Positions 1 to 64,000 are shown, numbered from the stretch's first letter. The stretch: 64,000 nucleotides of DNA from Ruminococcus sp. (GCA_050944435.1 JBMNRB010000005.1:17636-81635), one strand, 5' to 3'. Notes: generated from the letters alone by a model not told the origin. Numbers and translations are program-made.

Positions 1-1
1 C

Positions 2-139
2 AGCGCTGCTTCCGCTGCACTTGGAGCGATCAGCGAGGACTCCAGCATCCTTGGTAAATCTCTGATCTTCGTAGGTCTTGCCGAAGGTGTTGCTCTTTAT
101 GGTCTGATCATCTCCTTCATGATCCTGGGGCAGCTTTAA
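2..139 (+). CDS. atpK: V/A-type ATP synthase subunit K (c), 3' part (truncated by window edge)
   Basis: Manual translation from base 2: ...LGKSLIFVGLAEGVALYGLIISFMILGQL*; conserved proteolipid Glu (LAEG); TAA overlaps the ATG of subunit F. Confidence 0.9.
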   Translation, partial: SAASAALGAISEDSSILGKSLIFVGLAEGVALYGLIISFMILGQL

Positions 140-447
140 TGAGAATGTATTTAATCAGCGACAACGTGGATACCCAGACCGGAATGCGGCTGGCAGGCGT
201 GGAAGGCGTCGTGGTGCATGAGCGGGAAGAGCTGCGCCAGGCGCTGGAGACGGCCTTTGCAGACAAGGACATCGGGATTATCCTGTTGACGGAGAAATTC
301 GGAAGAGAATTTCCAGAACTGATAGATGAGGTAAAACTTACCCATAAGATGCCCCTTATCATCGAGATTCCTGACCGTCACGGTACAGGACGGAAACCGG
401 ATTTCATCACATCCTATATCAATGAATCCATTGGTTTGAAATTGTAA
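139..447 (+). CDS. atpF: V/A-type ATP synthase subunit F
   Basis: 102 aa, 'DTQTGMRLAGV...IIEIPD' signature; operon position. Confidence 0.92.
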   Translation: MRMYLISDNVDTQTGMRLAGVEGVVVHEREELRQALETAFADKDIGIILLTEKFGREFPELIDEVKLTHKMPLIIEIPDRHGTGRKPDFITSYINESIGLKL

Positions 448-463
448 GTATTTCAGGAAGAAG

Positions 464-1054
464 GTGAACAGATTGACTACTGATGAAAAATTACAGCATT
501 TTTATGATATTTCAATAGAGAGCGCACAGGAAGACGCCAGAAAATTGCTGGACACTCATAAATCGGCGCTGGATAAAACCTTTGCGGAACATAAAGAGAC
601 GAAACATCGTCAGGCTGAGGCGGAACTTTCTGCTGAATCAGATAAACTGAAACGGGACTTCAACAAAGAAGTATCGACCAAGCAGATTCAAATTAAACGG
701 AAGTTTTCCGCTGTCACGGAGGAACTGCGGGAGAAGCTGTTTCAGGAAGTAGAAGAGAAACTGACAAATTTTAAGAAAAGTCCGGATTATCTGTCCATGC
801 TCTGCCGGCAGATACAGGAAGCGCTGGATTTTGCAGAGGGGGACGAGATGGTAATCTACATCGATCCTTCTGATGCCGGCCTTTGTGATGCCATTGTGCA
901 GCGGCTGAATCTGACAGACTTCGCCCCCACTGTTTCAAAAGAAGCTTTTATGGGGGGAATGCGGGCGGTCATCCGTTCTAAGAACATTTTGATTGACAAT
1001 TCCTTTCTGACATTGATGAATGACGAGAAAGAAAAATTTAACCTGGAGGTATAA
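464..1054 (+). CDS. atpE: V/A-type ATP synthase subunit E
   Basis: Coiled-coil N-terminus, 'MGGMRAVI...LIDNSF' C-terminus; lies between subunits F and A. Confidence 0.85.
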   Translation: MNRLTTDEKLQHFYDISIESAQEDARKLLDTHKSALDKTFAEHKETKHRQAEAELSAESDKLKRDFNKEVSTKQIQIKRKFSAVTEELREKLFQEVEEKLTNFKKSPDYLSMLCRQIQEALDFAEGDEMVIYIDPSDAGLCDAIVQRLNLTDFAPTVSKEAFMGGMRAVIRSKNILIDNSFLTLMNDEKEKFNLEV

Positions 1055-1056
1055 TC

Positions 1057-2823
1057 ATGAGTAAGACAGGAATTATATACGGAATCAATGGTCCTGTTGT
1101 TTACCTGAAAGGAAACACCGGTTTCAAAATGTCGGAAATGGTTCATGTCGGTGAAGAACACCTGGTAGGGGAGGTAATCGCCCTTACGAAAGATACCACA
1201 ACGGTGCAGGTTTTTGAAGAAACTACAGGTCTGAAACCGGGAGCGGAGGTAACTGCCACAGGCGATGCGATTTCCGTAACGCTGGGTCCTGGAATTTTGA
1301 ATAATATATTTGACGGTATTCAGCGCCCATTAAGTGAGATTGCCGCTTCCTCAGGCAAGTATATCAGCCGCGGCGTCAGCGTTGATTCTCTGAATACAGA
1401 AAAAAAATGGCATGTACACATGACAGTAAAAGCCGGTGACAAAGTCAGCGGCGGCGCCATAATTGCAGAGACTAAAGAAACCAGATCCATCGTGCATAAA
1501 TCCATGGTTCCTCCCAATATGAAGGGAACCATAACGGAAGTTGTGCCCGATGGCGACTATACGATTCTGGACAAAATCGCTGTTCTGGAGCTGCCGGATG
1601 GAACCACAAAAGATCTGACTCTATGCCAGAAGTGGCCTATCCGTATTCCGAGGCCGACGCTGAAGCGTTATCCCGCTTCCCGGCCGCTGGTTACCGGTCA
1701 GCGTATTTTGGACACCATGTTTCCCATCGCTAAGGGAGGCACGGCGGCCATCCCCGGCGGTTTTGGAACGGGAAAGACCATGACCCAGCATCAGATTGCA
1801 AAGTGGTCTGATGCTGATATCATTATCTATATCGGATGCGGAGAACGGGGAAACGAGATGACTCAGGTACTGGAAGAATTCCAGGAGCTGGTGGATCCTA
1901 AAAGCGGAAATCCCCTGATGGACCGTACCGCGCTGATTGCCAATACTTCCAACATGCCGGTGGCCGCCCGTGAGGCGTCGATTTACACGGGATTGACTCT
2001 GGCGGAGTATTACCGGGATATGGGATATGATGTGGCTATCATGGCGGACTCCACTTCACGGTGGGCTGAGGCTCTGCGTGAACTGTCGGGCCGTCTGGAG
2101 GAAATGCCGGCGGAGGAAGGCTTCCCCGCATACTTGGCGTCACGGCTTTCTGCCTTTTACGAGCGAGCCGGCATGATGCAGACCTTAAACGGTGCGGAAG
2201 GCTCCGTAACCATCATCGGCGCCGTATCTCCCCAGGGCGGTGATTTCTCAGAGCCGGTTACCATGAATACCAAACGTTATGTCCGCTGTTTCTGGGGACT
2301 GGACAAATCTCTGGCCTACGCCCGTCATTTTCCGGCGATTCACTGGCTGACCAGTTACAGTGAATATCTGAATGATCTGGCGCCCTGGTATAAAGACAAT
2401 GTGAATAAAAATTTCGTCGATCTGAGGAATCAGATTATGGCGCTTTTGAACCAGGAAAGTTCGCTGATGGAAATCGTTAAACTGATCGGAAGCGACGTGC
2501 TGCCGGATGATCAGAAGCTGACGCTGGAAATCGCCCGGGTTATCCGTCTGGGCTTCCTGCAGCAGAATGCTTTCCACAAAGATGATACCAGCGTTCCGCT
2601 GTCGAAACAGTATAAGATGATGGAAACCATTTTGTACCTGTATAAACGGTCCAAGACCCTTGTGGCCATGGGAATGCCCATCTCGGTTTTGAAGGAAGAC
2701 AATATTTTTGAACGGGTAATCGCCATCAAATACGACGTACCCAATGATAAACCGGAAATGTTTAAACAGTATATGGCGGACATCGATAAATTCTACGAAA
2801 ATGTTCTGGAAAGAAATGGGTAA
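1057..2823 (+). CDS. atpA: V/A-type ATP synthase catalytic subunit A
   Basis: P-loop GGFGTGKT, GCGERGNE, EMPAEEGFPAYL motifs; 588 aa. Confidence 0.97.
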   Translation: MSKTGIIYGINGPVVYLKGNTGFKMSEMVHVGEEHLVGEVIALTKDTTTVQVFEETTGLKPGAEVTATGDAISVTLGPGILNNIFDGIQRPLSEIAASSGKYISRGVSVDSLNTEKKWHVHMTVKAGDKVSGGAIIAETKETRSIVHKSMVPPNMKGTITEVVPDGDYTILDKIAVLELPDGTTKDLTLCQKWPIRIPRPTLKRYPASRPLVTGQRILDTMFPIAKGGTAAIPGGFGTGKTMTQHQIAKWSDADIIIYIGCGERGNEMTQVLEEFQELVDPKSGNPLMDRTALIANTSNMPVAAREASIYTGLTLAEYYRDMGYDVAIMADSTSRWAEALRELSGRLEEMPAEEGFPAYLASRLSAFYERAGMMQTLNGAEGSVTIIGAVSPQGGDFSEPVTMNTKRYVRCFWGLDKSLAYARHFPAIHWLTSYSEYLNDLAPWYKDNVNKNFVDLRNQIMALLNQESSLMEIVKLIGSDVLPDDQKLTLEIARVIRLGFLQQNAFHKDDTSVPLSKQYKMMETILYLYKRSKTLVAMGMPISVLKEDNIFERVIAIKYDVPNDKPEMFKQYMADIDKFYENVLERNG

Positions 2824-2835
2824 GGAGGGTGAAAC

Positions 2836-4269
2836 ATGGCAATTGAATATTTGGGATTAAATGAAATCAATGGCCCTCTGGTGGTTCTTGAAGGGGTAAA
2901 AAATGCAGCGTTTGAAGAAATCGTAGAATTCAATATAGAGGGAAAAGAAAAGAAACTGGGACGGATTGTGGAAATTTATGAGGATAAAGCGGTTATCCAG
3001 GTTTTTGAGGGAACGGATAATATGTCTTTGGTCAATACCCATACCCGGCTGACCGGACGTCCTATGGAAATCGCGCTTTCCCCGGAGATTCTGGGCCGTA
3101 CTTTTGACGGTATTGGAAAACCCATTGACGGATTGGGGCCTATTGTTTCAGACAAAAAAGTAAACATTAACGGCCTTCCGCTGAATCCCGTAACCCGCGA
3201 ATACCCGAGAAACTATATTCGGACAGGAATTTCAGCTATTGACGGGCTGACCACGCTGATCCGCGGACAGAAGCTTCCCATATTTTCAGGAAACGGTCTT
3301 CCCCACGACCAGTTGGCTGCGCAGATTGTGCAGCAGGCGTCTTTGGGGGACGATTCTGATGAAAAGTTTGCTATTGTATTTGCCGCTATGGGGGTAAAAT
3401 ACGATGTGGCGGAATTTTTCCGCCGGACGTTTGAGGAGAGCGGCGTTTCAGATCACGTGGTTATGTTCCTGAATCTGGCCAATGATCCGGTGGTAGAACG
3501 TCTGATCACTCCCAAGGTGGCGCTGACGGCGGCAGAATATCTGGCATTTGAACAGGGTATGCATATTCTGGTTATTATGACGGACATCACTTCATTCTGT
3601 GAAGCCATGCGTGAGGTATCTTCCTCCAAAGGTGAAATTCCCTCCCGAAAGGGTTATCCGGGTTATCTGTACAGTGAACTTGCCACGTTATATGAAAGAG
3701 CCGGTATCGTCAGAGGCGTGGAGGGTTCTGTAACCCAGATTCCGATTCTGACCATGCCCAACGATGATATTACCCATCCCATTCCGGACCTTACAGGGTA
3801 TATTACTGAAGGGCAGATTGTATTGGACCGTCAGCTTCACGGGCAGTCTGTTTATCCGCCAATTAATGTGCTGCCTTCTCTCTCCAGATTGATGAAGGAC
3901 GGTATCGGAGAGGGTTATACGCGGGCGGATCATCAGGATGTAGCCAACCAGTTGTTCTCCTGCTATGCTAAAGTGGGCGACGCCCGGGCGCTGGCTTCTG
4001 TTATCGGTGAGGATGAACTTTCTCCTCTCGACAAGAAATATCTGGTTTTCGGAAATGAATTTGAACATCGGTTCGTTGGTCAGGATCCGACGGAAAACCG
4101 TACCATAGAAGATACACTTAACATTGGCTGGGAGCTGCTGGGTATTCTTCCGAGAGAAGAATTGGATCGTATCGACACCAAGATTCTTGATCAGTATTAT
4201 AAACCTACCGTCATTGACAAAGCCGCCCAGGCAATGGAAGAAGCAAATAAGATGGCTGAAGCAGAATAG
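2836..4269 (+). CDS. atpB: V/A-type ATP synthase subunit B
   Basis: [36 protein letters not shown] motifs. Confidence 0.97.
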
Positions 4270-4280
4270 GGGGGATTATT

Positions 4281-4904
4281 ATGGATCCAAATACATTTCC
4301 CACAAAAGGTAATCTGATTCTAGCCAAGAACTCTCTGGCGCTGGCCAGACAGGGCTTCGATCTGATGGATAAGAAGAGGAACATTCTTATCCGGGAGCTG
4401 ATGGATCTGATTGATCAGGCCAAGGATATCCAGTCGCAGATCGACAGTACGTTCCGGACGGCTTACGCTGCGCTTCAGACTGCCAATATGGAGATGGGGA
4501 TTAACCACGTACAGACGATATCCTATTCTATTCCGGTGGAGGATTCCATTCGGATAAAAACCAGGAGTATCATGGGTACGGAGATCCCCCTTGTGGAAGC
4601 CGATCCCATTACGCCTCTGCCTACCTATGCTTATTACAGTACAAGGGAATCCCTGGATAAAGCCAGAAGAGCTTTTGAAAAGGTAAAGGAATTGACCATA
4701 CATCTTTCCATGGTTGAAAATTCCGCTTATCGGCTGGCGGCCAATATAAAGAAGACACAGAAAAGAGCCAATGCTCTGAAGAATATTACCATTCCCCATT
4801 ATGAACAGCTGACAAAGGATATATCCAATGCGCTGGAAGAAAAAGAGCGGGAAGAGTTTACCCGTTTGAAGGTCATCAAAAAGATGCAGACGGGGAAAAA
4901 GTGA
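4281..4904 (+). CDS. atpD: V/A-type ATP synthase subunit D
   Basis: N-terminal FPTKGNL, C-terminal KTQKRANALKNITIP...LEEKEREEFTRLK. Confidence 0.95.
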   Translation: MDPNTFPTKGNLILAKNSLALARQGFDLMDKKRNILIRELMDLIDQAKDIQSQIDSTFRTAYAALQTANMEMGINHVQTISYSIPVEDSIRIKTRSIMGTEIPLVEADPITPLPTYAYYSTRESLDKARRAFEKVKELTIHLSMVENSAYRLAANIKKTQKRANALKNITIPHYEQLTKDISNALEEKEREEFTRLKVIKKMQTGKK

Positions 4905-4913
4905 TAATACATG

Positions 4914-4942
4914 CAGGAGGCGGTGATTACCGCCTCCTGTTT
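4914..4942 (+). terminator. Intrinsic terminator of the V-ATPase operon
   Basis: CAGGAGGCGGT-gatt-ACCGCCTCCTG followed by TTT. Confidence 0.7.
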
Positions 4943-4962
4943 CAACGAAAATGAGGAGAAAA

Positions 4963-6300
4963 ATGAAAAATGAATTAACCAGAGGGCCGGTAACAAAATC
5001 TATGCTTCGTTTTGCCGTACCGATTATTTTGGGAGACCTGCTGCAGCAGTGCTATAATATCGCCGATACAGTAATTGTGGGAAGGTTTCTCGGTGCAGAT
5101 GCGTTGGCGGCTGTGGGCTCCGCCTTTACTTTAATGACTTTTCTGACTTCGATTCTGTTGGGACTGGCGATGGGAAGCGGTACGGTTTTTTCCATCCGTT
5201 TTGGACAGAAGGATATGCAGGCGTTGAAAGAAGGAATTATGGCTTCTTTTGTTCTGCTGGGGATAGTGACGGTATTTCTGACCATTTTGATTTATGCAGG
5301 GCTGGAATGGATTATTTGGTTTTTGCGTACGCCGGAAAATTTAAAAGGATTGATGAAAGAATACCTGATAGTAATTTTTGCTGGAATGATAGGTATTTTT
5401 CTCTATAATTTCTTTGCCGCCCTGCTGCGCTCTCTGGGAAATTCTGTCATTCCCCTGCTGTTTCTGGCGGTTTCAGCACTTCTTAATATTGGTCTTGATC
5501 TTTGGTTTGTAGCCTATTTGGACCGTGGAGTGGCGGGCGCCGCGGAGGCAACGGTGATTTCCCAGTATGTTTCCGGGATAGGGATCGCCCTGTATACAGG
5601 GATAAAATTTCCGGATTTTTTACGGCCGGATAAAGATGCAGGACTTCGAATGGGCAGAATCAGAGAAATTGCCAATTTTTCTGCACTGACTTGTCTGCAG
5701 CAGTCCATTATGAATCTGGGAATCCTGGCGGTACAGGGTCTGGTGAATAGTTTTGGAACAACGATTATGGCTGCCTTCGCAGCGGCGGTGAAAATTGACG
5801 CCTTTGCCTATCTTCCGGTTCAGGATTTTGGAAATGCATTTTCTGTTTTTATTGCTCAGAATTACGGTGCGGGAAAAAGGGAACGGATACAGAAGGGAAT
5901 CCAGGCCGCGGTGAAAATTTCCGTCAGTTTCAGCCTGTTGATTTCTCTTTGTGTTTTTATATTTGCACGGCCATTGATGACTCTTTTTATTGATGGAGGA
6001 GAGAGGGCGGTTGTGGCGGAGGGAGTCCGCTACCTGCGTATCGAAGGCAGCTTTTACTTTATGATTGGCGGCCTGTTTCTCCTCTATGGCCTTTATCGCG
6101 CTCTGGGCAGGCCGGGAATGTCCGTGGTGCTTACGGTTGTGTCGCTGGGAGTTCGGGTCGTTCTGGCATATACCCTGGCAGCGGTTCCGGCAGTGGGCGT
6201 TGTGGGGATCTGGTGGGCTGTGCCCATCGGATGGCTTCTGGCCGATGTTCTGGGGATCGGGTATTTTACGATAAAAAGGAAAACGCTGCTGCGCTTCTAG
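4963..6300 (+). CDS. MATE family efflux transporter
   Basis: About 445 aa, 12-TM pattern, 'QQCYNIADTVIVGRFLG' and 'QNYGAGK' MATE motifs; start moved to the ATG after GAGGAG. Confidence 0.92.
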   Translation: MKNELTRGPVTKSMLRFAVPIILGDLLQQCYNIADTVIVGRFLGADALAAVGSAFTLMTFLTSILLGLAMGSGTVFSIRFGQKDMQALKEGIMASFVLLGIVTVFLTILIYAGLEWIIWFLRTPENLKGLMKEYLIVIFAGMIGIFLYNFFAALLRSLGNSVIPLLFLAVSALLNIGLDLWFVAYLDRGVAGAAEATVISQYVSGIGIALYTGIKFPDFLRPDKDAGLRMGRIREIANFSALTCLQQSIMNLGILAVQGLVNSFGTTIMAAFAAAVKIDAFAYLPVQDFGNAFSVFIAQNYGAGKRERIQKGIQAAVKISVSFSLLISLCVFIFARPLMTLFIDGGERAVVAEGVRYLRIEGSFYFMIGGLFLLYGLYRALGRPGMSVVLTVVSLGVRVVLAYTLAAVPAVGVVGIWWAVPIGWLLADVLGIGYFTIKRKTLLRF

Positions 6301-7241
6301 TATAGATCTCCCGTTCTTTCTGTCTGATAATGGTAGAACTGCTGCAGGCTGTTCTGAAAAGCGCTGCTGCGCACGCATTCAATTACCGCCTGAAAAGTTG
6401 GAAGTTCCAGGTCGCGGCTGTGAAAAACAAGATCCATGGAAGCAGTGCCCAGAGGAATAAATTGCAGTTGGGGAAAGAAGGCGGTATACAGACTGCTGGA
6501 AAGGCAGACATCCGCCGCGCCGGAGGCGACCGCGTTGGCAGCGGACATACCGGACATATGTTCTCTCTCATAACCGATAATCCGTGAGGGATTTGTACAG
6601 GCATCAGACAAAAAAGTATCCAGCATCATTCGAAGACTGTTTCCTTTTTCGCGGTTGGCGATTCTGACTGCTGTTCCGATCAGGTCTGGAAGGGAACGTA
6701 ACCGGTGAGGATTCCCGGCGGAAGTTAACAGACCTTCTGAGTATTGACCAATGTGCAGAATTGCCACAGGAATGCCGGGCAGAAGCGGCGTGAGCCGCTG
6801 GCGGATTCCGGCGGAATCAGCGGCATTGGACAGTGTTACAAGGGCCAGATGTATTTTTTCAAAGTAAAGAGAGTACAGACTGTTGTAGGTATTCATATAG
6901 GAGTGTAAAAGAGGAACCGGGTGGGAGGTCAGCTCCATCTGGTTTTTCAGCAGTTCTACTACGGAAGGTTCCTGTCCCCCTATGATCAAGCCGCTGGCAT
7001 TTGAAAGATAATCCATTCGAAGAACAGAATCTGAGCTGTCTGTTTCCGGAAAGAGCGGCAGCGGCTGACTGCCGGAAGATGGAAACGTATTCATATATTG
7101 GTCCAGTTGGGTTTGACTGATGCGGATTTGTTTTCCGATTTTGGCGGAAGCCAGTTCTCCCCGTTTCACCAGCTCATAGACCGTTGTTTTTTTTATTTTC
7201 AGATAGTCGGCTACTTCCTGAGCAGTGTACATCTTTTCCAT
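6297..7241 (-). CDS. Excisionase-like HTH + periplasmic-binding-protein-like domain regulator, probable molybdate uptake regulator
   Basis: N-terminal 'YTAQEVADYLKIKKTTVYELVKRGELASAKIGKQIRI' HTH_17; C-terminal PBP-like domain ('NREKGNSLR'); divergent from modA. Confidence 0.82.
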   Translation of the reverse strand: MEKMYTAQEVADYLKIKKTTVYELVKRGELASAKIGKQIRISQTQLDQYMNTFPSSGSQPLPLFPETDSSDSVLRMDYLSNASGLIIGGQEPSVVELLKNQMELTSHPVPLLHSYMNTYNSLYSLYFEKIHLALVTLSNAADSAGIRQRLTPLLPGIPVAILHIGQYSEGLLTSAGNPHRLRSLPDLIGTAVRIANREKGNSLRMMLDTFLSDACTNPSRIIGYEREHMSGMSAANAVASGAADVCLSSSLYTAFFPQLQFIPLGTASMDLVFHSRDLELPTFQAVIECVRSSAFQNSLQQFYHYQTERTGDLY

Positions 7242-7330
7242 AAAATATCCCCTTCGATCTGTATGTTTTGATATATTCAGCGTATCATAGAAAAAAAATA
7301 AGAGTCAAGATTATTTTTTTGGCCCCGGCG

Positions 7331-7385
7331 TTGACAAAAATAATAAAAATGGATTAAAATAAACAAAACAATACAAAACAGAACA
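7331..7385 (+). promoter_or_regulatory. sigmaA-type promoter of modA with pentamer direct repeats (candidate operator)
   Basis: TTGACA (7331-7336), 18 nt, TAAAAT (7355-7360), then AAACA-AAACA-ATACA-AAACA-GAACA. Confidence 0.6.
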
Positions 7386-7401
7386 AAAAGGGAGGAAGAA
7401 C

Positions 7402-8304
7402 ATGAAAAAGAGGATTTTGGCAATGGTTCTTGCTTTGACAATGGCGGGAACGATGATGGCAGGCTGCGGATCATCCGGCGATGATGCAGCGGCGGAAAAT
7501 GATAATGCCGCCGCAGAAGAAACAACGGCAGAGGAAACAGAAGAGACAGCGGAAGCTGAAAATGCAGATGCATCCACAGAAGAAGCGTCTGAAGAACCTG
7601 TTGAACTTTATGTGTTTATTGCGGCCAGCTTGAGCAACGCTATGGAAGAGCTGAAAACGGCATATCAGGAAGAACATCCAAATGTGGATATCAAATATAA
7701 TGTGGACAGTTCCGGAACCCTGCAGACTCAGATCGAAGAAGGAGCACAGTGTGATATCTTTTTCTCGGCAGCATTGCAGCAAATGGACGCTCTGGTAGAA
7801 GGTGGATATGTTGACCAGGGGAATGTGGCTAATCTGCTGGAGAATAAAGTGGTGCTGATTAAACCGACGGGAGGAGAAACCACAGTAACTGGTTTTTCAG
7901 ATATTACCAATGCGGCAAATCTGGCGCTGGCAGGGGAAGACGTACCGGTGGGCCAGTATGCCCGGAAAATTTTTGATAATCTCGGTATTACGGATCAGGT
8001 AATGGCCATGGAAATCAATGAAGGCGCCAACGTAACGGCGGTGCTTACGGCAGTGGCTGAACATAGTAATGAAGTTGGTATTGTATATTCTACAGATGCG
8101 GCCTCCATGCCTGACGATGTGGAAGTGATTGCAGAAGCAACAGAGGAAGAAGTTGGGGAAGCAGTTGTTTATCCGGTGGGATTGGTGAAAGATGAGCAGG
8201 CAACAGAAGCTCAGACAGAAGCGGCGAAGGATTTTTATGAGTATCTCCAGTCGGACGATGCGGCAGCAGTTTTTGAGGAGTATGGTTTTGCTGTAAATCA
8301 GTAA
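7402..8304 (+). CDS. modA: Molybdate ABC transporter substrate-binding lipoprotein
   Basis: Lipobox MAGC; 'FIAASL', 'DSSGTLQTQIEEGAQCDIFFSA', 'VPVGQYA', 'GIVYSTDA'. Confidence 0.93.
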   Translation: MKKRILAMVLALTMAGTMMAGCGSSGDDAAAENDNAAAEETTAEETEETAEAENADASTEEASEEPVELYVFIAASLSNAMEELKTAYQEEHPNVDIKYNVDSSGTLQTQIEEGAQCDIFFSAALQQMDALVEGGYVDQGNVANLLENKVVLIKPTGGETTVTGFSDITNAANLALAGEDVPVGQYARKIFDNLGITDQVMAMEINEGANVTAVLTAVAEHSNEVGIVYSTDAASMPDDVEVIAEATEEEVGEAVVYPVGLVKDEQATEAQTEAAKDFYEYLQSDDAAAVFEEYGFAVNQ

Positions 8305-8316
8305 AAGAGAAACAGC

Positions 8317-8346
8317 GGCGGGAGTTGAAAGACTTCCGCCTTTTTT
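8317..8346 (+). terminator. Intrinsic terminator after modA, overlapping a candidate internal promoter
   Basis: GGCGGGAGT-tgaaag-ACTTCCGCC-TTTTTT. Confidence 0.7.
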
Positions 8347-8393
8347 ATATAATGTTACCAAGACAGCACAAAAGAAAGGTGAAAGATCTGCAT

Positions 8394-9092
8394 ATGCTGG
8401 AAATAATTCAGAATATTGATTGGAGTCCTCTGTGGATTTCACTGAAAACAGGTTTTGTGGCAACCGTCATTGCATTTTTTACAGGAATCCTGGCTGCACG
8501 TCTTGTGATGAAGCTGGGGAATAGAGCAAAATGGATTGCAGACGGTTTTTTGACGCTGCCCCTGGTACTGCCTCCTACCGTTGCAGGATTTCTTCTGCTT
8601 CTTTTATTCAGCCTGCGGCGTCCCTTCGGAAAATTTTTGATGGTTCAATTTAATATAAAAATCGTGCAGACCTGGCCCGGATGTGTGATCGCGGCGGCGG
8701 TTATCGCTTTTCCGCTGATGTACAGAAATGCCAGAGCGGCTTTTGAGCAGGTGGATATCAACATGATATATGCCGGCAGAACTCTGGGATTGTCGGAGAG
8801 CAGAATTTTCTGGAAAATAGTGATGCCTCTGGCGGCGCCGGGAATTGCGTCGGGAACTGTACTGGCCTTTGCCAGGGCCCTGGGTGAATATGGAGCCACT
8901 TCCATGCTGGCGGGGAATATTTTGGGAAAAACACGGACCATTTCCGTCGCCATCGCCTCGGAAACGGCGGCGGGAAATTATGATGTGGCGGGATTTTGGG
9001 TTGTTGTGATCATCACCGTATCATTCCTGATTGTGGTAGCGATAAATATGACGTCTCAAAGGGGAATGAGACGTGTGAAGAGGTGGAAATGA
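8394..9092 (+). CDS. modB: Molybdate ABC transporter permease
   Basis: 'LPLVLPPTVAG', 'FARALGEYGAT' motifs. Confidence 0.93.
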   Translation: MLEIIQNIDWSPLWISLKTGFVATVIAFFTGILAARLVMKLGNRAKWIADGFLTLPLVLPPTVAGFLLLLLFSLRRPFGKFLMVQFNIKIVQTWPGCVIAAAVIAFPLMYRNARAAFEQVDINMIYAGRTLGLSESRIFWKIVMPLAAPGIASGTVLAFARALGEYGATSMLAGNILGKTRTISVAIASETAAGNYDVAGFWVVVIITVSFLIVVAINMTSQRGMRRVKRWK

Positions 9093-10144
9093 TGGCGCTG
9101 GAAGTAGAGATAAAAAAGGCATTTCCAGGATTCACCCTGGATGTGTCATTTCAGGCGGATAAAGGATGCATGGGAATATTGGGAGCCTCCGGCTGCGGTA
9201 AAAGCATGACCCTTAAATGTATTGCCGGGATTGAAAAGCCTGACGAGGGAAAAATCGTATTAAACGGCAAAGTATTATTTGATTCTGATAAGAAGATTGA
9301 TCTGAAACCCCAGAAGCGCAATGTGGGATACCTTTTCCAGAATTATGCCCTTTTTCCCAACATGACGGTGGAAGAAAACATCGGCGTGGGCATGAAAATA
9401 AAAAAGGAAGAAAAAAAGCCGCTGATTGCCAGACAGGTGGAACGGTTTCAGCTGCAGGGACTGGAAAAAAGGTATCCCTATGAATTGTCAGGGGGACAGC
9501 AGCAGAGAGTGGCTCTGGCGCGTATTTTAAGCTACAGCCCTGACATCATTATGCTGGACGAACCCTTTTCGGCTCTGGACGGTTATTTGAAAGATACTCT
9601 TCAGCTGGAAATGCAGGAAGTTTTGTCGGGATATGGGCATGATGTACTCTTCGTGTCTCACAGCCGGGATGAGATTTTTAAATTCTGTGACAGAATGTGC
9701 CTGATCTCCCAGGGAAAAAGTATGATGGTGGGGGAAACGAAAGAGATTTTTTCCAATCCGGGAAGTATGGAGGCGGCGAAACTGACAGGATGTAAAAATC
9801 TGTCTGCCATTGAGAAGATCGGCGATTATGAATTGTATGCGAAAGACTGGAATTTCCGTATGGAGACGGCGGAAAAAATCGGCGATGATATTCGATATGT
9901 GGGGGTGCGGGGTCATTGGCTGATTCCTTCCTGGGAGGATCGGGGAGTGAATACAATGGCCATAAAAGAGGCAGGATATACGGAAACTCCTTTTGAAAAA
10001 CAGTATCTGTTTGTCAACCGGGAAGGAGAAGGAAACAGCAGAATCTGGTGGATGGTGAAAAAGAAAGATTTTATCGATGGAGATACAGGGGGACTGCCGC
10101 CCTATATGGTTTTTCCGAAGGAGCATATTATGCTGCTTCGATAA
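9089..10144 (+). CDS. modC: Molybdate ABC transporter ATP-binding protein
   Basis: Walker A GASGCGKS, LSGGQQQRVALAR, MLDEPFS; start moved to the ATG overlapping the modB stop. Confidence 0.9.
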   Translation: MMALEVEIKKAFPGFTLDVSFQADKGCMGILGASGCGKSMTLKCIAGIEKPDEGKIVLNGKVLFDSDKKIDLKPQKRNVGYLFQNYALFPNMTVEENIGVGMKIKKEEKKPLIARQVERFQLQGLEKRYPYELSGGQQQRVALARILSYSPDIIMLDEPFSALDGYLKDTLQLEMQEVLSGYGHDVLFVSHSRDEIFKFCDRMCLISQGKSMMVGETKEIFSNPGSMEAAKLTGCKNLSAIEKIGDYELYAKDWNFRMETAEKIGDDIRYVGVRGHWLIPSWEDRGVNTMAIKEAGYTETPFEKQYLFVNREGEGNSRIWWMVKKKDFIDGDTGGLPPYMVFPKEHIMLLR

Positions 10145-10174
10145 ATGAAATATAAAAAGGAAAGGATGCTTATC

Positions 10175-10384
10175 ATGAAAATCAGTGCAAGAAATCAATT
10201 TAAAGGAAAAGTTTTAAGCATTACAGAAGGAGCAGTTAACGGTATCGTAAAAATTGATATCGGCGGGGGCAATGTGATGTCCGCCACCATTTCCATGGCG
10301 GCCATCCGGGAATTGGGACTGGAAGAAGGGAAAGACGCTTATGCCATCGTAAAAGCTACTTCCGTAATGGTAGGTGTGGACTGA
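10175..10384 (+). CDS. Mop/TOBE molybdate-binding protein
   Basis: 'MKISARNQFKGKV...AIVKATSVMV', classic Mop domain. Confidence 0.9.
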   Translation: MKISARNQFKGKVLSITEGAVNGIVKIDIGGGNVMSATISMAAIRELGLEEGKDAYAIVKATSVMVGVD

Positions 10385-10400
10385 CGGCTGAAGGAAGCAG

Positions 10401-10450
10401 AAAAGGAGCGGCGTACCGGGAGATTTTCTCTCTGGTACGCCGCTCCTTTT
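10401..10450. terminator. Bidirectional intrinsic terminator
   Basis: AAAAGGAGCGGCGTACC...GGTACGCCGCTCCTTTT between convergent genes. Confidence 0.8.
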
Positions 10451-10700
10451 AATAATCTTTCAAAACCAGTTCAGTAATACCTTCATTCCATCCGTCTTCT
10501 ACACGTATGATTTTGGGATGGGTTTTCGGCTGGTAATCATCATAAATCATATCGCGGATATCGGTGCTGTTGTCAATTCCATGAACCAGACGCAGCCGGA
10601 AAACGGAAGACGACGCTTTTTCAAGTTCCTGGTCAATGGTCTGCTTTACCTCTTCTGGCCGCATGCCCTTCAGATACAGTTCAATAATGCCTTGTGTCAT
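10449..10700 (-). CDS. Small stand-alone Smr/MutS2-like domain protein (degenerate motifs)
   Basis: 'IELYLKGMRPEEVKQTIDQELE...RLRLVHG' resembles the Smr LDLHG...IIHGKG pattern; GGAGG RBS 8 nt before ATG 10700. Confidence 0.55.
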   Translation of the reverse strand: MTQGIIELYLKGMRPEEVKQTIDQELEKASSSVFRLRLVHGIDNSTDIRDMIYDDYQPKTHPKIIRVEDGWNEGITELVLKDY

Positions 10701-10787
10701 AAGATGCACCTCCCCTGAATTTATTTACTATAGGGGTATTATAACACTGTATTGCGAAAATTGCATCTGTTTTTTAAAAAAAATCTT

Positions 10788-12227
10788 TTAATTTCGCCTC
10801 CAGGTAGAAGGAGTAAACAGAGTAAGCAGAGGAAATAATTCCAGTCTGCCGGCCAGCATGTCAAACATCAGGACGAATTTGGAGAAAGGGGAGAACAGGT
10901 GGAAATTTTCCACCGGTCCAACCGCATCCAGGCCAGGTCCTATATTGTTCAGCGTGGCGGCTACTGCGGAAAAGTTCGTCATGAAACTGAAATTATCCAG
11001 GCTGACCAGCAGCACGGAAAGGGTGGTAATCAGCAGGTAAGCGATCAGAAAAATATTAATGGAACGCACGGTTTCATGACTGACTAACCGGCTGTCCATC
11101 TTAATCTTCTTGACTCCGCGGGGATGGGCGAAAGAAAACAGTTCTTTTTTTAAAGTTTTCAGCATAATCAGCAGTCGGGAAACCTTTATTCCGCCGCCGG
11201 TGCTTCCGGCACAGGCGCCCACAAACATGAGAATAATCAGCAGAGTCTGGGAAAACTGAGGCCAGAGATTAAAATCTGTGGTGGCATATCCCGTCGTCGT
11301 TATGATGGAACCCACCTGGAAAGCAGCGTGGCGCAAAGCCTCCAGGATGCTGGAAAAAGAGCCGCGGATATTCCAGGTTATGGCCAGAATAGACACCGCG
11401 ATAATTGCCAGATAAGCTCTCACTTCCTCTGAACGAAAAGCCTGCCGGAATTTCCTGCACAAAACGAGAAAATAAATATTAAAATTGACGCCGAACAGAA
11501 TCATGAAAACGGTGACAATAACCTGAAGATGAGGAGCATAGCTCGCCATACTGTCATTTTTGATACCGAAACCTCCGGTGCCGGCGGCGCCGAAGGAGAT
11601 ACATAGGGCGTCAAAGAAGGGCATGCCTCCGATCACCAGGAGGGTGATCTGAATTACAGTAAGCAAAGTGTAAATGCCATACAGGATCATGGCAGTATCA
11701 CGGACCCTGGGAACCAGTTTTTCCACGGAAGGTCCCGGACTTTCTGCACGCATCAGATACATGCGTTGACCTCCCGCCATGGGCAGCACGGCCAGGATGA
11801 AGACCAGGATTCCCATACCGCCGATCCAGTGGGTAAAACTTCTCCAGAACATAATGCAGTGGGAGAGGGCTTCCACATCTGTCAGGATGCTGGATCCAGT
11901 GGTGGTAAAGCCGGAAATGGACTCGAACAGGGCGTCTTCGATGTTGGGAATTTCCCTGCTGATCAAAAAAGGCAAAGCTCCGAAAAAGCTGAGGAAAATC
12001 CAGCTTAGAGCCACGGAAATAAAGCCTTCCTTCATATAGAAAACCATATTGGAAGGCTTCTTGTGACTTAAAAGAAAGCCGCAGGCCAGGCAAAGCGCAA
12101 TGGTGATGATAAAGGAGAAACCGGAGGTTTCCCGGTAGACCACCGCTACAATGCAGGGCAGAAGCATGAGTATGGCTTCAAATTTTAAGACACTTCCTAA
12201 AATATATCGTATGATGGATGTATTCAT
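10788..12227 (-). CDS. trkH: Trk potassium uptake membrane protein
   Basis: 'FESISGFTTTGSS', 'AGTGGF', 'ITTTGY', 'NNIGPG' pore motifs. Confidence 0.95.
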   Translation of the reverse strand: MNTSIIRYILGSVLKFEAILMLLPCIVAVVYRETSGFSFIITIALCLACGFLLSHKKPSNMVFYMKEGFISVALSWIFLSFFGALPFLISREIPNIEDALFESISGFTTTGSSILTDVEALSHCIMFWRSFTHWIGGMGILVFILAVLPMAGGQRMYLMRAESPGPSVEKLVPRVRDTAMILYGIYTLLTVIQITLLVIGGMPFFDALCISFGAAGTGGFGIKNDSMASYAPHLQVIVTVFMILFGVNFNIYFLVLCRKFRQAFRSEEVRAYLAIIAVSILAITWNIRGSFSSILEALRHAAFQVGSIITTTGYATTDFNLWPQFSQTLLIILMFVGACAGSTGGGIKVSRLLIMLKTLKKELFSFAHPRGVKKIKMDSRLVSHETVRSINIFLIAYLLITTLSVLLVSLDNFSFMTNFSAVAATLNNIGPGLDAVGPVENFHLFSPFSKFVLMFDMLAGRLELFPLLTLFTPSTWRRN

Positions 12228-12239
12228 GAGCTTTTCTCC

Positions 12240-13598
12240 CTATGGTTTCAGTATATCCTGGGCGTCTGTCAGTCCAAGAACGGTAGTCACCACGATAATC
12301 GTATCGCCGGGGAGAATTTTGTCCTGTCCGCTGGGAATAATCATACGGTTATTTCGGATTATGCAGCTGATCAGCAGATTCTTTCTGAGATCCATTTTTT
12401 CCAGAGGAATTCCCGTGATCCTGGAATCTCTCTGAATATTAAATTCCAGCGCTTCCACCCGGTCATCGAACATGCGGTACAGAGTCTCGATGTTGCTGCC
12501 GATGGAATTTTTGGTGGCGCGGACAAACTGGACGATTCTTTCAGAGGTCAGATAACGTGGATAGACCACGCTGTCCAGATCCAGATTGTGGATAACTTCT
12601 TTTAACTGAAGGCGGTTTATCTTTGTAATGACTTTCGTCTTTACTTTCTTTTTGGCAAACAGAGAGAGAAGAATATTTTCCTCATCGAAATTGGTGAGGG
12701 CGACAAAAGCATCCGCCTGTTCAATTCTTTCCTCATAGAGAAGATCTTCATCGCTGCCGTCGCCGTTTACGATAATCGCTTCAGGCAGAAGTTCACTCAG
12801 TTCTTCGCAGCGTTTTGGATTATTTTCAATAATTTTGACAGAAATCCCCAATTTTAATAACATATTGGCCAGATAGAGGGAAATTCTGCCGCCTCCGATC
12901 AACATGGCGTTTCGCACCCGATTGGATTTAATGTGGATTTTTTTGAAAAATTCCACCGAAGTTTTTCGGGAAGAAATCAAAGAAATTACATCGGAAGCCT
13001 TTAAGACAAAGTCACCGGAGGGAATGAATACCTCGTTCCCCCTTTCTACCGCGCAGATCAGAAGGTCGTTGCTCAGACTGGAAGGAATATCTTTTAACGC
13101 CATGCGATCCAGCATGGAACCTTCCCGAATGCGGAATCTCAGCAATTCCACGCGCCCTTTGGAAAAAGTGTCGATGGACAGGGCATTGGGAAAACATAAA
13201 AGCTGAGAAATTGCGGTGGCTGCTGTGAATTCGGGATTGATAATCATGGATAATCCCAGTTCTTTCAGCAGAAAATTCTGTTCCTGACTGTATATGGGAT
13301 TTCGAACCCGGGCGATGGTCTTGCATTTTCCGGCCTTTTTGGCAACAACGCAGCACAGAAGATTCAGTTCGTCCGATTCGGTCACAGCGATCAGAAGATC
13401 CGATTCCTCGATTCCCGCTTCTGCCAGAGTATTGTAGCTGGCGCAGTTTCCGGTAACTCCCATAACATCGTAAGAAGAGACCATCCTGTTTACGATGGCC
13501 TCATTGGTATCAATGATACAGATGTCATTGTCTTCCTGACTGAGCTGGGCAGTCAGGACAGTGCCCACTTTGCCGCAGCCTGCAATAATGATATTCAT
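12240..13598 (-). CDS. trkA: Trk potassium uptake NAD-binding protein
   Basis: Two RCK modules, GCGKVG and GGGRIS; 452 aa. Confidence 0.95.
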   Translation of the reverse strand: MNIIIAGCGKVGTVLTAQLSQEDNDICIIDTNEAIVNRMVSSYDVMGVTGNCASYNTLAEAGIEESDLLIAVTESDELNLLCCVVAKKAGKCKTIARVRNPIYSQEQNFLLKELGLSMIINPEFTAATAISQLLCFPNALSIDTFSKGRVELLRFRIREGSMLDRMALKDIPSSLSNDLLICAVERGNEVFIPSGDFVLKASDVISLISSRKTSVEFFKKIHIKSNRVRNAMLIGGGRISLYLANMLLKLGISVKIIENNPKRCEELSELLPEAIIVNGDGSDEDLLYEERIEQADAFVALTNFDEENILLSLFAKKKVKTKVITKINRLQLKEVIHNLDLDSVVYPRYLTSERIVQFVRATKNSIGSNIETLYRMFDDRVEALEFNIQRDSRITGIPLEKMDLRKNLLISCIIRNNRMIIPSGQDKILPGDTIIVVTTVLGLTDAQDILKP

Positions 13599-13891
13599 AG
13601 TATTTTCCTACTCTTTTCTTAGATGGTATTGTCGTATTACTTATTATAACATCTTTGTCTGATTAGGCAATGCTTTATGAGGAAGAATAGAAAAAATATA
13701 AAATAAAGAGCAACGAAAAAGGCAGGCTGTATAGACAGCGCTGCCCTTTTCGTTTTTAATGAGGGGGGAGATAGTGAGTGGTTAATCAACTATCCGATAT
13801 CTATAATAACGAAAAAATGTGAGGAAGTTGTGTTTTTTCTCTGAAAGAAATATGAAATTTCTAAAGAGAAAATGAAAAAAAGATCAGAAGA

Positions 13892-14149
13892 TTACTGCAT
13901 GGACGGCTGGGACAGCACGGATTTCACATGTTCAATTTCCTGCTGTGTAGCCATCGCCGCCGGTACATAATAGCTGTGCTGGCGGGCGGTCTGATACAGT
14001 TTTTCCTGGGACATTTCGCATTCATTGCGGAACTGCTTCAGCGTCTGTTTCAGCTGCGGATTCTCTGTCTGAGTGATATAATCCTCAAAGGTGCGCAGTT
14101 CCCCGTTGATTCCCATCAGTGTGTCTATTACCATGGCTTTTTCATTCAT
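13892..14149 (-). CDS. Spore coat (Coat F-like) small protein
   Basis: Helical 85 aa, 'ITQTENPQLKQTL...QEKLYQTARQHSYYVPA' typical of Coat F-like proteins. Confidence 0.7.
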   Translation of the reverse strand: MNEKAMVIDTLMGINGELRTFEDYITQTENPQLKQTLKQFRNECEMSQEKLYQTARQHSYYVPAAMATQQEIEHVKSVLSQPSMQ

Positions 14150-14164
14150 AATGTCTTCCTCCTC

Positions 14165-14347
14165 TTATAAAAATTCCATCAGTTCCTGACGGTGCTGCCA
14201 GGCAGAATCGGCGGCTTCCTGGAACAGTTGTTTCACATCGGGAGACTGGGCCTGATCGGCATAGGCCGTCATCTTGCAGTGACTGGTTTCATAGCTTCCG
14301 ATGAGATGGCGAAGATTCTGAAGATCCAAAATGGAAAGTTCTGTCAT
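14165..14347 (-). CDS. Small helical protein, probable spore coat-associated (60 aa)
   Basis: True start MTELSILDLQNLRHLIG after a GGAGG RBS; adjacent to the Coat F-like gene. Confidence 0.65.
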   Translation of the reverse strand: MTELSILDLQNLRHLIGSYETSHCKMTAYADQAQSPDVKQLFQEAADSAWQHRQELMEFL

Positions 14348-14477
14348 AATATACCTCCTGTAATAAAATTTTTTTACCCGGTTAGTATGTGAAAAAAGCG
14401 GAATAATATACAAAAGGTTGCCGCCGCCTTTCTTCCTGTGATACCATAGGTTAAAAAGTACACAGGGGGAATCAAAA

Positions 14478-14888
14478 ATGGAAACACGAATAGAGAAGAC
14501 CATTGAAAAAAGAAATCAGGGGTATAATTGCGCCCAGGCAGTGGCTTGTACTTACTGTGATCTGGTGGGAATGGATGAGAAGACAATGTTCAAGGTGACG
14601 GAAGGATTTGGTTCCGGGATGGCAAATATGCACGGGACCTGCGGAGCGGTTTCCGGAGCCTGCGCGTTGGCAGGAATGAAAGTAAGCAGCGGAAATCTCC
14701 AGTCGCCGGACAGCAAAGGAAAGACTTATCAGGCGGTAAAACAGATTGTGGAAGAGTTTGAACAGCAGAACGGTTCTGTGATCTGTAAGGATTTGAAAGG
14801 TGTGGAAACAGGAAAGGTCCTTCGTTCCTGCCCGGACTGCATCAAAGATGCAGCCCGTATTGCAGAGAAGATTCTTTTTGAAGCATAG
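14478..14888 (+). CDS. C_GCAxxG_C_C family putative redox-active protein
   Basis: 'GYNCAQAV', 'TCGAVSGA', 'SVICKDL', 'RSCPDC'. Confidence 0.88.
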   Translation: METRIEKTIEKRNQGYNCAQAVACTYCDLVGMDEKTMFKVTEGFGSGMANMHGTCGAVSGACALAGMKVSSGNLQSPDSKGKTYQAVKQIVEEFEQQNGSVICKDLKGVETGKVLRSCPDCIKDAARIAEKILFEA

Positions 14889-14900
14889 ATCCTCCCCGGA

Positions 14901-15455
14901 TTATGGAAGAAGAAGACCGCTTACCAGCACAAAGTGATGGGGGAGGCGGCCTTCTTCCACCCATTCCAGGTTAAGGCCCAGCAGTTTTTCTATGGTTAGC
15001 CCTACATTGCCGCCAAGGGATTCGATGGAATACCGCATCAGATCCGGGTTGCGGCAGGAGCCGCCGGTGGGTTTTGTACAGCCGTCCTTACAGAGATGAC
15101 AGCTTCCGGCGGAAAGGCTGATGCTTCCGGGATTCAATTTCTCAGCGCGAAGTAATTCGTCGCTGAGTTTTTTCTTTTCCGGCGGAAGAACCTGATTTAA
15201 AATGTCCTGAATTTCCTGCTGAGTATACGTGCGGGACAGCATGTCCTCTTCAAAAGTGATTTTGGTGGCCAGAAGCTGGAAGGTCTGATAACGGTTCCAG
15301 TATTTAATCACATCAAAATCGTAGGAAGGGCAGGACCAGACTCTGTCGTAATTGGGACAGGCTTTGCAGGCTTCCAGAAAGGTGGGAACATCTACAAATT
15401 TTTCCACATATTCCGGAACAGATATGGTTGCTTCGTGTCGTGTTGTTGTGTACAT
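14901..15455 (-). CDS. DUF2284-like Cys-rich metal-binding protein
   Basis: 'CKACPNYDRVWSCP', 'AGSCHLC...C...C...MRYSIESLG'. Confidence 0.8.
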   Translation of the reverse strand: MYTTTRHEATISVPEYVEKFVDVPTFLEACKACPNYDRVWSCPSYDFDVIKYWNRYQTFQLLATKITFEEDMLSRTYTQQEIQDILNQVLPPEKKKLSDELLRAEKLNPGSISLSAGSCHLCKDGCTKPTGGSCRNPDLMRYSIESLGGNVGLTIEKLLGLNLEWVEEGRLPHHFVLVSGLLLP

Positions 15456-15485
15456 AAGCGCACCTCCAGATGTTGTATTATTATG

Positions 15486-16157
15486 TCAGGACAGGTAGAG
15501 TTCTCCCTGTTTCCAGGCCATTTCCCAGAACTGATATTCATATTTGCTGCAGTTGATGATGATCTGTTCCAGATTTTTCAGCTGATCTTCGGAATATCCT
15601 TCGGAAAAATGATCCACCAGGTCGATCATGACGTCGTTGCAGTCACGGAAATCCTGGCTGGTGTATGTGTTTATCCAGCTGCCGTAAAAAGGATGTTCCT
15701 TGCTGCCGGGAATTTTCTCCATGTGATCTCCGATCAGCTTATAGCTCCAGGAGCAGGCTAAAACGGCAGTGGCCAGTTCAGCCATCCCTTCTTTCAGGGC
15801 GATGGATATCATGTAATTGGTGTAGGATACATTGTTCAGGCACATGGGTGTCTCATCGATCATTTCTCTGGTAATTCCCAACTGTTTCAGATAGCTTTGG
15901 TGTACCGCGTTTTCCGTATCCAGGGTTGCTGTAATGAGACTGGAGAAGAGACGCATATCTGATTCAGAAGAGGATTTTACTACTCCCATGGCAAAGACTT
16001 TTGCATACTGCATCAAATATTTGTGATCCTGAATCATATAAAACTGAAATTTTTCAATGGGCAGAGTGCCGTCTCCGATTCCGCTGACAAAGGGGTGGCT
16101 GTAATAACTTTCCCAGATGGGAAGAGCCGCCTGCAGCAGACGATTGCTTGTCTTCAT
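15486..16157 (-). CDS. tenA: Thiaminase II (HMP salvage)
   Basis: 'FQFYMIQDHKYL', 'LACSWSY' (catalytic Cys), 'WINTY', 'EYQFWEM'. Confidence 0.9.
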   Translation of the reverse strand: MKTSNRLLQAALPIWESYYSHPFVSGIGDGTLPIEKFQFYMIQDHKYLMQYAKVFAMGVVKSSSESDMRLFSSLITATLDTENAVHQSYLKQLGITREMIDETPMCLNNVSYTNYMISIALKEGMAELATAVLACSWSYKLIGDHMEKIPGSKEHPFYGSWINTYTSQDFRDCNDVMIDLVDHFSEGYSEDQLKNLEQIIINCSKYEYQFWEMAWKQGELYLS

Positions 16158-16277
16158 GTCATCCCTCTTTCCTTTTTTGTTTGTTCTCATCATATCACAT
16201 TTTTGGCGGGACTACTAGGAAATTCCCCCAAGCTGTGATAAAATTTACCGTAGTAAAGAGTGAAATGGAGTGGGAAA

Positions 16278-18203
16278 ATGCTGCGGCGTGGAGAGGTACT
16301 CAACAATACATATGAAGTAGTGGAGGAGATCGGTCAGGGCGGTGCGGGAATCGTCTATCTGGCTTACCATCTCCGCCTTCAAAAAAAAGTAGTGATTAAG
16401 AAAATGAAAGACCATTTCGGCGGAAGAATCAGTGAGCGCAGGGAGGCGGACATCCTGAAAAGTCTGCATCACAAATACCTTCCCCAGGTGTACGATTTTA
16501 TTCAGATGGGGGATTCTGTCTTTACCGTAATGGATTATATTGAAGGATGGGATCTTCTGAAATACATTCAGCAGGGACAGCAGTTCAATGAGCGGCAGCT
16601 TCTGATCTGGATGCGGCAGCTGGCCGAGGTGCTGGAATATCTGCATGGACAGAATCCGGCCATTGTGCACAGTGATATTAAACCGTCAAATATTATGATT
16701 ACCCTGGATGGAGACGTATGTCTGATTGATTTTAATGTTTCTTTCGGGGACAGCGGAATGCGGGGAATCTCCGGATACAGCCAGCGGTATGCCTCCCCGG
16801 AGCAGATTTATAAGAGTCAGCTGATGAAAAAAGGAGGAGATCCCAGGACGGTGACGGTGGATTACCGGACGGATATCTACAGCCTGGGAGCAAGCTTTTA
16901 CCATGTGATGACCGGATATCCGCCGGTAATGGACGGCGTGGCCGGCCAGCCGCTGCTTTCTTGGAGCGGCCTGCCTTACAGCCGCTGGTTTCTGGGGATC
17001 ATCGATAAATGTATGCGGGTAAATCCCATGGAGCGCTATCAGAGCGCTTCGGAGCTTCTGGGAGATCTTTTGAATATCCGGGAGAGGGACAGGGATTATA
17101 AGAAAGTCAAAACTCAGGAGAAGGTGGTGTATGCTTCGGGTATTCTGTGTATTTTGGCCGGGGTTATCTGCCTGTTCCTTGGAGGAAAACAGCTGAACAA
17201 TGAACATTTTCAGGAGGAATACCAGACGCTGGAGGAGATGGCCCAGACCGACGACTATGATCAGGTGGTTTCCACGGCGGTGGATCTTCTCAATAATAAA
17301 AAATATACCGGCGTACTGGAGGCAAACCAGGAGGAAAAGGGAAATATCCTGTATATGATTGCCAACTGTTATTTTGAACAGGAAGATTACAGTGAAGCCG
17401 TCCGTTTTTACCGGGAGGCGTTAAACTGTAACGGTGAAAATCCGGAATATTACCGGGATTATGGTATTGCCCTGGCGCGTCACGGCGATGTGGACGAGGC
17501 CGAAGCAGCCCTTAAATCGGCCATAGATCAGGGATTGGGGCAGAGTCAGATATATCTGGTACAGGCGGAGATAGCGCTGGCTCAGGAGGACTATACCACA
17601 GCGGTGGACTATTTCCGGCAGGCCATCGACGGGACGGAAGATCAGTATGATAAGTCCAGAGCCTATCTCCTCTGTGCCAGAGCTTATCGTGCCATGGGGG
17701 ATTACCGCCAGGAGATTGCCATACTGCAGGAGGCCCAGCAGCAGGCGGACAGCCGGTACCTTCCCTCCATACTGAGGGCCCTGGGTGCGGCCAGCACCCG
17801 TTATGGCGCCCAGGCCGGGGAAAGTGAGAGCGTGCAAAGCTACCAGGAAGCGCTGCGCTGTTATGAGACCCTGGTTACCCTGCCTTCGCCCAGCTTTAAC
17901 GATCAGATGAATCTGGCGGTGGTGCGTCAGATTCTGGGGGATTACCAGGGAGCCAGGGAGCAGCTTCTTTCCATGGAGCAGACCTATCCCGACGATTATC
18001 GGGTTTATATGAAGCTGGCTCTGCTTGAATGTGTGATCCAGGGGAATCTGGAGGAAAATTCCAGGGATTACAGTCAGGCGAACGCCTATTATCAGCAGGC
18101 AGAGCAGTACTATGAAAGTGTGAGAAACAGTGGAAAAAGCGACGATGAGATGCAGAACCTTGAAAATGTCATCCAGGAGCTGAAAAACAAAGGATGGCTG
18201 TAG
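16278..18203 (+). CDS. Hanks-type Ser/Thr protein kinase with one TM helix and a C-terminal TPR region
   Basis: IGQGGAGIVY, VVIKK, HSDIKPSN, DFN, SPEQ, DIYSLG; TM 'VVYASGILCILAGVICLFLGG'; repeated TPR-like helices (YFEQEDYSEAVRFYREAL). Confidence 0.9.
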   Translation: MLRRGEVLNNTYEVVEEIGQGGAGIVYLAYHLRLQKKVVIKKMKDHFGGRISERREADILKSLHHKYLPQVYDFIQMGDSVFTVMDYIEGWDLLKYIQQGQQFNERQLLIWMRQLAEVLEYLHGQNPAIVHSDIKPSNIMITLDGDVCLIDFNVSFGDSGMRGISGYSQRYASPEQIYKSQLMKKGGDPRTVTVDYRTDIYSLGASFYHVMTGYPPVMDGVAGQPLLSWSGLPYSRWFLGIIDKCMRVNPMERYQSASELLGDLLNIRERDRDYKKVKTQEKVVYASGILCILAGVICLFLGGKQLNNEHFQEEYQTLEEMAQTDDYDQVVSTAVDLLNNKKYTGVLEANQEEKGNILYMIANCYFEQEDYSEAVRFYREALNCNGENPEYYRDYGIALARHGDVDEAEAALKSAIDQGLGQSQIYLVQAEIALAQEDYTTAVDYFRQAIDGTEDQYDKSRAYLLCARAYRAMGDYRQEIAILQEAQQQADSRYLPSILRALGAASTRYGAQAGESESVQSYQEALRCYETLVTLPSPSFNDQMNLAVVRQILGDYQGAREQLLSMEQTYPDDYRVYMKLALLECVIQGNLEENSRDYSQANAYYQQAEQYYESVRNSGKSDDEMQNLENVIQELKNKGWL

Positions 18204-18227
18204 AAAGGATCAGGGGAGGAATTGAAA

Positions 18228-18368
18228 ATGACCTATGGTGAAATTCTTATGGTGTGCGGCGCAGGATTTACGGCGCTGGGACTGCTTATCCTGGTGATCG
18301 GCGGGATCGCCATGAGCGGGAAGAAGAAACGGCTGAAACAGAAGCTGTATGATAAATACGGCTTGTAG
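18228..18368 (+). CDS. Unannotated 46-aa single-TM protein in the T7SS operon
   Basis: Manual translation MTYGEILMVCGAGFTALGLLILVIGGIAMSGKKKRLKQKLYDKYGL*; GGGGAGG RBS; fills the kinase-essC gap; below the ORF-track length cutoff. Confidence 0.75.
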   Translation: MTYGEILMVCGAGFTALGLLILVIGGIAMSGKKKRLKQKLYDKYGL

Positions 18369-18376
18369 GAGGAAAT

Positions 18377-21300
18377 ATGGCATTTATTATTTCAGTATAC
18401 AGTGAGGAAGCCTTTAAAGAAATTTTGCTGCCGGCCCTTAATAATGCGGACAGTTCCGTCATTTTATACAAAGATGTGTTTCGGCTGAAAGAGGATTTGG
18501 TCCTGCCCATGGAAGTTATGGATCACAGGTGGCGTTTCCTTTACAGTCCGGATTATAAAATACAAAAAGAGGGACAGGATTATATAGGCAGGGTGATTCA
18601 GAATCGTGATGTGCTGAACTTGACGCTGCGGGAGGGAAAGCGGCTTTCCCTTCTGGTGAAGGAGACCCGGAATTCCTTTGCCGTATTTGAAAAGTATCGT
18701 CTGGACGGCATCCGCCGTTTAACGATTGGAAAGCTCCCGGAGAACGATATTCAGTACAATTCCTTTGACATGGTTTCTAAACGCCATGCTCTTCTGGAAC
18801 GGGATGAAAAGGGATGGTGCATCAAAGACCAGAACAGCGCCAACGGCGTATTTGTCAATTATCTGCGGATGGGAACAATAAAAAGTCTGCAGTTTGGAGA
18901 TCTGATCAGTATCATGGGGCTGAATATGATATTTCTGGGAGATATACTGGCCATTGATACTTCGGTGGAAAATTTACGGATAAAAGAGGATATCCTTTTG
19001 CCACTGCCGGCGCCGGAAAGAGAGAACAGAAGGCCGGCCGGCCGGTCTTCTGGGGAGGAAAATCACTATTTTCACAGAGTTCCCAGAAATATGGAACCGC
19101 TGGCGGAAGGGACGATGGAAATTGATCCGCCGCCCTCGCCGGGGAAGACGGCTGCGCGTTCTGCGCTGCTGACGGTGGGGCCTTCCCTTACCATGGCTCT
19201 GCCTATGCTGCTGGGCTGTGCAATGACGATCTATGCTTCACGGGCATCCGGAGGAAGTTCTGTTTTTATGTATACGGGCCTGGTAACCGCCGTTTCTTCC
19301 GCGTTGGTGGGAACTGTCTGGGCCCTTGCCAATATGAAGAAGCAGAAGCAGGAGACTGCCCGGCAGGAAGAAAAAAGGAGGCAGGCTTACGGGCAGTATT
19401 TGGATGAATGCGCCAGGACGCTGATGCAGCAGTATGAGCAGAATGGATATGCGATGCAGAATATGTATCCTGCGGCATATGCCTGCAGTTTTTATGACGA
19501 AAATTCCATGTATCTGTGGAACCGGAATGTCACCCATGAAGATTTTTTGTTTCAGCGTCTGGGTATCGGAGAAGTTCCTTTTCAGGTAAAGATTGGGATT
19601 CCAAAGAAGCGTTTTTCTGTGGAGAAGGATCTGCTGGCAGAGAGACCAGAGGATCTGAAAAATTCCTTCGCCATGCTTAAAGATGTTCCGGTGGGAGTGG
19701 ACTTAAAGGAGCACCGTCTGATCGGCGTAATCGGCGGCAGCGGCAGACGGGGAGCCTACCAGGTGGCCAAATGTCTGATCCTCCAGACGGCGGCCAACAT
19801 CTGTTACACCGATGTAAAGATTGCTCTGCTGTATGATCAGGCCAACAGCATTGAGGCGGAAAATTTAAAAAGTGTGAAATGGCTGCCCCATGTCTGGTCG
19901 GAAGATAAAAGGATCAGGTACGTGGGAGACACGGCGGTGGATGCGGCGGATGTGCTGTATGAACTGACGGCTGTGGTCAGGAAAAGAGCGGAAGAGGCGG
20001 CGGGAAATCCGGCAGGAAGGAAGATGCCCAAACCCCATTATCTTCTGGTGGTAACGGATCCGGCTCTGCTGGAAGGAGAGCTGATTGCCAAATACGTTTA
20101 TGAACCGCGGGAAGAATATGGGCTGACCACGGTAATCCTGGTGGAACGGTATGAGGATCTGCCCAATGCATGTGAATACATTGTGGAAAACGACGGCCAG
20201 TTTCAGGGGATTTATTCCGTAGGCAATGACAGTTCCCGGAAACAGCATGTGGTGTTTGATGATATTTCCGGGGAACAGATGGAGAATTTCGCCAGGCGTC
20301 TGTCCAGAATCGAGGTCAATGAAATTGAAACAGGGGGCGAGATCCCGGCGGATCTGTCGTTTCTGGATATGTATCATGTCGGCAGAATTGAGGATCTTCA
20401 GGTGGAGAACCGGTGGATGAAGAACAGGACCTACGATTCCATGAAGGCGTTAATCGGACAGAAGGCGGGGGGAGCGCCCTGTTATCTGGACGTCCATGAA
20501 AAGTATCACGGACCCCATGGACTGGTGGCCGGCACCACCGGTTCAGGAAAGAGCGAACTGCTTCAGACATACATTTTGTCTCTGGCAGTCAATTACAGCC
20601 CGGATGATATCAGCTTTTTTATCATTGATTTCAAAGGCGGGGGCATGGCTAATCTTTTTGCCGGGCTGCCCCACATGGCGGGACAGATCTCCAATCTGTC
20701 CGGCAATCAGATCCGCCGGGCTATGGTTTCGATTAAAAGTGAGAACAGAAGAAGACAACGTCTGTTTAACGAACACAGCGTAAACAATATTAATCAGTAC
20801 ACCCGCCTTTATAAAGACAATGAAGCTTCCGTTCCCATTCCCCATCTGTTTATCATCATTGATGAATTCGCAGAGCTGAAACGGGAGGAGCCGGATTTTA
20901 TGCGGGAGCTGATCAGTGTGGCCCAGGTGGGAAGAAGTCTGGGAGTACATTTGATTCTGGCTACCCAGAAACCCAGCGGAACTGTGGATGACAACATCTG
21001 GAGCAATTCCAAGTTCCGTCTCTGCCTGCGGGTACAGGACCGGCAGGACAGCAGTGATATGCTGCATAAGCCGGATGCGGCTTATCTGACCCAGGCCGGC
21101 CGGTGTTATCTTCAGGTGGGCAACGATGAGCTGTATGAGCTGTTCCAGTCCGGTTACAGCGGCGCTGTTTATGATGATAAGGTCAGCGGCCGGACGGATC
21201 TGGCAAAGATGGTGTCCATCACGGGAAGGGCGGCTCTGGTGGGAAACCGTATCCGGCTGAAACAAAAAGAAGAAAACCGCCGGCGCTGGATAGAGCTGCT

Positions 21301-23338
21301 GACAGAGCTGACGGCCGGTTCGGAATACAGGGAAGATATTTTTCAGCGGCTGAAAGAACGGGGAATCGATTATCCCGATACAGATTATAACCGGCGAAGA
21401 GTTGAGGAGTTTACTCTTTTGTATGAGGAAGCTGTGCAGGCCGGATACGGGCAGACGGAAAAGGCTGCGGCATATATTATGGCGGAAGGAGAGAAAAGGG
21501 GAAGCAAACTGCCTCAGCTGAAGGAAAAGACCCAGCTGGACGCCATTGTGGAATATCTGCAGAAACTGGCCCGGGAGAAAGGGTATCGTCATCGTTTTAT
21601 GCTGTGGCTGCCGGTTCTTCCGGAGAAACTATATCTTTCTTCTCTGCCGGGCTTTTCCCAGCTTTGCTTTGACGGGAAAACATGGAGGGAAGAGAAAAAA
21701 GAATGGGAACTTCAGGCGTATGTGGGACTGTATGATCATCCGGTCAATCAGGTACAGCTTCCTCTGGAAGTAAACCTGGCGGCGGAAGGCCATCATGCCG
21801 TCCTGGGGATGGTTTCCAGCGGAAAAAGCACTTTCCTGCAGACGCTTCTTTTTTCCCTGGTGTGCCGTTACACGCCGGAGCATGTGAATATTTACGGCAT
21901 AGATTTCGGAAGCCGTATTCTGGCGCCCTTTGAGGGGCTGGCCCATGTGGGCGGCATCATGTATGAGAATGATTTGGATAAGCTGTCTAAATTTTTCAAC
22001 ATGATCCTGACGATGATGAAAGAAAGAAAGGAACGGTTCCAGGGAGGGAATTATGCCCAGTACGTACAGGCAAACGGTCTTAAGGTGCCGGCGGTGGTAA
22101 TTGCCATTGATCAATACGCCGGTTTTCGGGAAAAAACGAAAGACAGGTTTGAGGAGGCGATGGTTCAGATTGCAAGGGAAGGGGCAGGATACGGTATTTT
22201 CCTTGTGATCACGGCTGCCGGTTTCGGTTCGGCAGGGATTCCCGCCCGCATCGGCGATAACATCCGCACGGTGATTTCTCTGGAGATGAACGATAAGTAT
22301 CAGTATCGGGAAGCCATGCGGACTATGCAGCTTTCCGTGCTTCCGGAGCCGGGAGTGAAAGGCCGCGGTCTGGCCAAGGCAGGCGAGAGCGTACTGGAGT
22401 TTCAGACTGCGCTTGCACTGGAAGCAGAGGATGATTATGAACGCGCCAAAGAAATGGGACAGGTGTTTGAACAGATGAATCAGGCGTGGAAAGGCGCTTC
22501 TGCCCGTCCGGTTCCTTCCATACCGGAGAAGCCTGTGCTGGAAGAGTACATGAAACTGGAAGCGGTAAGGAAGACGGCAGGAGAGGCACGATGGCTGCCC
22601 ATTGGTTACAATACGGAAAATGCGGATCTTTATTCCATCGATCTGAGCCGTACGTTCTGTTACCTGGTGTCGGGGAAAAGCCGCACAGGAAAAACAAATC
22701 TGCTGAAGGTGATGATGCATACCGCCGCCTTGAAAGAGAGTTCCCTTCATGTGGTGGACGGTTCGGGAGCTCTGGGGAAACCGGCACAGGAGTTGGGAGC
22801 AGATTATATTACGGAGGAGGAAGGGTTGTACCGTACGTTAAGTGAATTAGTTCCCCTTTTCCGGGAGCGCAACAAAATGAAACGGGATGCCCTGCGGGAA
22901 GGCTATGAGGATGAAGAAATCTATGAGAAGATGAGCAGACAGGTTCCCCATTTCTTCTTCATTGATGATTTGCCTTTCTTCGTACGGCTGGTGACAAAGC
23001 CAAAAGAAGGAGTGGGAGATATGCGGGGATTTATGGAGAACATTACCGACAAGGGAAGGCTTCACAATGTATTTTTCATCGCCGCCTTTAATCAGGATCA
23101 GATGCAGCAGATGGCAGGTATTCCTCTGTACGAGAATATGGTGCGGGATAAAAAAGGCATTCATCTGGGAGGCAATACGGCGGCTCAGCGTATGTTTAAC
23201 TTTGATTATCTCCCCTACGCGAAACAGGGTAAAGAGCAGAAAGCCGGCATAGGTATGCTGCCCTCCGGCGAAGGAGCGGCGCCTTCTGTGAAAGTGGCGG
23301 TTCCCTATGCAGGCAGAAACAGTGGTGGCAATCTATGA
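18377..23338 (+). CDS. essC: Type VII secretion FtsK/SpoIIIE ATPase (EssC/YukB-like) with N-terminal FHA domain
   Basis: FHA (IGK...VSKRHA...SANGVFVN), two TM helices, three ATPase domains with Walker A GTTGSGKS / GMVSSGKS / GKSRTGKT and D1 'IIDEFAELK...GRSLGVHLILATQKP'. Confidence 0.95.
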   Translation: MAFIISVYSEEAFKEILLPALNNADSSVILYKDVFRLKEDLVLPMEVMDHRWRFLYSPDYKIQKEGQDYIGRVIQNRDVLNLTLREGKRLSLLVKETRNSFAVFEKYRLDGIRRLTIGKLPENDIQYNSFDMVSKRHALLERDEKGWCIKDQNSANGVFVNYLRMGTIKSLQFGDLISIMGLNMIFLGDILAIDTSVENLRIKEDILLPLPAPERENRRPAGRSSGEENHYFHRVPRNMEPLAEGTMEIDPPPSPGKTAARSALLTVGPSLTMALPMLLGCAMTIYASRASGGSSVFMYTGLVTAVSSALVGTVWALANMKKQKQETARQEEKRRQAYGQYLDECARTLMQQYEQNGYAMQNMYPAAYACSFYDENSMYLWNRNVTHEDFLFQRLGIGEVPFQVKIGIPKKRFSVEKDLLAERPEDLKNSFAMLKDVPVGVDLKEHRLIGVIGGSGRRGAYQVAKCLILQTAANICYTDVKIALLYDQANSIEAENLKSVKWLPHVWSEDKRIRYVGDTAVDAADVLYELTAVVRKRAEEAAGNPAGRKMPKPHYLLVVTDPALLEGELIAKYVYEPREEYGLTTVILVERYEDLPNACEYIVENDGQFQGIYSVGNDSSRKQHVVFDDISGEQMENFARRLSRIEVNEIETGGEIPADLSFLDMYHVGRIEDLQVENRWMKNRTYDSMKALIGQKAGGAPCYLDVHEKYHGPHGLVAGTTGSGKSELLQTYILSLAVNYSPDDISFFIIDFKGGGMANLFAGLPHMAGQISNLSGNQIRRAMVSIKSENRRRQRLFNEHSVNNINQYTRLYKDNEASVPIPHLFIIIDEFAELKREEPDFMRELISVAQVGRSLGVHLILATQKPSGTVDDNIWSNSKFRLCLRVQDRQDSSDMLHKPDAAYLTQAGRCYLQVGNDELYELFQSGYSGAVYDDKVSGRTDLAKMVSITGRAALVGNRIRLKQKEENRRRWIELLTELTAGSEYREDIFQRLKERGIDYPDTDYNRRRVEEFTLLYEEAVQAGYGQTEKAAAYIMAEGEKRGSKLPQLKEKTQLDAIVEYLQKLAREKGYRHRFMLWLPVLPEKLYLSSLPGFSQLCFDGKTWREEKKEWELQAYVGLYDHPVNQVQLPLEVNLAAEGHHAVLGMVSSGKSTFLQTLLFSLVCRYTPEHVNIYGIDFGSRILAPFEGLAHVGGIMYENDLDKLSKFFNMILTMMKERKERFQGGNYAQYVQANGLKVPAVVIAIDQYAGFREKTKDRFEEAMVQIAREGAGYGIFLVITAAGFGSAGIPARIGDNIRTVISLEMNDKYQYREAMRTMQLSVLPEPGVKGRGLAKAGESVLEFQTALALEAEDDYERAKEMGQVFEQMNQAWKGASARPVPSIPEKPVLEEYMKLEAVRKTAGEARWLPIGYNTENADLYSIDLSRTFCYLVSGKSRTGKTNLLKVMMHTAALKESSLHVVDGSGALGKPAQELGADYITEEEGLYRTLSELVPLFRERNKMKRDALREGYEDEEIYEKMSRQVPHFFFIDDLPFFVRLVTKPKEGVGDMRGFMENITDKGRLHNVFFIAAFNQDQMQQMAGIPLYENMVRDKKGIHLGGNTAAQRMFNFDYLPYAKQGKEQKAGIGMLPSGEGAAPSVKVAVPYAGRNSGGNL

Positions 23339-24045
23339 TTTCCTGTATGACTTATGATTCCCAGGGAAAAGAGCTGAGGGAATTGGAAACAATTATGAAA
23401 GACGAGGCGGCATACGCCTGCGAGGAAAAGTGGATCTGGCAGTTTCTGGAACACTGGGAGGAAGCCGGCGACTGGCTGGAGAAGGGGCCTCTTTTGGATC
23501 TGGCATGTCTGGATGTGACAGATCCGGAAGTCCTGGGAGAACTGGAAGCATTTCGGAAGAAATATCAGAAAACGCTGCTGATGGTCATAGCCGACGGAAA
23601 CGTCTCCCCCATGTGTTATCTGAAACCTTCCGTTTTTCCCGCTTCTTTGCTGCTCAGGCCGGCGGATAAAAACCAGATCCGTCAGGTGGTGCGGGAATTT
23701 TTCGAGGCTTTCTGCCGGGAGCGGGGGGAGAAAGAACCCCGGGAAACCTTTGTGGTGGAGACCAGAGAGGGCAAGACCTGGATTCCCTATGAGCAGATTG
23801 TATTTTTTGAGGCCAGGGAGAAAAAAGTTTTTGTCAGGGCCGGTATTTCAGAGTACGGGCTGTATGATACGCTGGAAAATATCCAGGGGAGGCTGCCGGA
23901 TGATTTCCTGCGCTGTCACAGGAGTTATATTGTGAATAAAAAGCAGATTGAACGGGTGAGGCTTTCTCAGAACTTAATTGAGATGAAGGATGGAGCGGGG
24001 ATTCCTGTCTCCAGAAGCTACAGAACGGATGTGAAGAATATATGA
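23335..24045 (+). CDS. LytTR-family DNA-binding regulator with atypical receiver domain
   Basis: C-terminal 'FLRCHRSYIVN...IPVSRSY' LytTR; receiver keeps the LDV Asp but shows YDSQ, IAD and LLRP in place of DD, T/S and KP. Confidence 0.85.
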   Translation: MISCMTYDSQGKELRELETIMKDEAAYACEEKWIWQFLEHWEEAGDWLEKGPLLDLACLDVTDPEVLGELEAFRKKYQKTLLMVIADGNVSPMCYLKPSVFPASLLLRPADKNQIRQVVREFFEAFCRERGEKEPRETFVVETREGKTWIPYEQIVFFEAREKKVFVRAGISEYGLYDTLENIQGRLPDDFLRCHRSYIVNKKQIERVRLSQNLIEMKDGAGIPVSRSYRTDVKNI

Positions 24046-24725
24046 TGGAAAATTGGTACGTTTTATCCCCAGGGGAACTTACGGTGCTGGCTGCGGGAAT
24101 GGGAATCGGCAGCTTTTACGGGCTGGAGTTTGATCCTCCCGATTTCGACAGAAATTCTTATCTTGATTTGATTTATCAAATGACAAAGAAGGGATTGCTG
24201 ACAGCCCGGGAAAACCGGGTGGAAGCAGCAGAAGAGATGAAGAGACTGTTTGGGCCGCTTCGGGATGGGGGAAGAATTCTCCTTTGCATGCCGGCGCGGG
24301 AAATATTTCCCGCCTGGTGCTGCTACTGCACCGCCGGCCAGGTGACCGTGACGGAAAAAAGTCCGGTGGACCGGGACAAAATCAGGCTGTGCGCCGTTGA
24401 AAACCGGGAAAGGGCAATGGAGCTTCTTATGGAAACCTATTTTCCGGAGAAAATAGCGGAAACAGCGGATATGCTTGCCGTTGAGACAAAGACTGAAGAA
24501 TTCGGCGGAGTATTTCCGCCGGCGGAAGAAGTGTTAAAAGACGAGAAAGTCCGGATGGTGATGGATGCGCTGGATCCGGCGGACGGCGGAGTATGCGCCC
24601 GGCTTTGCATAACAAAACATCCCTTTGGATATGAGATACTGTATCAGGGGGAACAGGAGGAAAAATGTTTCTTTGGAAAGGATCGGATGAAAAAGTATCT
24701 GAACAGGATGACGGGAGGCGGATGA
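24042..24725 (+). CDS. Hypothetical T7SS-associated soluble protein, possibly EsaE/EspG-like
   Basis: 227 aa, within the operon; N-terminal 'YVLSPGELTVLAA' recalls EsaE/EspG N-termini (by eye only). Confidence 0.5.
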   Translation: MMENWYVLSPGELTVLAAGMGIGSFYGLEFDPPDFDRNSYLDLIYQMTKKGLLTARENRVEAAEEMKRLFGPLRDGGRILLCMPAREIFPAWCCYCTAGQVTVTEKSPVDRDKIRLCAVENRERAMELLMETYFPEKIAETADMLAVETKTEEFGGVFPPAEEVLKDEKVRMVMDALDPADGGVCARLCITKHPFGYEILYQGEQEEKCFFGKDRMKKYLNRMTGGG

Positions 24726-24726
24726 A

Positions 24727-24975
24727 GTGATAATGGTGGATGTTTACGTGCCGTCTGTGGACCGGGAGTATGATTTTGAGATAGATGAACATGCGCCGGT
24801 ATATATGGTGACGGAGGAAATTACGGCCATGGTATGTCAGAAGGAACAGTGCGTGCTGACAGGGGACGTCAGAAAATTGCTTCTGTGCGATAGACAGACC
24901 CAGCGGATTCTCAGTTCCCGGCGCAGTCTGAGTGAATGCGGGATCAAAACGGGAAATAAACTGCTTCTGGTTTAA
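24727..24975 (+). CDS. esaB: EsaB/YukD-like ubiquitin-fold T7SS protein
   Basis: 82 aa, 'YDFEIDEHAPV...ILSSRRSLSECGIKTGNKLLLV'; T7SS context. Confidence 0.85.
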   Translation: MIMVDVYVPSVDREYDFEIDEHAPVYMVTEEITAMVCQKEQCVLTGDVRKLLLCDRQTQRILSSRRSLSECGIKTGNKLLLV

Positions 24976-25072
24976 CCTGCCGTCTGTCGGGGAAAACAGG
25001 CTGTTCGTCGCTTTTTGCACCGTTTTTTGCAGCAGATGATATAGTAAATACAGGAAGGATGGAAGAAAGCTT

Positions 25073-25432
25073 ATGAGATTCAATCCGGTAAAGGTAATGG
25101 GTACGGCGGAAATAATTCTGAATGAGAAGAGACGGCTGGGCCGGATGGAAGAAGAGCTGGAGATGGTGATGAAACAGATCGGGGATGATTCACTTTTTTC
25201 TGAAGTGAAAGCTTCTCTTGGAAATCAGCTTGAGATGATCCGCCGAGAGAAGGAGTCGGCCGGACAGATGATTCTGGCCCTGGAGGAAATCTGCCGTATG
25301 GTGCAGGAGTGCGAGCGGCGCGTTATGGATGAGATGGAACAGGAGCAGATCCGTTATCCCCGCCTGGCCGTGGGATATCAATATATCCGGATTCCTTCGT
25401 TTTCCTCGAATCCTCTGGGAATTATCCGGTAA
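25073..25432 (+). CDS. Small helical protein, degenerate WXG100-like (no WxG)
   Basis: 119 aa, helix-turn-helix hairpin pattern, heads the WXG100 array. Confidence 0.55.
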   Translation: MRFNPVKVMGTAEIILNEKRRLGRMEEELEMVMKQIGDDSLFSEVKASLGNQLEMIRREKESAGQMILALEEICRMVQECERRVMDEMEQEQIRYPRLAVGYQYIRIPSFSSNPLGIIR

Positions 25433-25476
25433 GATTTTCACAGGCGGGATATGGCCTTGCAGGAAAGGAGAGCCAA

Positions 25477-25779
25477 ATGGACAGAGAACTGGAAGTGGAT
25501 ACAATGAACCTTAACCAGAAGGCGGCGCGTTTTGCAGAACTTGCCCTGGCCCTTGAGGAAGATCTGGAGGAGCTTCGGGGGAGTCTTATGGAGCTGAACG
25601 GCAGTTGGGAAGGGGATGCCGCCCGGGCCTTTGAACGGCAGTTTCAGGGGGATTATGAAACGATGAAAACGGTCTGCGAGACCGTAAAGGAACTGCAGAA
25701 TACCATGGAGTACGCAAAGGGAGAATACATAAGGTGTGAGCAGGCGGTAGAAGATACCGTGGCGGCGATTAAAATTTAG
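25477..25779 (+). CDS. WXG100 family protein
   Basis: 100 aa, central WEG, C-terminal YIRCE. Confidence 0.92.
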   Translation: MDRELEVDTMNLNQKAARFAELALALEEDLEELRGSLMELNGSWEGDAARAFERQFQGDYETMKTVCETVKELQNTMEYAKGEYIRCEQAVEDTVAAIKI

Positions 25780-25796
25780 CGGGAGGCAAAAAGCGT

Positions 25797-26105
25797 ATGG
25801 TAATTCGGGTAACAACAGAAGAATTAAGGAAAAGGGCTGATGACGCTTGGCAGAAAATAAACAAGATGAGCAGAGATTTCCAAAGTATTGCGGATCTGAT
25901 CTCACAGACGGCAGGATGCTGGCAGGGAGAGGCGGGAGATCTCTACCGGAGTATTTTTGAAAAAGAAAAGCCGGATATGGAGAAAATTTTGAAACGGCTG
26001 GGGGAATTTCCCGAAGATTTATTGGAGATGGCAGGCGTATACGAAGGAACGGAGCGGGAAATCCAGGCTCTGGAAAGCAGTCTTCCGGTGGATGTGATTT
26101 CATAG
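25797..26105 (+). CDS. WXG100 family protein
   Basis: 102 aa, central WQG, C-terminal YEGTE. Confidence 0.92.
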   Translation: MVIRVTTEELRKRADDAWQKINKMSRDFQSIADLISQTAGCWQGEAGDLYRSIFEKEKPDMEKILKRLGEFPEDLLEMAGVYEGTEREIQALESSLPVDVIS

Positions 26106-26115
26106 GAGGTGTCAG

Positions 26116-26424
26116 ATGGCGACAGCGTGGACAATTGAGATGGACTATGCCAGGGCGGTCAGCCAGGCGAAACAACTGGAGAGTCTTTCCGGTGAACTGG
26201 AAAAAACGGCCATTCAGCTGGAAAACGCCATGGAACAGTTAAAAAGCGGCTGGCAGGGGGAAGGAGCCGACGTTTACCGGGGCAAAGGGAATCAGCTGGC
26301 GGAAAAGATAACAAAGAATGCCAGACAGCTGGAAAATACTGCTCAGGCGATACGGAACATTGCCCGGGAAGTCCGGGAGGCGGAACTGGAGAATTTAAGA
26401 ATAGCAGAAGAAAGAACGTATTAA
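26116..26424 (+). CDS. WXG100 family protein
   Basis: 102 aa, central WQG; lacks the Tyr of the YxxxE motif (VREAE). Confidence 0.88.
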   Translation: MATAWTIEMDYARAVSQAKQLESLSGELEKTAIQLENAMEQLKSGWQGEGADVYRGKGNQLAEKITKNARQLENTAQAIRNIAREVREAELENLRIAEERTY

Positions 26425-26430
26425 AGGAGG

Positions 26431-26739
26431 ATGGATAATATGGCAGAAATTATGGTAACGTCACGGGAGCTGAAAAACAAAGCGGAAGAGCTGAGAAGTC
26501 AGAATACCAGTCTGAAGTCCGCCATTGAGACTTTGGGAAGTCTTGAGGCCGAGCTGGCTTCCATGTGGGAAGGATCGGCGAAGGATGCTTTTCACAATGC
26601 TTTTACGAAGGATAAGGGTCAGATGGAAACCTTCAAAAGCACCATTGATCAATATGCTGCGGCGCTGGATGAGATTGCAGCGAAATATGCCCAGGCAGAA
26701 GCAGCCAACGCCAATATTGCCAATACAAGGAATTACTGA
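26431..26739 (+). CDS. WXG100 family protein (EsxA-like)
   Basis: 102 aa, central WEG, C-terminal YAQAE. Confidence 0.93.
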   Translation: MDNMAEIMVTSRELKNKAEELRSQNTSLKSAIETLGSLEAELASMWEGSAKDAFHNAFTKDKGQMETFKSTIDQYAAALDEIAAKYAQAEAANANIANTRNY

Positions 26740-26769
26740 TTCGTTTTATAAGATTGGGAAACAGGAGGT

Positions 26770-27090
26770 ATGAATATGGACGGAACGTTAAAAGTGACAC
26801 CGGAGAAACTTATTGCAGCAGCGTCAGAGTTTTCAGCTCAGGGAAACACGGTAAGCAGTCTGACACAACAGATGATGACCATTGTACAGGGGTTAAGCAG
26901 CGTATGGCAGGGGGAAGCCTCTTCTGCTTATCTGGCCAGGTTTCAGCAGCTTCAGGGAGATATTGATCAGATGAATAAAATGATCCAGGAACATGTGCAG
27001 GATTTAAATGATATGGCGAGAAATTATCAGTCTGCGGAAGATGCCGGAAAGGATATTGCAGCCGGACTGGCTTCTGATGTAATATTATAA
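26770..27090 (+). CDS. WXG100 family protein (EsxA-like)
   Basis: 106 aa, 'LKVTPEKL', central WQG, C-terminal YQSAE. Confidence 0.93.
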   Translation: MNMDGTLKVTPEKLIAAASEFSAQGNTVSSLTQQMMTIVQGLSSVWQGEASSAYLARFQQLQGDIDQMNKMIQEHVQDLNDMARNYQSAEDAGKDIAAGLASDVIL

Positions 27091-27104
27091 AATGCCGGAA
27101 TGGG

Positions 27105-27144
27105 AGGTCACATATCCGCCTGCAGCGGGGCGGATATGTGACCT
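27105..27144 (+). other. Perfect 16-bp inverted repeat without a U-tract
   Basis: AGGTCACATATCCGCC-tgcagcgg-GGCGGATATGTGACCT. Confidence 0.7.
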
Positions 27145-27190
27145 GAAGATATTTCCGGTTATAAAAAAGCATTGAAAGGAAGGCGAAAGT

Positions 27191-27961
27191 TTGTATAAAG
27201 TCATAGCGTCCTGCATCAGCCACTGCGGCAAAGTGCGGGAGATTAATGAAGACAATCTGTGTTTTGACGGAAAATATTTAGAAGAGAAACACCGGGGACT
27301 GGAAAGAGCCGTTACCATACGAAGAGGCACCGAAAGTCTGCTGTGTTTCGGGATTTTTGATGGAATGGGGGGCGAAAAGGACGGCGAAGTTGCTTCTTAT
27401 CTGGCGGCAGTTCATTTCCGGGAAGAACTGAATCGGCTGGAGGAATGGCAGAAAAATCCCCGGGATTTTCTCGATAATATCTGCAAAGAGATGAACCGGG
27501 CAATCTGTGAGGAGGCAAAAGAGAGAAAAGCCAACGGTATGGGAACGACGGCCACGATCCTCTGTTTTCACAATGAAGAGATGACGGTGTGCAATCTGGG
27601 AGACAGTCCGGCGTTTCTTGTAAGGGAAGGAGAGATGATTCCGGTTTACGAGGAACATACCAATCGTCATTTCCTGGAAGAGCAGGGAATTACGGGAAGG
27701 AAGCCCTCATTGACCCAGTGTCTGGGAATTCCCCCGGAGGAGATGGTGATTCACCCTTATATCCATGAGGATGATCTGAGAGAAGGCGATCAATATCTGA
27801 TCTGCAGCGACGGGCTGACGGATATGATTTCCAAAGAGGAAATCCTGGCTATACTGCAGGAAAACCTGACCCCGGGAGATTGTGTGAAAAAGCTGCAGGA
27901 CAGAGCGCTGGAGCAGGGAGGAAAAGATAATATTACAATTATACTGTGCAGAATCGTTTAA
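27191..27961 (+). CDS. PP2C/PPM family Ser/Thr phosphatase
   Basis: 'GKVREINED', 'IFDGMGG', 'GTT', 'NLGDSP', 'ICSDGL', 'GGKDNIT'. Confidence 0.93.
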   Translation: MYKVIASCISHCGKVREINEDNLCFDGKYLEEKHRGLERAVTIRRGTESLLCFGIFDGMGGEKDGEVASYLAAVHFREELNRLEEWQKNPRDFLDNICKEMNRAICEEAKERKANGMGTTATILCFHNEEMTVCNLGDSPAFLVREGEMIPVYEEHTNRHFLEEQGITGRKPSLTQCLGIPPEEMVIHPYIHEDDLREGDQYLICSDGLTDMISKEEILAILQENLTPGDCVKKLQDRALEQGGKDNITIILCRIV

Positions 27962-28101
27962 CAGTCTTCAGAACCGGAAAACCGGGGCTGGGGCTTTTTG
28001 GCGTTAAAGGAAAAGAAGAAATTTTTGCTTTTTGTCAAATCTGTGGTATGATGGGGTATGACCTGGGGGGAGTAATGGGGTAAGTTGAGGAGTGATTTGA
28101 A

Positions 28102-29472
28102 ATGAAGGGTAATATGCAAAGTTTAAATCAGTATCAGAAAACTCATAAAATGGATCAGGAAACGGTACTGCAGATGGGAATCGATATTTGTCAGTATCTG
28201 AAACGGGGCGTACCCCATGGGGAAATCCGTTCCTCCAGTATTTTGGTATCCGAAGACGGAGAGTTTGTCCTGAAGGAAGAAAATCTGTATATGGATCCGG
28301 ATCCGGCAGGGGACGTCTATGCGCTGGGAATGCTGATGTATCGGCTGCTGAATCATGGGAGACTGCCGTTTATGCCGCCCTATCCCAAACAGGTGACCCA
28401 GGAAGAAAAAGAACAGGCAATCAACCGGTGTCTGTCGGGTGAAACTCTTCCAGACCCCGCAGACGGCGGTCAGCAGATGGGAGAGGTTCTGCGAAAAGCG
28501 TGTCATGCCGACCGCAGCGTCCGTTTTCAGACGGCGCGGGAGCTGGAAACGGCGCTGAACAGTGTCCTTGAGATAAAACCTGTTTACAAAGAACAGCAGG
28601 AAGAAGAAAAGCAGTCTGGAAAAAAGAACAAAGAAAATAAAAAGAAAAGAGAGAGTGGGAAGAAGGAGAAAAAGAAAAAAAAGTCAGGGATTTCCATGCC
28701 TTCTGCGCCATCTTTTTCTTTAGGACAGATCGGACGCAGGGGGATTTTTGTCTTTCTCTCCCTGCTTCTTTCCCTGGTGTGGATTATTATGGAAAACCGG
28801 ATGACTATAGCGGGAACGGCCGGGATGATGTTTTATGGCTACTGTCTGGCACAGGGAATTTTGCTGCTGATTTCTATGGGAGCAGGAGGGATGTTTCTGA
28901 AACTGCTGTGGGGCGTTTCCTTCCTGGATCTTTTGTTTGTGGCCCTTTATGATATTGTGCTGGAAGGATTGATGAACCGTTACGGCGTGTCCATTCCCGA
29001 TTTTTACCATCCTGGATATATGGCAGTGATACTGCCGCTGGCGGCGGGGATCATCTATTTTGCGGGGAATCTGCTGAAAGGAGGATTCGGCTATGGCCAG
29101 GCCAGACTTTGCACGCTGATTATGACGGCGGCGGGCATTGTCATGCTTTTTTTTAATCTGACCGGTATAGATATCAGTTTTTTTTCGCTGGGGCTTTATC
29201 CCTATTGGTGCGGCGTTGTCGTGCTGGTTTTGGGAATACTGGCCATGGAGAACGAATGGTCCGGTTCCGGAGTAAAACTTCTTTGCTTCCTGACGGTTTG
29301 TATTTCCATGGGAGTGATGGTGCTGAACGGATTTTGGGAGCAGATTGCGGCTTTTGGGCTTCCGGCCGGAGGAATCGAACGGATCTTACTGATACTTATG
29401 ATCCTTTGTTCGGCAGCAGCCTGGTTTTTGCTGGGCAGGGGCAGGAACCGGAGAGGTCCTGTGTCGAATTAA
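28102..29472 (+). CDS. Kinase C-lobe-only pseudokinase fused to a polytopic membrane domain
   Basis: HGEIRSSSIL, DVYALG and RFQTAREL present; no Gly loop, VAIK or DFG; Lys-rich linker, then about 8 hydrophobic helices. Confidence 0.7.
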   Translation: MKGNMQSLNQYQKTHKMDQETVLQMGIDICQYLKRGVPHGEIRSSSILVSEDGEFVLKEENLYMDPDPAGDVYALGMLMYRLLNHGRLPFMPPYPKQVTQEEKEQAINRCLSGETLPDPADGGQQMGEVLRKACHADRSVRFQTARELETALNSVLEIKPVYKEQQEEEKQSGKKNKENKKKRESGKKEKKKKKSGISMPSAPSFSLGQIGRRGIFVFLSLLLSLVWIIMENRMTIAGTAGMMFYGYCLAQGILLLISMGAGGMFLKLLWGVSFLDLLFVALYDIVLEGLMNRYGVSIPDFYHPGYMAVILPLAAGIIYFAGNLLKGGFGYGQARLCTLIMTAAGIVMLFFNLTGIDISFFSLGLYPYWCGVVVLVLGILAMENEWSGSGVKLLCFLTVCISMGVMVLNGFWEQIAAFGLPAGGIERILLILMILCSAAAWFLLGRGRNRRGPVSN

Positions 29473-29590
29473 GGAAATTTAACAGAATTGTAATTGTATC
29501 TTTCAAATTTGTGCGTTATGCTAATAGGGCGGGATGATAAAAGATATAAAGCATAAGTAATAAGGGTTATCAGGGGAAGAATGATTTACA

Positions 29591-30826
29591 ATGGATGAAA
29601 GACAGAGAAGACTTAGGATAGAGCGCATGAAGCGCGAAAAGGAAAGACAGCTTCGCAGACGCCGAAGGCAGAAAATGATACTGAAAAGATGCCTGATGGT
29701 CGCAGCCTGCGTAGCGGTGGTGCTGCTTTGCATTTCAGCCGTATGGGCTATTATCAGACCTTCCGGAAAAGAGGAAGAGAACCAGGCTGAACAAGTGGTG
29801 GAAGTAGAAGCGGCAGAAGAGGAAAAGGAGGCGGAGCCGATGGCTGCGGCCACGCCGGAGCCAACGGAAGCAGAAGAACAGACGGACAGCGAGGAGACCC
29901 AGGAACAGACAGCGGAAACCAATGCAGACGCAGCGGCCAGGAAGGAGACGATTAAAACCGGTACAGAGTTAAAGTATGCGGTGCCGGGCTGGCAGGTGGA
30001 CGATACCGGCTGGTGGTATGCCAATGAAGATGGTACATATTATACTAACGGCTGGCAGGAGATAGACGGCCAGGAATACTATTTTAATTCTGAAGGCTAT
30101 ATGCAGACAGGCTGGGCGGTGATTGGCAACAAAGGATGTTATTTTTCTGAAGAAGGCATTTATGATCCGGATAAAGAATCCAAAATGGTTGCGCTGACCT
30201 TTGATGACGGACCGGGAGACCATACGGACGAACTTCTGGATATCCTGGAAGCAAATGGAGCAAAGGCCACTTTCTTCATGCTGGGGGAAAATGTGGCGGA
30301 AAAGGGCGCGGATGTAATTCCAAGAATGATTGAACTGGGCTGTGAGCTGGGAAATCATTCCTATGACCATCCAAATCTGAAAGAGTTGGACGAAGCGGGA
30401 ATAAAGGATCAGTTTGACCGGACGGATCAGGAGATCGCAAAGATTAGCGGCGGCCAGGTGGCGACCTTGGCAAGAACACCCTTTGGATCGCAGGATGAGA
30501 CTATCACCGGTTATATTGGGAAACCGTGCATTTACTGGAGTCTGGATACTCTGGATTGGCAGACAAAAGATGTGGATTCTAATATCTCGGCAGTATTGGA
30601 TAATGTAGAAGATGGAGAGATCATACTGATGCATGATATCTGGCCTACGACCGTGGAATCCTGCAAAACGATTATCCCGGCGCTGGTGAAAGAAGGATAT
30701 CAGCTGGTGACGGTCAGCGAGCTTGCAAAGGCCAAGGGCGTTAACATGGAAAATGGCGTGACTTATTATGATTTTTATTCATCGGAGGAAGCTACATCCG
30801 GCGGTGCCGATGAAGCAGAAGAATAG
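29591..30826 (+). CDS. Membrane-anchored polysaccharide (peptidoglycan) deacetylase with cell-wall-binding repeats
   Basis: TFDDGP, HSYDHP, LMHD NodB motifs; 'GWQEIDGQEYYFNSEGYMQTGW' repeats; N-terminal TM. Confidence 0.9.
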   Translation: MDERQRRLRIERMKREKERQLRRRRRQKMILKRCLMVAACVAVVLLCISAVWAIIRPSGKEEENQAEQVVEVEAAEEEKEAEPMAAATPEPTEAEEQTDSEETQEQTAETNADAAARKETIKTGTELKYAVPGWQVDDTGWWYANEDGTYYTNGWQEIDGQEYYFNSEGYMQTGWAVIGNKGCYFSEEGIYDPDKESKMVALTFDDGPGDHTDELLDILEANGAKATFFMLGENVAEKGADVIPRMIELGCELGNHSYDHPNLKELDEAGIKDQFDRTDQEIAKISGGQVATLARTPFGSQDETITGYIGKPCIYWSLDTLDWQTKDVDSNISAVLDNVEDGEIILMHDIWPTTVESCKTIIPALVKEGYQLVTVSELAKAKGVNMENGVTYYDFYSSEEATSGGADEAEE

Positions 30827-30881
30827 AAGTGAAAAAGGCGGGAAAGCGTTAGGCTTTCCTGCCTTTTTAATTCCGGGGAAT

Positions 30882-32711
30882 CTATTTATTCATGCTTTCT
30901 CTTTTTCTCAGGCGGGCATCCAGTATCTTTTTACGAATACGCAGACTTTTGGGTGTAACTTCCAGAAGTTCATCTTTGTCGATAAATTCCAGAGCCTGTT
31001 CCAGACTGAGAATTTTTGGAGGCGTCAGTTTCAGCGCCTCGTCAGCAGAAGAAGAGCGGGTGTTGGTCAGATGTTTGGTTTTGCAGACATTCAGTTCGAT
31101 ATCTTCCGCTTTTCCGTTCTGGCCGATTACCATGCCGGCATATACCTTTTCACCCGGACCGATAAATAAAGTTCCGCGATCTTGAGCGGAAAAAAGCCCA
31201 TAGGTAACAGATTCTCCCGATTCAAAGGCGATCAGAGAACCCTGCTTTCTGTACTGGATATCTCCCTTGTAAGATCCATACCCGTCAAACACAGTGTTCA
31301 TGATTCCGTTTCCTTTGGTAGTCGTCATGAATTCTCCACGATATCCGATTAAACCGCGGGCCGGAATGGAGAATTCCAAGCGGGTGGAACCGTCCCCGGC
31401 CAGGCTCATGCCCTGGAGTTCGCCCTTGCGCTCGCTGAGTTTTTGGATGACAGAACCGGAAAATTCTTCCGGAACATCGATATAAGCGATTTCCATTGGT
31501 TCCAGCAGCCGGTCCCTTTCATCCTTTTTATAAAGCACTTCTGCTTTGCTCACCGCAAATTCGTATCCTTCCCGGCGCATATTTTCAATTAATACAGACA
31601 GATGGAGCTCCCCGCGGCCAGATACTTTGAAACAATCCGGAGAATCGGTATCTTCCACTCTAAGACTGACATCGGTGTTCAGTTCACGCATCAGCCGGTC
31701 TCTTAAATGGCGGGAAGTGACATATTTTCCTTCCTGACCGGCCAGAGGACTGTCATTGACCATAAACTGCATGGCGATGGTAGGCTCGGAAATTTTCTGG
31801 AAGGGGATCGGTTCCGGATGATCCACATCGCAGAGGGTATCGCCGATATGAATATCACTGATGCCGGAGATGGCCACGATGGAACCGATGGACGCCTCAC
31901 GAACCTCTATTTTGTTCAAACCGTCGAATTCGTAGAGTTTGCTGATTTTAACTTTTTTCTTTTTGTCCGGTTCATGGTGATTGACCAGCATAACCTCCTG
32001 GTTTACCGCAATTTTGCCGTTATCCACTTTTCCGACGCCGATACGTCCCACGTATTCGTTATAGTCGATGGTGCTGATCAACAGCTGTGTGCCGGCTTCG
32101 GGATCGCCTTCCGGCGCCGGGATATGACTTAAAATTGTTTCAAACAGAGGCTTCATTCCCTCCGGCTTGTCAGCCAGATCTGCGACGGCATATCCGGCTT
32201 TCGCGGAGGCGTAGACAAAGGGGCAGTCCAGCTGGCGGTCAGAGGCATCCAGATCCATTAAAAGTTCCAGAACTTCATCCACCACTTCTTCCGGGCGGGC
32301 CTCTGGCCGGTCGATTTTATTGATGCATACAATAACATCCAGATCCAGATCCAGGGCTTTGCGCAGTACAAATTTTGTCTGAGGCATGGGGCCTTCGAAG
32401 GCGTCTACCACCAGAATAACTCCGTTTACCATTTTAAGGACACGTTCCACCTCGCCGCCAAAGTCAGCGTGACCGGGCGTGTCAATAATATTGATTTTTA
32501 CATTGTTGTAGGTGACGGCGGTATTTTTGGAAAGAATGGTAATTCCCCGTTCTCGTTCAATATCGTTGGAGTCCATGACCCTTTCCTGTATTTCCTGGTT
32601 TTCCCGGAAGACCCCGCTTTGTTTTAATAATTCATCCACCAGAGTCGTTTTGCCGTGATCGACATGGGCAATGATGGCTACGTTTCTGACATCCTCTCTT
32701 TTTATTTTCAT
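30882..32711 (-). CDS. typA: Translational GTPase TypA/BipA
   Basis: AHVDHGKTT, ERERGITI, DTPGHADFGGEVER, GRGELHL. Confidence 0.97.
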   Translation of the reverse strand: MKIKREDVRNVAIIAHVDHGKTTLVDELLKQSGVFRENQEIQERVMDSNDIERERGITILSKNTAVTYNNVKINIIDTPGHADFGGEVERVLKMVNGVILVVDAFEGPMPQTKFVLRKALDLDLDVIVCINKIDRPEARPEEVVDEVLELLMDLDASDRQLDCPFVYASAKAGYAVADLADKPEGMKPLFETILSHIPAPEGDPEAGTQLLISTIDYNEYVGRIGVGKVDNGKIAVNQEVMLVNHHEPDKKKKVKISKLYEFDGLNKIEVREASIGSIVAISGISDIHIGDTLCDVDHPEPIPFQKISEPTIAMQFMVNDSPLAGQEGKYVTSRHLRDRLMRELNTDVSLRVEDTDSPDCFKVSGRGELHLSVLIENMRREGYEFAVSKAEVLYKKDERDRLLEPMEIAYIDVPEEFSGSVIQKLSERKGELQGMSLAGDGSTRLEFSIPARGLIGYRGEFMTTTKGNGIMNTVFDGYGSYKGDIQYRKQGSLIAFESGESVTYGLFSAQDRGTLFIGPGEKVYAGMVIGQNGKAEDIELNVCKTKHLTNTRSSSADEALKLTPPKILSLEQALEFIDKDELLEVTPKSLRIRKKILDARLRKRESMNK

Positions 32712-32880
32712 GGTAATATCCTTTCTCATCTCAGGGTAAATCTAACGATACAAGTCTACCACATTTTTCCGGGAATACAAGGGATTCTAAAAATAAAAAA
32801 ATTTTTGTTCTAAAAAACGGCGGGGAAGAATACATATGATATAGACAAAATACAACGAAGAGGAAGGGGTACTATCATTC

Positions 32881-33507
32881 ATGGCAGATAAGATTATTGA
32901 AAACAATCAGGTAGCAATTATGGGAAAGATCGCATCGCAGTTTACATTCAGTCATCAGGTCTTCGGAGAAGGGTTTTATCTGATCGACGTTCTTGTAAAA
33001 AGGCTGAGCGAATCGGAAGACCGGATTCCAGTCATGGTATCAGAAAGGCTTGTGGATGTGACACAGGATTATGAGGGAGAATATATTCAAGTCTTCGGTC
33101 AGTTTCGTTCCTATAACCGGCATGAGGAGAAGAAAAACCGGCTGGTGCTTTCTGTATTCGCAAGAGAGATCAGCTTTGTGGAAGAGGAAGATGAATCGAT
33201 GAAATCGAATCAGATATTCCTCGACGGTTACATATGTAAACCGCCGGTTTATCGAAAAACTCCTCTGGGCAGAGAGATTGCAGATCTTCTTATTGCAGTT
33301 AACCGTCCCTATGGGAAATCGGATTACATTCCCTGCATCTGCTGGGGAAGAAATGCGCGCTATGCGTCTGCTTTTCAGGTTGGCGGGCATGTTCTGATCT
33401 GGGGCAGAATTCAGAGCAGAGAATACATGAAAAAGCTGAGTGAAAACGAGACGGAGAAAAGGACGGCTTATGAGGTTTCCGTCAGCAAACTGGAGTATAT
33501 TGACTGA
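32881..33507 (+). CDS. ssb: Clostridial double-OB-fold single-stranded DNA-binding protein
   Basis: Two OB folds; 'RKTPLGREIADLLIAVNRPYGKSDYIPCICWGRNA'. Confidence 0.88.
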   Translation: MADKIIENNQVAIMGKIASQFTFSHQVFGEGFYLIDVLVKRLSESEDRIPVMVSERLVDVTQDYEGEYIQVFGQFRSYNRHEEKKNRLVLSVFAREISFVEEEDESMKSNQIFLDGYICKPPVYRKTPLGREIADLLIAVNRPYGKSDYIPCICWGRNARYASAFQVGGHVLIWGRIQSREYMKKLSENETEKRTAYEVSVSKLEYID

Positions 33508-33570
33508 GGTTTTTCAAAGAATTATGCAGTGAAAAAACCGGGGCTTTTTGCCCCGGTTTTTTATGCGCTC

Positions 33571-34314
33571 TCAATGTCCGTGAGGAATCTGATCCAGCTT
33601 TCCTTTTTCACCTTTTAAATCTGCATACAGAAGATCGATCAGAACGATGACAAGGGGAATGAGGGAAATCCAGATTGCTTTTCCCAAAAGCAAATTACAC
33701 AAAACAGTGGAAATCACCCCGCCCAGTACAAAAGTTGCCAGCATACCCAGGTGAATCAGCATTCTGCGGATGTATGCCTTATTCTCATCGTGATGCCGGA
33801 GGGCTTTGCAGATGGCGATTCCTACCTGACGGATATGATTGGTACAGAAGGTGGTGGCCATGGGAATACCTTCTGCCTGCCGGAAAGTGTTATACTGCAT
33901 GGAACAGATCAGATTAATTAAAACCTGGGTGATCTGAACCGGAGCGCTTTCCGGAAGAAAGCCGAGAAAGAGAATCACAATAATTTCAATGATTACCAGC
34001 AGAGTATCCCAGCGAAGCAGATTGAATCGTTTGATCTGACTGGCAGCGGCTTCGGAGATAAAAGCTCCCATACAGTAGGCTGAAATGGGGATGATATAGT
34101 AAAGTGCATGAAACCAGTTGCCATTTCCCAGCGCCATTGCCAGCAGGACGAAATTTCCGGTTTGGGCGTTGCAGAATACGCCGCCTCTGATGGAATAGGT
34201 AAAGGCGCCAAGATAACCGCCCACCAACATCATCATGATGAAGACAAGCCAGCGTTCGCAGGCCAGATATTCTTCCGGCTGGGCGCTGCCGTTTTGAGGA
34301 GTGTTCATATTCAT
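33571..34314 (-). CDS. YoaK/DUF1275 family membrane protein
   Basis: 'GGVFCNAQTGNF', 'MATTFCTNHIRQ'. Confidence 0.85.
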   Translation of the reverse strand: MNMNTPQNGSAQPEEYLACERWLVFIMMMLVGGYLGAFTYSIRGGVFCNAQTGNFVLLAMALGNGNWFHALYYIIPISAYCMGAFISEAAASQIKRFNLLRWDTLLVIIEIIVILFLGFLPESAPVQITQVLINLICSMQYNTFRQAEGIPMATTFCTNHIRQVGIAICKALRHHDENKAYIRRMLIHLGMLATFVLGGVISTVLCNLLLGKAIWISLIPLVIVLIDLLYADLKGEKGKLDQIPHGH

Positions 34315-34452
34315 CAGTCCTTTCCGGGGATAATTATATCAGTTTTTTCTGCAAATACAATAGTCTGAAAGAAGACCGGCGGTATTATGGGGGGCAAAAC
34401 GGTTGACAAGGATGGGGAATGGTGCTAAAGTTATTTTAACAAAACGATGAAA

Positions 34453-34616
34453 AGATAGAGGTTGCATGGTTCATTAGTACTTTGCCGGATGCTTCGGGAG
34501 CAGGAGAAAGTGAAGGAAAGGGAAGCGTGCCGAAAGGATTCAGTGCCGAAGACTGTATTCTTGGGCATATGGTGAATAATCATATGACTGTCATCAAAGG
34601 GGATGGAGCGCTATCT
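34453..34616 (+). ncRNA. Lysine riboswitch
   Basis: P1 AGATAG/CTATCT; AGAGGTTGC...ATTAGTA...GAAAGGGAAGCGTGCCGAA...CTGTCATC...GATGGAGCGCT core; upstream TTGACA-17-TAAAGT promoter; downstream terminator; precedes dapA. Confidence 0.92.
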
Positions 34617-34716
34617 GAAGCAGAACGTGTAGTGAAAATCAGTTACTATATGGATCCTTTGGAGGCGGACGATACGTACGCCTCTTCTTTTCGTTTAATT
34701 TCAGGAGGAAACGAAT

Positions 34717-35610
34717 ATGGCAATTTTTAAAGGAGCCGGAGTAGCCCTGGTTACTCCCATGCATGAAGACCTGTCAATCAATTATGAAAAGCTGGATGAA
34801 CTTTTGGAAGAGCAGATTGCGGCGGGAACCGATTCCATTATTATCTGCGGAACCACGGGAGAGTCCGCCACCCTTTCCGAAGAGGAGCATCTGGAGGCAA
34901 TTAAATTCACCATCGAGAGAGTGAAGGGAAGAATTCCTGTAATTGCCGGAACAGGATCAAACTCTACTTACACAGCGGTGGAGATGTCAAAAGACGCGGC
35001 CGAGAGCGGCGCGGACGGACTTCTGATTGTAACTCCCTACTATAATAAAGGGACGCAGAACGGTCTGATCAAACATTATACGACTATCGCCGATGCAGTG
35101 GACAAACCAATTATCATGTATAATGTTCCCAGCAGAACGGGATGCAATCTTCTGCCGCCTGCAGTGGCTGAATTGTTTAAAAATGTGGAAAATATTGTGG
35201 GAATCAAAGAGGCAACGGGAAATATTTCTCAGGTTGCGAAGGTAATGGAACTGACGGAGGGAAAAATTGATCTTTACTCCGGAAATGACGACCAGATTGT
35301 ACCGCTTCTGTCTCTGGGAGGCATCGGTGTAATCTCCGTGCTTTCCAACGTGGCGCCCAAAGAAAGCCATGAGATCGTGATGAAGTTTTTGGAGGGCGAT
35401 ATTGCAGGAAGCCGGGAACTGCAGCTGAAAGCTTTAGATCTCATTGACGCGCTGTTCTGTGAAGTAAACCCCATTCCGGTAAAAGCGGCGCTGAATCTGA
35501 TGGGCAAGGAAGTTGGACCGTTGAGGGGACCGCTGACAGAGATGGAGCCTCAGAATCAGGAGCGGCTGGCCAAAGCCATGAGAGAATTCGGAATACCGGT
35601 AGTGAAATAG
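34717..35610 (+). CDS. dapA: 4-hydroxy-tetrahydrodipicolinate synthase
   Basis: GTTGES, TPYYNK, YNVPSRTG, GIKEA, NPIPVK. Confidence 0.96.
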   Translation: MAIFKGAGVALVTPMHEDLSINYEKLDELLEEQIAAGTDSIIICGTTGESATLSEEEHLEAIKFTIERVKGRIPVIAGTGSNSTYTAVEMSKDAAESGADGLLIVTPYYNKGTQNGLIKHYTTIADAVDKPIIMYNVPSRTGCNLLPPAVAELFKNVENIVGIKEATGNISQVAKVMELTEGKIDLYSGNDDQIVPLLSLGGIGVISVLSNVAPKESHEIVMKFLEGDIAGSRELQLKALDLIDALFCEVNPIPVKAALNLMGKEVGPLRGPLTEMEPQNQERLAKAMREFGIPVVK

Positions 35611-35622
35611 GAGGGAAAGATC

Positions 35623-36384
35623 ATGGTCAAAATCATTATGCATGGGTGCAATGGTCATATGGGGCAGGTGATTTCCCAGTTGGTGAAAGAAGATGAGGAC
35701 GCACAGATTGTGGCAGGCATCGATATTGCAGATACAAGGGATAATGGATATCCTGTGTATACCGATTTGGAAAAATGTGATGTGGAAGCGGACGCAATTA
35801 TTGATTTCTCCACAGCTTCTGCAGTTGACGCTATTTTGGACTACAGCGTAAAACGGAAAATCCCTATTGTGCTGTGCACCACAGGGTTATCCCAGGAGCA
35901 GCTTGCCAAAGTTGAGGAGGCGGCAAAGGAAACGGCGGTGCTGAAATCTGCCAATATGTCCATGGGAATCAATCTTCTGCTGAAACTTCTGCAGGATGCG
36001 GCCAAGGTGCTGGCTCCGGCAGGGTTTGATATGGAGATTGTAGAGCGCCATCACAAATTAAAAGTGGACGCGCCCAGCGGGACTGCGCTGGCCCTTGCCG
36101 ACAGTTTAAACGAGGCCCTTGACAATAAATATGAATATAAATATGACAGAAGCCAGGAACGCAAAAAACGTGACCCGATGGAAATCGGAATTTCTGCTGT
36201 CCGCGGCGGTACGATCGTAGGTGATCATGAAGTGATTTTCGCCGGAGCAGACGAAGTCATTGAATTTAAGCACACTGCCTATTCAAAGGCTGTTTTCGGC
36301 AAAGGCGCAGTGCAGGCTGCAAAATTTTTAAAAGGCAAAGGCCCGGGCCGTTATGATATGAGCGATGTAATTGCAGATGCATAA
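35623..36384 (+). CDS. dapB: 4-hydroxy-tetrahydrodipicolinate reductase
   Basis: GCNGHMG, EIVERHHKLKVDAPSGTA, RGGTIVGDH. Confidence 0.96.
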   Translation: MVKIIMHGCNGHMGQVISQLVKEDEDAQIVAGIDIADTRDNGYPVYTDLEKCDVEADAIIDFSTASAVDAILDYSVKRKIPIVLCTTGLSQEQLAKVEEAAKETAVLKSANMSMGINLLLKLLQDAAKVLAPAGFDMEIVERHHKLKVDAPSGTALALADSLNEALDNKYEYKYDRSQERKKRDPMEIGISAVRGGTIVGDHEVIFAGADEVIEFKHTAYSKAVFGKGAVQAAKFLKGKGPGRYDMSDVIADA

Positions 36385-36469
36385 AAGTTTATGCCTTTTT
36401 GTATAAATTCCAACGGATGCGTGTATATTAATATCATCGAAATCTGAAAAGAGAAAAGGAGACGATATT

Positions 36470-36841
36470 ATGAGAGCTATGAAGAAGTGGATGTTGGGAT
36501 TTATGCTGGCTGTTACGGTATGTTTCATGGCAGGATGCGGCGACAATGCCGCAACGGACAACAATACCAACAATCAGCAGGAAAATACGAATGATGGAAA
36601 CGTGAATGACGGGGTCAATGACGGAAATGTAAATGACGTTACCAATGGTACCAATGATACAGATACAACGGATGACAGGGATAATATCGTGGAGGATGCC
36701 GGAGAAGGAATTGAAGATCTGGGACAAGGCGTAGAAGATCTGGGACAGGATGCCCAGGATAATACAGACAACGGGACGACGGACAATGCAGAAGAAGATA
36801 CAGCCGGCGATACATCAAAGAATACCGATAAAAATCCGTAA
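36470..36841 (+). CDS. Small acidic low-complexity lipoprotein
   Basis: Lipobox MAGC; Asn/Asp/Thr-rich; EDLGQ repeats. Confidence 0.75.
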   Translation: MRAMKKWMLGFMLAVTVCFMAGCGDNAATDNNTNNQQENTNDGNVNDGVNDGNVNDVTNGTNDTDTTDDRDNIVEDAGEGIEDLGQGVEDLGQDAQDNTDNGTTDNAEEDTAGDTSKNTDKNP

Positions 36842-36912
36842 AAATTAAAGGTAAAGGAAACTGCCATTGTCAGAGACGATGGCAGTATTTTTTTAGACAA
36901 TAGGAGGGAGCT

Positions 36913-37698
36913 ATGCGTTTTCGACCGTGCATCGATATACATAACGGAAAAGTAAAACAGATTGTAGGCGGAAGTTTAAAAGACGTATCAAATCAGGCAG
37001 AGGAAAATTTTGTATCGGAACAGGACGGGGCGTTCTATGCCAGATTGTATCAAAGTCAGGGGATAAAAGGGGGCCATGTGATTCTGCTGAATCCAGAAGG
37101 ATCTTCCTATTATAAGGAAACAAAGGAACAGGCCATGAAGGCTCTGGCTGCATACCCAAAGGGACTGCAGGCAGGCGGAGGCATCTGTCCGGAGAATGCC
37201 GGTGAATTTCTGGAAGCGGGAGCCAGTCATGTGATTGTAACCTCTTATGTTTTCAAAGACGGAAAGATTTCCTGGGAGAATCTGCAAAAAATGGTTGATG
37301 CGGTGGGAAAAGAGCGTCTGGTGTTGGATTTGAGCTGCCGGAAAAGGGAAGGCTGCTATTTTATTGTGACAGACCGCTGGCAGAAATTTACAGATGTGAC
37401 CTTAAGTCCCTCGCTGTTGGATCAATTGTCCGATCTGTGTGATGAATTCCTGGTTCACGCTGTGGATGTGGAAGGAAAAGCTTCCGGGGTGGATGAAGAA
37501 CTGGTGAAAATGCTGCAGGAACATAGGAAAAATCCCATCACCTATGCCGGAGGGGTGGGATCCTACGAAGATTTATACTGTCTGCGGGAAGCAGGCAGGG
37601 GCAGGATTGACGTTACGGTGGGAAGCGCTCTTGATTTATTCGGAGGAACGTTAAAATATGATCGCATTTTAAAGATATGCGGAAATTCTGTGTACTGA
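36913..37698 (+). CDS. hisA: Phosphoribosylformimino-5-aminoimidazole carboxamide ribotide isomerase (His6-like type)
   Basis: 'FRPCIDIHNGKVKQIVGG', 'LVLDLSC', 'FLVHAVDVEG', 'TVGSALDLFGG'. Confidence 0.9.
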   Translation: MRFRPCIDIHNGKVKQIVGGSLKDVSNQAEENFVSEQDGAFYARLYQSQGIKGGHVILLNPEGSSYYKETKEQAMKALAAYPKGLQAGGGICPENAGEFLEAGASHVIVTSYVFKDGKISWENLQKMVDAVGKERLVLDLSCRKREGCYFIVTDRWQKFTDVTLSPSLLDQLSDLCDEFLVHAVDVEGKASGVDEELVKMLQEHRKNPITYAGGVGSYEDLYCLREAGRGRIDVTVGSALDLFGGTLKYDRILKICGNSVY

Positions 37699-37855
37699 TC
37701 TTACATTTGATGTAGATTTTACATGGATTACATGTTTCTCACGGAAATTTTGTGTAAAATAAGAGGTGGAAACTGTGCAGATGAATAAAAATAGCACAGC
37801 CGTATCATCATTGGAAGCGGCAATATGTTTTTATCCGGAAGGAAGAAAGTGAGAA

Positions 37856-38752
37856 ATGAGTAGAAAATCTACAGGCGGTAATTTTTTATTTGAAGTTCGT
37901 TCCAGGTACAAAGAGTTGCGTCCCTCAGAGCAGAAAACGGCGGACGTCATTCTGGAAAATAATGAAGAGATGGTGAATTGGTCCATTGAGGAGCTGGCCA
38001 GAAAGGCCGGAGTCAGTCAGCCCACCATTATTCGTTTTGCAAAAGCCATGGGACTTGGGGGATACCGGGAACTGAAAAACAGAATGTTGGAAGAACGGGT
38101 GCAAAGGCAGCATTTCTCCGCAGCGGAAAATATACTGGAATATCCGGTGAAAAAAGAAGATAAATTGGTGGAAATTCCGGCAAAGGTAATCAGGACAAAT
38201 ATCCGGCACCTGGAGGAAGTGTTAAAAGCAGTATCTACATATGAATACGTCAGGGCCGTGGAAGCTTTGGAAAATGCGGAGAACATTTCCGTGTATGCGG
38301 TGGAAAACTCTTCCTGTACGGCGGAAGATTTTACCACCAAAATGGCTTACATTGGAAAACAGGTCTATTTCAATAAAGACGGCTATATGCAGAAAGTAAA
38401 CGCGAAAAACCTGACGCCCAGGGATGTGGCCATTGGAATTTCCCACACGGGGAAATCTAAGCATACGGTGGAAGCGCTGAAATGTGCGAAAGAATCGGGA
38501 GCAGTGACGATTTCCATCACAAATTTTGAAAAGGCGGTAATCAATAAGTATGCGGATATCGTACTGTGCACGGAGAATTCCCAGTATATGTACGGAAATG
38601 CCATATTTTCCAGGAGCGCTCAGATATCTATAGTGGATATGCTGTATCTTGGGGCATTTCTTACCAATTATGATTACTATGCGGACAGACTGAACAGGAG
38701 CTGGAGCAATATTCAGGATCTTGTGTACGAAAAAGACGATAAAATTCAATAG
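37856..38752 (+). CDS. MurR/RpiR family transcriptional regulator
   Basis: HTH 'SIEELARKAGVSQPTIIRFAK'; SIS domain 'ISHTGKS'. Confidence 0.92.
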   Translation: MSRKSTGGNFLFEVRSRYKELRPSEQKTADVILENNEEMVNWSIEELARKAGVSQPTIIRFAKAMGLGGYRELKNRMLEERVQRQHFSAAENILEYPVKKEDKLVEIPAKVIRTNIRHLEEVLKAVSTYEYVRAVEALENAENISVYAVENSSCTAEDFTTKMAYIGKQVYFNKDGYMQKVNAKNLTPRDVAIGISHTGKSKHTVEALKCAKESGAVTISITNFEKAVINKYADIVLCTENSQYMYGNAIFSRSAQISIVDMLYLGAFLTNYDYYADRLNRSWSNIQDLVYEKDDKIQ

Positions 38753-38904
38753 AGATGTAGAAAAACTACAAAGTGTAAATCACAGGAAGGTAATTTTTTT
38801 AGAAAGAATTTACGTTTCTGTGATTTTTTTTGCAGAAGATTTTTTTTATGATTGTAACTGCGATGAAGCGAGTAGAAAAGTAAAGAAGGAGAGCATGAAA
38901 GAAA

Positions 38905-40059
38905 ATGAAGAAAAAATTTTGTATGGTACTTATCGCAGCTTTGACACTTACGGCTTTTACAGGATGCGGAGGAAACGGTGAGAGCGGTACGGCTCCGGCA
39001 GAGGAAAGCAGTTCTTCCGATACAGCGCAGGAAAGCCAGGAAAGCACAGAGGAAACGGCTGCAGAATCAGAAGGAGAAGAAACTGAGAAAGCAGATTCCG
39101 GAGAAATCACAGTATATACGGCCCTGGAAGACGAACAGGTAAAAGATTATCTGGCGAAATTCAACGAAACCTATCCTGATATTAAAGTAAACGTTGTCAG
39201 AGAATCAACGGGAATCATTACGGCAAAATTGATTGCGGAGAAAGACAATCCCCAGGCGGATGTGGTATGGGGAACGGCAGCTTCCTCCATGATGGTGCTG
39301 GACGATATGAACGCACTGAAACCCTATGAACCGGAGGGATGCGACCGAATTCTGCCTCAGTTTAAATCGGATAAAGAAGTACCCACATGGGTGGGCATCG
39401 ACGCCTGGGAGACAGCTTTTGTAGTCAACACGGCGGAGCTGGAAAAGCTGGGGATGACGGCAGATGAGATTACTTCCTATGAAGATCTGCTTGATCCCAG
39501 ACTGAAAGGGCATATCGTAATGTCCAATCCCAATTCATCAGGAACCGGATTCCTGACCGTATCCGCCATTTTGCAGCTGAAAGGCAAGGATTCCCAGGAA
39601 GGATGGGATTATCTGGATCAGCTCCATGAAAACATCGCTCAGTACGTACATTCCGGATCAAAACCGGCAAAGATGGCTGCGTCTGGAGAATGCGCAGTGG
39701 GAATCAGTTTCGGATACGCAGGTATCAGCCAGCAGGAGAAGGGAGCTCCGGTGGAAGTTATTTTCCCGGAAGAGGGTTCCGGATGGGATCTGGAGGCCAA
39801 CGCTTTGATTGACAAAGAAGAAATCAATCCGGCTGCTTATACTTTCCTGGATTGGGCCATTTCTGATGAGGCAATGGATTTGTACCGGGTAAATTACCCC
39901 ATTGTCACCGTAGAGAATACGGGAACCTATGAAGGATATGAAGGAAATCCGCTGGATCAGCTGATTGAAAATGATTTCTCATGGGCAGCCCAGAACCGGG
40001 AAGATATCTTAAATCAGTGGATGGAAAAATATGATGGAAAATCAGAAGCAGAAGAATAG
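38905..40059 (+). CDS. ABC transporter substrate-binding lipoprotein, putative 2-aminoethylphosphonate/Fe3+-type
   Basis: Lipobox FTGC; 'TVYTALE', '[11 protein letters not shown]', 'NPQADVVWG', 'PNSSGTG', '[11 protein letters not shown]'. Confidence 0.85.
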
Positions 40060-40074
40060 AAAGGAGTTTGTCAG

Positions 40075-41094
40075 GTGTCATTCCTATCGGTAAGAAATAT
40101 TGTTAAAAAGTTTGATACGCACACGGCGCTGAATGATGTCAGTATAGAGATCGAAAAAGGGGAACTTGTGAGCATCCTGGGTCCTTCGGGCTGCGGCAAA
40201 ACCACACTGCTGCGGATTATCGCGGGACTGGAAACGGCAGATGGAGGACAGGTGTTTATAGACGGCAGAGACTGCACTTCTCTGCCGCCTTCCAAGAGAA
40301 ATTTCGGCATCGTTTTCCAATCCTATGCCCTTTTTCCCCATATGACGGTGGAACAAAACATTCTGTTTGGGCTGAATCAGCAGAAGCAGCTTTCAAAGGA
40401 AGAAAGGAAAGCCAGATGCCAGGAGGTTCTGGAGATGGTGGATCTTTATGATCAGAGGAAAAAATATCCATCCCAGATGTCAGGCGGTCAACAGCAGAGG
40501 GTTGCCCTGGCACGGGCAATTTCTCTGAAGCCGGCATTTCTTCTGCTGGATGAGCCTTTATCTGCGCTGGATGCCAAGGTGCGGGTAAAGCTTCGTTCAG
40601 AGATCTGCAAAATTCAGAAAAAACTGGGAATCACCACCATCATGGTAACCCATGATCAGGAGGAAGCCCTTACCATGGCGGATAAAATTGTGGTAATGAA
40701 TAACGCTGTGGTGGAACAGATCGGCACTCCCAAAGAAATCTACGATTTTCCCCGGACTGCTTTTGTGGCCAATTTTATTGGAACCATGAATCTGTATGAA
40801 AGAAATCACAAGATATACGGAGTTCGTCCGGAAATCATAGAGATTACCAAAGCAGGAAAAATGCAGGAGCGGGAAAGCTGGAGCGGAAAAATCGAAGAAG
40901 TGGAATTCAGGGGAGCCATGACCCGTATATACGGAAAACTGGATGATACCCAGGAAACCATATGTGCGGATATTGATTCAGCCAAGGCGGGAAGTCTTGT
41001 CCTGAATGAGACGGATGAAGTCTTTTTTAATATTCCCAAGTCAGGGATTATCTGTTATCCGGAAGAAGGCATGACGGAAAGGAAGGCCATATGA
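40075..41094 (+). CDS. ABC transporter ATP-binding protein (putative AEP-type)
   Basis: GPSGCGKT, MSGGQQQRVALAR, LLDEPLS. Confidence 0.9.
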   Translation: MSFLSVRNIVKKFDTHTALNDVSIEIEKGELVSILGPSGCGKTTLLRIIAGLETADGGQVFIDGRDCTSLPPSKRNFGIVFQSYALFPHMTVEQNILFGLNQQKQLSKEERKARCQEVLEMVDLYDQRKKYPSQMSGGQQQRVALARAISLKPAFLLLDEPLSALDAKVRVKLRSEICKIQKKLGITTIMVTHDQEEALTMADKIVVMNNAVVEQIGTPKEIYDFPRTAFVANFIGTMNLYERNHKIYGVRPEIIEITKAGKMQERESWSGKIEEVEFRGAMTRIYGKLDDTQETICADIDSAKAGSLVLNETDEVFFNIPKSGIICYPEEGMTERKAI

Positions 41095-42755
41095 AAAGGA
41101 ACCGGTGGAAAATCAGGTTAAGACCTGCGGACATTACCATAGGTATTATGACTCTGGTGTTTGTGGTTATTCTTATCTGTCCGCTGTTTTCTCTGTTTTC
41201 CAAAGCGTTTTTAGATGCTTCGGGAAAATTTGTGGGGCTTAATAACTATATTGAATATTTTTCTACCCCATCCCTGTCTGTCTCTGTAAAAAATACACTG
41301 GTTGTGTCCTGTGTGGCGGCAGTATTGGGAACACTTTTAGGTTTTCTTTATGCCTATGGTCTGACCAGAACCAATATAAAGGGAAAAACATTTTTCCGCT
41401 ATATCGCCATGATACCGATTTTTCTTCCAACGGTGGTCCATGGTCTGGGTCTGGTTTACCTTTTTGGAAATCAGGGAGTTATCACAGGCCTGGGCTGGGA
41501 TATCGGACTGTATGGAAGAACGGGAATCATCCTGTCAGAAATCATATACACTTTTCCGCAGGCCTTTTTGATGTTTTTTATTGCGCTGAATTACGCAGAC
41601 GGCCGTCTTTATGAAGCGGCTGACAGTATGGGATGCAGTTCAATGAAAAAGTTCAGCCATATTACCATCCCTTCTGTGCGCTATACGCTGATCAACAGCT
41701 TATTTGTCTGCTTTACTCTGGCTTTTACCGATTTCGGCGCGCCCAAAGTTCTGGGAGGAAGCTATAATGTTCTGGCCACAGATATATATGAACAAGTGGC
41801 GGGACAGTTTAATATGAATATGGGAGCGGTAGTGGGCACCCTTCTTCTGATTCCGGCGGTTTTAAGCTTCGGCGTGGACAGAGTGACCGCCAGAAAGAAC
41901 AATGACGGCATCAGTTCCAAAGCCCAGGCGCTGAAAATAAAGAAAAGTACGGCGCGGGACGCGGCGTTTTATATCATCTGCGGTGGAATTACCCTGTGTC
42001 TTCTCAGCATCGTCGGGGTTTTGATCATGGGAGCCTTTACAAAGTATTACCCCTATGATATGGGATTCACTTTGGAGAATTTTAACTTTAATCCCTCCAC
42101 CGGGGGAATCCAAAGTTATATAAACTCAATCAAAATGAGCGCTGTGACCGCAGTGTTCGGAACACTTTTTGTGTTTGTCTACGCTTATTTTATTGAGAGA
42201 GGAAAATGCTGGAAATTTTTAAAGAATGCAGGAAGGGTTTTGTCGTCTCTGCCGCTGGCGCTTCCGGGAATGGTAATCGGATTAAGCTTTATTTTCTTCT
42301 TTAACCAGAAAAATAATCCCTTTAACTTTGTGTACGGTACAATAATCATTCTGGTTCTTGCCAATATTGTACATTTTTATTCCGTCCCCTTTGTAACGGC
42401 CAGCAGTGCGCTGAAAAAACTGGACAGCGAATATGAAAATGTGGCGGAAAGTCTGAAGGTGCCGGGATGGAAAACCTTCTGCCGGGTGGTAGTTCCCCTT
42501 TCTTTGCCGGCGGTACTGGAGATATTCATGTATTATTTCATGAACTCCATGGTGACGGTTTCCGCAGTTGTATTTTTGTACAGCGCTCAGTTTAAAATCG
42601 CGTCCATCGCCATCACTCACATGGAAGAGGCGGGAGATATTGCTCAGGCGGCGGCCATGAGTCTTCTGATTCTTCTGATCAATGTTATCGTCAGAGGAAT
42701 CTATGAATTATGTGTTCACAGACTTAAAAATAAACAGAAGTATGGAGGAAAGTAA
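41091..42755 (+). CDS. ABC transporter permease with two BPD domains (putative AEP-type)
   Basis: 554 aa duplicated permease; 'AFTDFGAPKVLGG'; EAA-like motifs. Confidence 0.88.
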   Translation: MKRNRWKIRLRPADITIGIMTLVFVVILICPLFSLFSKAFLDASGKFVGLNNYIEYFSTPSLSVSVKNTLVVSCVAAVLGTLLGFLYAYGLTRTNIKGKTFFRYIAMIPIFLPTVVHGLGLVYLFGNQGVITGLGWDIGLYGRTGIILSEIIYTFPQAFLMFFIALNYADGRLYEAADSMGCSSMKKFSHITIPSVRYTLINSLFVCFTLAFTDFGAPKVLGGSYNVLATDIYEQVAGQFNMNMGAVVGTLLLIPAVLSFGVDRVTARKNNDGISSKAQALKIKKSTARDAAFYIICGGITLCLLSIVGVLIMGAFTKYYPYDMGFTLENFNFNPSTGGIQSYINSIKMSAVTAVFGTLFVFVYAYFIERGKCWKFLKNAGRVLSSLPLALPGMVIGLSFIFFFNQKNNPFNFVYGTIIILVLANIVHFYSVPFVTASSALKKLDSEYENVAESLKVPGWKTFCRVVVPLSLPAVLEIFMYYFMNSMVTVSAVVFLYSAQFKIASIAITHMEEAGDIAQAAAMSLLILLINVIVRGIYELCVHRLKNKQKYGGK

Positions 42756-42756
42756 A

Positions 42757-43920
42757 ATGAAAGTATTTTGTTTAGGAGCAGCAGGAAGGATCAGCAGAGA
42801 GTCTGCTCTGGATCTGGTGCAGTATTCAGATTTTGAAAAAATTACCATTGGAGACTATAATGAGGAAGAAGCCAAAAAAGTAGCCCAGTGGCTTAACGAT
42901 GACAGAGTGGATGTGGTAAAGATCGATGTGACCAAGGTGGACGAAGCGGCGGACATGATGCGCGGGTATGATGTGGTTATGGATGGAACACAGATTACTT
43001 TAAATGGGCTGTCTACGGAATGTATTGCCAAGGCAGGCTGCCATGGTGTGAATTTAAATGGTTTTGGAGAAGAAAACCAGTGGGATGAATTGTTCAAAAA
43101 GGCCGGGAAAGCCTGCGTGCCCGGATTTGGCATGACGCCGGGAACCACACAGATGATGGCCATGCATCTGGCAAATCAACTGGATAAGGTGGAGGAAATC
43201 TACGTTTCCCACGGCGCATTCCGTCCATTTGCCTTTTCAAAGTCGATCACGGAGACCACGACTTATGAGTATGATCCCAATCTGGAAAGCCGTGTGGTAT
43301 ATGAAGACGGGAAATTTATTCAGGTGCCGCCCTTTGCACGCCCCAGAGAAGTGGAGCTTCCAGAGCCCTACGGTAAAACCGTCCAGTATATTATTCCCCA
43401 TTCGGAAACGGTGACTCTTGCCAAAGCGCTGAAGGATAAAGGGGTTCGTCTGATCGAGGTGAGAGGAACCTGGCCCAAGCAGAATATGAATCTGGTGAGA
43501 GGCTTATATGATTATGGAATTCTGAAAAATCCGGTGGTAAAAGTGGGAGATACGGAAAAAGGTCTGATGAGCATCATCGGAGACTATCTGGTGGAAAGCG
43601 AACAGGGAAAAACCACAGAATTGTATGGATATGCCCTGCATATCGAAGTTGTAGGATACAAAGACGGGGTGAAAAAGCAGGGAATTATTTATCATACCCA
43701 TCCGGCTTCAGACGGCAGCGTAGAAGGCTGGGAGGGGTTAAGAGCCTATACCCGCAACGTGGGAATTCCGCTGGCAATCGCAGCGCAGCAGCTGGCTAAA
43801 GGAAATGTGAAAGGTACAGGCATTTTAATACCGGAAGAAGCCTTTGAACCTCAGCTGATTTTTGACGAGTTGGAGAAACGCGGCATTTATATGCATGAGA
43901 AGTGGACAGATTTAGATTAG
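42757..43920 (+). CDS. Saccharopine dehydrogenase-like NAD(P)-dependent oxidoreductase
   Basis: Rossmann 'LGAAGRIS', 'GFGMTPG', 'PHSETVTL', 'VGIPLAIAA...G...PEE' pattern; start after the GGAGG RBS. Confidence 0.82.
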   Translation: MKVFCLGAAGRISRESALDLVQYSDFEKITIGDYNEEEAKKVAQWLNDDRVDVVKIDVTKVDEAADMMRGYDVVMDGTQITLNGLSTECIAKAGCHGVNLNGFGEENQWDELFKKAGKACVPGFGMTPGTTQMMAMHLANQLDKVEEIYVSHGAFRPFAFSKSITETTTYEYDPNLESRVVYEDGKFIQVPPFARPREVELPEPYGKTVQYIIPHSETVTLAKALKDKGVRLIEVRGTWPKQNMNLVRGLYDYGILKNPVVKVGDTEKGLMSIIGDYLVESEQGKTTELYGYALHIEVVGYKDGVKKQGIIYHTHPASDGSVEGWEGLRAYTRNVGIPLAIAAQQLAKGNVKGTGILIPEEAFEPQLIFDELEKRGIYMHEKWTDLD

Positions 43921-43942
43921 TGAAAAACAGAACATAAAAAGT

Positions 43943-43976
43943 AAGGCCCTCTAAAACTGCGGTTTTGGAGGGCCTT
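43943..43976 (+). terminator. Terminator-like hairpin after the ABC/oxidoreductase operon
   Basis: AAGGCCCTCTAAAAC-tgcg-GTTTTGGAGGGCCTT; no clear U-tract. Confidence 0.6.
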
Positions 43977-44111
43977 GTGCTGTCGGCCCACGGTCCCGGT
44001 CTTTAAAGATGGAGAAATTTGATTGCGTATCCTCCGGTTACGTATTATAATAAAGATAATTACAATCTGCGTAAGCGGATTGTAAAATTGAAGCAAAAGG
44101 GAGTGGACATC

Positions 44112-44639
44112 ATGAAATTTATTATCAGTGGAAAAAATATCGAGATTACGGATGGGTTAAGGGCAGCAGTTCAGGACAAGCTGGGAAAGCTGGAACGGTA
44201 CTTTACTCCGGAAACAGACATTATTGTAACGCTGAGTGTCGAGAAAGAACGGCAGAAAATTGAGGTAACGATCCCGGTAAAAGGAAATATTATCCGCTCA
44301 GAACAGGTAAGCAACGATATGTATGTGTCCATCGATCTGGTAGAAGAAGTAATTGAGCGTCAGTTGAGAAAATACAAGAATAAAATCGTGGATAAGCATC
44401 AGGACGGCGGAAACCTTCAGAAAGCATTTATCGAGAAAGAGGTTCCGGAAGATGATGAGGTGAAGATTATTCGGACAAAGAAATTTGGAATTAAACCCAT
44501 GTATCCGGAAGACGCCTGCGTACAGATGGAACTTCTGGGGCATAACTTTTTTGTCTTCTGCAATGCAGAGACTGAAGAGGTTAACGTGGTTTACAAACGG
44601 AAAGGGAATACTTACGGGTTGATTGAGCCGGAATTTTAG
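44112..44639 (+). CDS. hpf: Ribosome hibernation promoting factor (long HPF/RaiA)
   Basis: 'ISGKNIEITDGLR', 'DMYVSIDLVEEVIERQLRKYK', C-terminal 'VVYKRKGNTYGLIEP'. Confidence 0.95.
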   Translation: MKFIISGKNIEITDGLRAAVQDKLGKLERYFTPETDIIVTLSVEKERQKIEVTIPVKGNIIRSEQVSNDMYVSIDLVEEVIERQLRKYKNKIVDKHQDGGNLQKAFIEKEVPEDDEVKIIRTKKFGIKPMYPEDACVQMELLGHNFFVFCNAETEEVNVVYKRKGNTYGLIEPEF

Positions 44640-44682
44640 AAAGGTGAGTTTCGGCAGCAGATAATGATGGGGAATGTGATTT

Positions 44683-44718
44683 AGGGGGCTGTCACGCAAA
44701 GAGTGGTGTGACGGCCCT
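44683..44718. repeat. GGGGCTGTC-type intergenic hairpin (REP-like)
   Basis: GGGCTGTCACGC...GTGTGACGGCCC; the same AGGGGCTGTC half occurs at 49175-49184. Confidence 0.5.
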
Positions 44719-44758
44719 CGCTTTGTGGGACGCAGGTTTGGATAAAGGGGAGAAAAAA

Positions 44759-46162
44759 ATGACGAAAAGAAAGAAAATACTGCTGATTATTTTAATTGTT
44801 TTCCTTGTGCTTCTTGCAGGGACATACATAGGGATGGCGATATATTTTGAACAGCATTTTTATTCCAATACGGTGATTAACGGGACGGACTGTTCACAGA
44901 TGACTGTTGAGGAAGTGAAAGAAAAGCTGAAACAGCAGGTGAAAGAATATCGGCTGACGATAAAGGGCCGGGGCGACGCCAATGAGACGGTGACGGCGGA
45001 AACACTTAAACTGGCCTATAAAGATGACGGCTCGGTGGAGCAGCTTTTGGAAAAGCAAAATCCATGGCTTTGGCTTGTGAATGCTTTTCAGAATCATACA
45101 TATGAGCAGCCTCTTTCTCTGAAAATGTCTGATGAAAGTATCGGTCAGGCGGTAGACGGTCTGGCCATGATGCAGGAGGAAAATATGACGGCGCCCAAGG
45201 ATGCGTCCATTACCGTGCAGGATGGGGATTTTGTTGTTGTACCGGAGGAAGAGGGCACTCAGTTAAACCGGGATAAAGTAATCCAGGCGGTAAAAGAAGC
45301 GGTAACGGCCGATAAGGATACATTGGATCTGGAGGAAGCAGGCTGCTATGAAAGCCCGTCTGTTACCCAGGATGATGCTTCTTTGAAAGAAAGAATGGAG
45401 AAACTGCAGCAGATGGTGTCCGCCAGTCTGACCATCGATTTTGGCAGCGGCCGCGTGGAGACGGTGGACAAAAGTCTGCTGATTCAGTGGATTACCCAGG
45501 ATGAGTCGGGAAATGATATTTTTGACTCGGCAAAAGTGACAGAGTATGTGCAGCAGCTGGCAGATACATACGACACAGTTGGAAAGCATACGTTTACTAC
45601 CACAGGCGGAGAAACGGTAACGCTGGATAAAGGCGATTACGGCTGGGAGATGGATGTGGCAACTACTTCCGCCAATCTGCTGCAGGCTATTCAGGAACAG
45701 AAGCAGGGGGATTTTGAAGTCACTTACTCCAGTTCGGCCAAAAGCCGTGAGGAAAATGACATTGGAGATTCTTACATAGAGATATCCATTGAAGAACAGA
45801 CGGTGTGGTGTTATGTGGATGGAGAACTTCTGGTGGAAACACCGGTGGTAACAGGATGTGTCAATAACGGTACAGAGACGCCAAGCGGCGGCGTGTGGAA
45901 GGTAAAATCCAGAAAATCACCTTACACCATGAAGGGAAAGCCGGATGAAAACGGAGAACCTTCTTACGTGGAAGAGGTGACTTACTGGGTGCCCTACAGT
46001 GAAGATTTCACCGTTGGTCTTCATGACTTATCTTCCAGGACGGAATACGGGGGAGACATCTATATTACCAACGGTTCCCACGGATGTGTCAACACTCCCC
46101 TGGATGCCATGAAGCAGATTTATGATGTAGTGTCTTACGGCTTCCCGGTAATTGTTTATTAG
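44759..46162 (+). CDS. L,D-transpeptidase with peptidoglycan-binding domains
   Basis: N-terminal TM, two PG_binding_4-like repeats, YkuD 'VGLHD...GSHGCVN'. Confidence 0.92.
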   Translation: MTKRKKILLIILIVFLVLLAGTYIGMAIYFEQHFYSNTVINGTDCSQMTVEEVKEKLKQQVKEYRLTIKGRGDANETVTAETLKLAYKDDGSVEQLLEKQNPWLWLVNAFQNHTYEQPLSLKMSDESIGQAVDGLAMMQEENMTAPKDASITVQDGDFVVVPEEEGTQLNRDKVIQAVKEAVTADKDTLDLEEAGCYESPSVTQDDASLKERMEKLQQMVSASLTIDFGSGRVETVDKSLLIQWITQDESGNDIFDSAKVTEYVQQLADTYDTVGKHTFTTTGGETVTLDKGDYGWEMDVATTSANLLQAIQEQKQGDFEVTYSSSAKSREENDIGDSYIEISIEEQTVWCYVDGELLVETPVVTGCVNNGTETPSGGVWKVKSRKSPYTMKGKPDENGEPSYVEEVTYWVPYSEDFTVGLHDLSSRTEYGGDIYITNGSHGCVNTPLDAMKQIYDVVSYGFPVIVY

Positions 46163-46294
46163 CAAAAATTTAATTCTAAAAGATTCTTAAGGAATTCTTA
46201 AAACTTACTGCGGATGGTTGTGTTTTCAGAAAAATAATGATATGTTAAAGATAACCTATGGAGGGATTTTCCTGTAATCCGGGAGGTGAGAATT

Positions 46295-48187
46295 ATGAAA
46301 GCATATCTGAAAAAAGCAGTAAGTTTGATTGTGACCCTGATTTTGGTAACGGGGAGCAGTTTTTCCCTGGTATATGGGGAGAACCTGACTATTATCGGCT
46401 CAGAAGGGAATGAGACGAAAGAGGGGGTTCACTCCATGGTTCAGGGGGAAAAAGTGACGGCTGGCAGCGGAGGATATTTCCGGATCGTAAGCGGGGAGAA
46501 GGTTCTGTGGCCCAAAGAGGGCGATAACGGCCAGGCGGGTATCGCCGCAGACACAGGCAAGGAAAGTGGAAAGACGTATACCCAGGCTGAATATGTCCTT
46601 CCTGCCCCTGAATCCGGAAAAGACTGGAAACTGGAAGTCAAAAAGGAATCCGGTGAATACGTTCTGGTCGAAGAAAAGAAGTATACACCCTATACCGTCA
46701 CTCTCAGTCAGGAGCAGAAACAGGAGGCGGCAGACGCCCAGACTCCCCAGGTGAATGTTTCCGGGGGAGGTACGGTGGAGCAGGGCCAGCCGGCAGTTCT
46801 GCAGGTATCCGCTGCAGTAAATGACGGAGGCACGTTAAGCTATCAGTGGTATCAAAGCAGCGACGGAAGCGCCGCCAATGGGACGGCGATAGAGGGAGCG
46901 GCAGGAGCGGCGTATGAAGCGCCCACCCAGCAGGAAGGGACGTTCTATTACTACTGTGAGGTGACCAACACCAATGAAAAGGCGACGGGAGCCAAGACGG
47001 CTCAGGCGGTCAGCGATGTGGTAAGCGTGACAGTGACGGCGCCTGAACCTGTAATCACAGATGCAAAGGAACCCGTGGTGGAATGGATCAGCGGAGGGGG
47101 CATCTTTGATCAGGGAGCCAGGGCGGCGCTGGAAATAAAGGCGTCGGTGGACGACGGAGGCAGGTTAAGCTATCAGTGGTATCAGAGCAGCGACGGAAGC
47201 GCCGCCAATGGGACGGCGATAGAGGGAGCGGTGGGAACGGCGTATGAAGTGCCCACCCAGCAGGAAGGGACGTTCTATTACTACTGTGAGGTGACCAACA
47301 CCAATGAAAAGGCGACGGGAGCAAAGACAGCCCAGGCGGTCAGCGATGTGGTAAGCGTGACAGTGACGGCGCCTGAACCTGTAATCGAAAACGCAGAAAA
47401 ACCCATGGTGGAAGGTCCTTCGGGAGGCACATTTTACGAAGGGGATAATTTCACACTCAGCGTAAAGGCGTCGGTGAATGACGGAGGTACCCTGCTGTAT
47501 CAATGGTATAAGAACAAAGACAAGATAGAAGGAGCGACGAAGGCAGAATATAAACCTTCCGTCGGGACGGCATATTATTACTGCGTAGTGACCAATATTA
47601 ATAGGCAGGCGGTTAATGAGAAGACAGCGTATACCGTCAGCGCTGCGGCGGAAGTGACCATAAAAGAAGGGAACAGGCCGAAGGCGGCGGACACTCCCAG
47701 GGTGAAGGGGCCTGAGGGAGGAGGAACCTATTATAAAGGACAGTCTCCTAAATTGGAAGTAAAGGCCTCTGTGGACGACGGAGGAGCGCTGACTTATCAG
47801 TGGTATAAAAACAGTAAAAACAGTAATGAGAACGGCACACTGATTGAAAATGCAACATCCAGTACCTATCTGCCCTCCGCGAAGGTGACGGGAACCGTTT
47901 ACTATTACTGTGTTGTCTCCAATACCAACCAGGAAGCATCGGAAAACAAAAGGGTGCAGGTGACTACCGGCACAGCGAAAATTTCCGTGGTGGAAAAGGG
48001 CAGTGTGAAAAGCAGCGTAAAGAGAGCAAAACCGGTGTCCAGAAACACGAAGGTTACAAGTACAAAAACAAAAGCGGCCAATGCAAGAACAGAAGATGAG
48101 AATAACTTAATTCTCTGGCTGATTGTCATGCTGGGGGCCGGCGGTACAGCAGCGGCCCTGGGGCTGAGGCGAAAGTTCCGCAAATGA
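46295..48187 (+). CDS. Cell-surface protein with four Ig-like repeats and a sortase-type C-terminal anchor
   Basis: Signal peptide; 4 x (LxYQWY...YYYCxVxN); C-terminal 'NARTED', hydrophobic helix, RRKFRK. Confidence 0.8.
   Translation: MKAYLKKAVSLIVTLILVTGSSFSLVYGENLTIIGSEGNETKEGVHSMVQGEKVTAGSGGYFRIVSGEKVLWPKEGDNGQAGIAADTGKESGKTYTQAEYVLPAPESGKDWKLEVKKESGEYVLVEEKKYTPYTVTLSQEQKQEAADAQTPQVNVSGGGTVEQGQPAVLQVSAAVNDGGTLSYQWYQSSDGSAANGTAIEGAAGAAYEAPTQQEGTFYYYCEVTNTNEKATGAKTAQAVSDVVSVTVTAPEPVITDAKEPVVEWISGGGIFDQGARAALEIKASVDDGGRLSYQWYQSSDGSAANGTAIEGAVGTAYEVPTQQEGTFYYYCEVTNTNEKATGAKTAQAVSDVVSVTVTAPEPVIENAEKPMVEGPSGGTFYEGDNFTLSVKASVNDGGTLLYQWYKNKDKIEGATKAEYKPSVGTAYYYCVVTNINRQAVNEKTAYTVSAAAEVTIKEGNRPKAADTPRVKGPEGGGTYYKGQSPKLEVKASVDDGGALTYQWYKNSKNSNENGTLIENATSSTYLPSAKVTGTVYYYCVVSNTNQEASENKRVQVTTGTAKISVVEKGSVKSSVKRAKPVSRNTKVTSTKTKAANARTEDENNLILWLIVMLGAGGTAAALGLRRKFRK
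46823..47386 (+). repeat. Near-identical 234-bp intragenic duplication (period 330 bp)
   Basis: 46823-47056 versus 47153-47386 differ at about ten positions. Confidence 0.9.
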
Positions 48188-48307
48188 CCTGAAGCAACCG
48201 GAGGGTATCGTTAAGATACCCTCTTTGTTTTATCTCTCATTTTTCGATGGGAAAGTGAGAGGCAAAACAAAGAGAAATGGGATAAACTTTTTTATGAGGT
48301 GATGAAT

Positions 48308-49159
48308 ATGGAATGGATAGACAGATGGAACCAGGCGCTGGCCTATATAGAAGAACATATAGCAGAGGATATTGGGTATGAAAAACTGGGAAAAATTGCC
48401 GGATGTTCCCCTTATCATTTTCAGAGAATGTTTAATTATATGGCGGAGATCCCCCTGTCTGAGTATATACGCCGGAGGAAAATGTCCCTGGCTGCGGCGG
48501 AAATTTTAAGCGGAGAGGAAAAGATCGTGGATATTGCGCTGAAATATGGGTATTCTTCACCGACGGCTTTTAACAGAGCTTTTCAGAATGTTCATGGCCT
48601 TTCACCGACTGCTGCCAGAAAAAAGGGCGCCTCAGTGAGATCCTATCCTCCCATCACTTTTAAAATTACGATAAAAGGAGTGGAAGAAATGGAGTATCGT
48701 TTAGAACGAAAAGAAGCCTTTACCGTAGTAGGATTTCGTTATCCGCTGAAAAAAGATCTGGAGGAAAACTTTCAGATAGTTCCGGGGCTATGGGCAAAAT
48801 TTGCCTCCAATGGTTCCCGGGAAAGGCTGACCGCATTGATGAACACCGGACTGCAGGGCGTTCTGGGAATCAGTATTTGTCAGGATGGGCAGGACTGGAG
48901 TTATGGGATTGCAGTAGCCAGCAATGAGGAACCGGAAGAAGGAATGGAAAAGTGGCAGGTTCCGGACAGAACCTGGGCGGTATTTTCCGGCGCAGGGCCT
49001 TGCCCTCAGGCGATACAGGAACTGGAAAGAAGGATATTTACAGAATGGTTTCCCACTTCCGGTTATAAGTACGACCGGGGACCGGATGTGGAGCTGTATA
49101 AAAAGCCGGATCCCAGTCAGGCGGAATTTGAAGTCTGGGTACCGGTGAAAAGAAAATAA
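48308..49159 (+). CDS. AraC family regulator with GyrI-like effector domain
   Basis: 'SPYHFQRMF', 'IVDIALKYGYSSPTAFNRAF', C-terminal 'WAVFSGAG...EWFPTSGY'. Confidence 0.92.
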   Translation: MEWIDRWNQALAYIEEHIAEDIGYEKLGKIAGCSPYHFQRMFNYMAEIPLSEYIRRRKMSLAAAEILSGEEKIVDIALKYGYSSPTAFNRAFQNVHGLSPTAARKKGASVRSYPPITFKITIKGVEEMEYRLERKEAFTVVGFRYPLKKDLEENFQIVPGLWAKFASNGSRERLTALMNTGLQGVLGISICQDGQDWSYGIAVASNEEPEEGMEKWQVPDRTWAVFSGAGPCPQAIQELERRIFTEWFPTSGYKYDRGPDVELYKKPDPSQAEFEVWVPVKRK

Positions 49160-49180
49160 AAGGTAATTGTTAAAAGGGGC

Positions 49181-49625
49181 TGTCCTGAAAACGTAATTCA
49201 CGATAACCTATAAACAAGCATTCTAAATAAGCTCGCCTTTTGGCGGGCTTATTTCTTTCTCTTAATTATACGGTTAAAGAGATTCAGTTCGGCTGAATAA
49301 TTACATTTACCCCTAACTTTTCTAATGAACGAATATTCCTATTGATTATCTTTTCTTGATTGATAACGGAGTAGTAATCCGCTCCAAGGTCGTGATAAGG
49401 AACTTTCTCTTTTAGTATGTGATAGATCGCGATTAACATGGTATGGGCTACTGCGATTAAAGCCCTTTTCCCACCTCTGCGCGCGGCAATTCTTTGATAA
49501 CGGGAGTAGAGATAACTTTGTTTGTTTCGTATGGCAGCACGAGCACATTCTACCAGCGTTGCTTTCAAATGTTTATTTCCTTTTCGTATTCGTGTACTCA
49601 TCTTTTTACCGGCGCTTTCCTGTCG
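49181..49625 (-). pseudogene. IS110-family transposase C-terminal remnant with its downstream end
   Basis: 'ESAGKK...KGNKHLKATLVECARAA...RYQRIAARRGGKRALIAVAH' is the IS110 C-terminal region; the N-terminal DEDD domain is absent. Confidence 0.85.
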
Positions 49626-49644
49626 GGAAATAGATAGACCTAAA

Positions 49645-51688
49645 CAGGGGCCGGAGTAACTCACATGAGTCACTCCGGCCCCTGAAATTTTTTACTAAAA
49701 GAGAAAAAGACGGCTAACGACAACCGTCTTTCTCCCCGTTCCATGTTATAATGGAACTATGCTAACCAAAGATTATTATAACGACTTTTTTGAAATTGGG
49801 CAACTAAAAATTAACTTCAGTCTCTTCGACTTGGGCTTACCCGATGACGATCCAGTCTATACCCTGAAAAAAGTAATGGAGGATTTAGATTTTTCAGGCC
49901 TGCTGGCCTGTTATTCAGATAAGGGAAGAACCGGGTTTAATCCAATCATGCTGTATTCTGTTGTTACCTATGCAAACATGCGGGGAGTCCGGGCTGTTGA
50001 CCGCATTGTTGAACTCTGCGAAAGGGACCTGGCCTTTATCTGGCTGACCAAAGGGCAAAAGCCAAAGCGGGATGCCTTTTATGATTTTAAAGGGAAGAAG
50101 CTGACCGGGGAAGTCCTGGATGAACTGAACTATCAGTTTATGCGCCGCTTGGAAAAGGAAGGCCTCGTCACCCTGAAAGAACTGTACATTGATGGGACAA
50201 AGATCGAAGCCAATGCCAACCGGTATACTTTCGTCTGGCGCGGGGCGCTCAACTATCATCTGGCGGGTCTGTTAGACAGGATAGACGCCCTTTACACAAA
50301 ATATAATACGTTCCTGTATGAGAACGGCTATGGCCCTAAATACGATCTGGGGGATGCCCATATGTTTGTGATCCAGGGAATGGACAAAGTCCGGAAGGTT
50401 ATCGAAGAGAACAGGAAACGAAAACTGACAAAACATAAAAAGATCTTCAATAATACGATCATTGAGATTGACCATTGTTCTCCTGTTGAGATATTGAAAC
50501 TGCAGAAGAACCTGATGCGGATTGCAGAAGGGGAAGGAATCCGGTTCACTTTCGGGAAGGGGAAACATAAGCCGGATCTCCAGAAACTTTATGAGGAACT
50601 GGAAGAATGCGGAGCCCGTCTGATGGGTTATAAGGAATGTTTTGAGATCATGGGGAAAGACCGCAACAGCTATTCCAAGACAGACCTGGAAGCCACTTTT
50701 ATGCGGATGAAAGAGGACCATATGCTGAATGGACAGTTAAAACCGGCATACAACGTCCAGATTGCGGTAGAGAATTACTTTATTGTCCATGGATATGTAA
50801 GCAATGATCGGACAGATTACAACACTCTGATCCCTGTCTTAGAGAAGCACAGGAAAGCGTTTGGAGATACCCTGGAGGCAGTGACTGCCGATAGCGGCTA
50901 CTGCAGTGAAAAGAACCTGCTGTATCTGAAAGAGAATGGGATCCGCAGCTTCATCAAGCTTCAGGACCATGAAAAGCGGAAGACCCGTGCCTATAAAGAA
51001 GACATCGGGAAGTATTACAACATGACATACGCCGTCTTTGAAGACGAGCATTATTACATCTGCCATGACGGAAGAGAGCTGCGCCATATCCGGACAGAAA
51101 ACAAAGAGCAGGATGGCTACACCCAGACAGTAGAAGTATACGGCTGCAGGGACTGCAGCGGCTGTGAACATAAAGCCCAATGTCTTTATAAATACAATGC
51201 GCAAAAGAATCCGGACCGGAATAAGGTCATGAAGATCAATGAACGATGGGAAGAACTAAAGGAAGACTCCAACATAAATATCCAAAGTGAGGAAGGGATC
51301 CTGAAGAGGCAGACCCGGTCGATCCAGACGGAAGGCCACTTTGGAGACCTCAAAGGAAACGAAAATTTCCGACGGTTCAACTACCGGTCAGAAGAGAAAG
51401 TGTATAAGGAGTTCATGCTGTATGTGATCGGGCGGAACATCATGAAATACCACCGGTTCTTACAACATGAGATAGAGAAATATGAAGGGAAAAAGGAGCA
51501 GAAAACCGCTTAGTTAAGGGAGCGCTTCCCAAAATCCAGACAAGGGGTTTTTGCGCTCAAAAATAAGGAATACAGAAAGAAAGAGACGATTCCGTAAAGA
51601 TCCGGGCCTTTATAAAAGCCTGGATTTTACAAGATAGTCTCTTTCTTTTTCATAAGAGGGCCAAAATCGGCATTAGCCGATGGCCCCT
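49645..51688 (+). mobile_element. IS1182-family insertion sequence (ends approximate)
   Basis: Contains the transposase below; flanked by GGGGCC...GGCCCC hairpins at 49645-49684 and 51657-51688. Confidence 0.75.
49759..51513 (+). CDS. IS1182-family DDE transposase
   Basis: DUF772-like 'GRTGFNPIML', 'YIDGTKIEANANRYTFVW', 'FMRMKEDHM...YNVQ', 'TADSGY', Zn-finger 'CSGC...C', 'EGHFG'. Confidence 0.93.
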   Translation: MLTKDYYNDFFEIGQLKINFSLFDLGLPDDDPVYTLKKVMEDLDFSGLLACYSDKGRTGFNPIMLYSVVTYANMRGVRAVDRIVELCERDLAFIWLTKGQKPKRDAFYDFKGKKLTGEVLDELNYQFMRRLEKEGLVTLKELYIDGTKIEANANRYTFVWRGALNYHLAGLLDRIDALYTKYNTFLYENGYGPKYDLGDAHMFVIQGMDKVRKVIEENRKRKLTKHKKIFNNTIIEIDHCSPVEILKLQKNLMRIAEGEGIRFTFGKGKHKPDLQKLYEELEECGARLMGYKECFEIMGKDRNSYSKTDLEATFMRMKEDHMLNGQLKPAYNVQIAVENYFIVHGYVSNDRTDYNTLIPVLEKHRKAFGDTLEAVTADSGYCSEKNLLYLKENGIRSFIKLQDHEKRKTRAYKEDIGKYYNMTYAVFEDEHYYICHDGRELRHIRTENKEQDGYTQTVEVYGCRDCSGCEHKAQCLYKYNAQKNPDRNKVMKINERWEELKEDSNINIQSEEGILKRQTRSIQTEGHFGDLKGNENFRRFNYRSEEKVYKEFMLYVIGRNIMKYHRFLQHEIEKYEGKKEQKTA

Positions 51689-51809
51689 TTGCTTTATGGT
51701 ACTAAAAAAGTTGACAACTGTAATTCAGTGTACCATATTGTATATATAAAAGTAATACAGTATGGTACGGAAGGCGGCAAGAAAGGTTAACATAAGGAGA
51801 ATACGAAAG

Positions 51810-52370
51810 ATGAATTTATATACCTGGGAGGAATTGAAAAATTTTGTGGACCACTGTACCCGATGCGGTCTGTGTCGGGGGCGGAAGCTTCCGGTGATGG
51901 GACGGGGAGACTTAAAAAGCAAACTTATGCTCATTGCGGAAGCGCCAGGGAGAATGGAAAACCAGCAGGGGATCCCTTTTGTGGGCCGCTCCGGCGAAGT
52001 GCTGGACGAACTTTTGGAATCTGTTTCCCTTACGAGGGAGGAAATTTATATTACCAATATCAATAAATGCCATCCGCCAGGCAACCGGGATCCAGAAAGC
52101 GGGGAACAGGAGGCATGTATGCCTTATCTGAAATATGAGACGGCGCTGATCCGCCCGAAAATCATGGTATGCCTGGGAAGGATTGCCGCCCAGAGGATTA
52201 TCCGTCCGGATTTTCGGATTACCCGGGAACATGGAATATGGACAGAAAGAAAGGGCTTTTTTCTGATGGGCGTTTACCATCCGTCGGCGCTGCTGCGGGA
52301 TCCTTCAAAAATGGAGGGGGCCAAGGAGGATTTCCGAAGGATACGGGAAAAACTGGATGCCTTTTTATAA
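51810..52370 (+). CDS. Uracil-DNA glycosylase, family 4
   Basis: 'CTRCGLC', 'EAPG..E..QGIPFVG', 'NINKCHPPGNRDP', 'YHPSALLR'. Confidence 0.92.
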   Translation: MNLYTWEELKNFVDHCTRCGLCRGRKLPVMGRGDLKSKLMLIAEAPGRMENQQGIPFVGRSGEVLDELLESVSLTREEIYITNINKCHPPGNRDPESGEQEACMPYLKYETALIRPKIMVCLGRIAAQRIIRPDFRITREHGIWTERKGFFLMGVYHPSALLRDPSKMEGAKEDFRRIREKLDAFL

Positions 52371-52377
52371 TTGGTGG

Positions 52378-52405
52378 TTGACAACATCTTACATCATGAT
52401 ATAAT
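52378..52405 (+). promoter_or_regulatory. sigmaA promoter of the fatty-acid synthesis cluster
   Basis: TTGACA, 16 nt, TATAAT with extended TG. Confidence 0.7.
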
Positions 52406-52476
52406 ACTTTAAGATTTGAATAGTTTGAAATCGAAAATATTTTAAATTAAAACATAATCCGACACTGGAGGTTAAG

Positions 52477-53433
52477 GTGAGAGCGAGAATATTAGGTACC
52501 GGAAGTTATTTACCGGAACATGTACTGACAAATGACGATATGGCGAAACTGGTGGAGACCAGTGATGAATGGATCCGTGAGCGGACTGGTATCTGTGAAC
52601 GGCATCTGACAGATCAGGGGACGCTGCACATGGCTTGTGAAGCATCGAAAAAAGCCCTTCAGAACAGCCGCCTGACAGCGAAGGATCTGGATATGATTAT
52701 TGTGGCGACGTTTACGCCGGATTATCTGTTCCCCAATGCTTCCTGTCAGCTGCAGGCAGCCCTGGGAGCAGATAACGTACCCTGCATGGATTTAAGCGCG
52801 GCCTGTTCCGGATTTATTTATTCCCTCAATACGGCTGCGGCCTTTATTCAGGCGGGAATTTATAAAAAAATCCTGGTGGTGGCGGCGGAAACTCTTTCCC
52901 GCGTAGTGGACTGGGAGGACAGAAGCACTTGTATTCTGTTTGGAGACGGAGCGGGAGCTGTCGTGCTGGGAGCCGATGAGACGGGTATTCTGGCTATGGA
53001 TATGGGAAGCGACGGAGTTAAGGGTCCTGTGCTCTACTGTGAAGGATGGCCCATTACCAATCCCATTGTGAATAAGGGAGAAGCAGGAAAACTCAGGATG
53101 AATGGCCAGGAGGTTTACAAGTTTGCCGTACGCCGTCTGCCGAAAACCATTGAGACGGTGCTTGAGGAAAGCGGAATATCGGCAGATGAAGTAGATCATT
53201 TTATTTTCCATCAGGCCAATAAAAGGATTCTGCAGGCGGCGGCGAAACATCTGAAAATTCCCGCGGAAAAAATGCCGATGAATATGGATCACTGCGGAAA
53301 TCTGTCCGCTGCCAGCATACCGGTTCTGCTGGATGAATACAATCAGACCGGAAAGATAAAACGGGGCGATAAGGTGGTGCTGGCTGCCTTCGGAGGCGGA
53401 TTGAGCTGGGCCAGCGCCCTTTTGATATGGTAA
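52477..53433 (+). CDS. fabH: 3-oxoacyl-ACP synthase III
   Basis: AACSGF, FHQAN, GNLSAASIP. Confidence 0.96.
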   Translation: MRARILGTGSYLPEHVLTNDDMAKLVETSDEWIRERTGICERHLTDQGTLHMACEASKKALQNSRLTAKDLDMIIVATFTPDYLFPNASCQLQAALGADNVPCMDLSAACSGFIYSLNTAAAFIQAGIYKKILVVAAETLSRVVDWEDRSTCILFGDGAGAVVLGADETGILAMDMGSDGVKGPVLYCEGWPITNPIVNKGEAGKLRMNGQEVYKFAVRRLPKTIETVLEESGISADEVDHFIFHQANKRILQAAAKHLKIPAEKMPMNMDHCGNLSAASIPVLLDEYNQTGKIKRGDKVVLAAFGGGLSWASALLIW

Positions 53434-53492
53434 AGAGCGCTGCAGGCGCATTACATTATAAAAATATAAAAGAGAAAAAGGAGAACAAAACA

Positions 53493-53726
53493 ATGTTGGA
53501 AAAAATGAAAGAGATGATTGCAGACCAGTTGGGAATTGATGCAGAGGAGGTAACACCCGATAAAGCGCTGAAGGAGGACCTGAACGCAGATTCCTTGGAT
53601 CTTTTTGAACTGGTGACAAACCTGGAAGATGAATATGAAATTGAAATTCCGGCAGAAGATCTGGAAACTATGGTTACCGTACAGGATGTGCTGGATTATC
53701 TGAAAAATAAAGGAATCGAAGAATAA
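53493..53726 (+). CDS. acpP: Acyl carrier protein
   Basis: 'DLNADSLDLFEL'; start after the AAGGAG RBS. Confidence 0.95.
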   Translation: MLEKMKEMIADQLGIDAEEVTPDKALKEDLNADSLDLFELVTNLEDEYEIEIPAEDLETMVTVQDVLDYLKNKGIEE

Positions 53727-53757
53727 TAACTGATAAGTAAAGAAAGGCGGGTAAGCC

Positions 53758-54699
53758 ATGAAGACGAGAGTAACAGAACTTTTAGGTACACAGTATCCCA
53801 TCATTCAGGGAGGTATGGCCTGGGTAGCGGAACATCATCTGGCGGCCGCAGTTTCAGAGGCAGGCGGTCTCGGACTGATTGGCGCAGCCAACGCTCCTGC
53901 AGAAGTGGTGCGGGAGGAAATCCGTAAAGCCAGAGAGCTGACGGACAAGCCCTTTGGCGTCAATATTATGCTGCTCAGCCCCAGCGCAGAAGAGATCGCA
54001 CAACTGGTTATTGAAGAAAAGGTTCCGGTGATTACCACAGGAGCCGGAAATCCGGAAAAATACATGACTGCATGGAAGGAAGCGGGAATCAAAGTAATCC
54101 CCGTTGTGGCCAGTGTGGCATTGGCCAGAAGAATGGAACGGTACGGAGCCGACGCCGTTGTGGCGGAGGGCTGTGAAGCCGGCGGCCATATCGGTGAACA
54201 GACGACCATGACTCTGGTTCCCCAGGTGGCAGATGCAGTGAATATTCCGGTAATCGGCGCCGGCGGTGTGGGCGACGGCAGAGGCATGGCGGCCATGTTT
54301 CTGTTAGGAGCAGAGGGCGTGCAGATCGGAACACGTTTCGTGGTATCCGATGAGTCCATTGTACATGACAATTATAAAGACAGAATTATCAAGGCAAAGG
54401 ATATTGACAGTGTGGTAACCGGCCGTTCTACCGGACACCCGGTGAGAACGCTCAGGAATCAGAACACAAAAGAGTATCTCCAGAAAGAGAGAGAAGGAGC
54501 CGGCTTTGAAGAGTTGGAAAGCCTTACGGTGGGCGGTTTAAGAAGAGCCGTTCAGGAGGGCGATATCAAGACAGGCAGCGTCATGGCCGGACAGATTGCC
54601 GGGATGATTAAGAAGCGTCAGCCCTGCAAAGAAATCATTGAAGAGCTGGTTCAGGAAACGGAAGCACTGTTAAAAGGAGCAGAAAAGTGGGAAAAATAG
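53758..54699 (+). CDS. fabK: Enoyl-ACP reductase II
   Basis: 'YPIIQGGMAWV', 'EAGGHIG', 'AGQIAG'. Confidence 0.95.
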   Translation: MKTRVTELLGTQYPIIQGGMAWVAEHHLAAAVSEAGGLGLIGAANAPAEVVREEIRKARELTDKPFGVNIMLLSPSAEEIAQLVIEEKVPVITTGAGNPEKYMTAWKEAGIKVIPVVASVALARRMERYGADAVVAEGCEAGGHIGEQTTMTLVPQVADAVNIPVIGAGGVGDGRGMAAMFLLGAEGVQIGTRFVVSDESIVHDNYKDRIIKAKDIDSVVTGRSTGHPVRTLRNQNTKEYLQKEREGAGFEELESLTVGGLRRAVQEGDIKTGSVMAGQIAGMIKKRQPCKEIIEELVQETEALLKGAEKWEK

Positions 54700-55610
54700 C
54701 GTATATATTCCCGGGACAGGGAGCGCAGAAAGCGGGAATGGGAAAAGACTTTTACGAAAATTCCCCTCTGTCCAGAGAAATTTATGAAAAGAGCAGCGAG
54801 CTTCTGGGATTTTCCATGGAAGAACTCTGCTTTGAAGAAAATGACCGGCTGGATATCACAGAATATACCCAGGCGGCCCTTGTGACCACCAGCGTGGCCA
54901 TGCTGGCCGAGATAGCAAAAATGGGCTTTCAGCCGGATGTGGCGGCCGGTTTAAGTCTGGGGGAATACTGTGCGCTGACAGCCTGCGGGGCCATGACTTT
55001 TGAGGACGCGGTGAAAGTCGTCCGTCAAAGAGGAATCCTCATGCAGGAGGCGGTTCCCCTGGGCCAGGGCGCTATGGCGGCGGTCATGGGAATGACGGCG
55101 GACCAGATTGACCGGGTGGTAGATCAGATCGACGGCGTAGAAGTTGCAAATTATAATTGCCCGGGACAGATCGTCATTTCAGGCAGGACAGAAAGTGTGG
55201 AAAATGCCTGCGCCGCGTTAAAAGAAGCGGGAGCCAAACGGACGGTACCTTTAAAGGTCAGCGGTCCTTTCCATTCCAGCATGCTGCGGACGGCAGGAGA
55301 GAAGCTGGGAGAAGTTTTAAAGCCGGTGAAGCTGACATCTCACCGCATTCCATACGTGACAAACGTTACGGCTTCTTATGTGGAAGGCACAGAGGAAATC
55401 AAGGATCTGCTGGTACGTCAGGTCAGCAGTTCTGTCAGATGGCAGCAGAGTGTGGAGAACATGATAGCTGCCGGCGTGGATCGTTTTGTAGAAATTGGAC
55501 CGGGGAGAACCCTGGCTTCCTTTGTGAAAAAGATATCCCGGGAGGTATCCGTTTATAACGTAAATACCTGGGATTCCCTGGAAGGATTGGAAGAATATCT
55601 GGGCAGATAA
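54687..55610 (+). CDS. fabD: Malonyl CoA-ACP transacylase
   Basis: FPGQGAQ, GLSLGEY, VSGPFHS. Confidence 0.95.
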   Translation: MGKIAYIFPGQGAQKAGMGKDFYENSPLSREIYEKSSELLGFSMEELCFEENDRLDITEYTQAALVTTSVAMLAEIAKMGFQPDVAAGLSLGEYCALTACGAMTFEDAVKVVRQRGILMQEAVPLGQGAMAAVMGMTADQIDRVVDQIDGVEVANYNCPGQIVISGRTESVENACAALKEAGAKRTVPLKVSGPFHSSMLRTAGEKLGEVLKPVKLTSHRIPYVTNVTASYVEGTEEIKDLLVRQVSSSVRWQQSVENMIAAGVDRFVEIGPGRTLASFVKKISREVSVYNVNTWDSLEGLEEYLGR

Positions 55611-55662
55611 AAGCTGTCGGTTAATAACAGATACGGTAAGTGAATGGATGATGGAGGAAAAC

Positions 55663-56403
55663 ATGTTGGAAAATCAGGTAGCAGTTGTGACAGGAGGAGC
55701 CAGAGGAATCGGCCGGGCTATCGCACTGGCATTGGCCAAAGAAGGAGCTACAGTTATCATCAACTGTAATGGTTCTGTGGAGAAAGCACAGGAAACAGCA
55801 AAAGAAATACAGAAAAATGGCGGCCGGGCGGAGGTCTGTCCCTTTAACGTGGCGGATTATGAAGCTGTTGAGACCGGATTTGCCGATATTCTTTCCCGCC
55901 ATGGCCGTATTGATATTCTGGTCAACAATGCAGGGATTACGAAAGACGGCCTTCTGATGCGGATGAGTGAAGAGGATTTTACCCGTGTGGTGGATATCAA
56001 TCTGAAAGGCGCATACCACTGCAGCAAATGGGCGGTGAAAGCCATGATCAAACAGCGGAGCGGCCGTATTATCAATATCTCTTCCGTATCCGGAGTAACG
56101 GGAAATGCAGGTCAGGTAAACTACAGCGCTTCAAAGGCGGGGTTGATCGGCATGACAAAATCCATTGCCCGTGAGGTGGCCTCCCGGGGAATTACGGTAA
56201 ATGCAGTAGCTCCCGGATTTATTGAGACTGATATGACGAATGTGCTGTCAGATCGGGTGAAAGAGGGAGCTGTGGCGACTATTCCTCTGGGTCATTTTGG
56301 ACAGCCGGAGGATGTGGCGGATGCAGTGGTATTTCTGGCATCTGACAAAAGCCGCTATATTACGGGGCAGGTACTCCATGTAGACGGCGGAATGGTAATG
56401 TAA
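55663..56403 (+). CDS. fabG: 3-oxoacyl-ACP reductase
   Basis: TGGARGIG, NNAGITKD, YSASK. Confidence 0.95.
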   Translation: MLENQVAVVTGGARGIGRAIALALAKEGATVIINCNGSVEKAQETAKEIQKNGGRAEVCPFNVADYEAVETGFADILSRHGRIDILVNNAGITKDGLLMRMSEEDFTRVVDINLKGAYHCSKWAVKAMIKQRSGRIINISSVSGVTGNAGQVNYSASKAGLIGMTKSIAREVASRGITVNAVAPGFIETDMTNVLSDRVKEGAVATIPLGHFGQPEDVADAVVFLASDKSRYITGQVLHVDGGMVM

Positions 56404-56414
56404 GGAGGATATCC

Positions 56415-57650
56415 ATGAGACGAGTAGTAGTGACGGGAATGGGAGCCATTACTCCCATCGGAAACAGTGTGGATGAATTTTGGGCGGCGGTAAAGAAACA
56501 GACCGTGGGAATTGGTGAGATTACCAAAATGGATGTGACGGATTATAAAGTCAAACTGGCCGCTGAGATAAAGGGTTTTGACGCCAAAGAGCATATGGAT
56601 GCCAAGACTGCCCGCCGTATGGAGGCATTCTGCCATTATGCCATAGCTGCCACGGAAGAAGCGCTGAAAGATTCCCAATTGAATCTGGAAGAAGAAGATC
56701 CCTACCGCGTAGGCGTCAGCATCGGTTCCGGTATCGGAAGCCTGCAGACCATCGAGAGGGAATATCAGAAACTGCTGAAGAGCGGGCCAAGGCGGGTGAG
56801 CCCTTTGATGGTTCCTATGCTGATCAGCAATATGGCGGCAGGGAATGTCAGCATTCAATTTGGATTAAAAGGAAAAAGCATCAACGTGGTGACCGCCTGC
56901 GCCACGGGAACTCATTCCATCGGAGAAGCCTTCCGTACTATTCAGTACGGCGATGCGGATGTGATGGTGGCCGGAGGAACGGAGAGTTCCATCACCCCCA
57001 GCGGTCTTGCAGGATTTTCTTCTTTGACGGCGCTGACGACTTCCCAGGATCCCCTGCGGGCATCTATTCCCTTTGACAAGGAAAGGGGCGGATTCGTCAT
57101 GGGAGAGGGAGCCGGCGTAGTGATTCTGGAAGAGCTGGAACACGCGCTGAAGAGAAATGCCAGGATATATGCGGAGCTGGTGGGGTATGGAGCCACCAGC
57201 GATGCTTTCCATATCACATCCCCCGCAGAAGACGGAAGCGGTGCGGCCAAGGCTATGGAGATGGCCATGGAGGACGCCAAGATTACTCCGGCTGATGTGG
57301 ATTATATCAATGCCCATGGCACAGGTACCCATCACAATGATCTTTTCGAGACAAAGGCCATCAAGCTGGCCATGAAAGAAGAGGCCGGCCGTGTGAAAAT
57401 CAGTTCCACCAAGTCTATGATCGGTCACTTGCTGGGAGCAGCCGGCGGTGTGGAATTTATCACTTGTGTAAAATCCATTGAGGATAATTATCTCCATCCC
57501 ACAGTGGGTTATCAGGTTCCCGATGAGGAGTGTGATCTGGACTATATCACAGACGGTCCCGCAGAGCAGGAAGTAAATTGCTGCCTGAGCAATTCACTGG
57601 GATTTGGCGGACATAATGCAACCCTTTGTGTGAAACGGTATGAGAAATAG
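56415..57650 (+). CDS. fabF: 3-oxoacyl-ACP synthase II
   Basis: TACATG, NAHGTGT, KSMIGHLLGAAG, NSLGFGG. Confidence 0.96.
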   Translation: MRRVVVTGMGAITPIGNSVDEFWAAVKKQTVGIGEITKMDVTDYKVKLAAEIKGFDAKEHMDAKTARRMEAFCHYAIAATEEALKDSQLNLEEEDPYRVGVSIGSGIGSLQTIEREYQKLLKSGPRRVSPLMVPMLISNMAAGNVSIQFGLKGKSINVVTACATGTHSIGEAFRTIQYGDADVMVAGGTESSITPSGLAGFSSLTALTTSQDPLRASIPFDKERGGFVMGEGAGVVILEELEHALKRNARIYAELVGYGATSDAFHITSPAEDGSGAAKAMEMAMEDAKITPADVDYINAHGTGTHHNDLFETKAIKLAMKEEAGRVKISSTKSMIGHLLGAAGGVEFITCVKSIEDNYLHPTVGYQVPDEECDLDYITDGPAEQEVNCCLSNSLGFGGHNATLCVKRYEK

Positions 57651-57658
57651 GAGGAGCT

Positions 57659-58084
57659 ATGGAAACGGAACAGATTATTCGTTTGATAGAGACAGTCTCC
57701 AAGTCTTCATTGACGGAGTTTGAATACAGCGAGGGAGAGGTAAAGCTGGTATTGAAAGCGGGAGCGCCGGCTTCTGCTCCGGCAGCTCCCAGGGCGCAAA
57801 AGCAGCCGGCTCCGGAAAATGAAGGGGAAAGAGAAGAATTTGTGGATGACGGCACCTGGATCAAATCGCCGCTGGTGGGAACCTTTTACAGTGCGCCGGC
57901 AGAGGATGCCCAGCCTTTCGTTCAGGTGGGCGACACCGTGAAAAAGGGGCAGGTGCTGGGCATCATAGAAACGATGAAACTGATGAACGAGATAGAAAGC
58001 GACAGAGACGGCGTGGTCACAGAGATTGTGATTGAGAATGAACAGGTGGTAGAATTTGGTCAGCTGTTATTCCGCGTCGAGTAA
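57659..58084 (+). CDS. accB: Acetyl-CoA carboxylase biotin carboxyl carrier protein
   Basis: [16 protein letters not shown] biotinylation site. Confidence 0.95.
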
Positions 58085-58094
58085 GGAGCAGATT

Positions 58095-58520
58095 ATGGCA
58101 TTGGGAATTAAGGAAATAGAACAGATTATTCCGCACCGCCATCCCTTTTTGCTGGTGGACCGGATTGACGAGCTGGAACCGGGTGTGCGGGCAGCCGGCA
58201 TTAAAAATGTGACTTTCCGCGAGGATTTCTTCGCCGGCCATTTTCCCCAGGAGCCGGTAATGCCCGGCGTGCTGGTGGTGGAAGCGCTGGCCCAGGTAGG
58301 GGCCGTGGCGATTCTGAGCGTGCCGGAAAATAAAGGGAAGACAGCATTTTTCGGGGGAATGGATAAGGTAAAATTCCGCAGGAAAGTGGTTCCGGGAGAT
58401 ACCCTTTCCCTGTCCTGTGAGATCATTAAGCAAAAGGGGCCCATCGGCGTGGGGAAAGCGGTGGCAAAGGTAAACGGAGAGATGGCGGTTTCTGCGGAAA
58501 TGACCTTTATTGTGAGCTGA
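58095..58520 (+). CDS. fabZ: 3-hydroxyacyl-ACP dehydratase
   Basis: [28 protein letters not shown]. Confidence 0.95.
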
Positions 58521-58535
58521 CGGAAGGTAGAAAGT

Positions 58536-59876
58536 ATGTTTAAGAAGATATTAATTGCCAACCGGGGTGAAATTGCCGTGCGGATTATCCGGGCCTGTAA
58601 GGAGATGGGCGTTCGCACAGTGGCGGTGTATTCAGAGGCCGACCGGGACGCCCTGCACACACTGTTGGCTGACGAGGCGGTCTGTATAGGGCCGGCGGCT
58701 TCCAAGGACAGCTATCTTTCCATGGAGCGGATTTTAAGCGCCACCATCACGATGAATGCAGATGCCATTCATCCCGGATTCGGTTTTCTGTCCGAGAACA
58801 GTAAGTTTGCCAGAATGTGTGAAAAATGCGGCGTGAAGTTTATCGGGCCGGGCAGTGACGTCATTGAAAAAATGGGGAATAAGGCTCAGGCCAGAAACAC
58901 GATGATTGAGGCGGGCGTTCCGGTAGTTCCCGGAAGCAAAGAACCGGTTCTGGATGTGAAGAAGGGGAAAGCGGAAGCAGCTCAGGTGGGATATCCTGTC
59001 ATGATTAAGGCAGCAGCCGGCGGCGGAGGCCGGGGAATGCGGGTAGCCATGACGCCGGAAGAATTTGACGCTCAGTTTAAAACGGCACAGCGGGAAGCGG
59101 AACAGGGATTTTCTGATCCGACTATGTATATTGAGCGTTTTGTGGAAGAGCCCCGACACATTGAATTTCAGATTCTGGCGGACAGCTATGGCAATGTGAT
59201 TCATCTGGGAGAGCGGGACTGTTCAGTACAGCGCCGTCATCAAAAAATGGTGGAGGAATCGCCCAGTCCGGCAATAACTGAAGAAATCCGCTGCAAAATG
59301 GGAGAGGCAGCGGTAAAAGCAGCAAAAGCTGCCGGATATGAAAGCGCGGGAACGATAGAATTTCTGGTAGACAAACAGAAAAACTTTTATTTTATAGAGA
59401 TGAATACAAGAATCCAGGTAGAACATCCTGTGACGGAAGCGGTAACGGGACTGGATTTGATAAAGGAACAGATACGGATTGCAGCCGGAGAACATCTTGA
59501 AATCCGGCAGGAGGATGTGATCCTGAAGGGCCATGCCATGGAATGCCGGATCAATGCGGAAAATCCGGAGAAAAATTTTATGCCCTGTCCGGGAACCATC
59601 GTGGACAGCCATTTTCCCGGCGGAAAGGGTATTCGGATCGACAGCGCAGTGTATAATGGTTATCGGATTCCGCCAAACTATGATTCCATGATTGCCAAGG
59701 TGATCGTTCATGGAAAAGACAGGGAAGAAGCAATTCAGAAGATGAGGGTGGCATTGGAGGAGCTGATTATTGAAGGCGTGGACACCAACCGGGAATATCA
59801 GCTCAGGATCATTACCCATCCGGTATTTAAGGAAGGAAAGCAGGATACTTCGTTTATTGAGAAATATCTCAGCTAG
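58536..59876 (+). CDS. accC: Acetyl-CoA carboxylase biotin carboxylase
   Basis: ANRGEIA, GGGGRGM, RDCSVQRRHQK, EMNTRIQVEH. Confidence 0.96.
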   Translation: MFKKILIANRGEIAVRIIRACKEMGVRTVAVYSEADRDALHTLLADEAVCIGPAASKDSYLSMERILSATITMNADAIHPGFGFLSENSKFARMCEKCGVKFIGPGSDVIEKMGNKAQARNTMIEAGVPVVPGSKEPVLDVKKGKAEAAQVGYPVMIKAAAGGGGRGMRVAMTPEEFDAQFKTAQREAEQGFSDPTMYIERFVEEPRHIEFQILADSYGNVIHLGERDCSVQRRHQKMVEESPSPAITEEIRCKMGEAAVKAAKAAGYESAGTIEFLVDKQKNFYFIEMNTRIQVEHPVTEAVTGLDLIKEQIRIAAGEHLEIRQEDVILKGHAMECRINAENPEKNFMPCPGTIVDSHFPGGKGIRIDSAVYNGYRIPPNYDSMIAKVIVHGKDREEAIQKMRVALEELIIEGVDTNREYQLRIITHPVFKEGKQDTSFIEKYLS

Positions 59877-59929
59877 TATAATGCGGCCGGCTGGCGCAGA
59901 CTGTACTAGAGATAGGGTCAGGTGAAGAA

Positions 59930-61624
59930 ATGTTAAAAGATTTGTTGCGAAAAACTCCATCCAATATGAATATGAAAAAGGGCCGAGGTGAAGAACCGGA
60001 TGTTCTGAAAACCCTCTGGGCCAAATGCGGAAAATGTCAGGAAATGATTTACCGGGACGATGTAAAGGCAAATTATTATGCCTGTCCCAAGTGCGGCGCC
60101 TATTTCCGCCTGAATGCCAAAAGAAGAATGAAGATGACAGTGGATCGGGGAAGTTTCCAGGCATGGGATGAGGATATTACTACGCCGGATCCGCTGCAGT
60201 TTGAAGGATACCATGAGAAACTGGAACAGTGCAGGGAGAAGACAGGACTGTACGAGGGGATTCTTACCGGCGAAGCGGCCATTGAAGGGCAGAAGGTGGC
60301 CATTGGAATCATCGACGCCCGTTTTCTAATGGGGAGCATGGGATATGTGGTAGGCGAAAAGATCACCCGGGCAGTGGAGAGAGCCACAAAGGAAAAACTT
60401 CCCATCGTCATGTTCTGCTGCTCCGGCGGAGCCAGGATGCAGGAGGGAATGGTGTCCCTGATGCAGATGGCCAAAACTTCAGCGGCGCTGAAAAAACACA
60501 GCAACGCCGGGCTTTTCTATATTTCCGTGCTGACAGATCCCACAACGGGAGGAGTTACCGCCAGCTTTGCCATGCTGGGGGATGTGATCCTGGCAGAACC
60601 GGGAGCGCTGATCGGATTTGCAGGGCCCAGAGTAATCGAACAAACCATTCGTCAGAAATTGCCGGAAGGATTTCAGCGGTCGGAATTTCTGCTGGAACAC
60701 GGTTTTATTGACCGGATTGTAGAACGTTCTCAGATGAGGAAAACACTGGCAGATTTAATTCGAATGCATACTTCCGGAAAAACGGCATCTTCACCGGCAG
60801 AGTCAGAACTGAAGCTGATTAAAGGCCATGAGAGAAGAGAAAAGAAGGATGCCTGGGAAGTGGTGGAGGCTTCCAGAAAAGCGGATCGTTTGACGGCTCT
60901 TGATTATATTGAGGGAATATTTACAGATTTTATTGAGTTCCATGGCGATCGGTACTTTAAAGACGATGGTTCCATTGTGGGCGGTATCGCCATGCTGGGA
61001 GATACGCCGGTTACCGTAATCGGACAGCAGAAGGGAAAGAATCTGAAGGAAAATCTGGTGAGAAATTTCGGTATGCCCTCTCCTGACGGTTACCGCAAAG
61101 CCCTGCGTCTGATGAAACAGGCGGAAAAATTTCATCGTCCCATTATCTGCTTTGTGGATACGCCGGGCGCTTATTGCGGAATGGATGCTGAGGAACGGGG
61201 CCAGGGACGGGCCATTGCAGATAATCTGTTCCAGATGTCGGATTTAAAAACGCCGATACTGTCTGTGGTGATCGGTGAAGGGGGCAGCGGCGGCGCGCTG
61301 GCCATGGCGGTGGCTGACGAAGTATGGATGATGGAAAACGCTATCTATTCCATTCTGTCTCCGGAAGGTTTTGCCTCTATTTTATGGAAAGACAGCAAAA
61401 AAGCGGATGAAGCGGCCCAGGTGATGAAAATTACGGCGCAGGATCTGTTGGAACTGAAAATTATTGAAAAAGTGATTCCGGAAGATGTTCCGGCTGCCAA
61501 AGGAAACGAAAAGATGATCTGCCGGATGCTTCGGGCACAGATTCGCAGTTTCCTGGTACAGTATCAGGAATTAAGCGCGGAGGAATTGACGGAACATCGT
61601 TACCGGAGATTCCGCAGCATGTAA
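59930..61624 (+). CDS. accD: Fused carboxyltransferase beta-alpha (AccD-AccA)
   Basis: N-terminal Zn finger CGKC...CPKC and SGGARMQEG (beta); DTPGAY and GEGGSGGA (alpha) in one ORF. Confidence 0.93.
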
Positions 61625-61688
61625 GAAAAGTTAAAAGTAAAGCCTGTAATGGCAGAGGGGATTAGAGAGGCTTAAGGAGGAAAAGGTC

Positions 61689-62168
61689 ATGGACAAAAGC
61701 TATCGGGCGCTGAATGATGTTCTGGTAGATCTGTTCAACGATATCATGGATATCGAACAGGATGCGATCATTACGGGTGAATTTCGTGACATCACCAACA
61801 ATGATATGCATATAATCGAAGCTGTAGGGATAAATGAACCGCAGAATATGTCATCTATTGCGAAAAAAATGTCAGTGACCATGGGAACACTCACAACCTC
61901 CATGAACAGCCTGGTGAAAAAGGGATACGTGCTGCGGGAACGCAGCGAAGAAGACCGGCGCGTCGTTTACATCCGCCTGACGGAGAAGGGCGTCAGGGCC
62001 TATCATCACCATGCAGCTTTTCATCGGGAGATGATTGAAGCGGTGGTGAAAGGGATGGATGAAGGGGAGAAACAGGTGCTTGTCACGGCGCTGGTTCAGC
62101 TGAAAGATTTCTTTGCGGATTATAAGCAGACCCATAAAAGAACTGAGAAGAGAAAAATAAAAGCCTGA
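61689..62168 (+). CDS. MarR family regulator, FabT-like by context
   Basis: 'ITNNDMHIIEAV', 'VTMGTLTTSMNSLVKKGYVLRER...DRRVV'. Confidence 0.85.
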   Translation: MDKSYRALNDVLVDLFNDIMDIEQDAIITGEFRDITNNDMHIIEAVGINEPQNMSSIAKKMSVTMGTLTTSMNSLVKKGYVLRERSEEDRRVVYIRLTEKGVRAYHHHAAFHREMIEAVVKGMDEGEKQVLVTALVQLKDFFADYKQTHKRTEKRKIKA

Positions 62169-62216
62169 ATTAATTTTCGGTAAGATTTAGATAAAACAAT
62201 AAATGATATAAAAGAG

Positions 62217-62245
62217 TTGACAAAATCGGAAAATGGAAGTATTAT
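62217..62245 (+). promoter_or_regulatory. sigmaA promoter of the thiS operon
   Basis: TTGACA, 17 nt, TATTAT. Confidence 0.8.
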
Positions 62246-62250
62246 TTTAG

Positions 62251-62319
62251 ACAGAGTGTGAGGAAAGTCACACGAAGGGGTACACCACCGCGGGTGTAGT
62301 TCTTCGTGTGACTTTTTTT
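62251..62319 (+). ncRNA. Probable HMP-PP (thiS-motif) riboswitch / attenuator
   Basis: 5' hairpin GTGTGA/TCACAC is mutually exclusive with terminator AAAGTCACACGAAG/CTTCGTGTGACTTT plus T7; directly upstream of thiS. Confidence 0.65.
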
Positions 62320-62332
62320 GCGCGAAAGCATT

Positions 62333-62601
62333 AAGCCATGCGTCCCCGCAGAAACAGCGCTCACCGTGCTCGCACGGGGAAACGCTGATTTCTGCGGGGG
62401 CATAGGGCGCAAGCCCGCGACCGACCGGAGCGGAAGCGAAGGGAGGTGCATGGCTTGGAAGGAAAGAAAGGCAAGGCGCAAGCCCGCGACCGACCGGAGC
62501 GGAGGCGAAGGGAGGTGCATGGCTTGGAAGGAAAGAAAGGCAAGGCGCAAGCCCGCGACCGACCGAAGCGGAGGCGAAGGGAGGTGCATGGCTTGGAAGG
62601 A
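62333..62601 (+). repeat. Structured GC-rich element with a 69-bp tandem repeat (about 2.8 copies)
   Basis: Units start at 62406, 62475 and 62544; preceded by nested stems 62333-62403. Confidence 0.85.
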
Positions 62602-62626
62602 GAGGCCCGCGGCCGAAGGAGGAAAA

Positions 62627-62824
62627 ATGATATATATTAACGGACAGGAAATGGAATACCGCCCGGGGATTTCATTATCCCAGCTTCTGGAAGAACTGGG
62701 ATACGATACAAAACGTATTGCTGTGGAGAAAAATCAGGAAATTGTTCCCCGGGCTGCCTATGAAAATACGGCGGTGGAAGAGGGCGATCACCTGGAGGTG
62801 GTTCGCTTTGTGGGAGGAGGCTGA
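62627..62824 (+). CDS. thiS: Sulfur carrier protein ThiS
   Basis: 65 aa, C-terminal VRFVGGG; AGGAGG RBS before ATG 62627. Confidence 0.93.
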   Translation: MIYINGQEMEYRPGISLSQLLEELGYDTKRIAVEKNQEIVPRAAYENTAVEEGDHLEVVRFVGGG

Positions 62825-62826
62825 AC

Positions 62827-63492
62827 ATGGCAGATTTATCGCTGCGCTCAGCGGTTCAATTTCCGTCAGAAGGGGAACTGGATAAAGCCAAGGACTCTCG
62901 TTTTTCACCGGAAATTCATCAGAAGTTAAAAGCTGCTTCTGTGGGAATTGCGGGACTTGGAGGACTGGGTTCCCATATTGCGGTGATGCTGGCCAGAAGC
63001 GGAATTGGCCATCTTCACCTGATAGATTTTGATGTGGTGGATATCAGCAATTTAAACCGGCAAGCGTATACCACCCTTCATCTGGGAATGCCGAAAACAG
63101 AGGCCCTGACCCAAATATTGTATGAGATCAATCCCTATATGAAGGTAACCAGCAATTTTGCCAGAGTGACAGAAGAAAATGCAGCGGCTTTATTAGGAAA
63201 ATATTCCATTGTCTGCGAGGCATTTGACGATCCGGGACAGAAATCTATGCTGATTAATACTCTTCTGGAAAATTGTCCGGATACAACGGTGATATCCGGA
63301 AGCGGCATGGCCGGTTTTGAAAGCGCCAATACGATTCGCACCAGGAAAGTATTTAACCGTCTGTACCTGTGCGGAGACGGCGAGACCGATGCATATGAGG
63401 GGATCGGACTGATGGCGTCCCGAGTTTCTGTATGCGCAGGTCATCAGGCGAATATGGTAATTCGCCTTCTGCTTGGCTATACGGAGGTTTAA
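62827..63492 (+). CDS. thiF: ThiS adenylyltransferase
   Basis: GLGGLGS, DFDVVDISNLNRQ, 'RVSVCAGHQAN'. Confidence 0.92.
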   Translation: MADLSLRSAVQFPSEGELDKAKDSRFSPEIHQKLKAASVGIAGLGGLGSHIAVMLARSGIGHLHLIDFDVVDISNLNRQAYTTLHLGMPKTEALTQILYEINPYMKVTSNFARVTEENAAALLGKYSIVCEAFDDPGQKSMLINTLLENCPDTTVISGSGMAGFESANTIRTRKVFNRLYLCGDGETDAYEGIGLMASRVSVCAGHQANMVIRLLLGYTEV

Positions 63493-63513
63493 AGGAAAAG
63501 GAGGAAATAAAAA

Positions 63514-64000
63514 ATGGAAAAAAAAGATGTTCTGGTAATAGGAGGGCATGAGTTTACTTCCCGCTTTATTCTGGGATCTGGAAAGTATAATGTGGAGCTG
63601 ATTAAAGCGGCGGTGGAAGATGCGGGAGCACAGATGATTACCCTGGCTCTTCGCCGTGCCAATACAGATGGAAAAGAAAATATTATAGATTATATTCCGG
63701 AAGGAGTTACGCTCCTTCCCAATACTTCGGGAGCCAGAAATGCAGAGGAAGCTCTTCGGATTGCCCGGCTTTCCCGGGAACTGGGATGCGGAGATTTTGT
63801 AAAAGTGGAAGTTATCCGCGACTCCAGATATCTTCTGCCGGATAATTATGAGACCATAAAAGCAACGGAACTGATGGCGAAGGAAGGATTTATTGTCATG
63901 CCGTATATGTACCCGGATTTAAATGTGGCCCGCGATTTGGTCAATGCCGGAGCGGCGGCCATCATGCCGCTGGCTGCGCCCATTGGTTCCAATAAAGGAC
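63514..64000 (+). CDS. thiG: Thiazole synthase, 5' part (runs off window)
   Basis: Manual translation [25 protein letters not shown]...[14 protein letters not shown]...VKVEV...[13 protein letters not shown]. Confidence 0.93.

Follow-up and report, generated by a model that had tools for sequence, protein, structure and literature searches.

A non-standard type VII secretion gene block between kinase and phosphatase genes of a gut Lachnospiraceae bacterium

Gene content of the locus

We analysed a window of 64,000 nucleotides from a gut Lachnospiraceae bacterium (genome of 2.92 Mb, 98% complete). From the kinase through the half-kinase genes (16278-29472), all genes are present, intact and on the + strand, in agreement with the sequence-only reading, which had described one co-oriented block (Table 1). 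[quoted passage not shown] This block is real but non-standard and, by its gene content, related to variants first described in 2024.

Table 1. Features of the locus, in window coordinates
Feature	Position	Strand	Basis or remark
Hanks-type Ser/Thr kinase, one TM helix, extracellular TPR domain	16278..18203 (start 16260 or 16278)	+	Pkinase 2e-37, TPR families
46-aa single-TM peptide, basic tail ending LYDKYGL	18228..18368	+	GGAGG 8 nt before ATG
EssC/TsxC ATPase	18377..23338	+	1653 aa; N-terminal FHA region, two TM helices, FtsK-like ATPase domains
LytTR DNA-binding protein, degenerate receiver-like N-terminal domain (TsiN-like)	23335..24045	+	LytTR 2.6e-22
EspG-like chaperone (TsxG-like), 227 aa	24042..24725	+	AF2 fold match to EspG
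YukD/EsaB ubiquitin-like protein (TsxB)	24727..24975	+	PF08817 3.8e-6, 28 bits (cut-off 27)
119-aa helical WXG100 relative without WxG motif	25073..25432	+	hhalign to WXG100 profile
Five WXG100 genes	25477-25779, 25797-26105, 26116-26424, 26431-26739, 26770-27090	+	PF06013
Perfect 17-bp hairpin	27105..27144	+	just 3′ of last WXG100 gene
PP2C/PPM Ser/Thr phosphatase (Stp1/TsxF-like)	27191..27961	+	PP2C 1.2e-16, NF033484 1.6e-45
Half-kinase, 456 aa: kinase C-lobe, Lys-rich linker, about 8 TM helices	28102..29472	+	
Membrane-anchored choline-binding-repeat polysaccharide (peptidoglycan-type) deacetylase	29591..30826	+	Polysacc_deac_1 2.6e-32, Choline_bind_3 2e-10

EssC, the sole membrane protein of the T7SS block proper, scored 1087 bits against TIGR03928 (cut-off 778) and qualifies as a T7SS ATPase, with FtsK_SpoIIIE matched in two stretches (2e-58) and GKS/GKT P-loop (Walker A) motifs readable in three ATPase domains. 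Its top solved relatives were YukB, EccC and EssC, the best being B. subtilis YukB, for which the match begins only at residue 231 and leaves the FHA region unaligned. The FHA domain lies at residues 116-179 (5e-12). Among 78 homologues, G118 (100%), S134 (99%), H137 (100%), N156 (100%) and G157 (99%) are conserved, while the Arg following the Gly occurs in only 10%. The FHA consensus GR/SxxH/NG reads GK, SKRH and NG in this locus, SxxH and NG each being kept in 99-100% of the family. Since the canonical Arg is a Lys here and rare in the family, the predicted phosphothreonine binding is uncertain.

The LytTR gene starts in an overlap with the stop codon of EssC and is shared by 60-63 of the 80 related loci. 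The AF2 model of its product (pLDDT 93.3) resembles full-length ComE (1.6e-12), the AgrA LytTR domain and REC domains as best PDB folds. The LytTR assignment of the sequence-only reading holds, but it had left out a degenerate receiver domain, in which Asp60 is kept, the acidic pair and the Thr are missing and the Lys is replaced by Arg. The following 227-aa protein, previously listed as unknown, has no match in Pfam or NCBIfam. Its AF2 model, built with 44 homologues (pLDDT 88.6, pTM 0.85), places it in the EspG chaperone fold: EspG1/3/5 account for each of the 16 best PDB matches (E as low as 5.7e-7, TM about 0.6). Its family occupies the same position in 51 loci, and YukD/EsaB was found by tblastn in 74 of the 80.

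The six WXG100-like genes reported earlier are five true WXG100 genes and one relative. The latter, the 119-aa protein, has no Pfam match; its family profile aligns with the WXG100 profile over 92 columns (hhalign 95.4%, E 1.9e-8) and retains a Y..cE motif, VQECE in the locus protein. WXG100 genes 1-5 all exceed the PF06013 cut-off (2.4e-11, 4.3e-9, 1.9e-11, 2.5e-13 and 3.5e-16, respectively), with weak PPE/PE matches on genes 3 and 5. For every one of the five, related loci contain a separate orthologue, and the order is the same (fixed in 50-62 of 80). No WXG100 gene was detected outside the locus in the 98%-complete genome. The hairpin behind the last of them (−42.4 kcal/mol, z −7.45, none of 200 shuffles as stable) is likely a terminator or attenuator, or an mRNA-stabilising element.

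Canonical T7SSb components and toxins were searched for in the same 98%-complete genome. No YukC/EssB (PF10140, with a positive B. subtilis control), EsaA (TIGR03929), LXG or DUF4176 match was found there, nor any homologue of the effectors of sister loci. EssA (PF10661) gave genome-wide only 16.7 bits, below cut-off, within a 761-aa open frame carrying a kinase homologue. Thus, the earlier statement that no EsaA/YueB, EssB/YukC, LXG or Rhs toxin-immunity pair is recognisable in the window extends to the 98%-complete genome, and genes elsewhere in it do not complete an ordinary T7SSb. Two candidates were rejected. The sole RHS-repeat ORF, with a TIR-like N-terminus, is not a T7SS toxin, and the half-kinase, a Hanks kinase in truncated form that carries 8 TM helices and occurs in T7SS-free genomes, is not an EssB/YukC pseudokinase. 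The genome encodes about nine kinases in 2.9 Mb, and its single DUF6382-FHA gene (C31:3297-4571) lies beside Tad pilus genes.

Flanking signalling genes in relatives lacking the T7SS block

The kinase has a topology like that of TsxD and retains the Gly loop, Lys, HxD (non-RD), DFN and APE-like residues; the ATG at 16278 fits the length of its relatives (641-642 aa). The PP2C retains the DGMGG, GDS, CSDG and DN motifs, and from these residues both enzymes look catalytically intact. The 46-aa peptide travels with the kinase: its gene was called after the kinase in loci L090-L092 and L094-L096, with or without T7SS. Here it is separated from EssC by 8 nt, with no evident T7SS promoter in between.

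In the half-kinase C-lobe, HRD has become HGE and DFG is absent; residues 5-160 share 35% identity with the C-lobe of full-length kinases. It has full-length homologues of 450-503 aa at 36-77% identity. In L093, L094, L096 and the same-genus genome G255, the deacetylase follows the half-kinase. G255 is 100% complete, lacks EssC and has this pair on its own; half-kinase, deacetylase and BipA are conserved in both it and L093. The half-kinase is therefore a partner of the downstream deacetylase and not a T7SS part, contrary to its earlier placement, as a membrane pseudokinase, within the T7SS block.

The main new result is that the flanking signalling module is kept in the closest relatives without the T7SS block. 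In L094, L095 and L096, the kinase, 46-aa, PP2C, half-kinase and deacetylase genes are contiguous with no T7SS gene, although these relatives were sampled as single contigs and genome-wide absence is established only for G255. The kinase is 85-87% identical in these relatives, and the PP2C, directly after the 46-aa gene, 77-79%. The dN/dS ratios of the four flanking genes against L094 range from 0.06 to 0.10 (kinase 0.07, PP2C 0.10), pointing to purifying selection. DNA homology of the window to the T7SS-less relatives ends at 18368-18370 and restarts at 27177-27181. Across the whole block, the L096 spacer matches best at the 3′ terminus of the last WXG100 gene (score 50, versus 23.4 ± 2.4 for shuffles, none of 300 as high), and a similar hairpin lies 3′ of this remnant of roughly 50 nt. 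The remnant indicates that the 8.8-kb block was deleted in that relative. The kinase/phosphatase module thus works without a T7SS, and the two enzymes, persisting where the T7SS genes were lost, are probably not dedicated T7SS parts. The proposal of one dedicated unit with a built-in switch finds no support in this comparison.

Possible connection between secretion and signalling

EssC relatives occur in at least 222 species genomes, mostly of Lachnospiraceae. The order EssC, LytTR, EspG-like, YukD, 119-aa protein and five WXG100 genes is fixed in the family, whose presence is patchy (16 of 300 sampled genera). The region before EssC differs: a TM-FHA protein precedes it in 50 related loci, some sister loci carry a kinase, a DUF6382-FHA and a 67-aa TM protein there, and L091 and L092, as the present locus, have only the 46-aa peptide. 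Of the related loci, 39 are flanked by at least 8 kb on each side; a kinase is present in 27 of these, a PP2C in 19 and a separate FHA protein in 33. In 20 of the 39, a kinase is among the first four genes upstream of EssC, and 32 carry a kinase or a PP2C no further than 10 kb away. The chance expectation is roughly 8%.

The comparisons show 18377-27090 to lie inside an older envelope-signalling operon of TPR-ectodomain kinase, 46-aa peptide, PP2C, half-kinase and peptidoglycan-type deacetylase. On balance, we lean towards a joint reading in which this region constitutes a complete T7SS, devoid of a toxin, from a family that spans the Lachnospiraceae. EssC would export the WXG100-type proteins, for which the EspG-like protein would act as cytosolic chaperone, and the LytTR protein would tune how the block is transcribed. 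Kinase and PP2C on the flanks would be shared, pleiotropic enzymes rather than a dedicated T7SS switch. They may in addition determine a phosphothreonine mark that the EssC FHA domain would recognise, which would couple secretion to the state of the cell envelope. Such a phospho-link, through shared signalling enzymes and not a built-in switch of the PpkA/PppA/Fha1 type, is plausible given the conserved SxxH and NG, the kinase, PP2C and FHA counts in the 39 loci and the 8-nt gap before EssC.

Three other explanations were weighed against this one. A dedicated phosphothreonine switch, with kinase, PP2C and EssC FHA gating the T7SS as PpkA/PppA/Fha1 gate the Pseudomonas H1-T6SS, would fit the co-oriented genes tightly packed from kinase through EssC, the intact catalytic residues, the FHA SxxH and NG and the strong enrichment of kinase, PP2C and FHA genes near the family. 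It also has precedents in the FHA motifs conserved in kinase-linked subtypes (Garrett et al. 2024, PMC11217815) and in the control of Esx by the Esr kinase/phosphatase/FHA pathway of Schaalia odontolytica (PMC13622651, 2026 preprint). We nevertheless consider it unlikely, in view of the kinase, 46-aa, PP2C and half-kinase genes remaining intact under purifying selection after T7SS deletion, the strong hairpin between the last WXG100 gene and PP2C, the unconserved FHA Arg and the lack of a separate FHA adaptor in the locus. An adjacency without functional meaning, the flanking operon serving cell-wall signalling only and the T7SS obeying its own LytTR, is likewise doubtful. The flanking module does exist without T7SS, the half-kinase/deacetylase pair is older than the kinase/PP2C pair, and LytTR is a core, translationally coupled T7SS gene; but chance neighbourhood would leave unexplained both the frequency of kinase or PP2C genes near EssC and the conserved FHA residues, and no promoter specific to the T7SS is evident after the 46-aa gene.

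As the locus has neither TM-FHA protein nor effector, it could also be a reduced or partly disabled system. In its strong form, a system that lost its TM-FHA partner and effector module, no longer secretes and is heading to the deletion seen in sister lineages, this seems improbable to us. No TM-FHA, effector or DUF4176 gene exists anywhere in the genome, close relatives have lost the T7SS on at least two occasions, and the patchy family is absent from the same-genus genome. However, none of the eleven T7SS genes is disrupted, their ribosome-binding sites are good, each shows a dN far below dS against L091 (dS being saturated, dN/dS is rough), and ahead of EssC, L091 and L092 likewise have just the 46-aa peptide. 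Returning to the joint reading favoured above, a bolder version of it is rather speculative: a minimal T7SS, gained and lost as an 8.8-kb cassette, with EssC as sole dedicated membrane component and the six WXG100-type proteins as real cargo of the EspG-like chaperone, wired into a cell-wall signalling operon such that export would follow envelope state and not serve toxin delivery.

Gut Lachnospiraceae, including abundant Blautia, carry a common T7SS family that, by its gene content, fits no named subtype. The present locus, without toxin, TM-FHA partner or T7SSb membrane proteins, is a natural minimal version that could show what EssC and WXG100 proteins do alone. The sister lineages with the kinase/phosphatase operon and a deleted T7SS offer a ready-made comparison between secretion switches and general envelope sensors, and a caution that a kinase adjoining a T7SS is not always a built-in part of it.

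Relation to named T7SS subtypes and phospho-switches

T7SS subtypes bearing kinases, phosphatases and FHA proteins were published in 2024, together with the T6SS switch comparison (PMC11217815), as the sequence-only reading had noted; the phospho-switch idea itself is already published (2024, 2026). By gene content, the nearest relative of the family appears to be T7SSi, which Garrett, Higginson & Palmer 2024 reported only from Vallitalea (TsiB, TsiC, TsiG, TsiM, TsiN; PMC11217815), yet none of the subtypes c-j fits. Four of the five named T7SSi components are matched: the FHA-bearing EssC (TsiC), the YukD-like (TsiB) and EspG-like (TsiG) proteins and the LytTR protein with a CheY-like domain (TsiN), and T7SSi also lacks EsaA, EssA and EssB. 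In contrast, TsiM (P-loop/ParA-like, kinase-like, single C-terminal TM helix) was found neither in the window nor among 21 recurrent neighbour families with Pfam-scanned representatives. Other differences are the fixed array of five WXG100 genes and one relative without WxG, the usual TM-FHA protein before EssC with kinases and PP2C nearby, the conservation of GR/SxxH/NG (10/99/99% against 20/30/90% in TsiC; PMC11217815) and the wide distribution in Lachnospiraceae. Four RefSeq members of the family are absent from the TsxC lists of PMC11217815. The separation from T7SSi is drawn from gene content, FHA motif profile and these lists rather than from an EssC/TsiC tree.

T7SSj and T7SSe (TsxD kinase, TsxF PPM phosphatase, TsxJ DUF6382-FHA, TsxK/H small TM and TsxI Ig-like proteins; PMC11217815) resemble the locus in that the membrane kinase ends in a TPR domain, as TsjD does, a PP2C is encoded, EssC is preceded by a small peptide with a single TM helix, and EssC itself bears an FHA domain. 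Unlike them, the locus has LytTR and EspG-like genes and neither TsxJ nor the large envelope protein TsxI, and its kinase and PP2C survive T7SS loss. With T7SSb (S. aureus Ess, B. subtilis Yuk), it shares an EssC passing the NCBIfam model, YukD/EsaB and WXG100 proteins. It differs in that its genome has no EssB/YukC, EsaA, EssA or LXG toxin, in its six genes of WXG type where T7SSb has one EsxA, and in the conserved FHA SxxH and NG, which are lost in T7SSb (PMC11217815).

As in PpkA/PppA/Fha1 of the H1-T6SS and in Schaalia Esr, a membrane Hanks kinase, a PP2C and an FHA reader lie beside the secretion ATPase. The present locus differs in that it has no MoxR, vWA or beta-propeller sensor genes, any phospho-link is putative, the FHA domain lies within EssC itself, and the kinase and phosphatase are kept where the secretion system is gone.

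Gene content of the locus and folds of its products

All the genes listed by the sequence-only reading are present on the + strand, between 16260 and 29472. Five of the six genes it described as WXG100-like are WXG100 genes, and the sixth encodes a 119-aa protein whose family aligns to the WXG100 profile (hhalign 95.4%) and lacks WxG. For the 227-aa protein, previously left as unknown, a structure model built with 44 homologues that occupy the equivalent place in related loci reached pLDDT 88.6. Comparison of this predicted structure with the PDB returned mycobacterial EspG1/3/5 chaperones as the top 16 matches (E down to 5.7e-7), showing an EspG-like fold. The LytTR protein model (pLDDT 93.3) resembles full-length ComE, the AgrA LytTR domain and many receiver domains. 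In its receiver-like half, Asp60 is kept, the acidic pair and Thr are missing and Arg stands for Lys; no histidine kinase gene occurs in the locus. Judged by model and sequence, ‘pseudo-receiver LytTR regulator’ describes it best. The kinase and PP2C both retain their catalytic residues. In the 456-aa protein (half-kinase), homology to the C-lobe of full-length kinases covers residues 5-160, where HGE stands in place of HRD and DFG is absent; since full-length homologues exist (450-503 aa, 36-77% identity), it is not a one-off remnant.

Features of the locus, of related loci and of other contigs of the same genome (positions without prefix are those of the window)
Feature	Position	Strand	Remark
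Hanks kinase, one TM helix and TPR domain	16260/16278-18203	+	start 16278 most likely (641 aa, as in relatives)
46-aa TM peptide	18228-18368	+	good ribosome-binding site
EssC	18377-23338	+	TIGR03928, 1087 bits; FHA at residues 116-179
LytTR protein	23335-24045	+	
227-aa protein	24042-24725	+	without family matches
YukD	24727-24975	+	
Two 11-nt direct repeats	25009-25045		CGYTTTTTGCA, 12 nt start to start
119-aa protein	25073-25432	+	
Five WXG100 genes	25477-27090	+	
Hairpin	27105-27144		perfect 17-bp
PP2C	27191-27961	+	
Half-kinase	28102-29472	+	kinase C-lobe, then ~8 TM helices
Half-kinase/deacetylase pair, window	28102-30826		
Same pair, related locus L093	L093:10001-12855		
Same pair, same-genus genome G255	L100 (G255:C12) 7770-10716		
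LXG-like protein, related loci	L090:18986-20325; L091:15607-15915		glycine-zipper-like Gly-rich C-terminus
Mbeg1-like lipases, related loci	L014:19829-21466; L046:18412-20076		~545 aa; with other cluster-15 genes
Insert between kinase/46-aa pair and EssC	L090:2303-9985		~8 kb
Tad/Flp-type pilus gene cluster, own genome	G000:C31:3297-14907		424-aa DUF6382-FHA protein at its end
TIR-like/RHS protein, own genome	G000:C33:2177-5620		1147 aa

Canonical T7SSb genes elsewhere in the genome could complete an ordinary system, as the sequence-only reading had pointed out. Family searches of the own assembly (2.92 Mb, 47 contigs, 98% complete) were negative for YukC/EssB, EsaA, LXG and DUF4176, and WXG100 genes were confined to the locus. 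The sole EssA match was sub-threshold and lay within a kinase ORF, and was rejected. The single RHS-repeat ORF starts TIR-like, so that its reading as a Rhs toxin was rejected as well; this protein, with RHS/YD-type repeats, is unrelated to the T7SS.

Related loci in gut Clostridia

EssC relatives (45-58% identity) were found in 222 species-level genomes, almost all of them from Lachnospiraceae and allied gut Clostridia, and a single Blautia EssC cluster contains 774 members. The best 120 matches of an EssC protein search are all at least 44% identical and all belong to the family. Its distribution is patchy: the EspG-like profile matches 16 of 300 sampled genera, and has no match in the other genome of the same genus. 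A literature search for Lachnospiraceae T7SS found no paper.

Gene clustering across 80 fetched loci defined a fixed core in the order (TM-FHA), EssC, LytTR, EspG-like, YukD, 119-aa family and five WXG100 orthologue groups, the latter in the same order across loci. The ~200-aa TM and FHA protein ahead of EssC is found in 50 loci (FHA by hhalign 97.6-98.9%) and is replaced in a few by a DUF6382-FHA protein with a 67-aa TM peptide. Neighbouring genes are variable and include kinases with differing ectodomains (TPR, LRR, PQQ, Ig), PP2C, vWA-TM-FHA and trypsin-FHA proteins, candidate effectors of ~390 aa (LXG-like N-terminus, Gly-rich C-terminus) followed by DUF4176, and ‘reverse’ Mbeg1-like lipases. 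Of these loci, 39 are flanked by 8 kb or more on each side; among them a kinase is present in 27, PP2C in 19, either of them in 32, a separate FHA protein in 33 and the candidate effector module in 28. With about nine kinases in the 2.9 Mb of the own genome, chance adjacency would be near 8%; judged against this, the family-level link of the T7SS to Ser/Thr signalling is real.

The Mbeg1-like lipases are ‘reverse’ T7SS lipase toxins like TslA: their C-terminal 90 residues resemble the N-terminal LXG-like domain of other family effectors, and a 276-aa candidate immunity gene precedes each. Two scaffolds (10 and 28) of the Clostridium sp. chh4-2 assembly have T7SS loci (L023 and L026) that do not differ in gene order or identities; these reflect either a genuine duplication or an artefact of assembly. 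Besides its pilus cluster, contig C31 of the own genome encodes a 957-aa kinase, preceded by a 70-aa TM peptide and 55% identical to PQQ-type kinases beside T7SS loci elsewhere.

Loss of the T7SS block in close relatives

We compared the genomic contexts of half-kinase homologues, available as single contigs (L090-L096) and one genome (G255, 100% complete). L094, L095 and L096 are the closest relatives by housekeeping genes, with identities to the window of 92-94% for DUF2284, 96% for BipA, 85-87% for the kinase, 77-79% for PP2C, 74-77% for the half-kinase and 79-80% for the deacetylase. On these three contigs the kinase, 46-aa gene, PP2C, half-kinase and deacetylase are contiguous and the T7SS genes are absent. 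DNA homology to the window ends at 18368-18370, directly past the 46-aa stop codon, and restarts at 27177-27181, 10-14 nt 5′ of the PP2C start.

Such an arrangement could reflect insertion of the T7SS into the own genome or its deletion from the relatives. The 180-nt spacer of L096 holds a degraded remnant of the fifth WXG100 gene, corresponding to its final 50 nt; nowhere else in the whole 8.8-kb block does the spacer have a better local match (score 50 versus 23.4 +/- 2.4 for shuffles, 0/300 as high). A hairpin resembling that of the window follows the remnant. In the more distant L091 and L092 (kinase 69%, EssC 71%), the T7SS lies at the same site 3′ of the 46-aa gene. The remnant and the shared position disfavour insertion and argue that the T7SS occupied this site in the common ancestor. 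Deletion in the close relatives probably occurred twice, since L096 retains the remnant while the L094 and L095 junction is clean. In L090 the T7SS is also near the kinase, with an IS-containing insertion between them that carries an IS110 transposase fragment, LGT, an FHA-FHA-ABC transporter, zinc-ribbon, YARHG and TPR proteins.

The flanking genes were retained after T7SS deletion; versus L094, the kinase, PP2C, half-kinase and deacetylase have low dN/dS values of 0.06-0.10. The kinase, 46-aa gene and PP2C are thus best read as a module functioning without T7SS. The 46-aa peptide was ruled out as a T7SS part, since it accompanies the kinase even where the T7SS is missing or lies 8 kb away. 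G255 has no EssC, only FtsK; both it and L093 contain the half-kinase, deacetylase and BipA, contexts which indicate that the half-kinase belongs with the deacetylase. Its earlier assignment to the T7SS as a membrane pseudokinase is therefore not upheld, and a role as EssB analogue was ruled out because it persists beside the deacetylase in T7SS-free genomes. The half-kinase is always followed by this choline-binding-repeat polysaccharide deacetylase, with BipA adjoining; the family is small and unannotated and has the look of a cell-wall module.

Predicted cargo, possible phospho-control and relation to named systems

In L090 and L091, the two sister loci extending past the last WXG100 gene, an LXG-like Gly-rich protein comes next, probably a membrane-active toxin, and L090 adds DUF4176. 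In the window this place is taken instead by the hairpin (-42.4 kcal/mol, z -7.45, clear T tract absent) and PP2C. Scanning for consensus promoters and terminators yielded nothing decisive and did not pick up this hairpin. Homologues of the family effectors, DUF4176 and the lipase are absent from the whole own genome, which bears out the proposed lack of a linked toxin; this absence is a trait of the window's lineage rather than of the family. With all T7SS genes intact and dN far below dS versus L091 (dS saturated), the system does not look dead. Ahead of the 119-aa gene, the direct repeats lie immediately 5′ of an extended -10-like TGATATAGT, and together they may constitute a regulated promoter inside the block that drives the WXG array.

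By established T7SS biology, EssC hexamers would export WXG100-type hairpins, the EspG-like protein would keep some of these proteins soluble and YukD would bind the ATPase; WXG100 genes 3 and 5 show weak PPE/PE similarity. Family context suggests that the LytTR protein would control transcription and that membrane kinases would set a phosphothreonine mark, to be removed by PP2C and read by FHA domains. The only FHA domain available in the window locus is that of EssC. Among 78 homologues, its Gly, the Ser and His of SxxH and the NG pair are 99-100% conserved, and in most of them the residue after the Ser is basic. The Arg of FHA domains that normally contacts phosphate is Arg in 10% and Lys in 46% of these, and Lys in the window. 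Phosphothreonine binding is hence plausible, not assured. A switch dedicated to the T7SS seems unlikely, as the kinase and PP2C survive T7SS loss; we rather consider them shared envelope-signalling enzymes with a possible additional action on the T7SS. Any effect on it is a tentative proposal, and we lean slightly against it.

The sequence-only reading had cautioned that subtypes with kinases, phosphatases and FHA proteins might already be described. They are: Garrett, Higginson and Palmer 2024 (PMC11217815) defined T7SSc-j and pointed out kinases, PPM phosphatases, FHA proteins and the T6SS analogy, and a 2026 preprint (PMC13622651) showed by experiment that Esx in Schaalia is under the control of a kinase/phosphatase/FHA pathway. 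The phospho-switch idea is thus not new. The GR/SxxH/NG percentages of the family (10/99/99) match none of those in Table S1 of PMC11217815 for T7SSb (0/0/21), TsiC (20/30/90) and TsjC (100/100/100). The accession lists of that paper contain a positive control but none of four RefSeq EssC accessions that belong to the family. With T7SSj/e the locus has candidate D and F genes and the small TM peptide in common, but I and J are absent. It matches four of the five T7SSi components (B, C, G, N), whereas TsiM is absent and FHA motifs, WXG array and host range differ. Placed by components, FHA motifs and accession lists, the locus is best classed with T7SSi, as a relative that has no name of its own.
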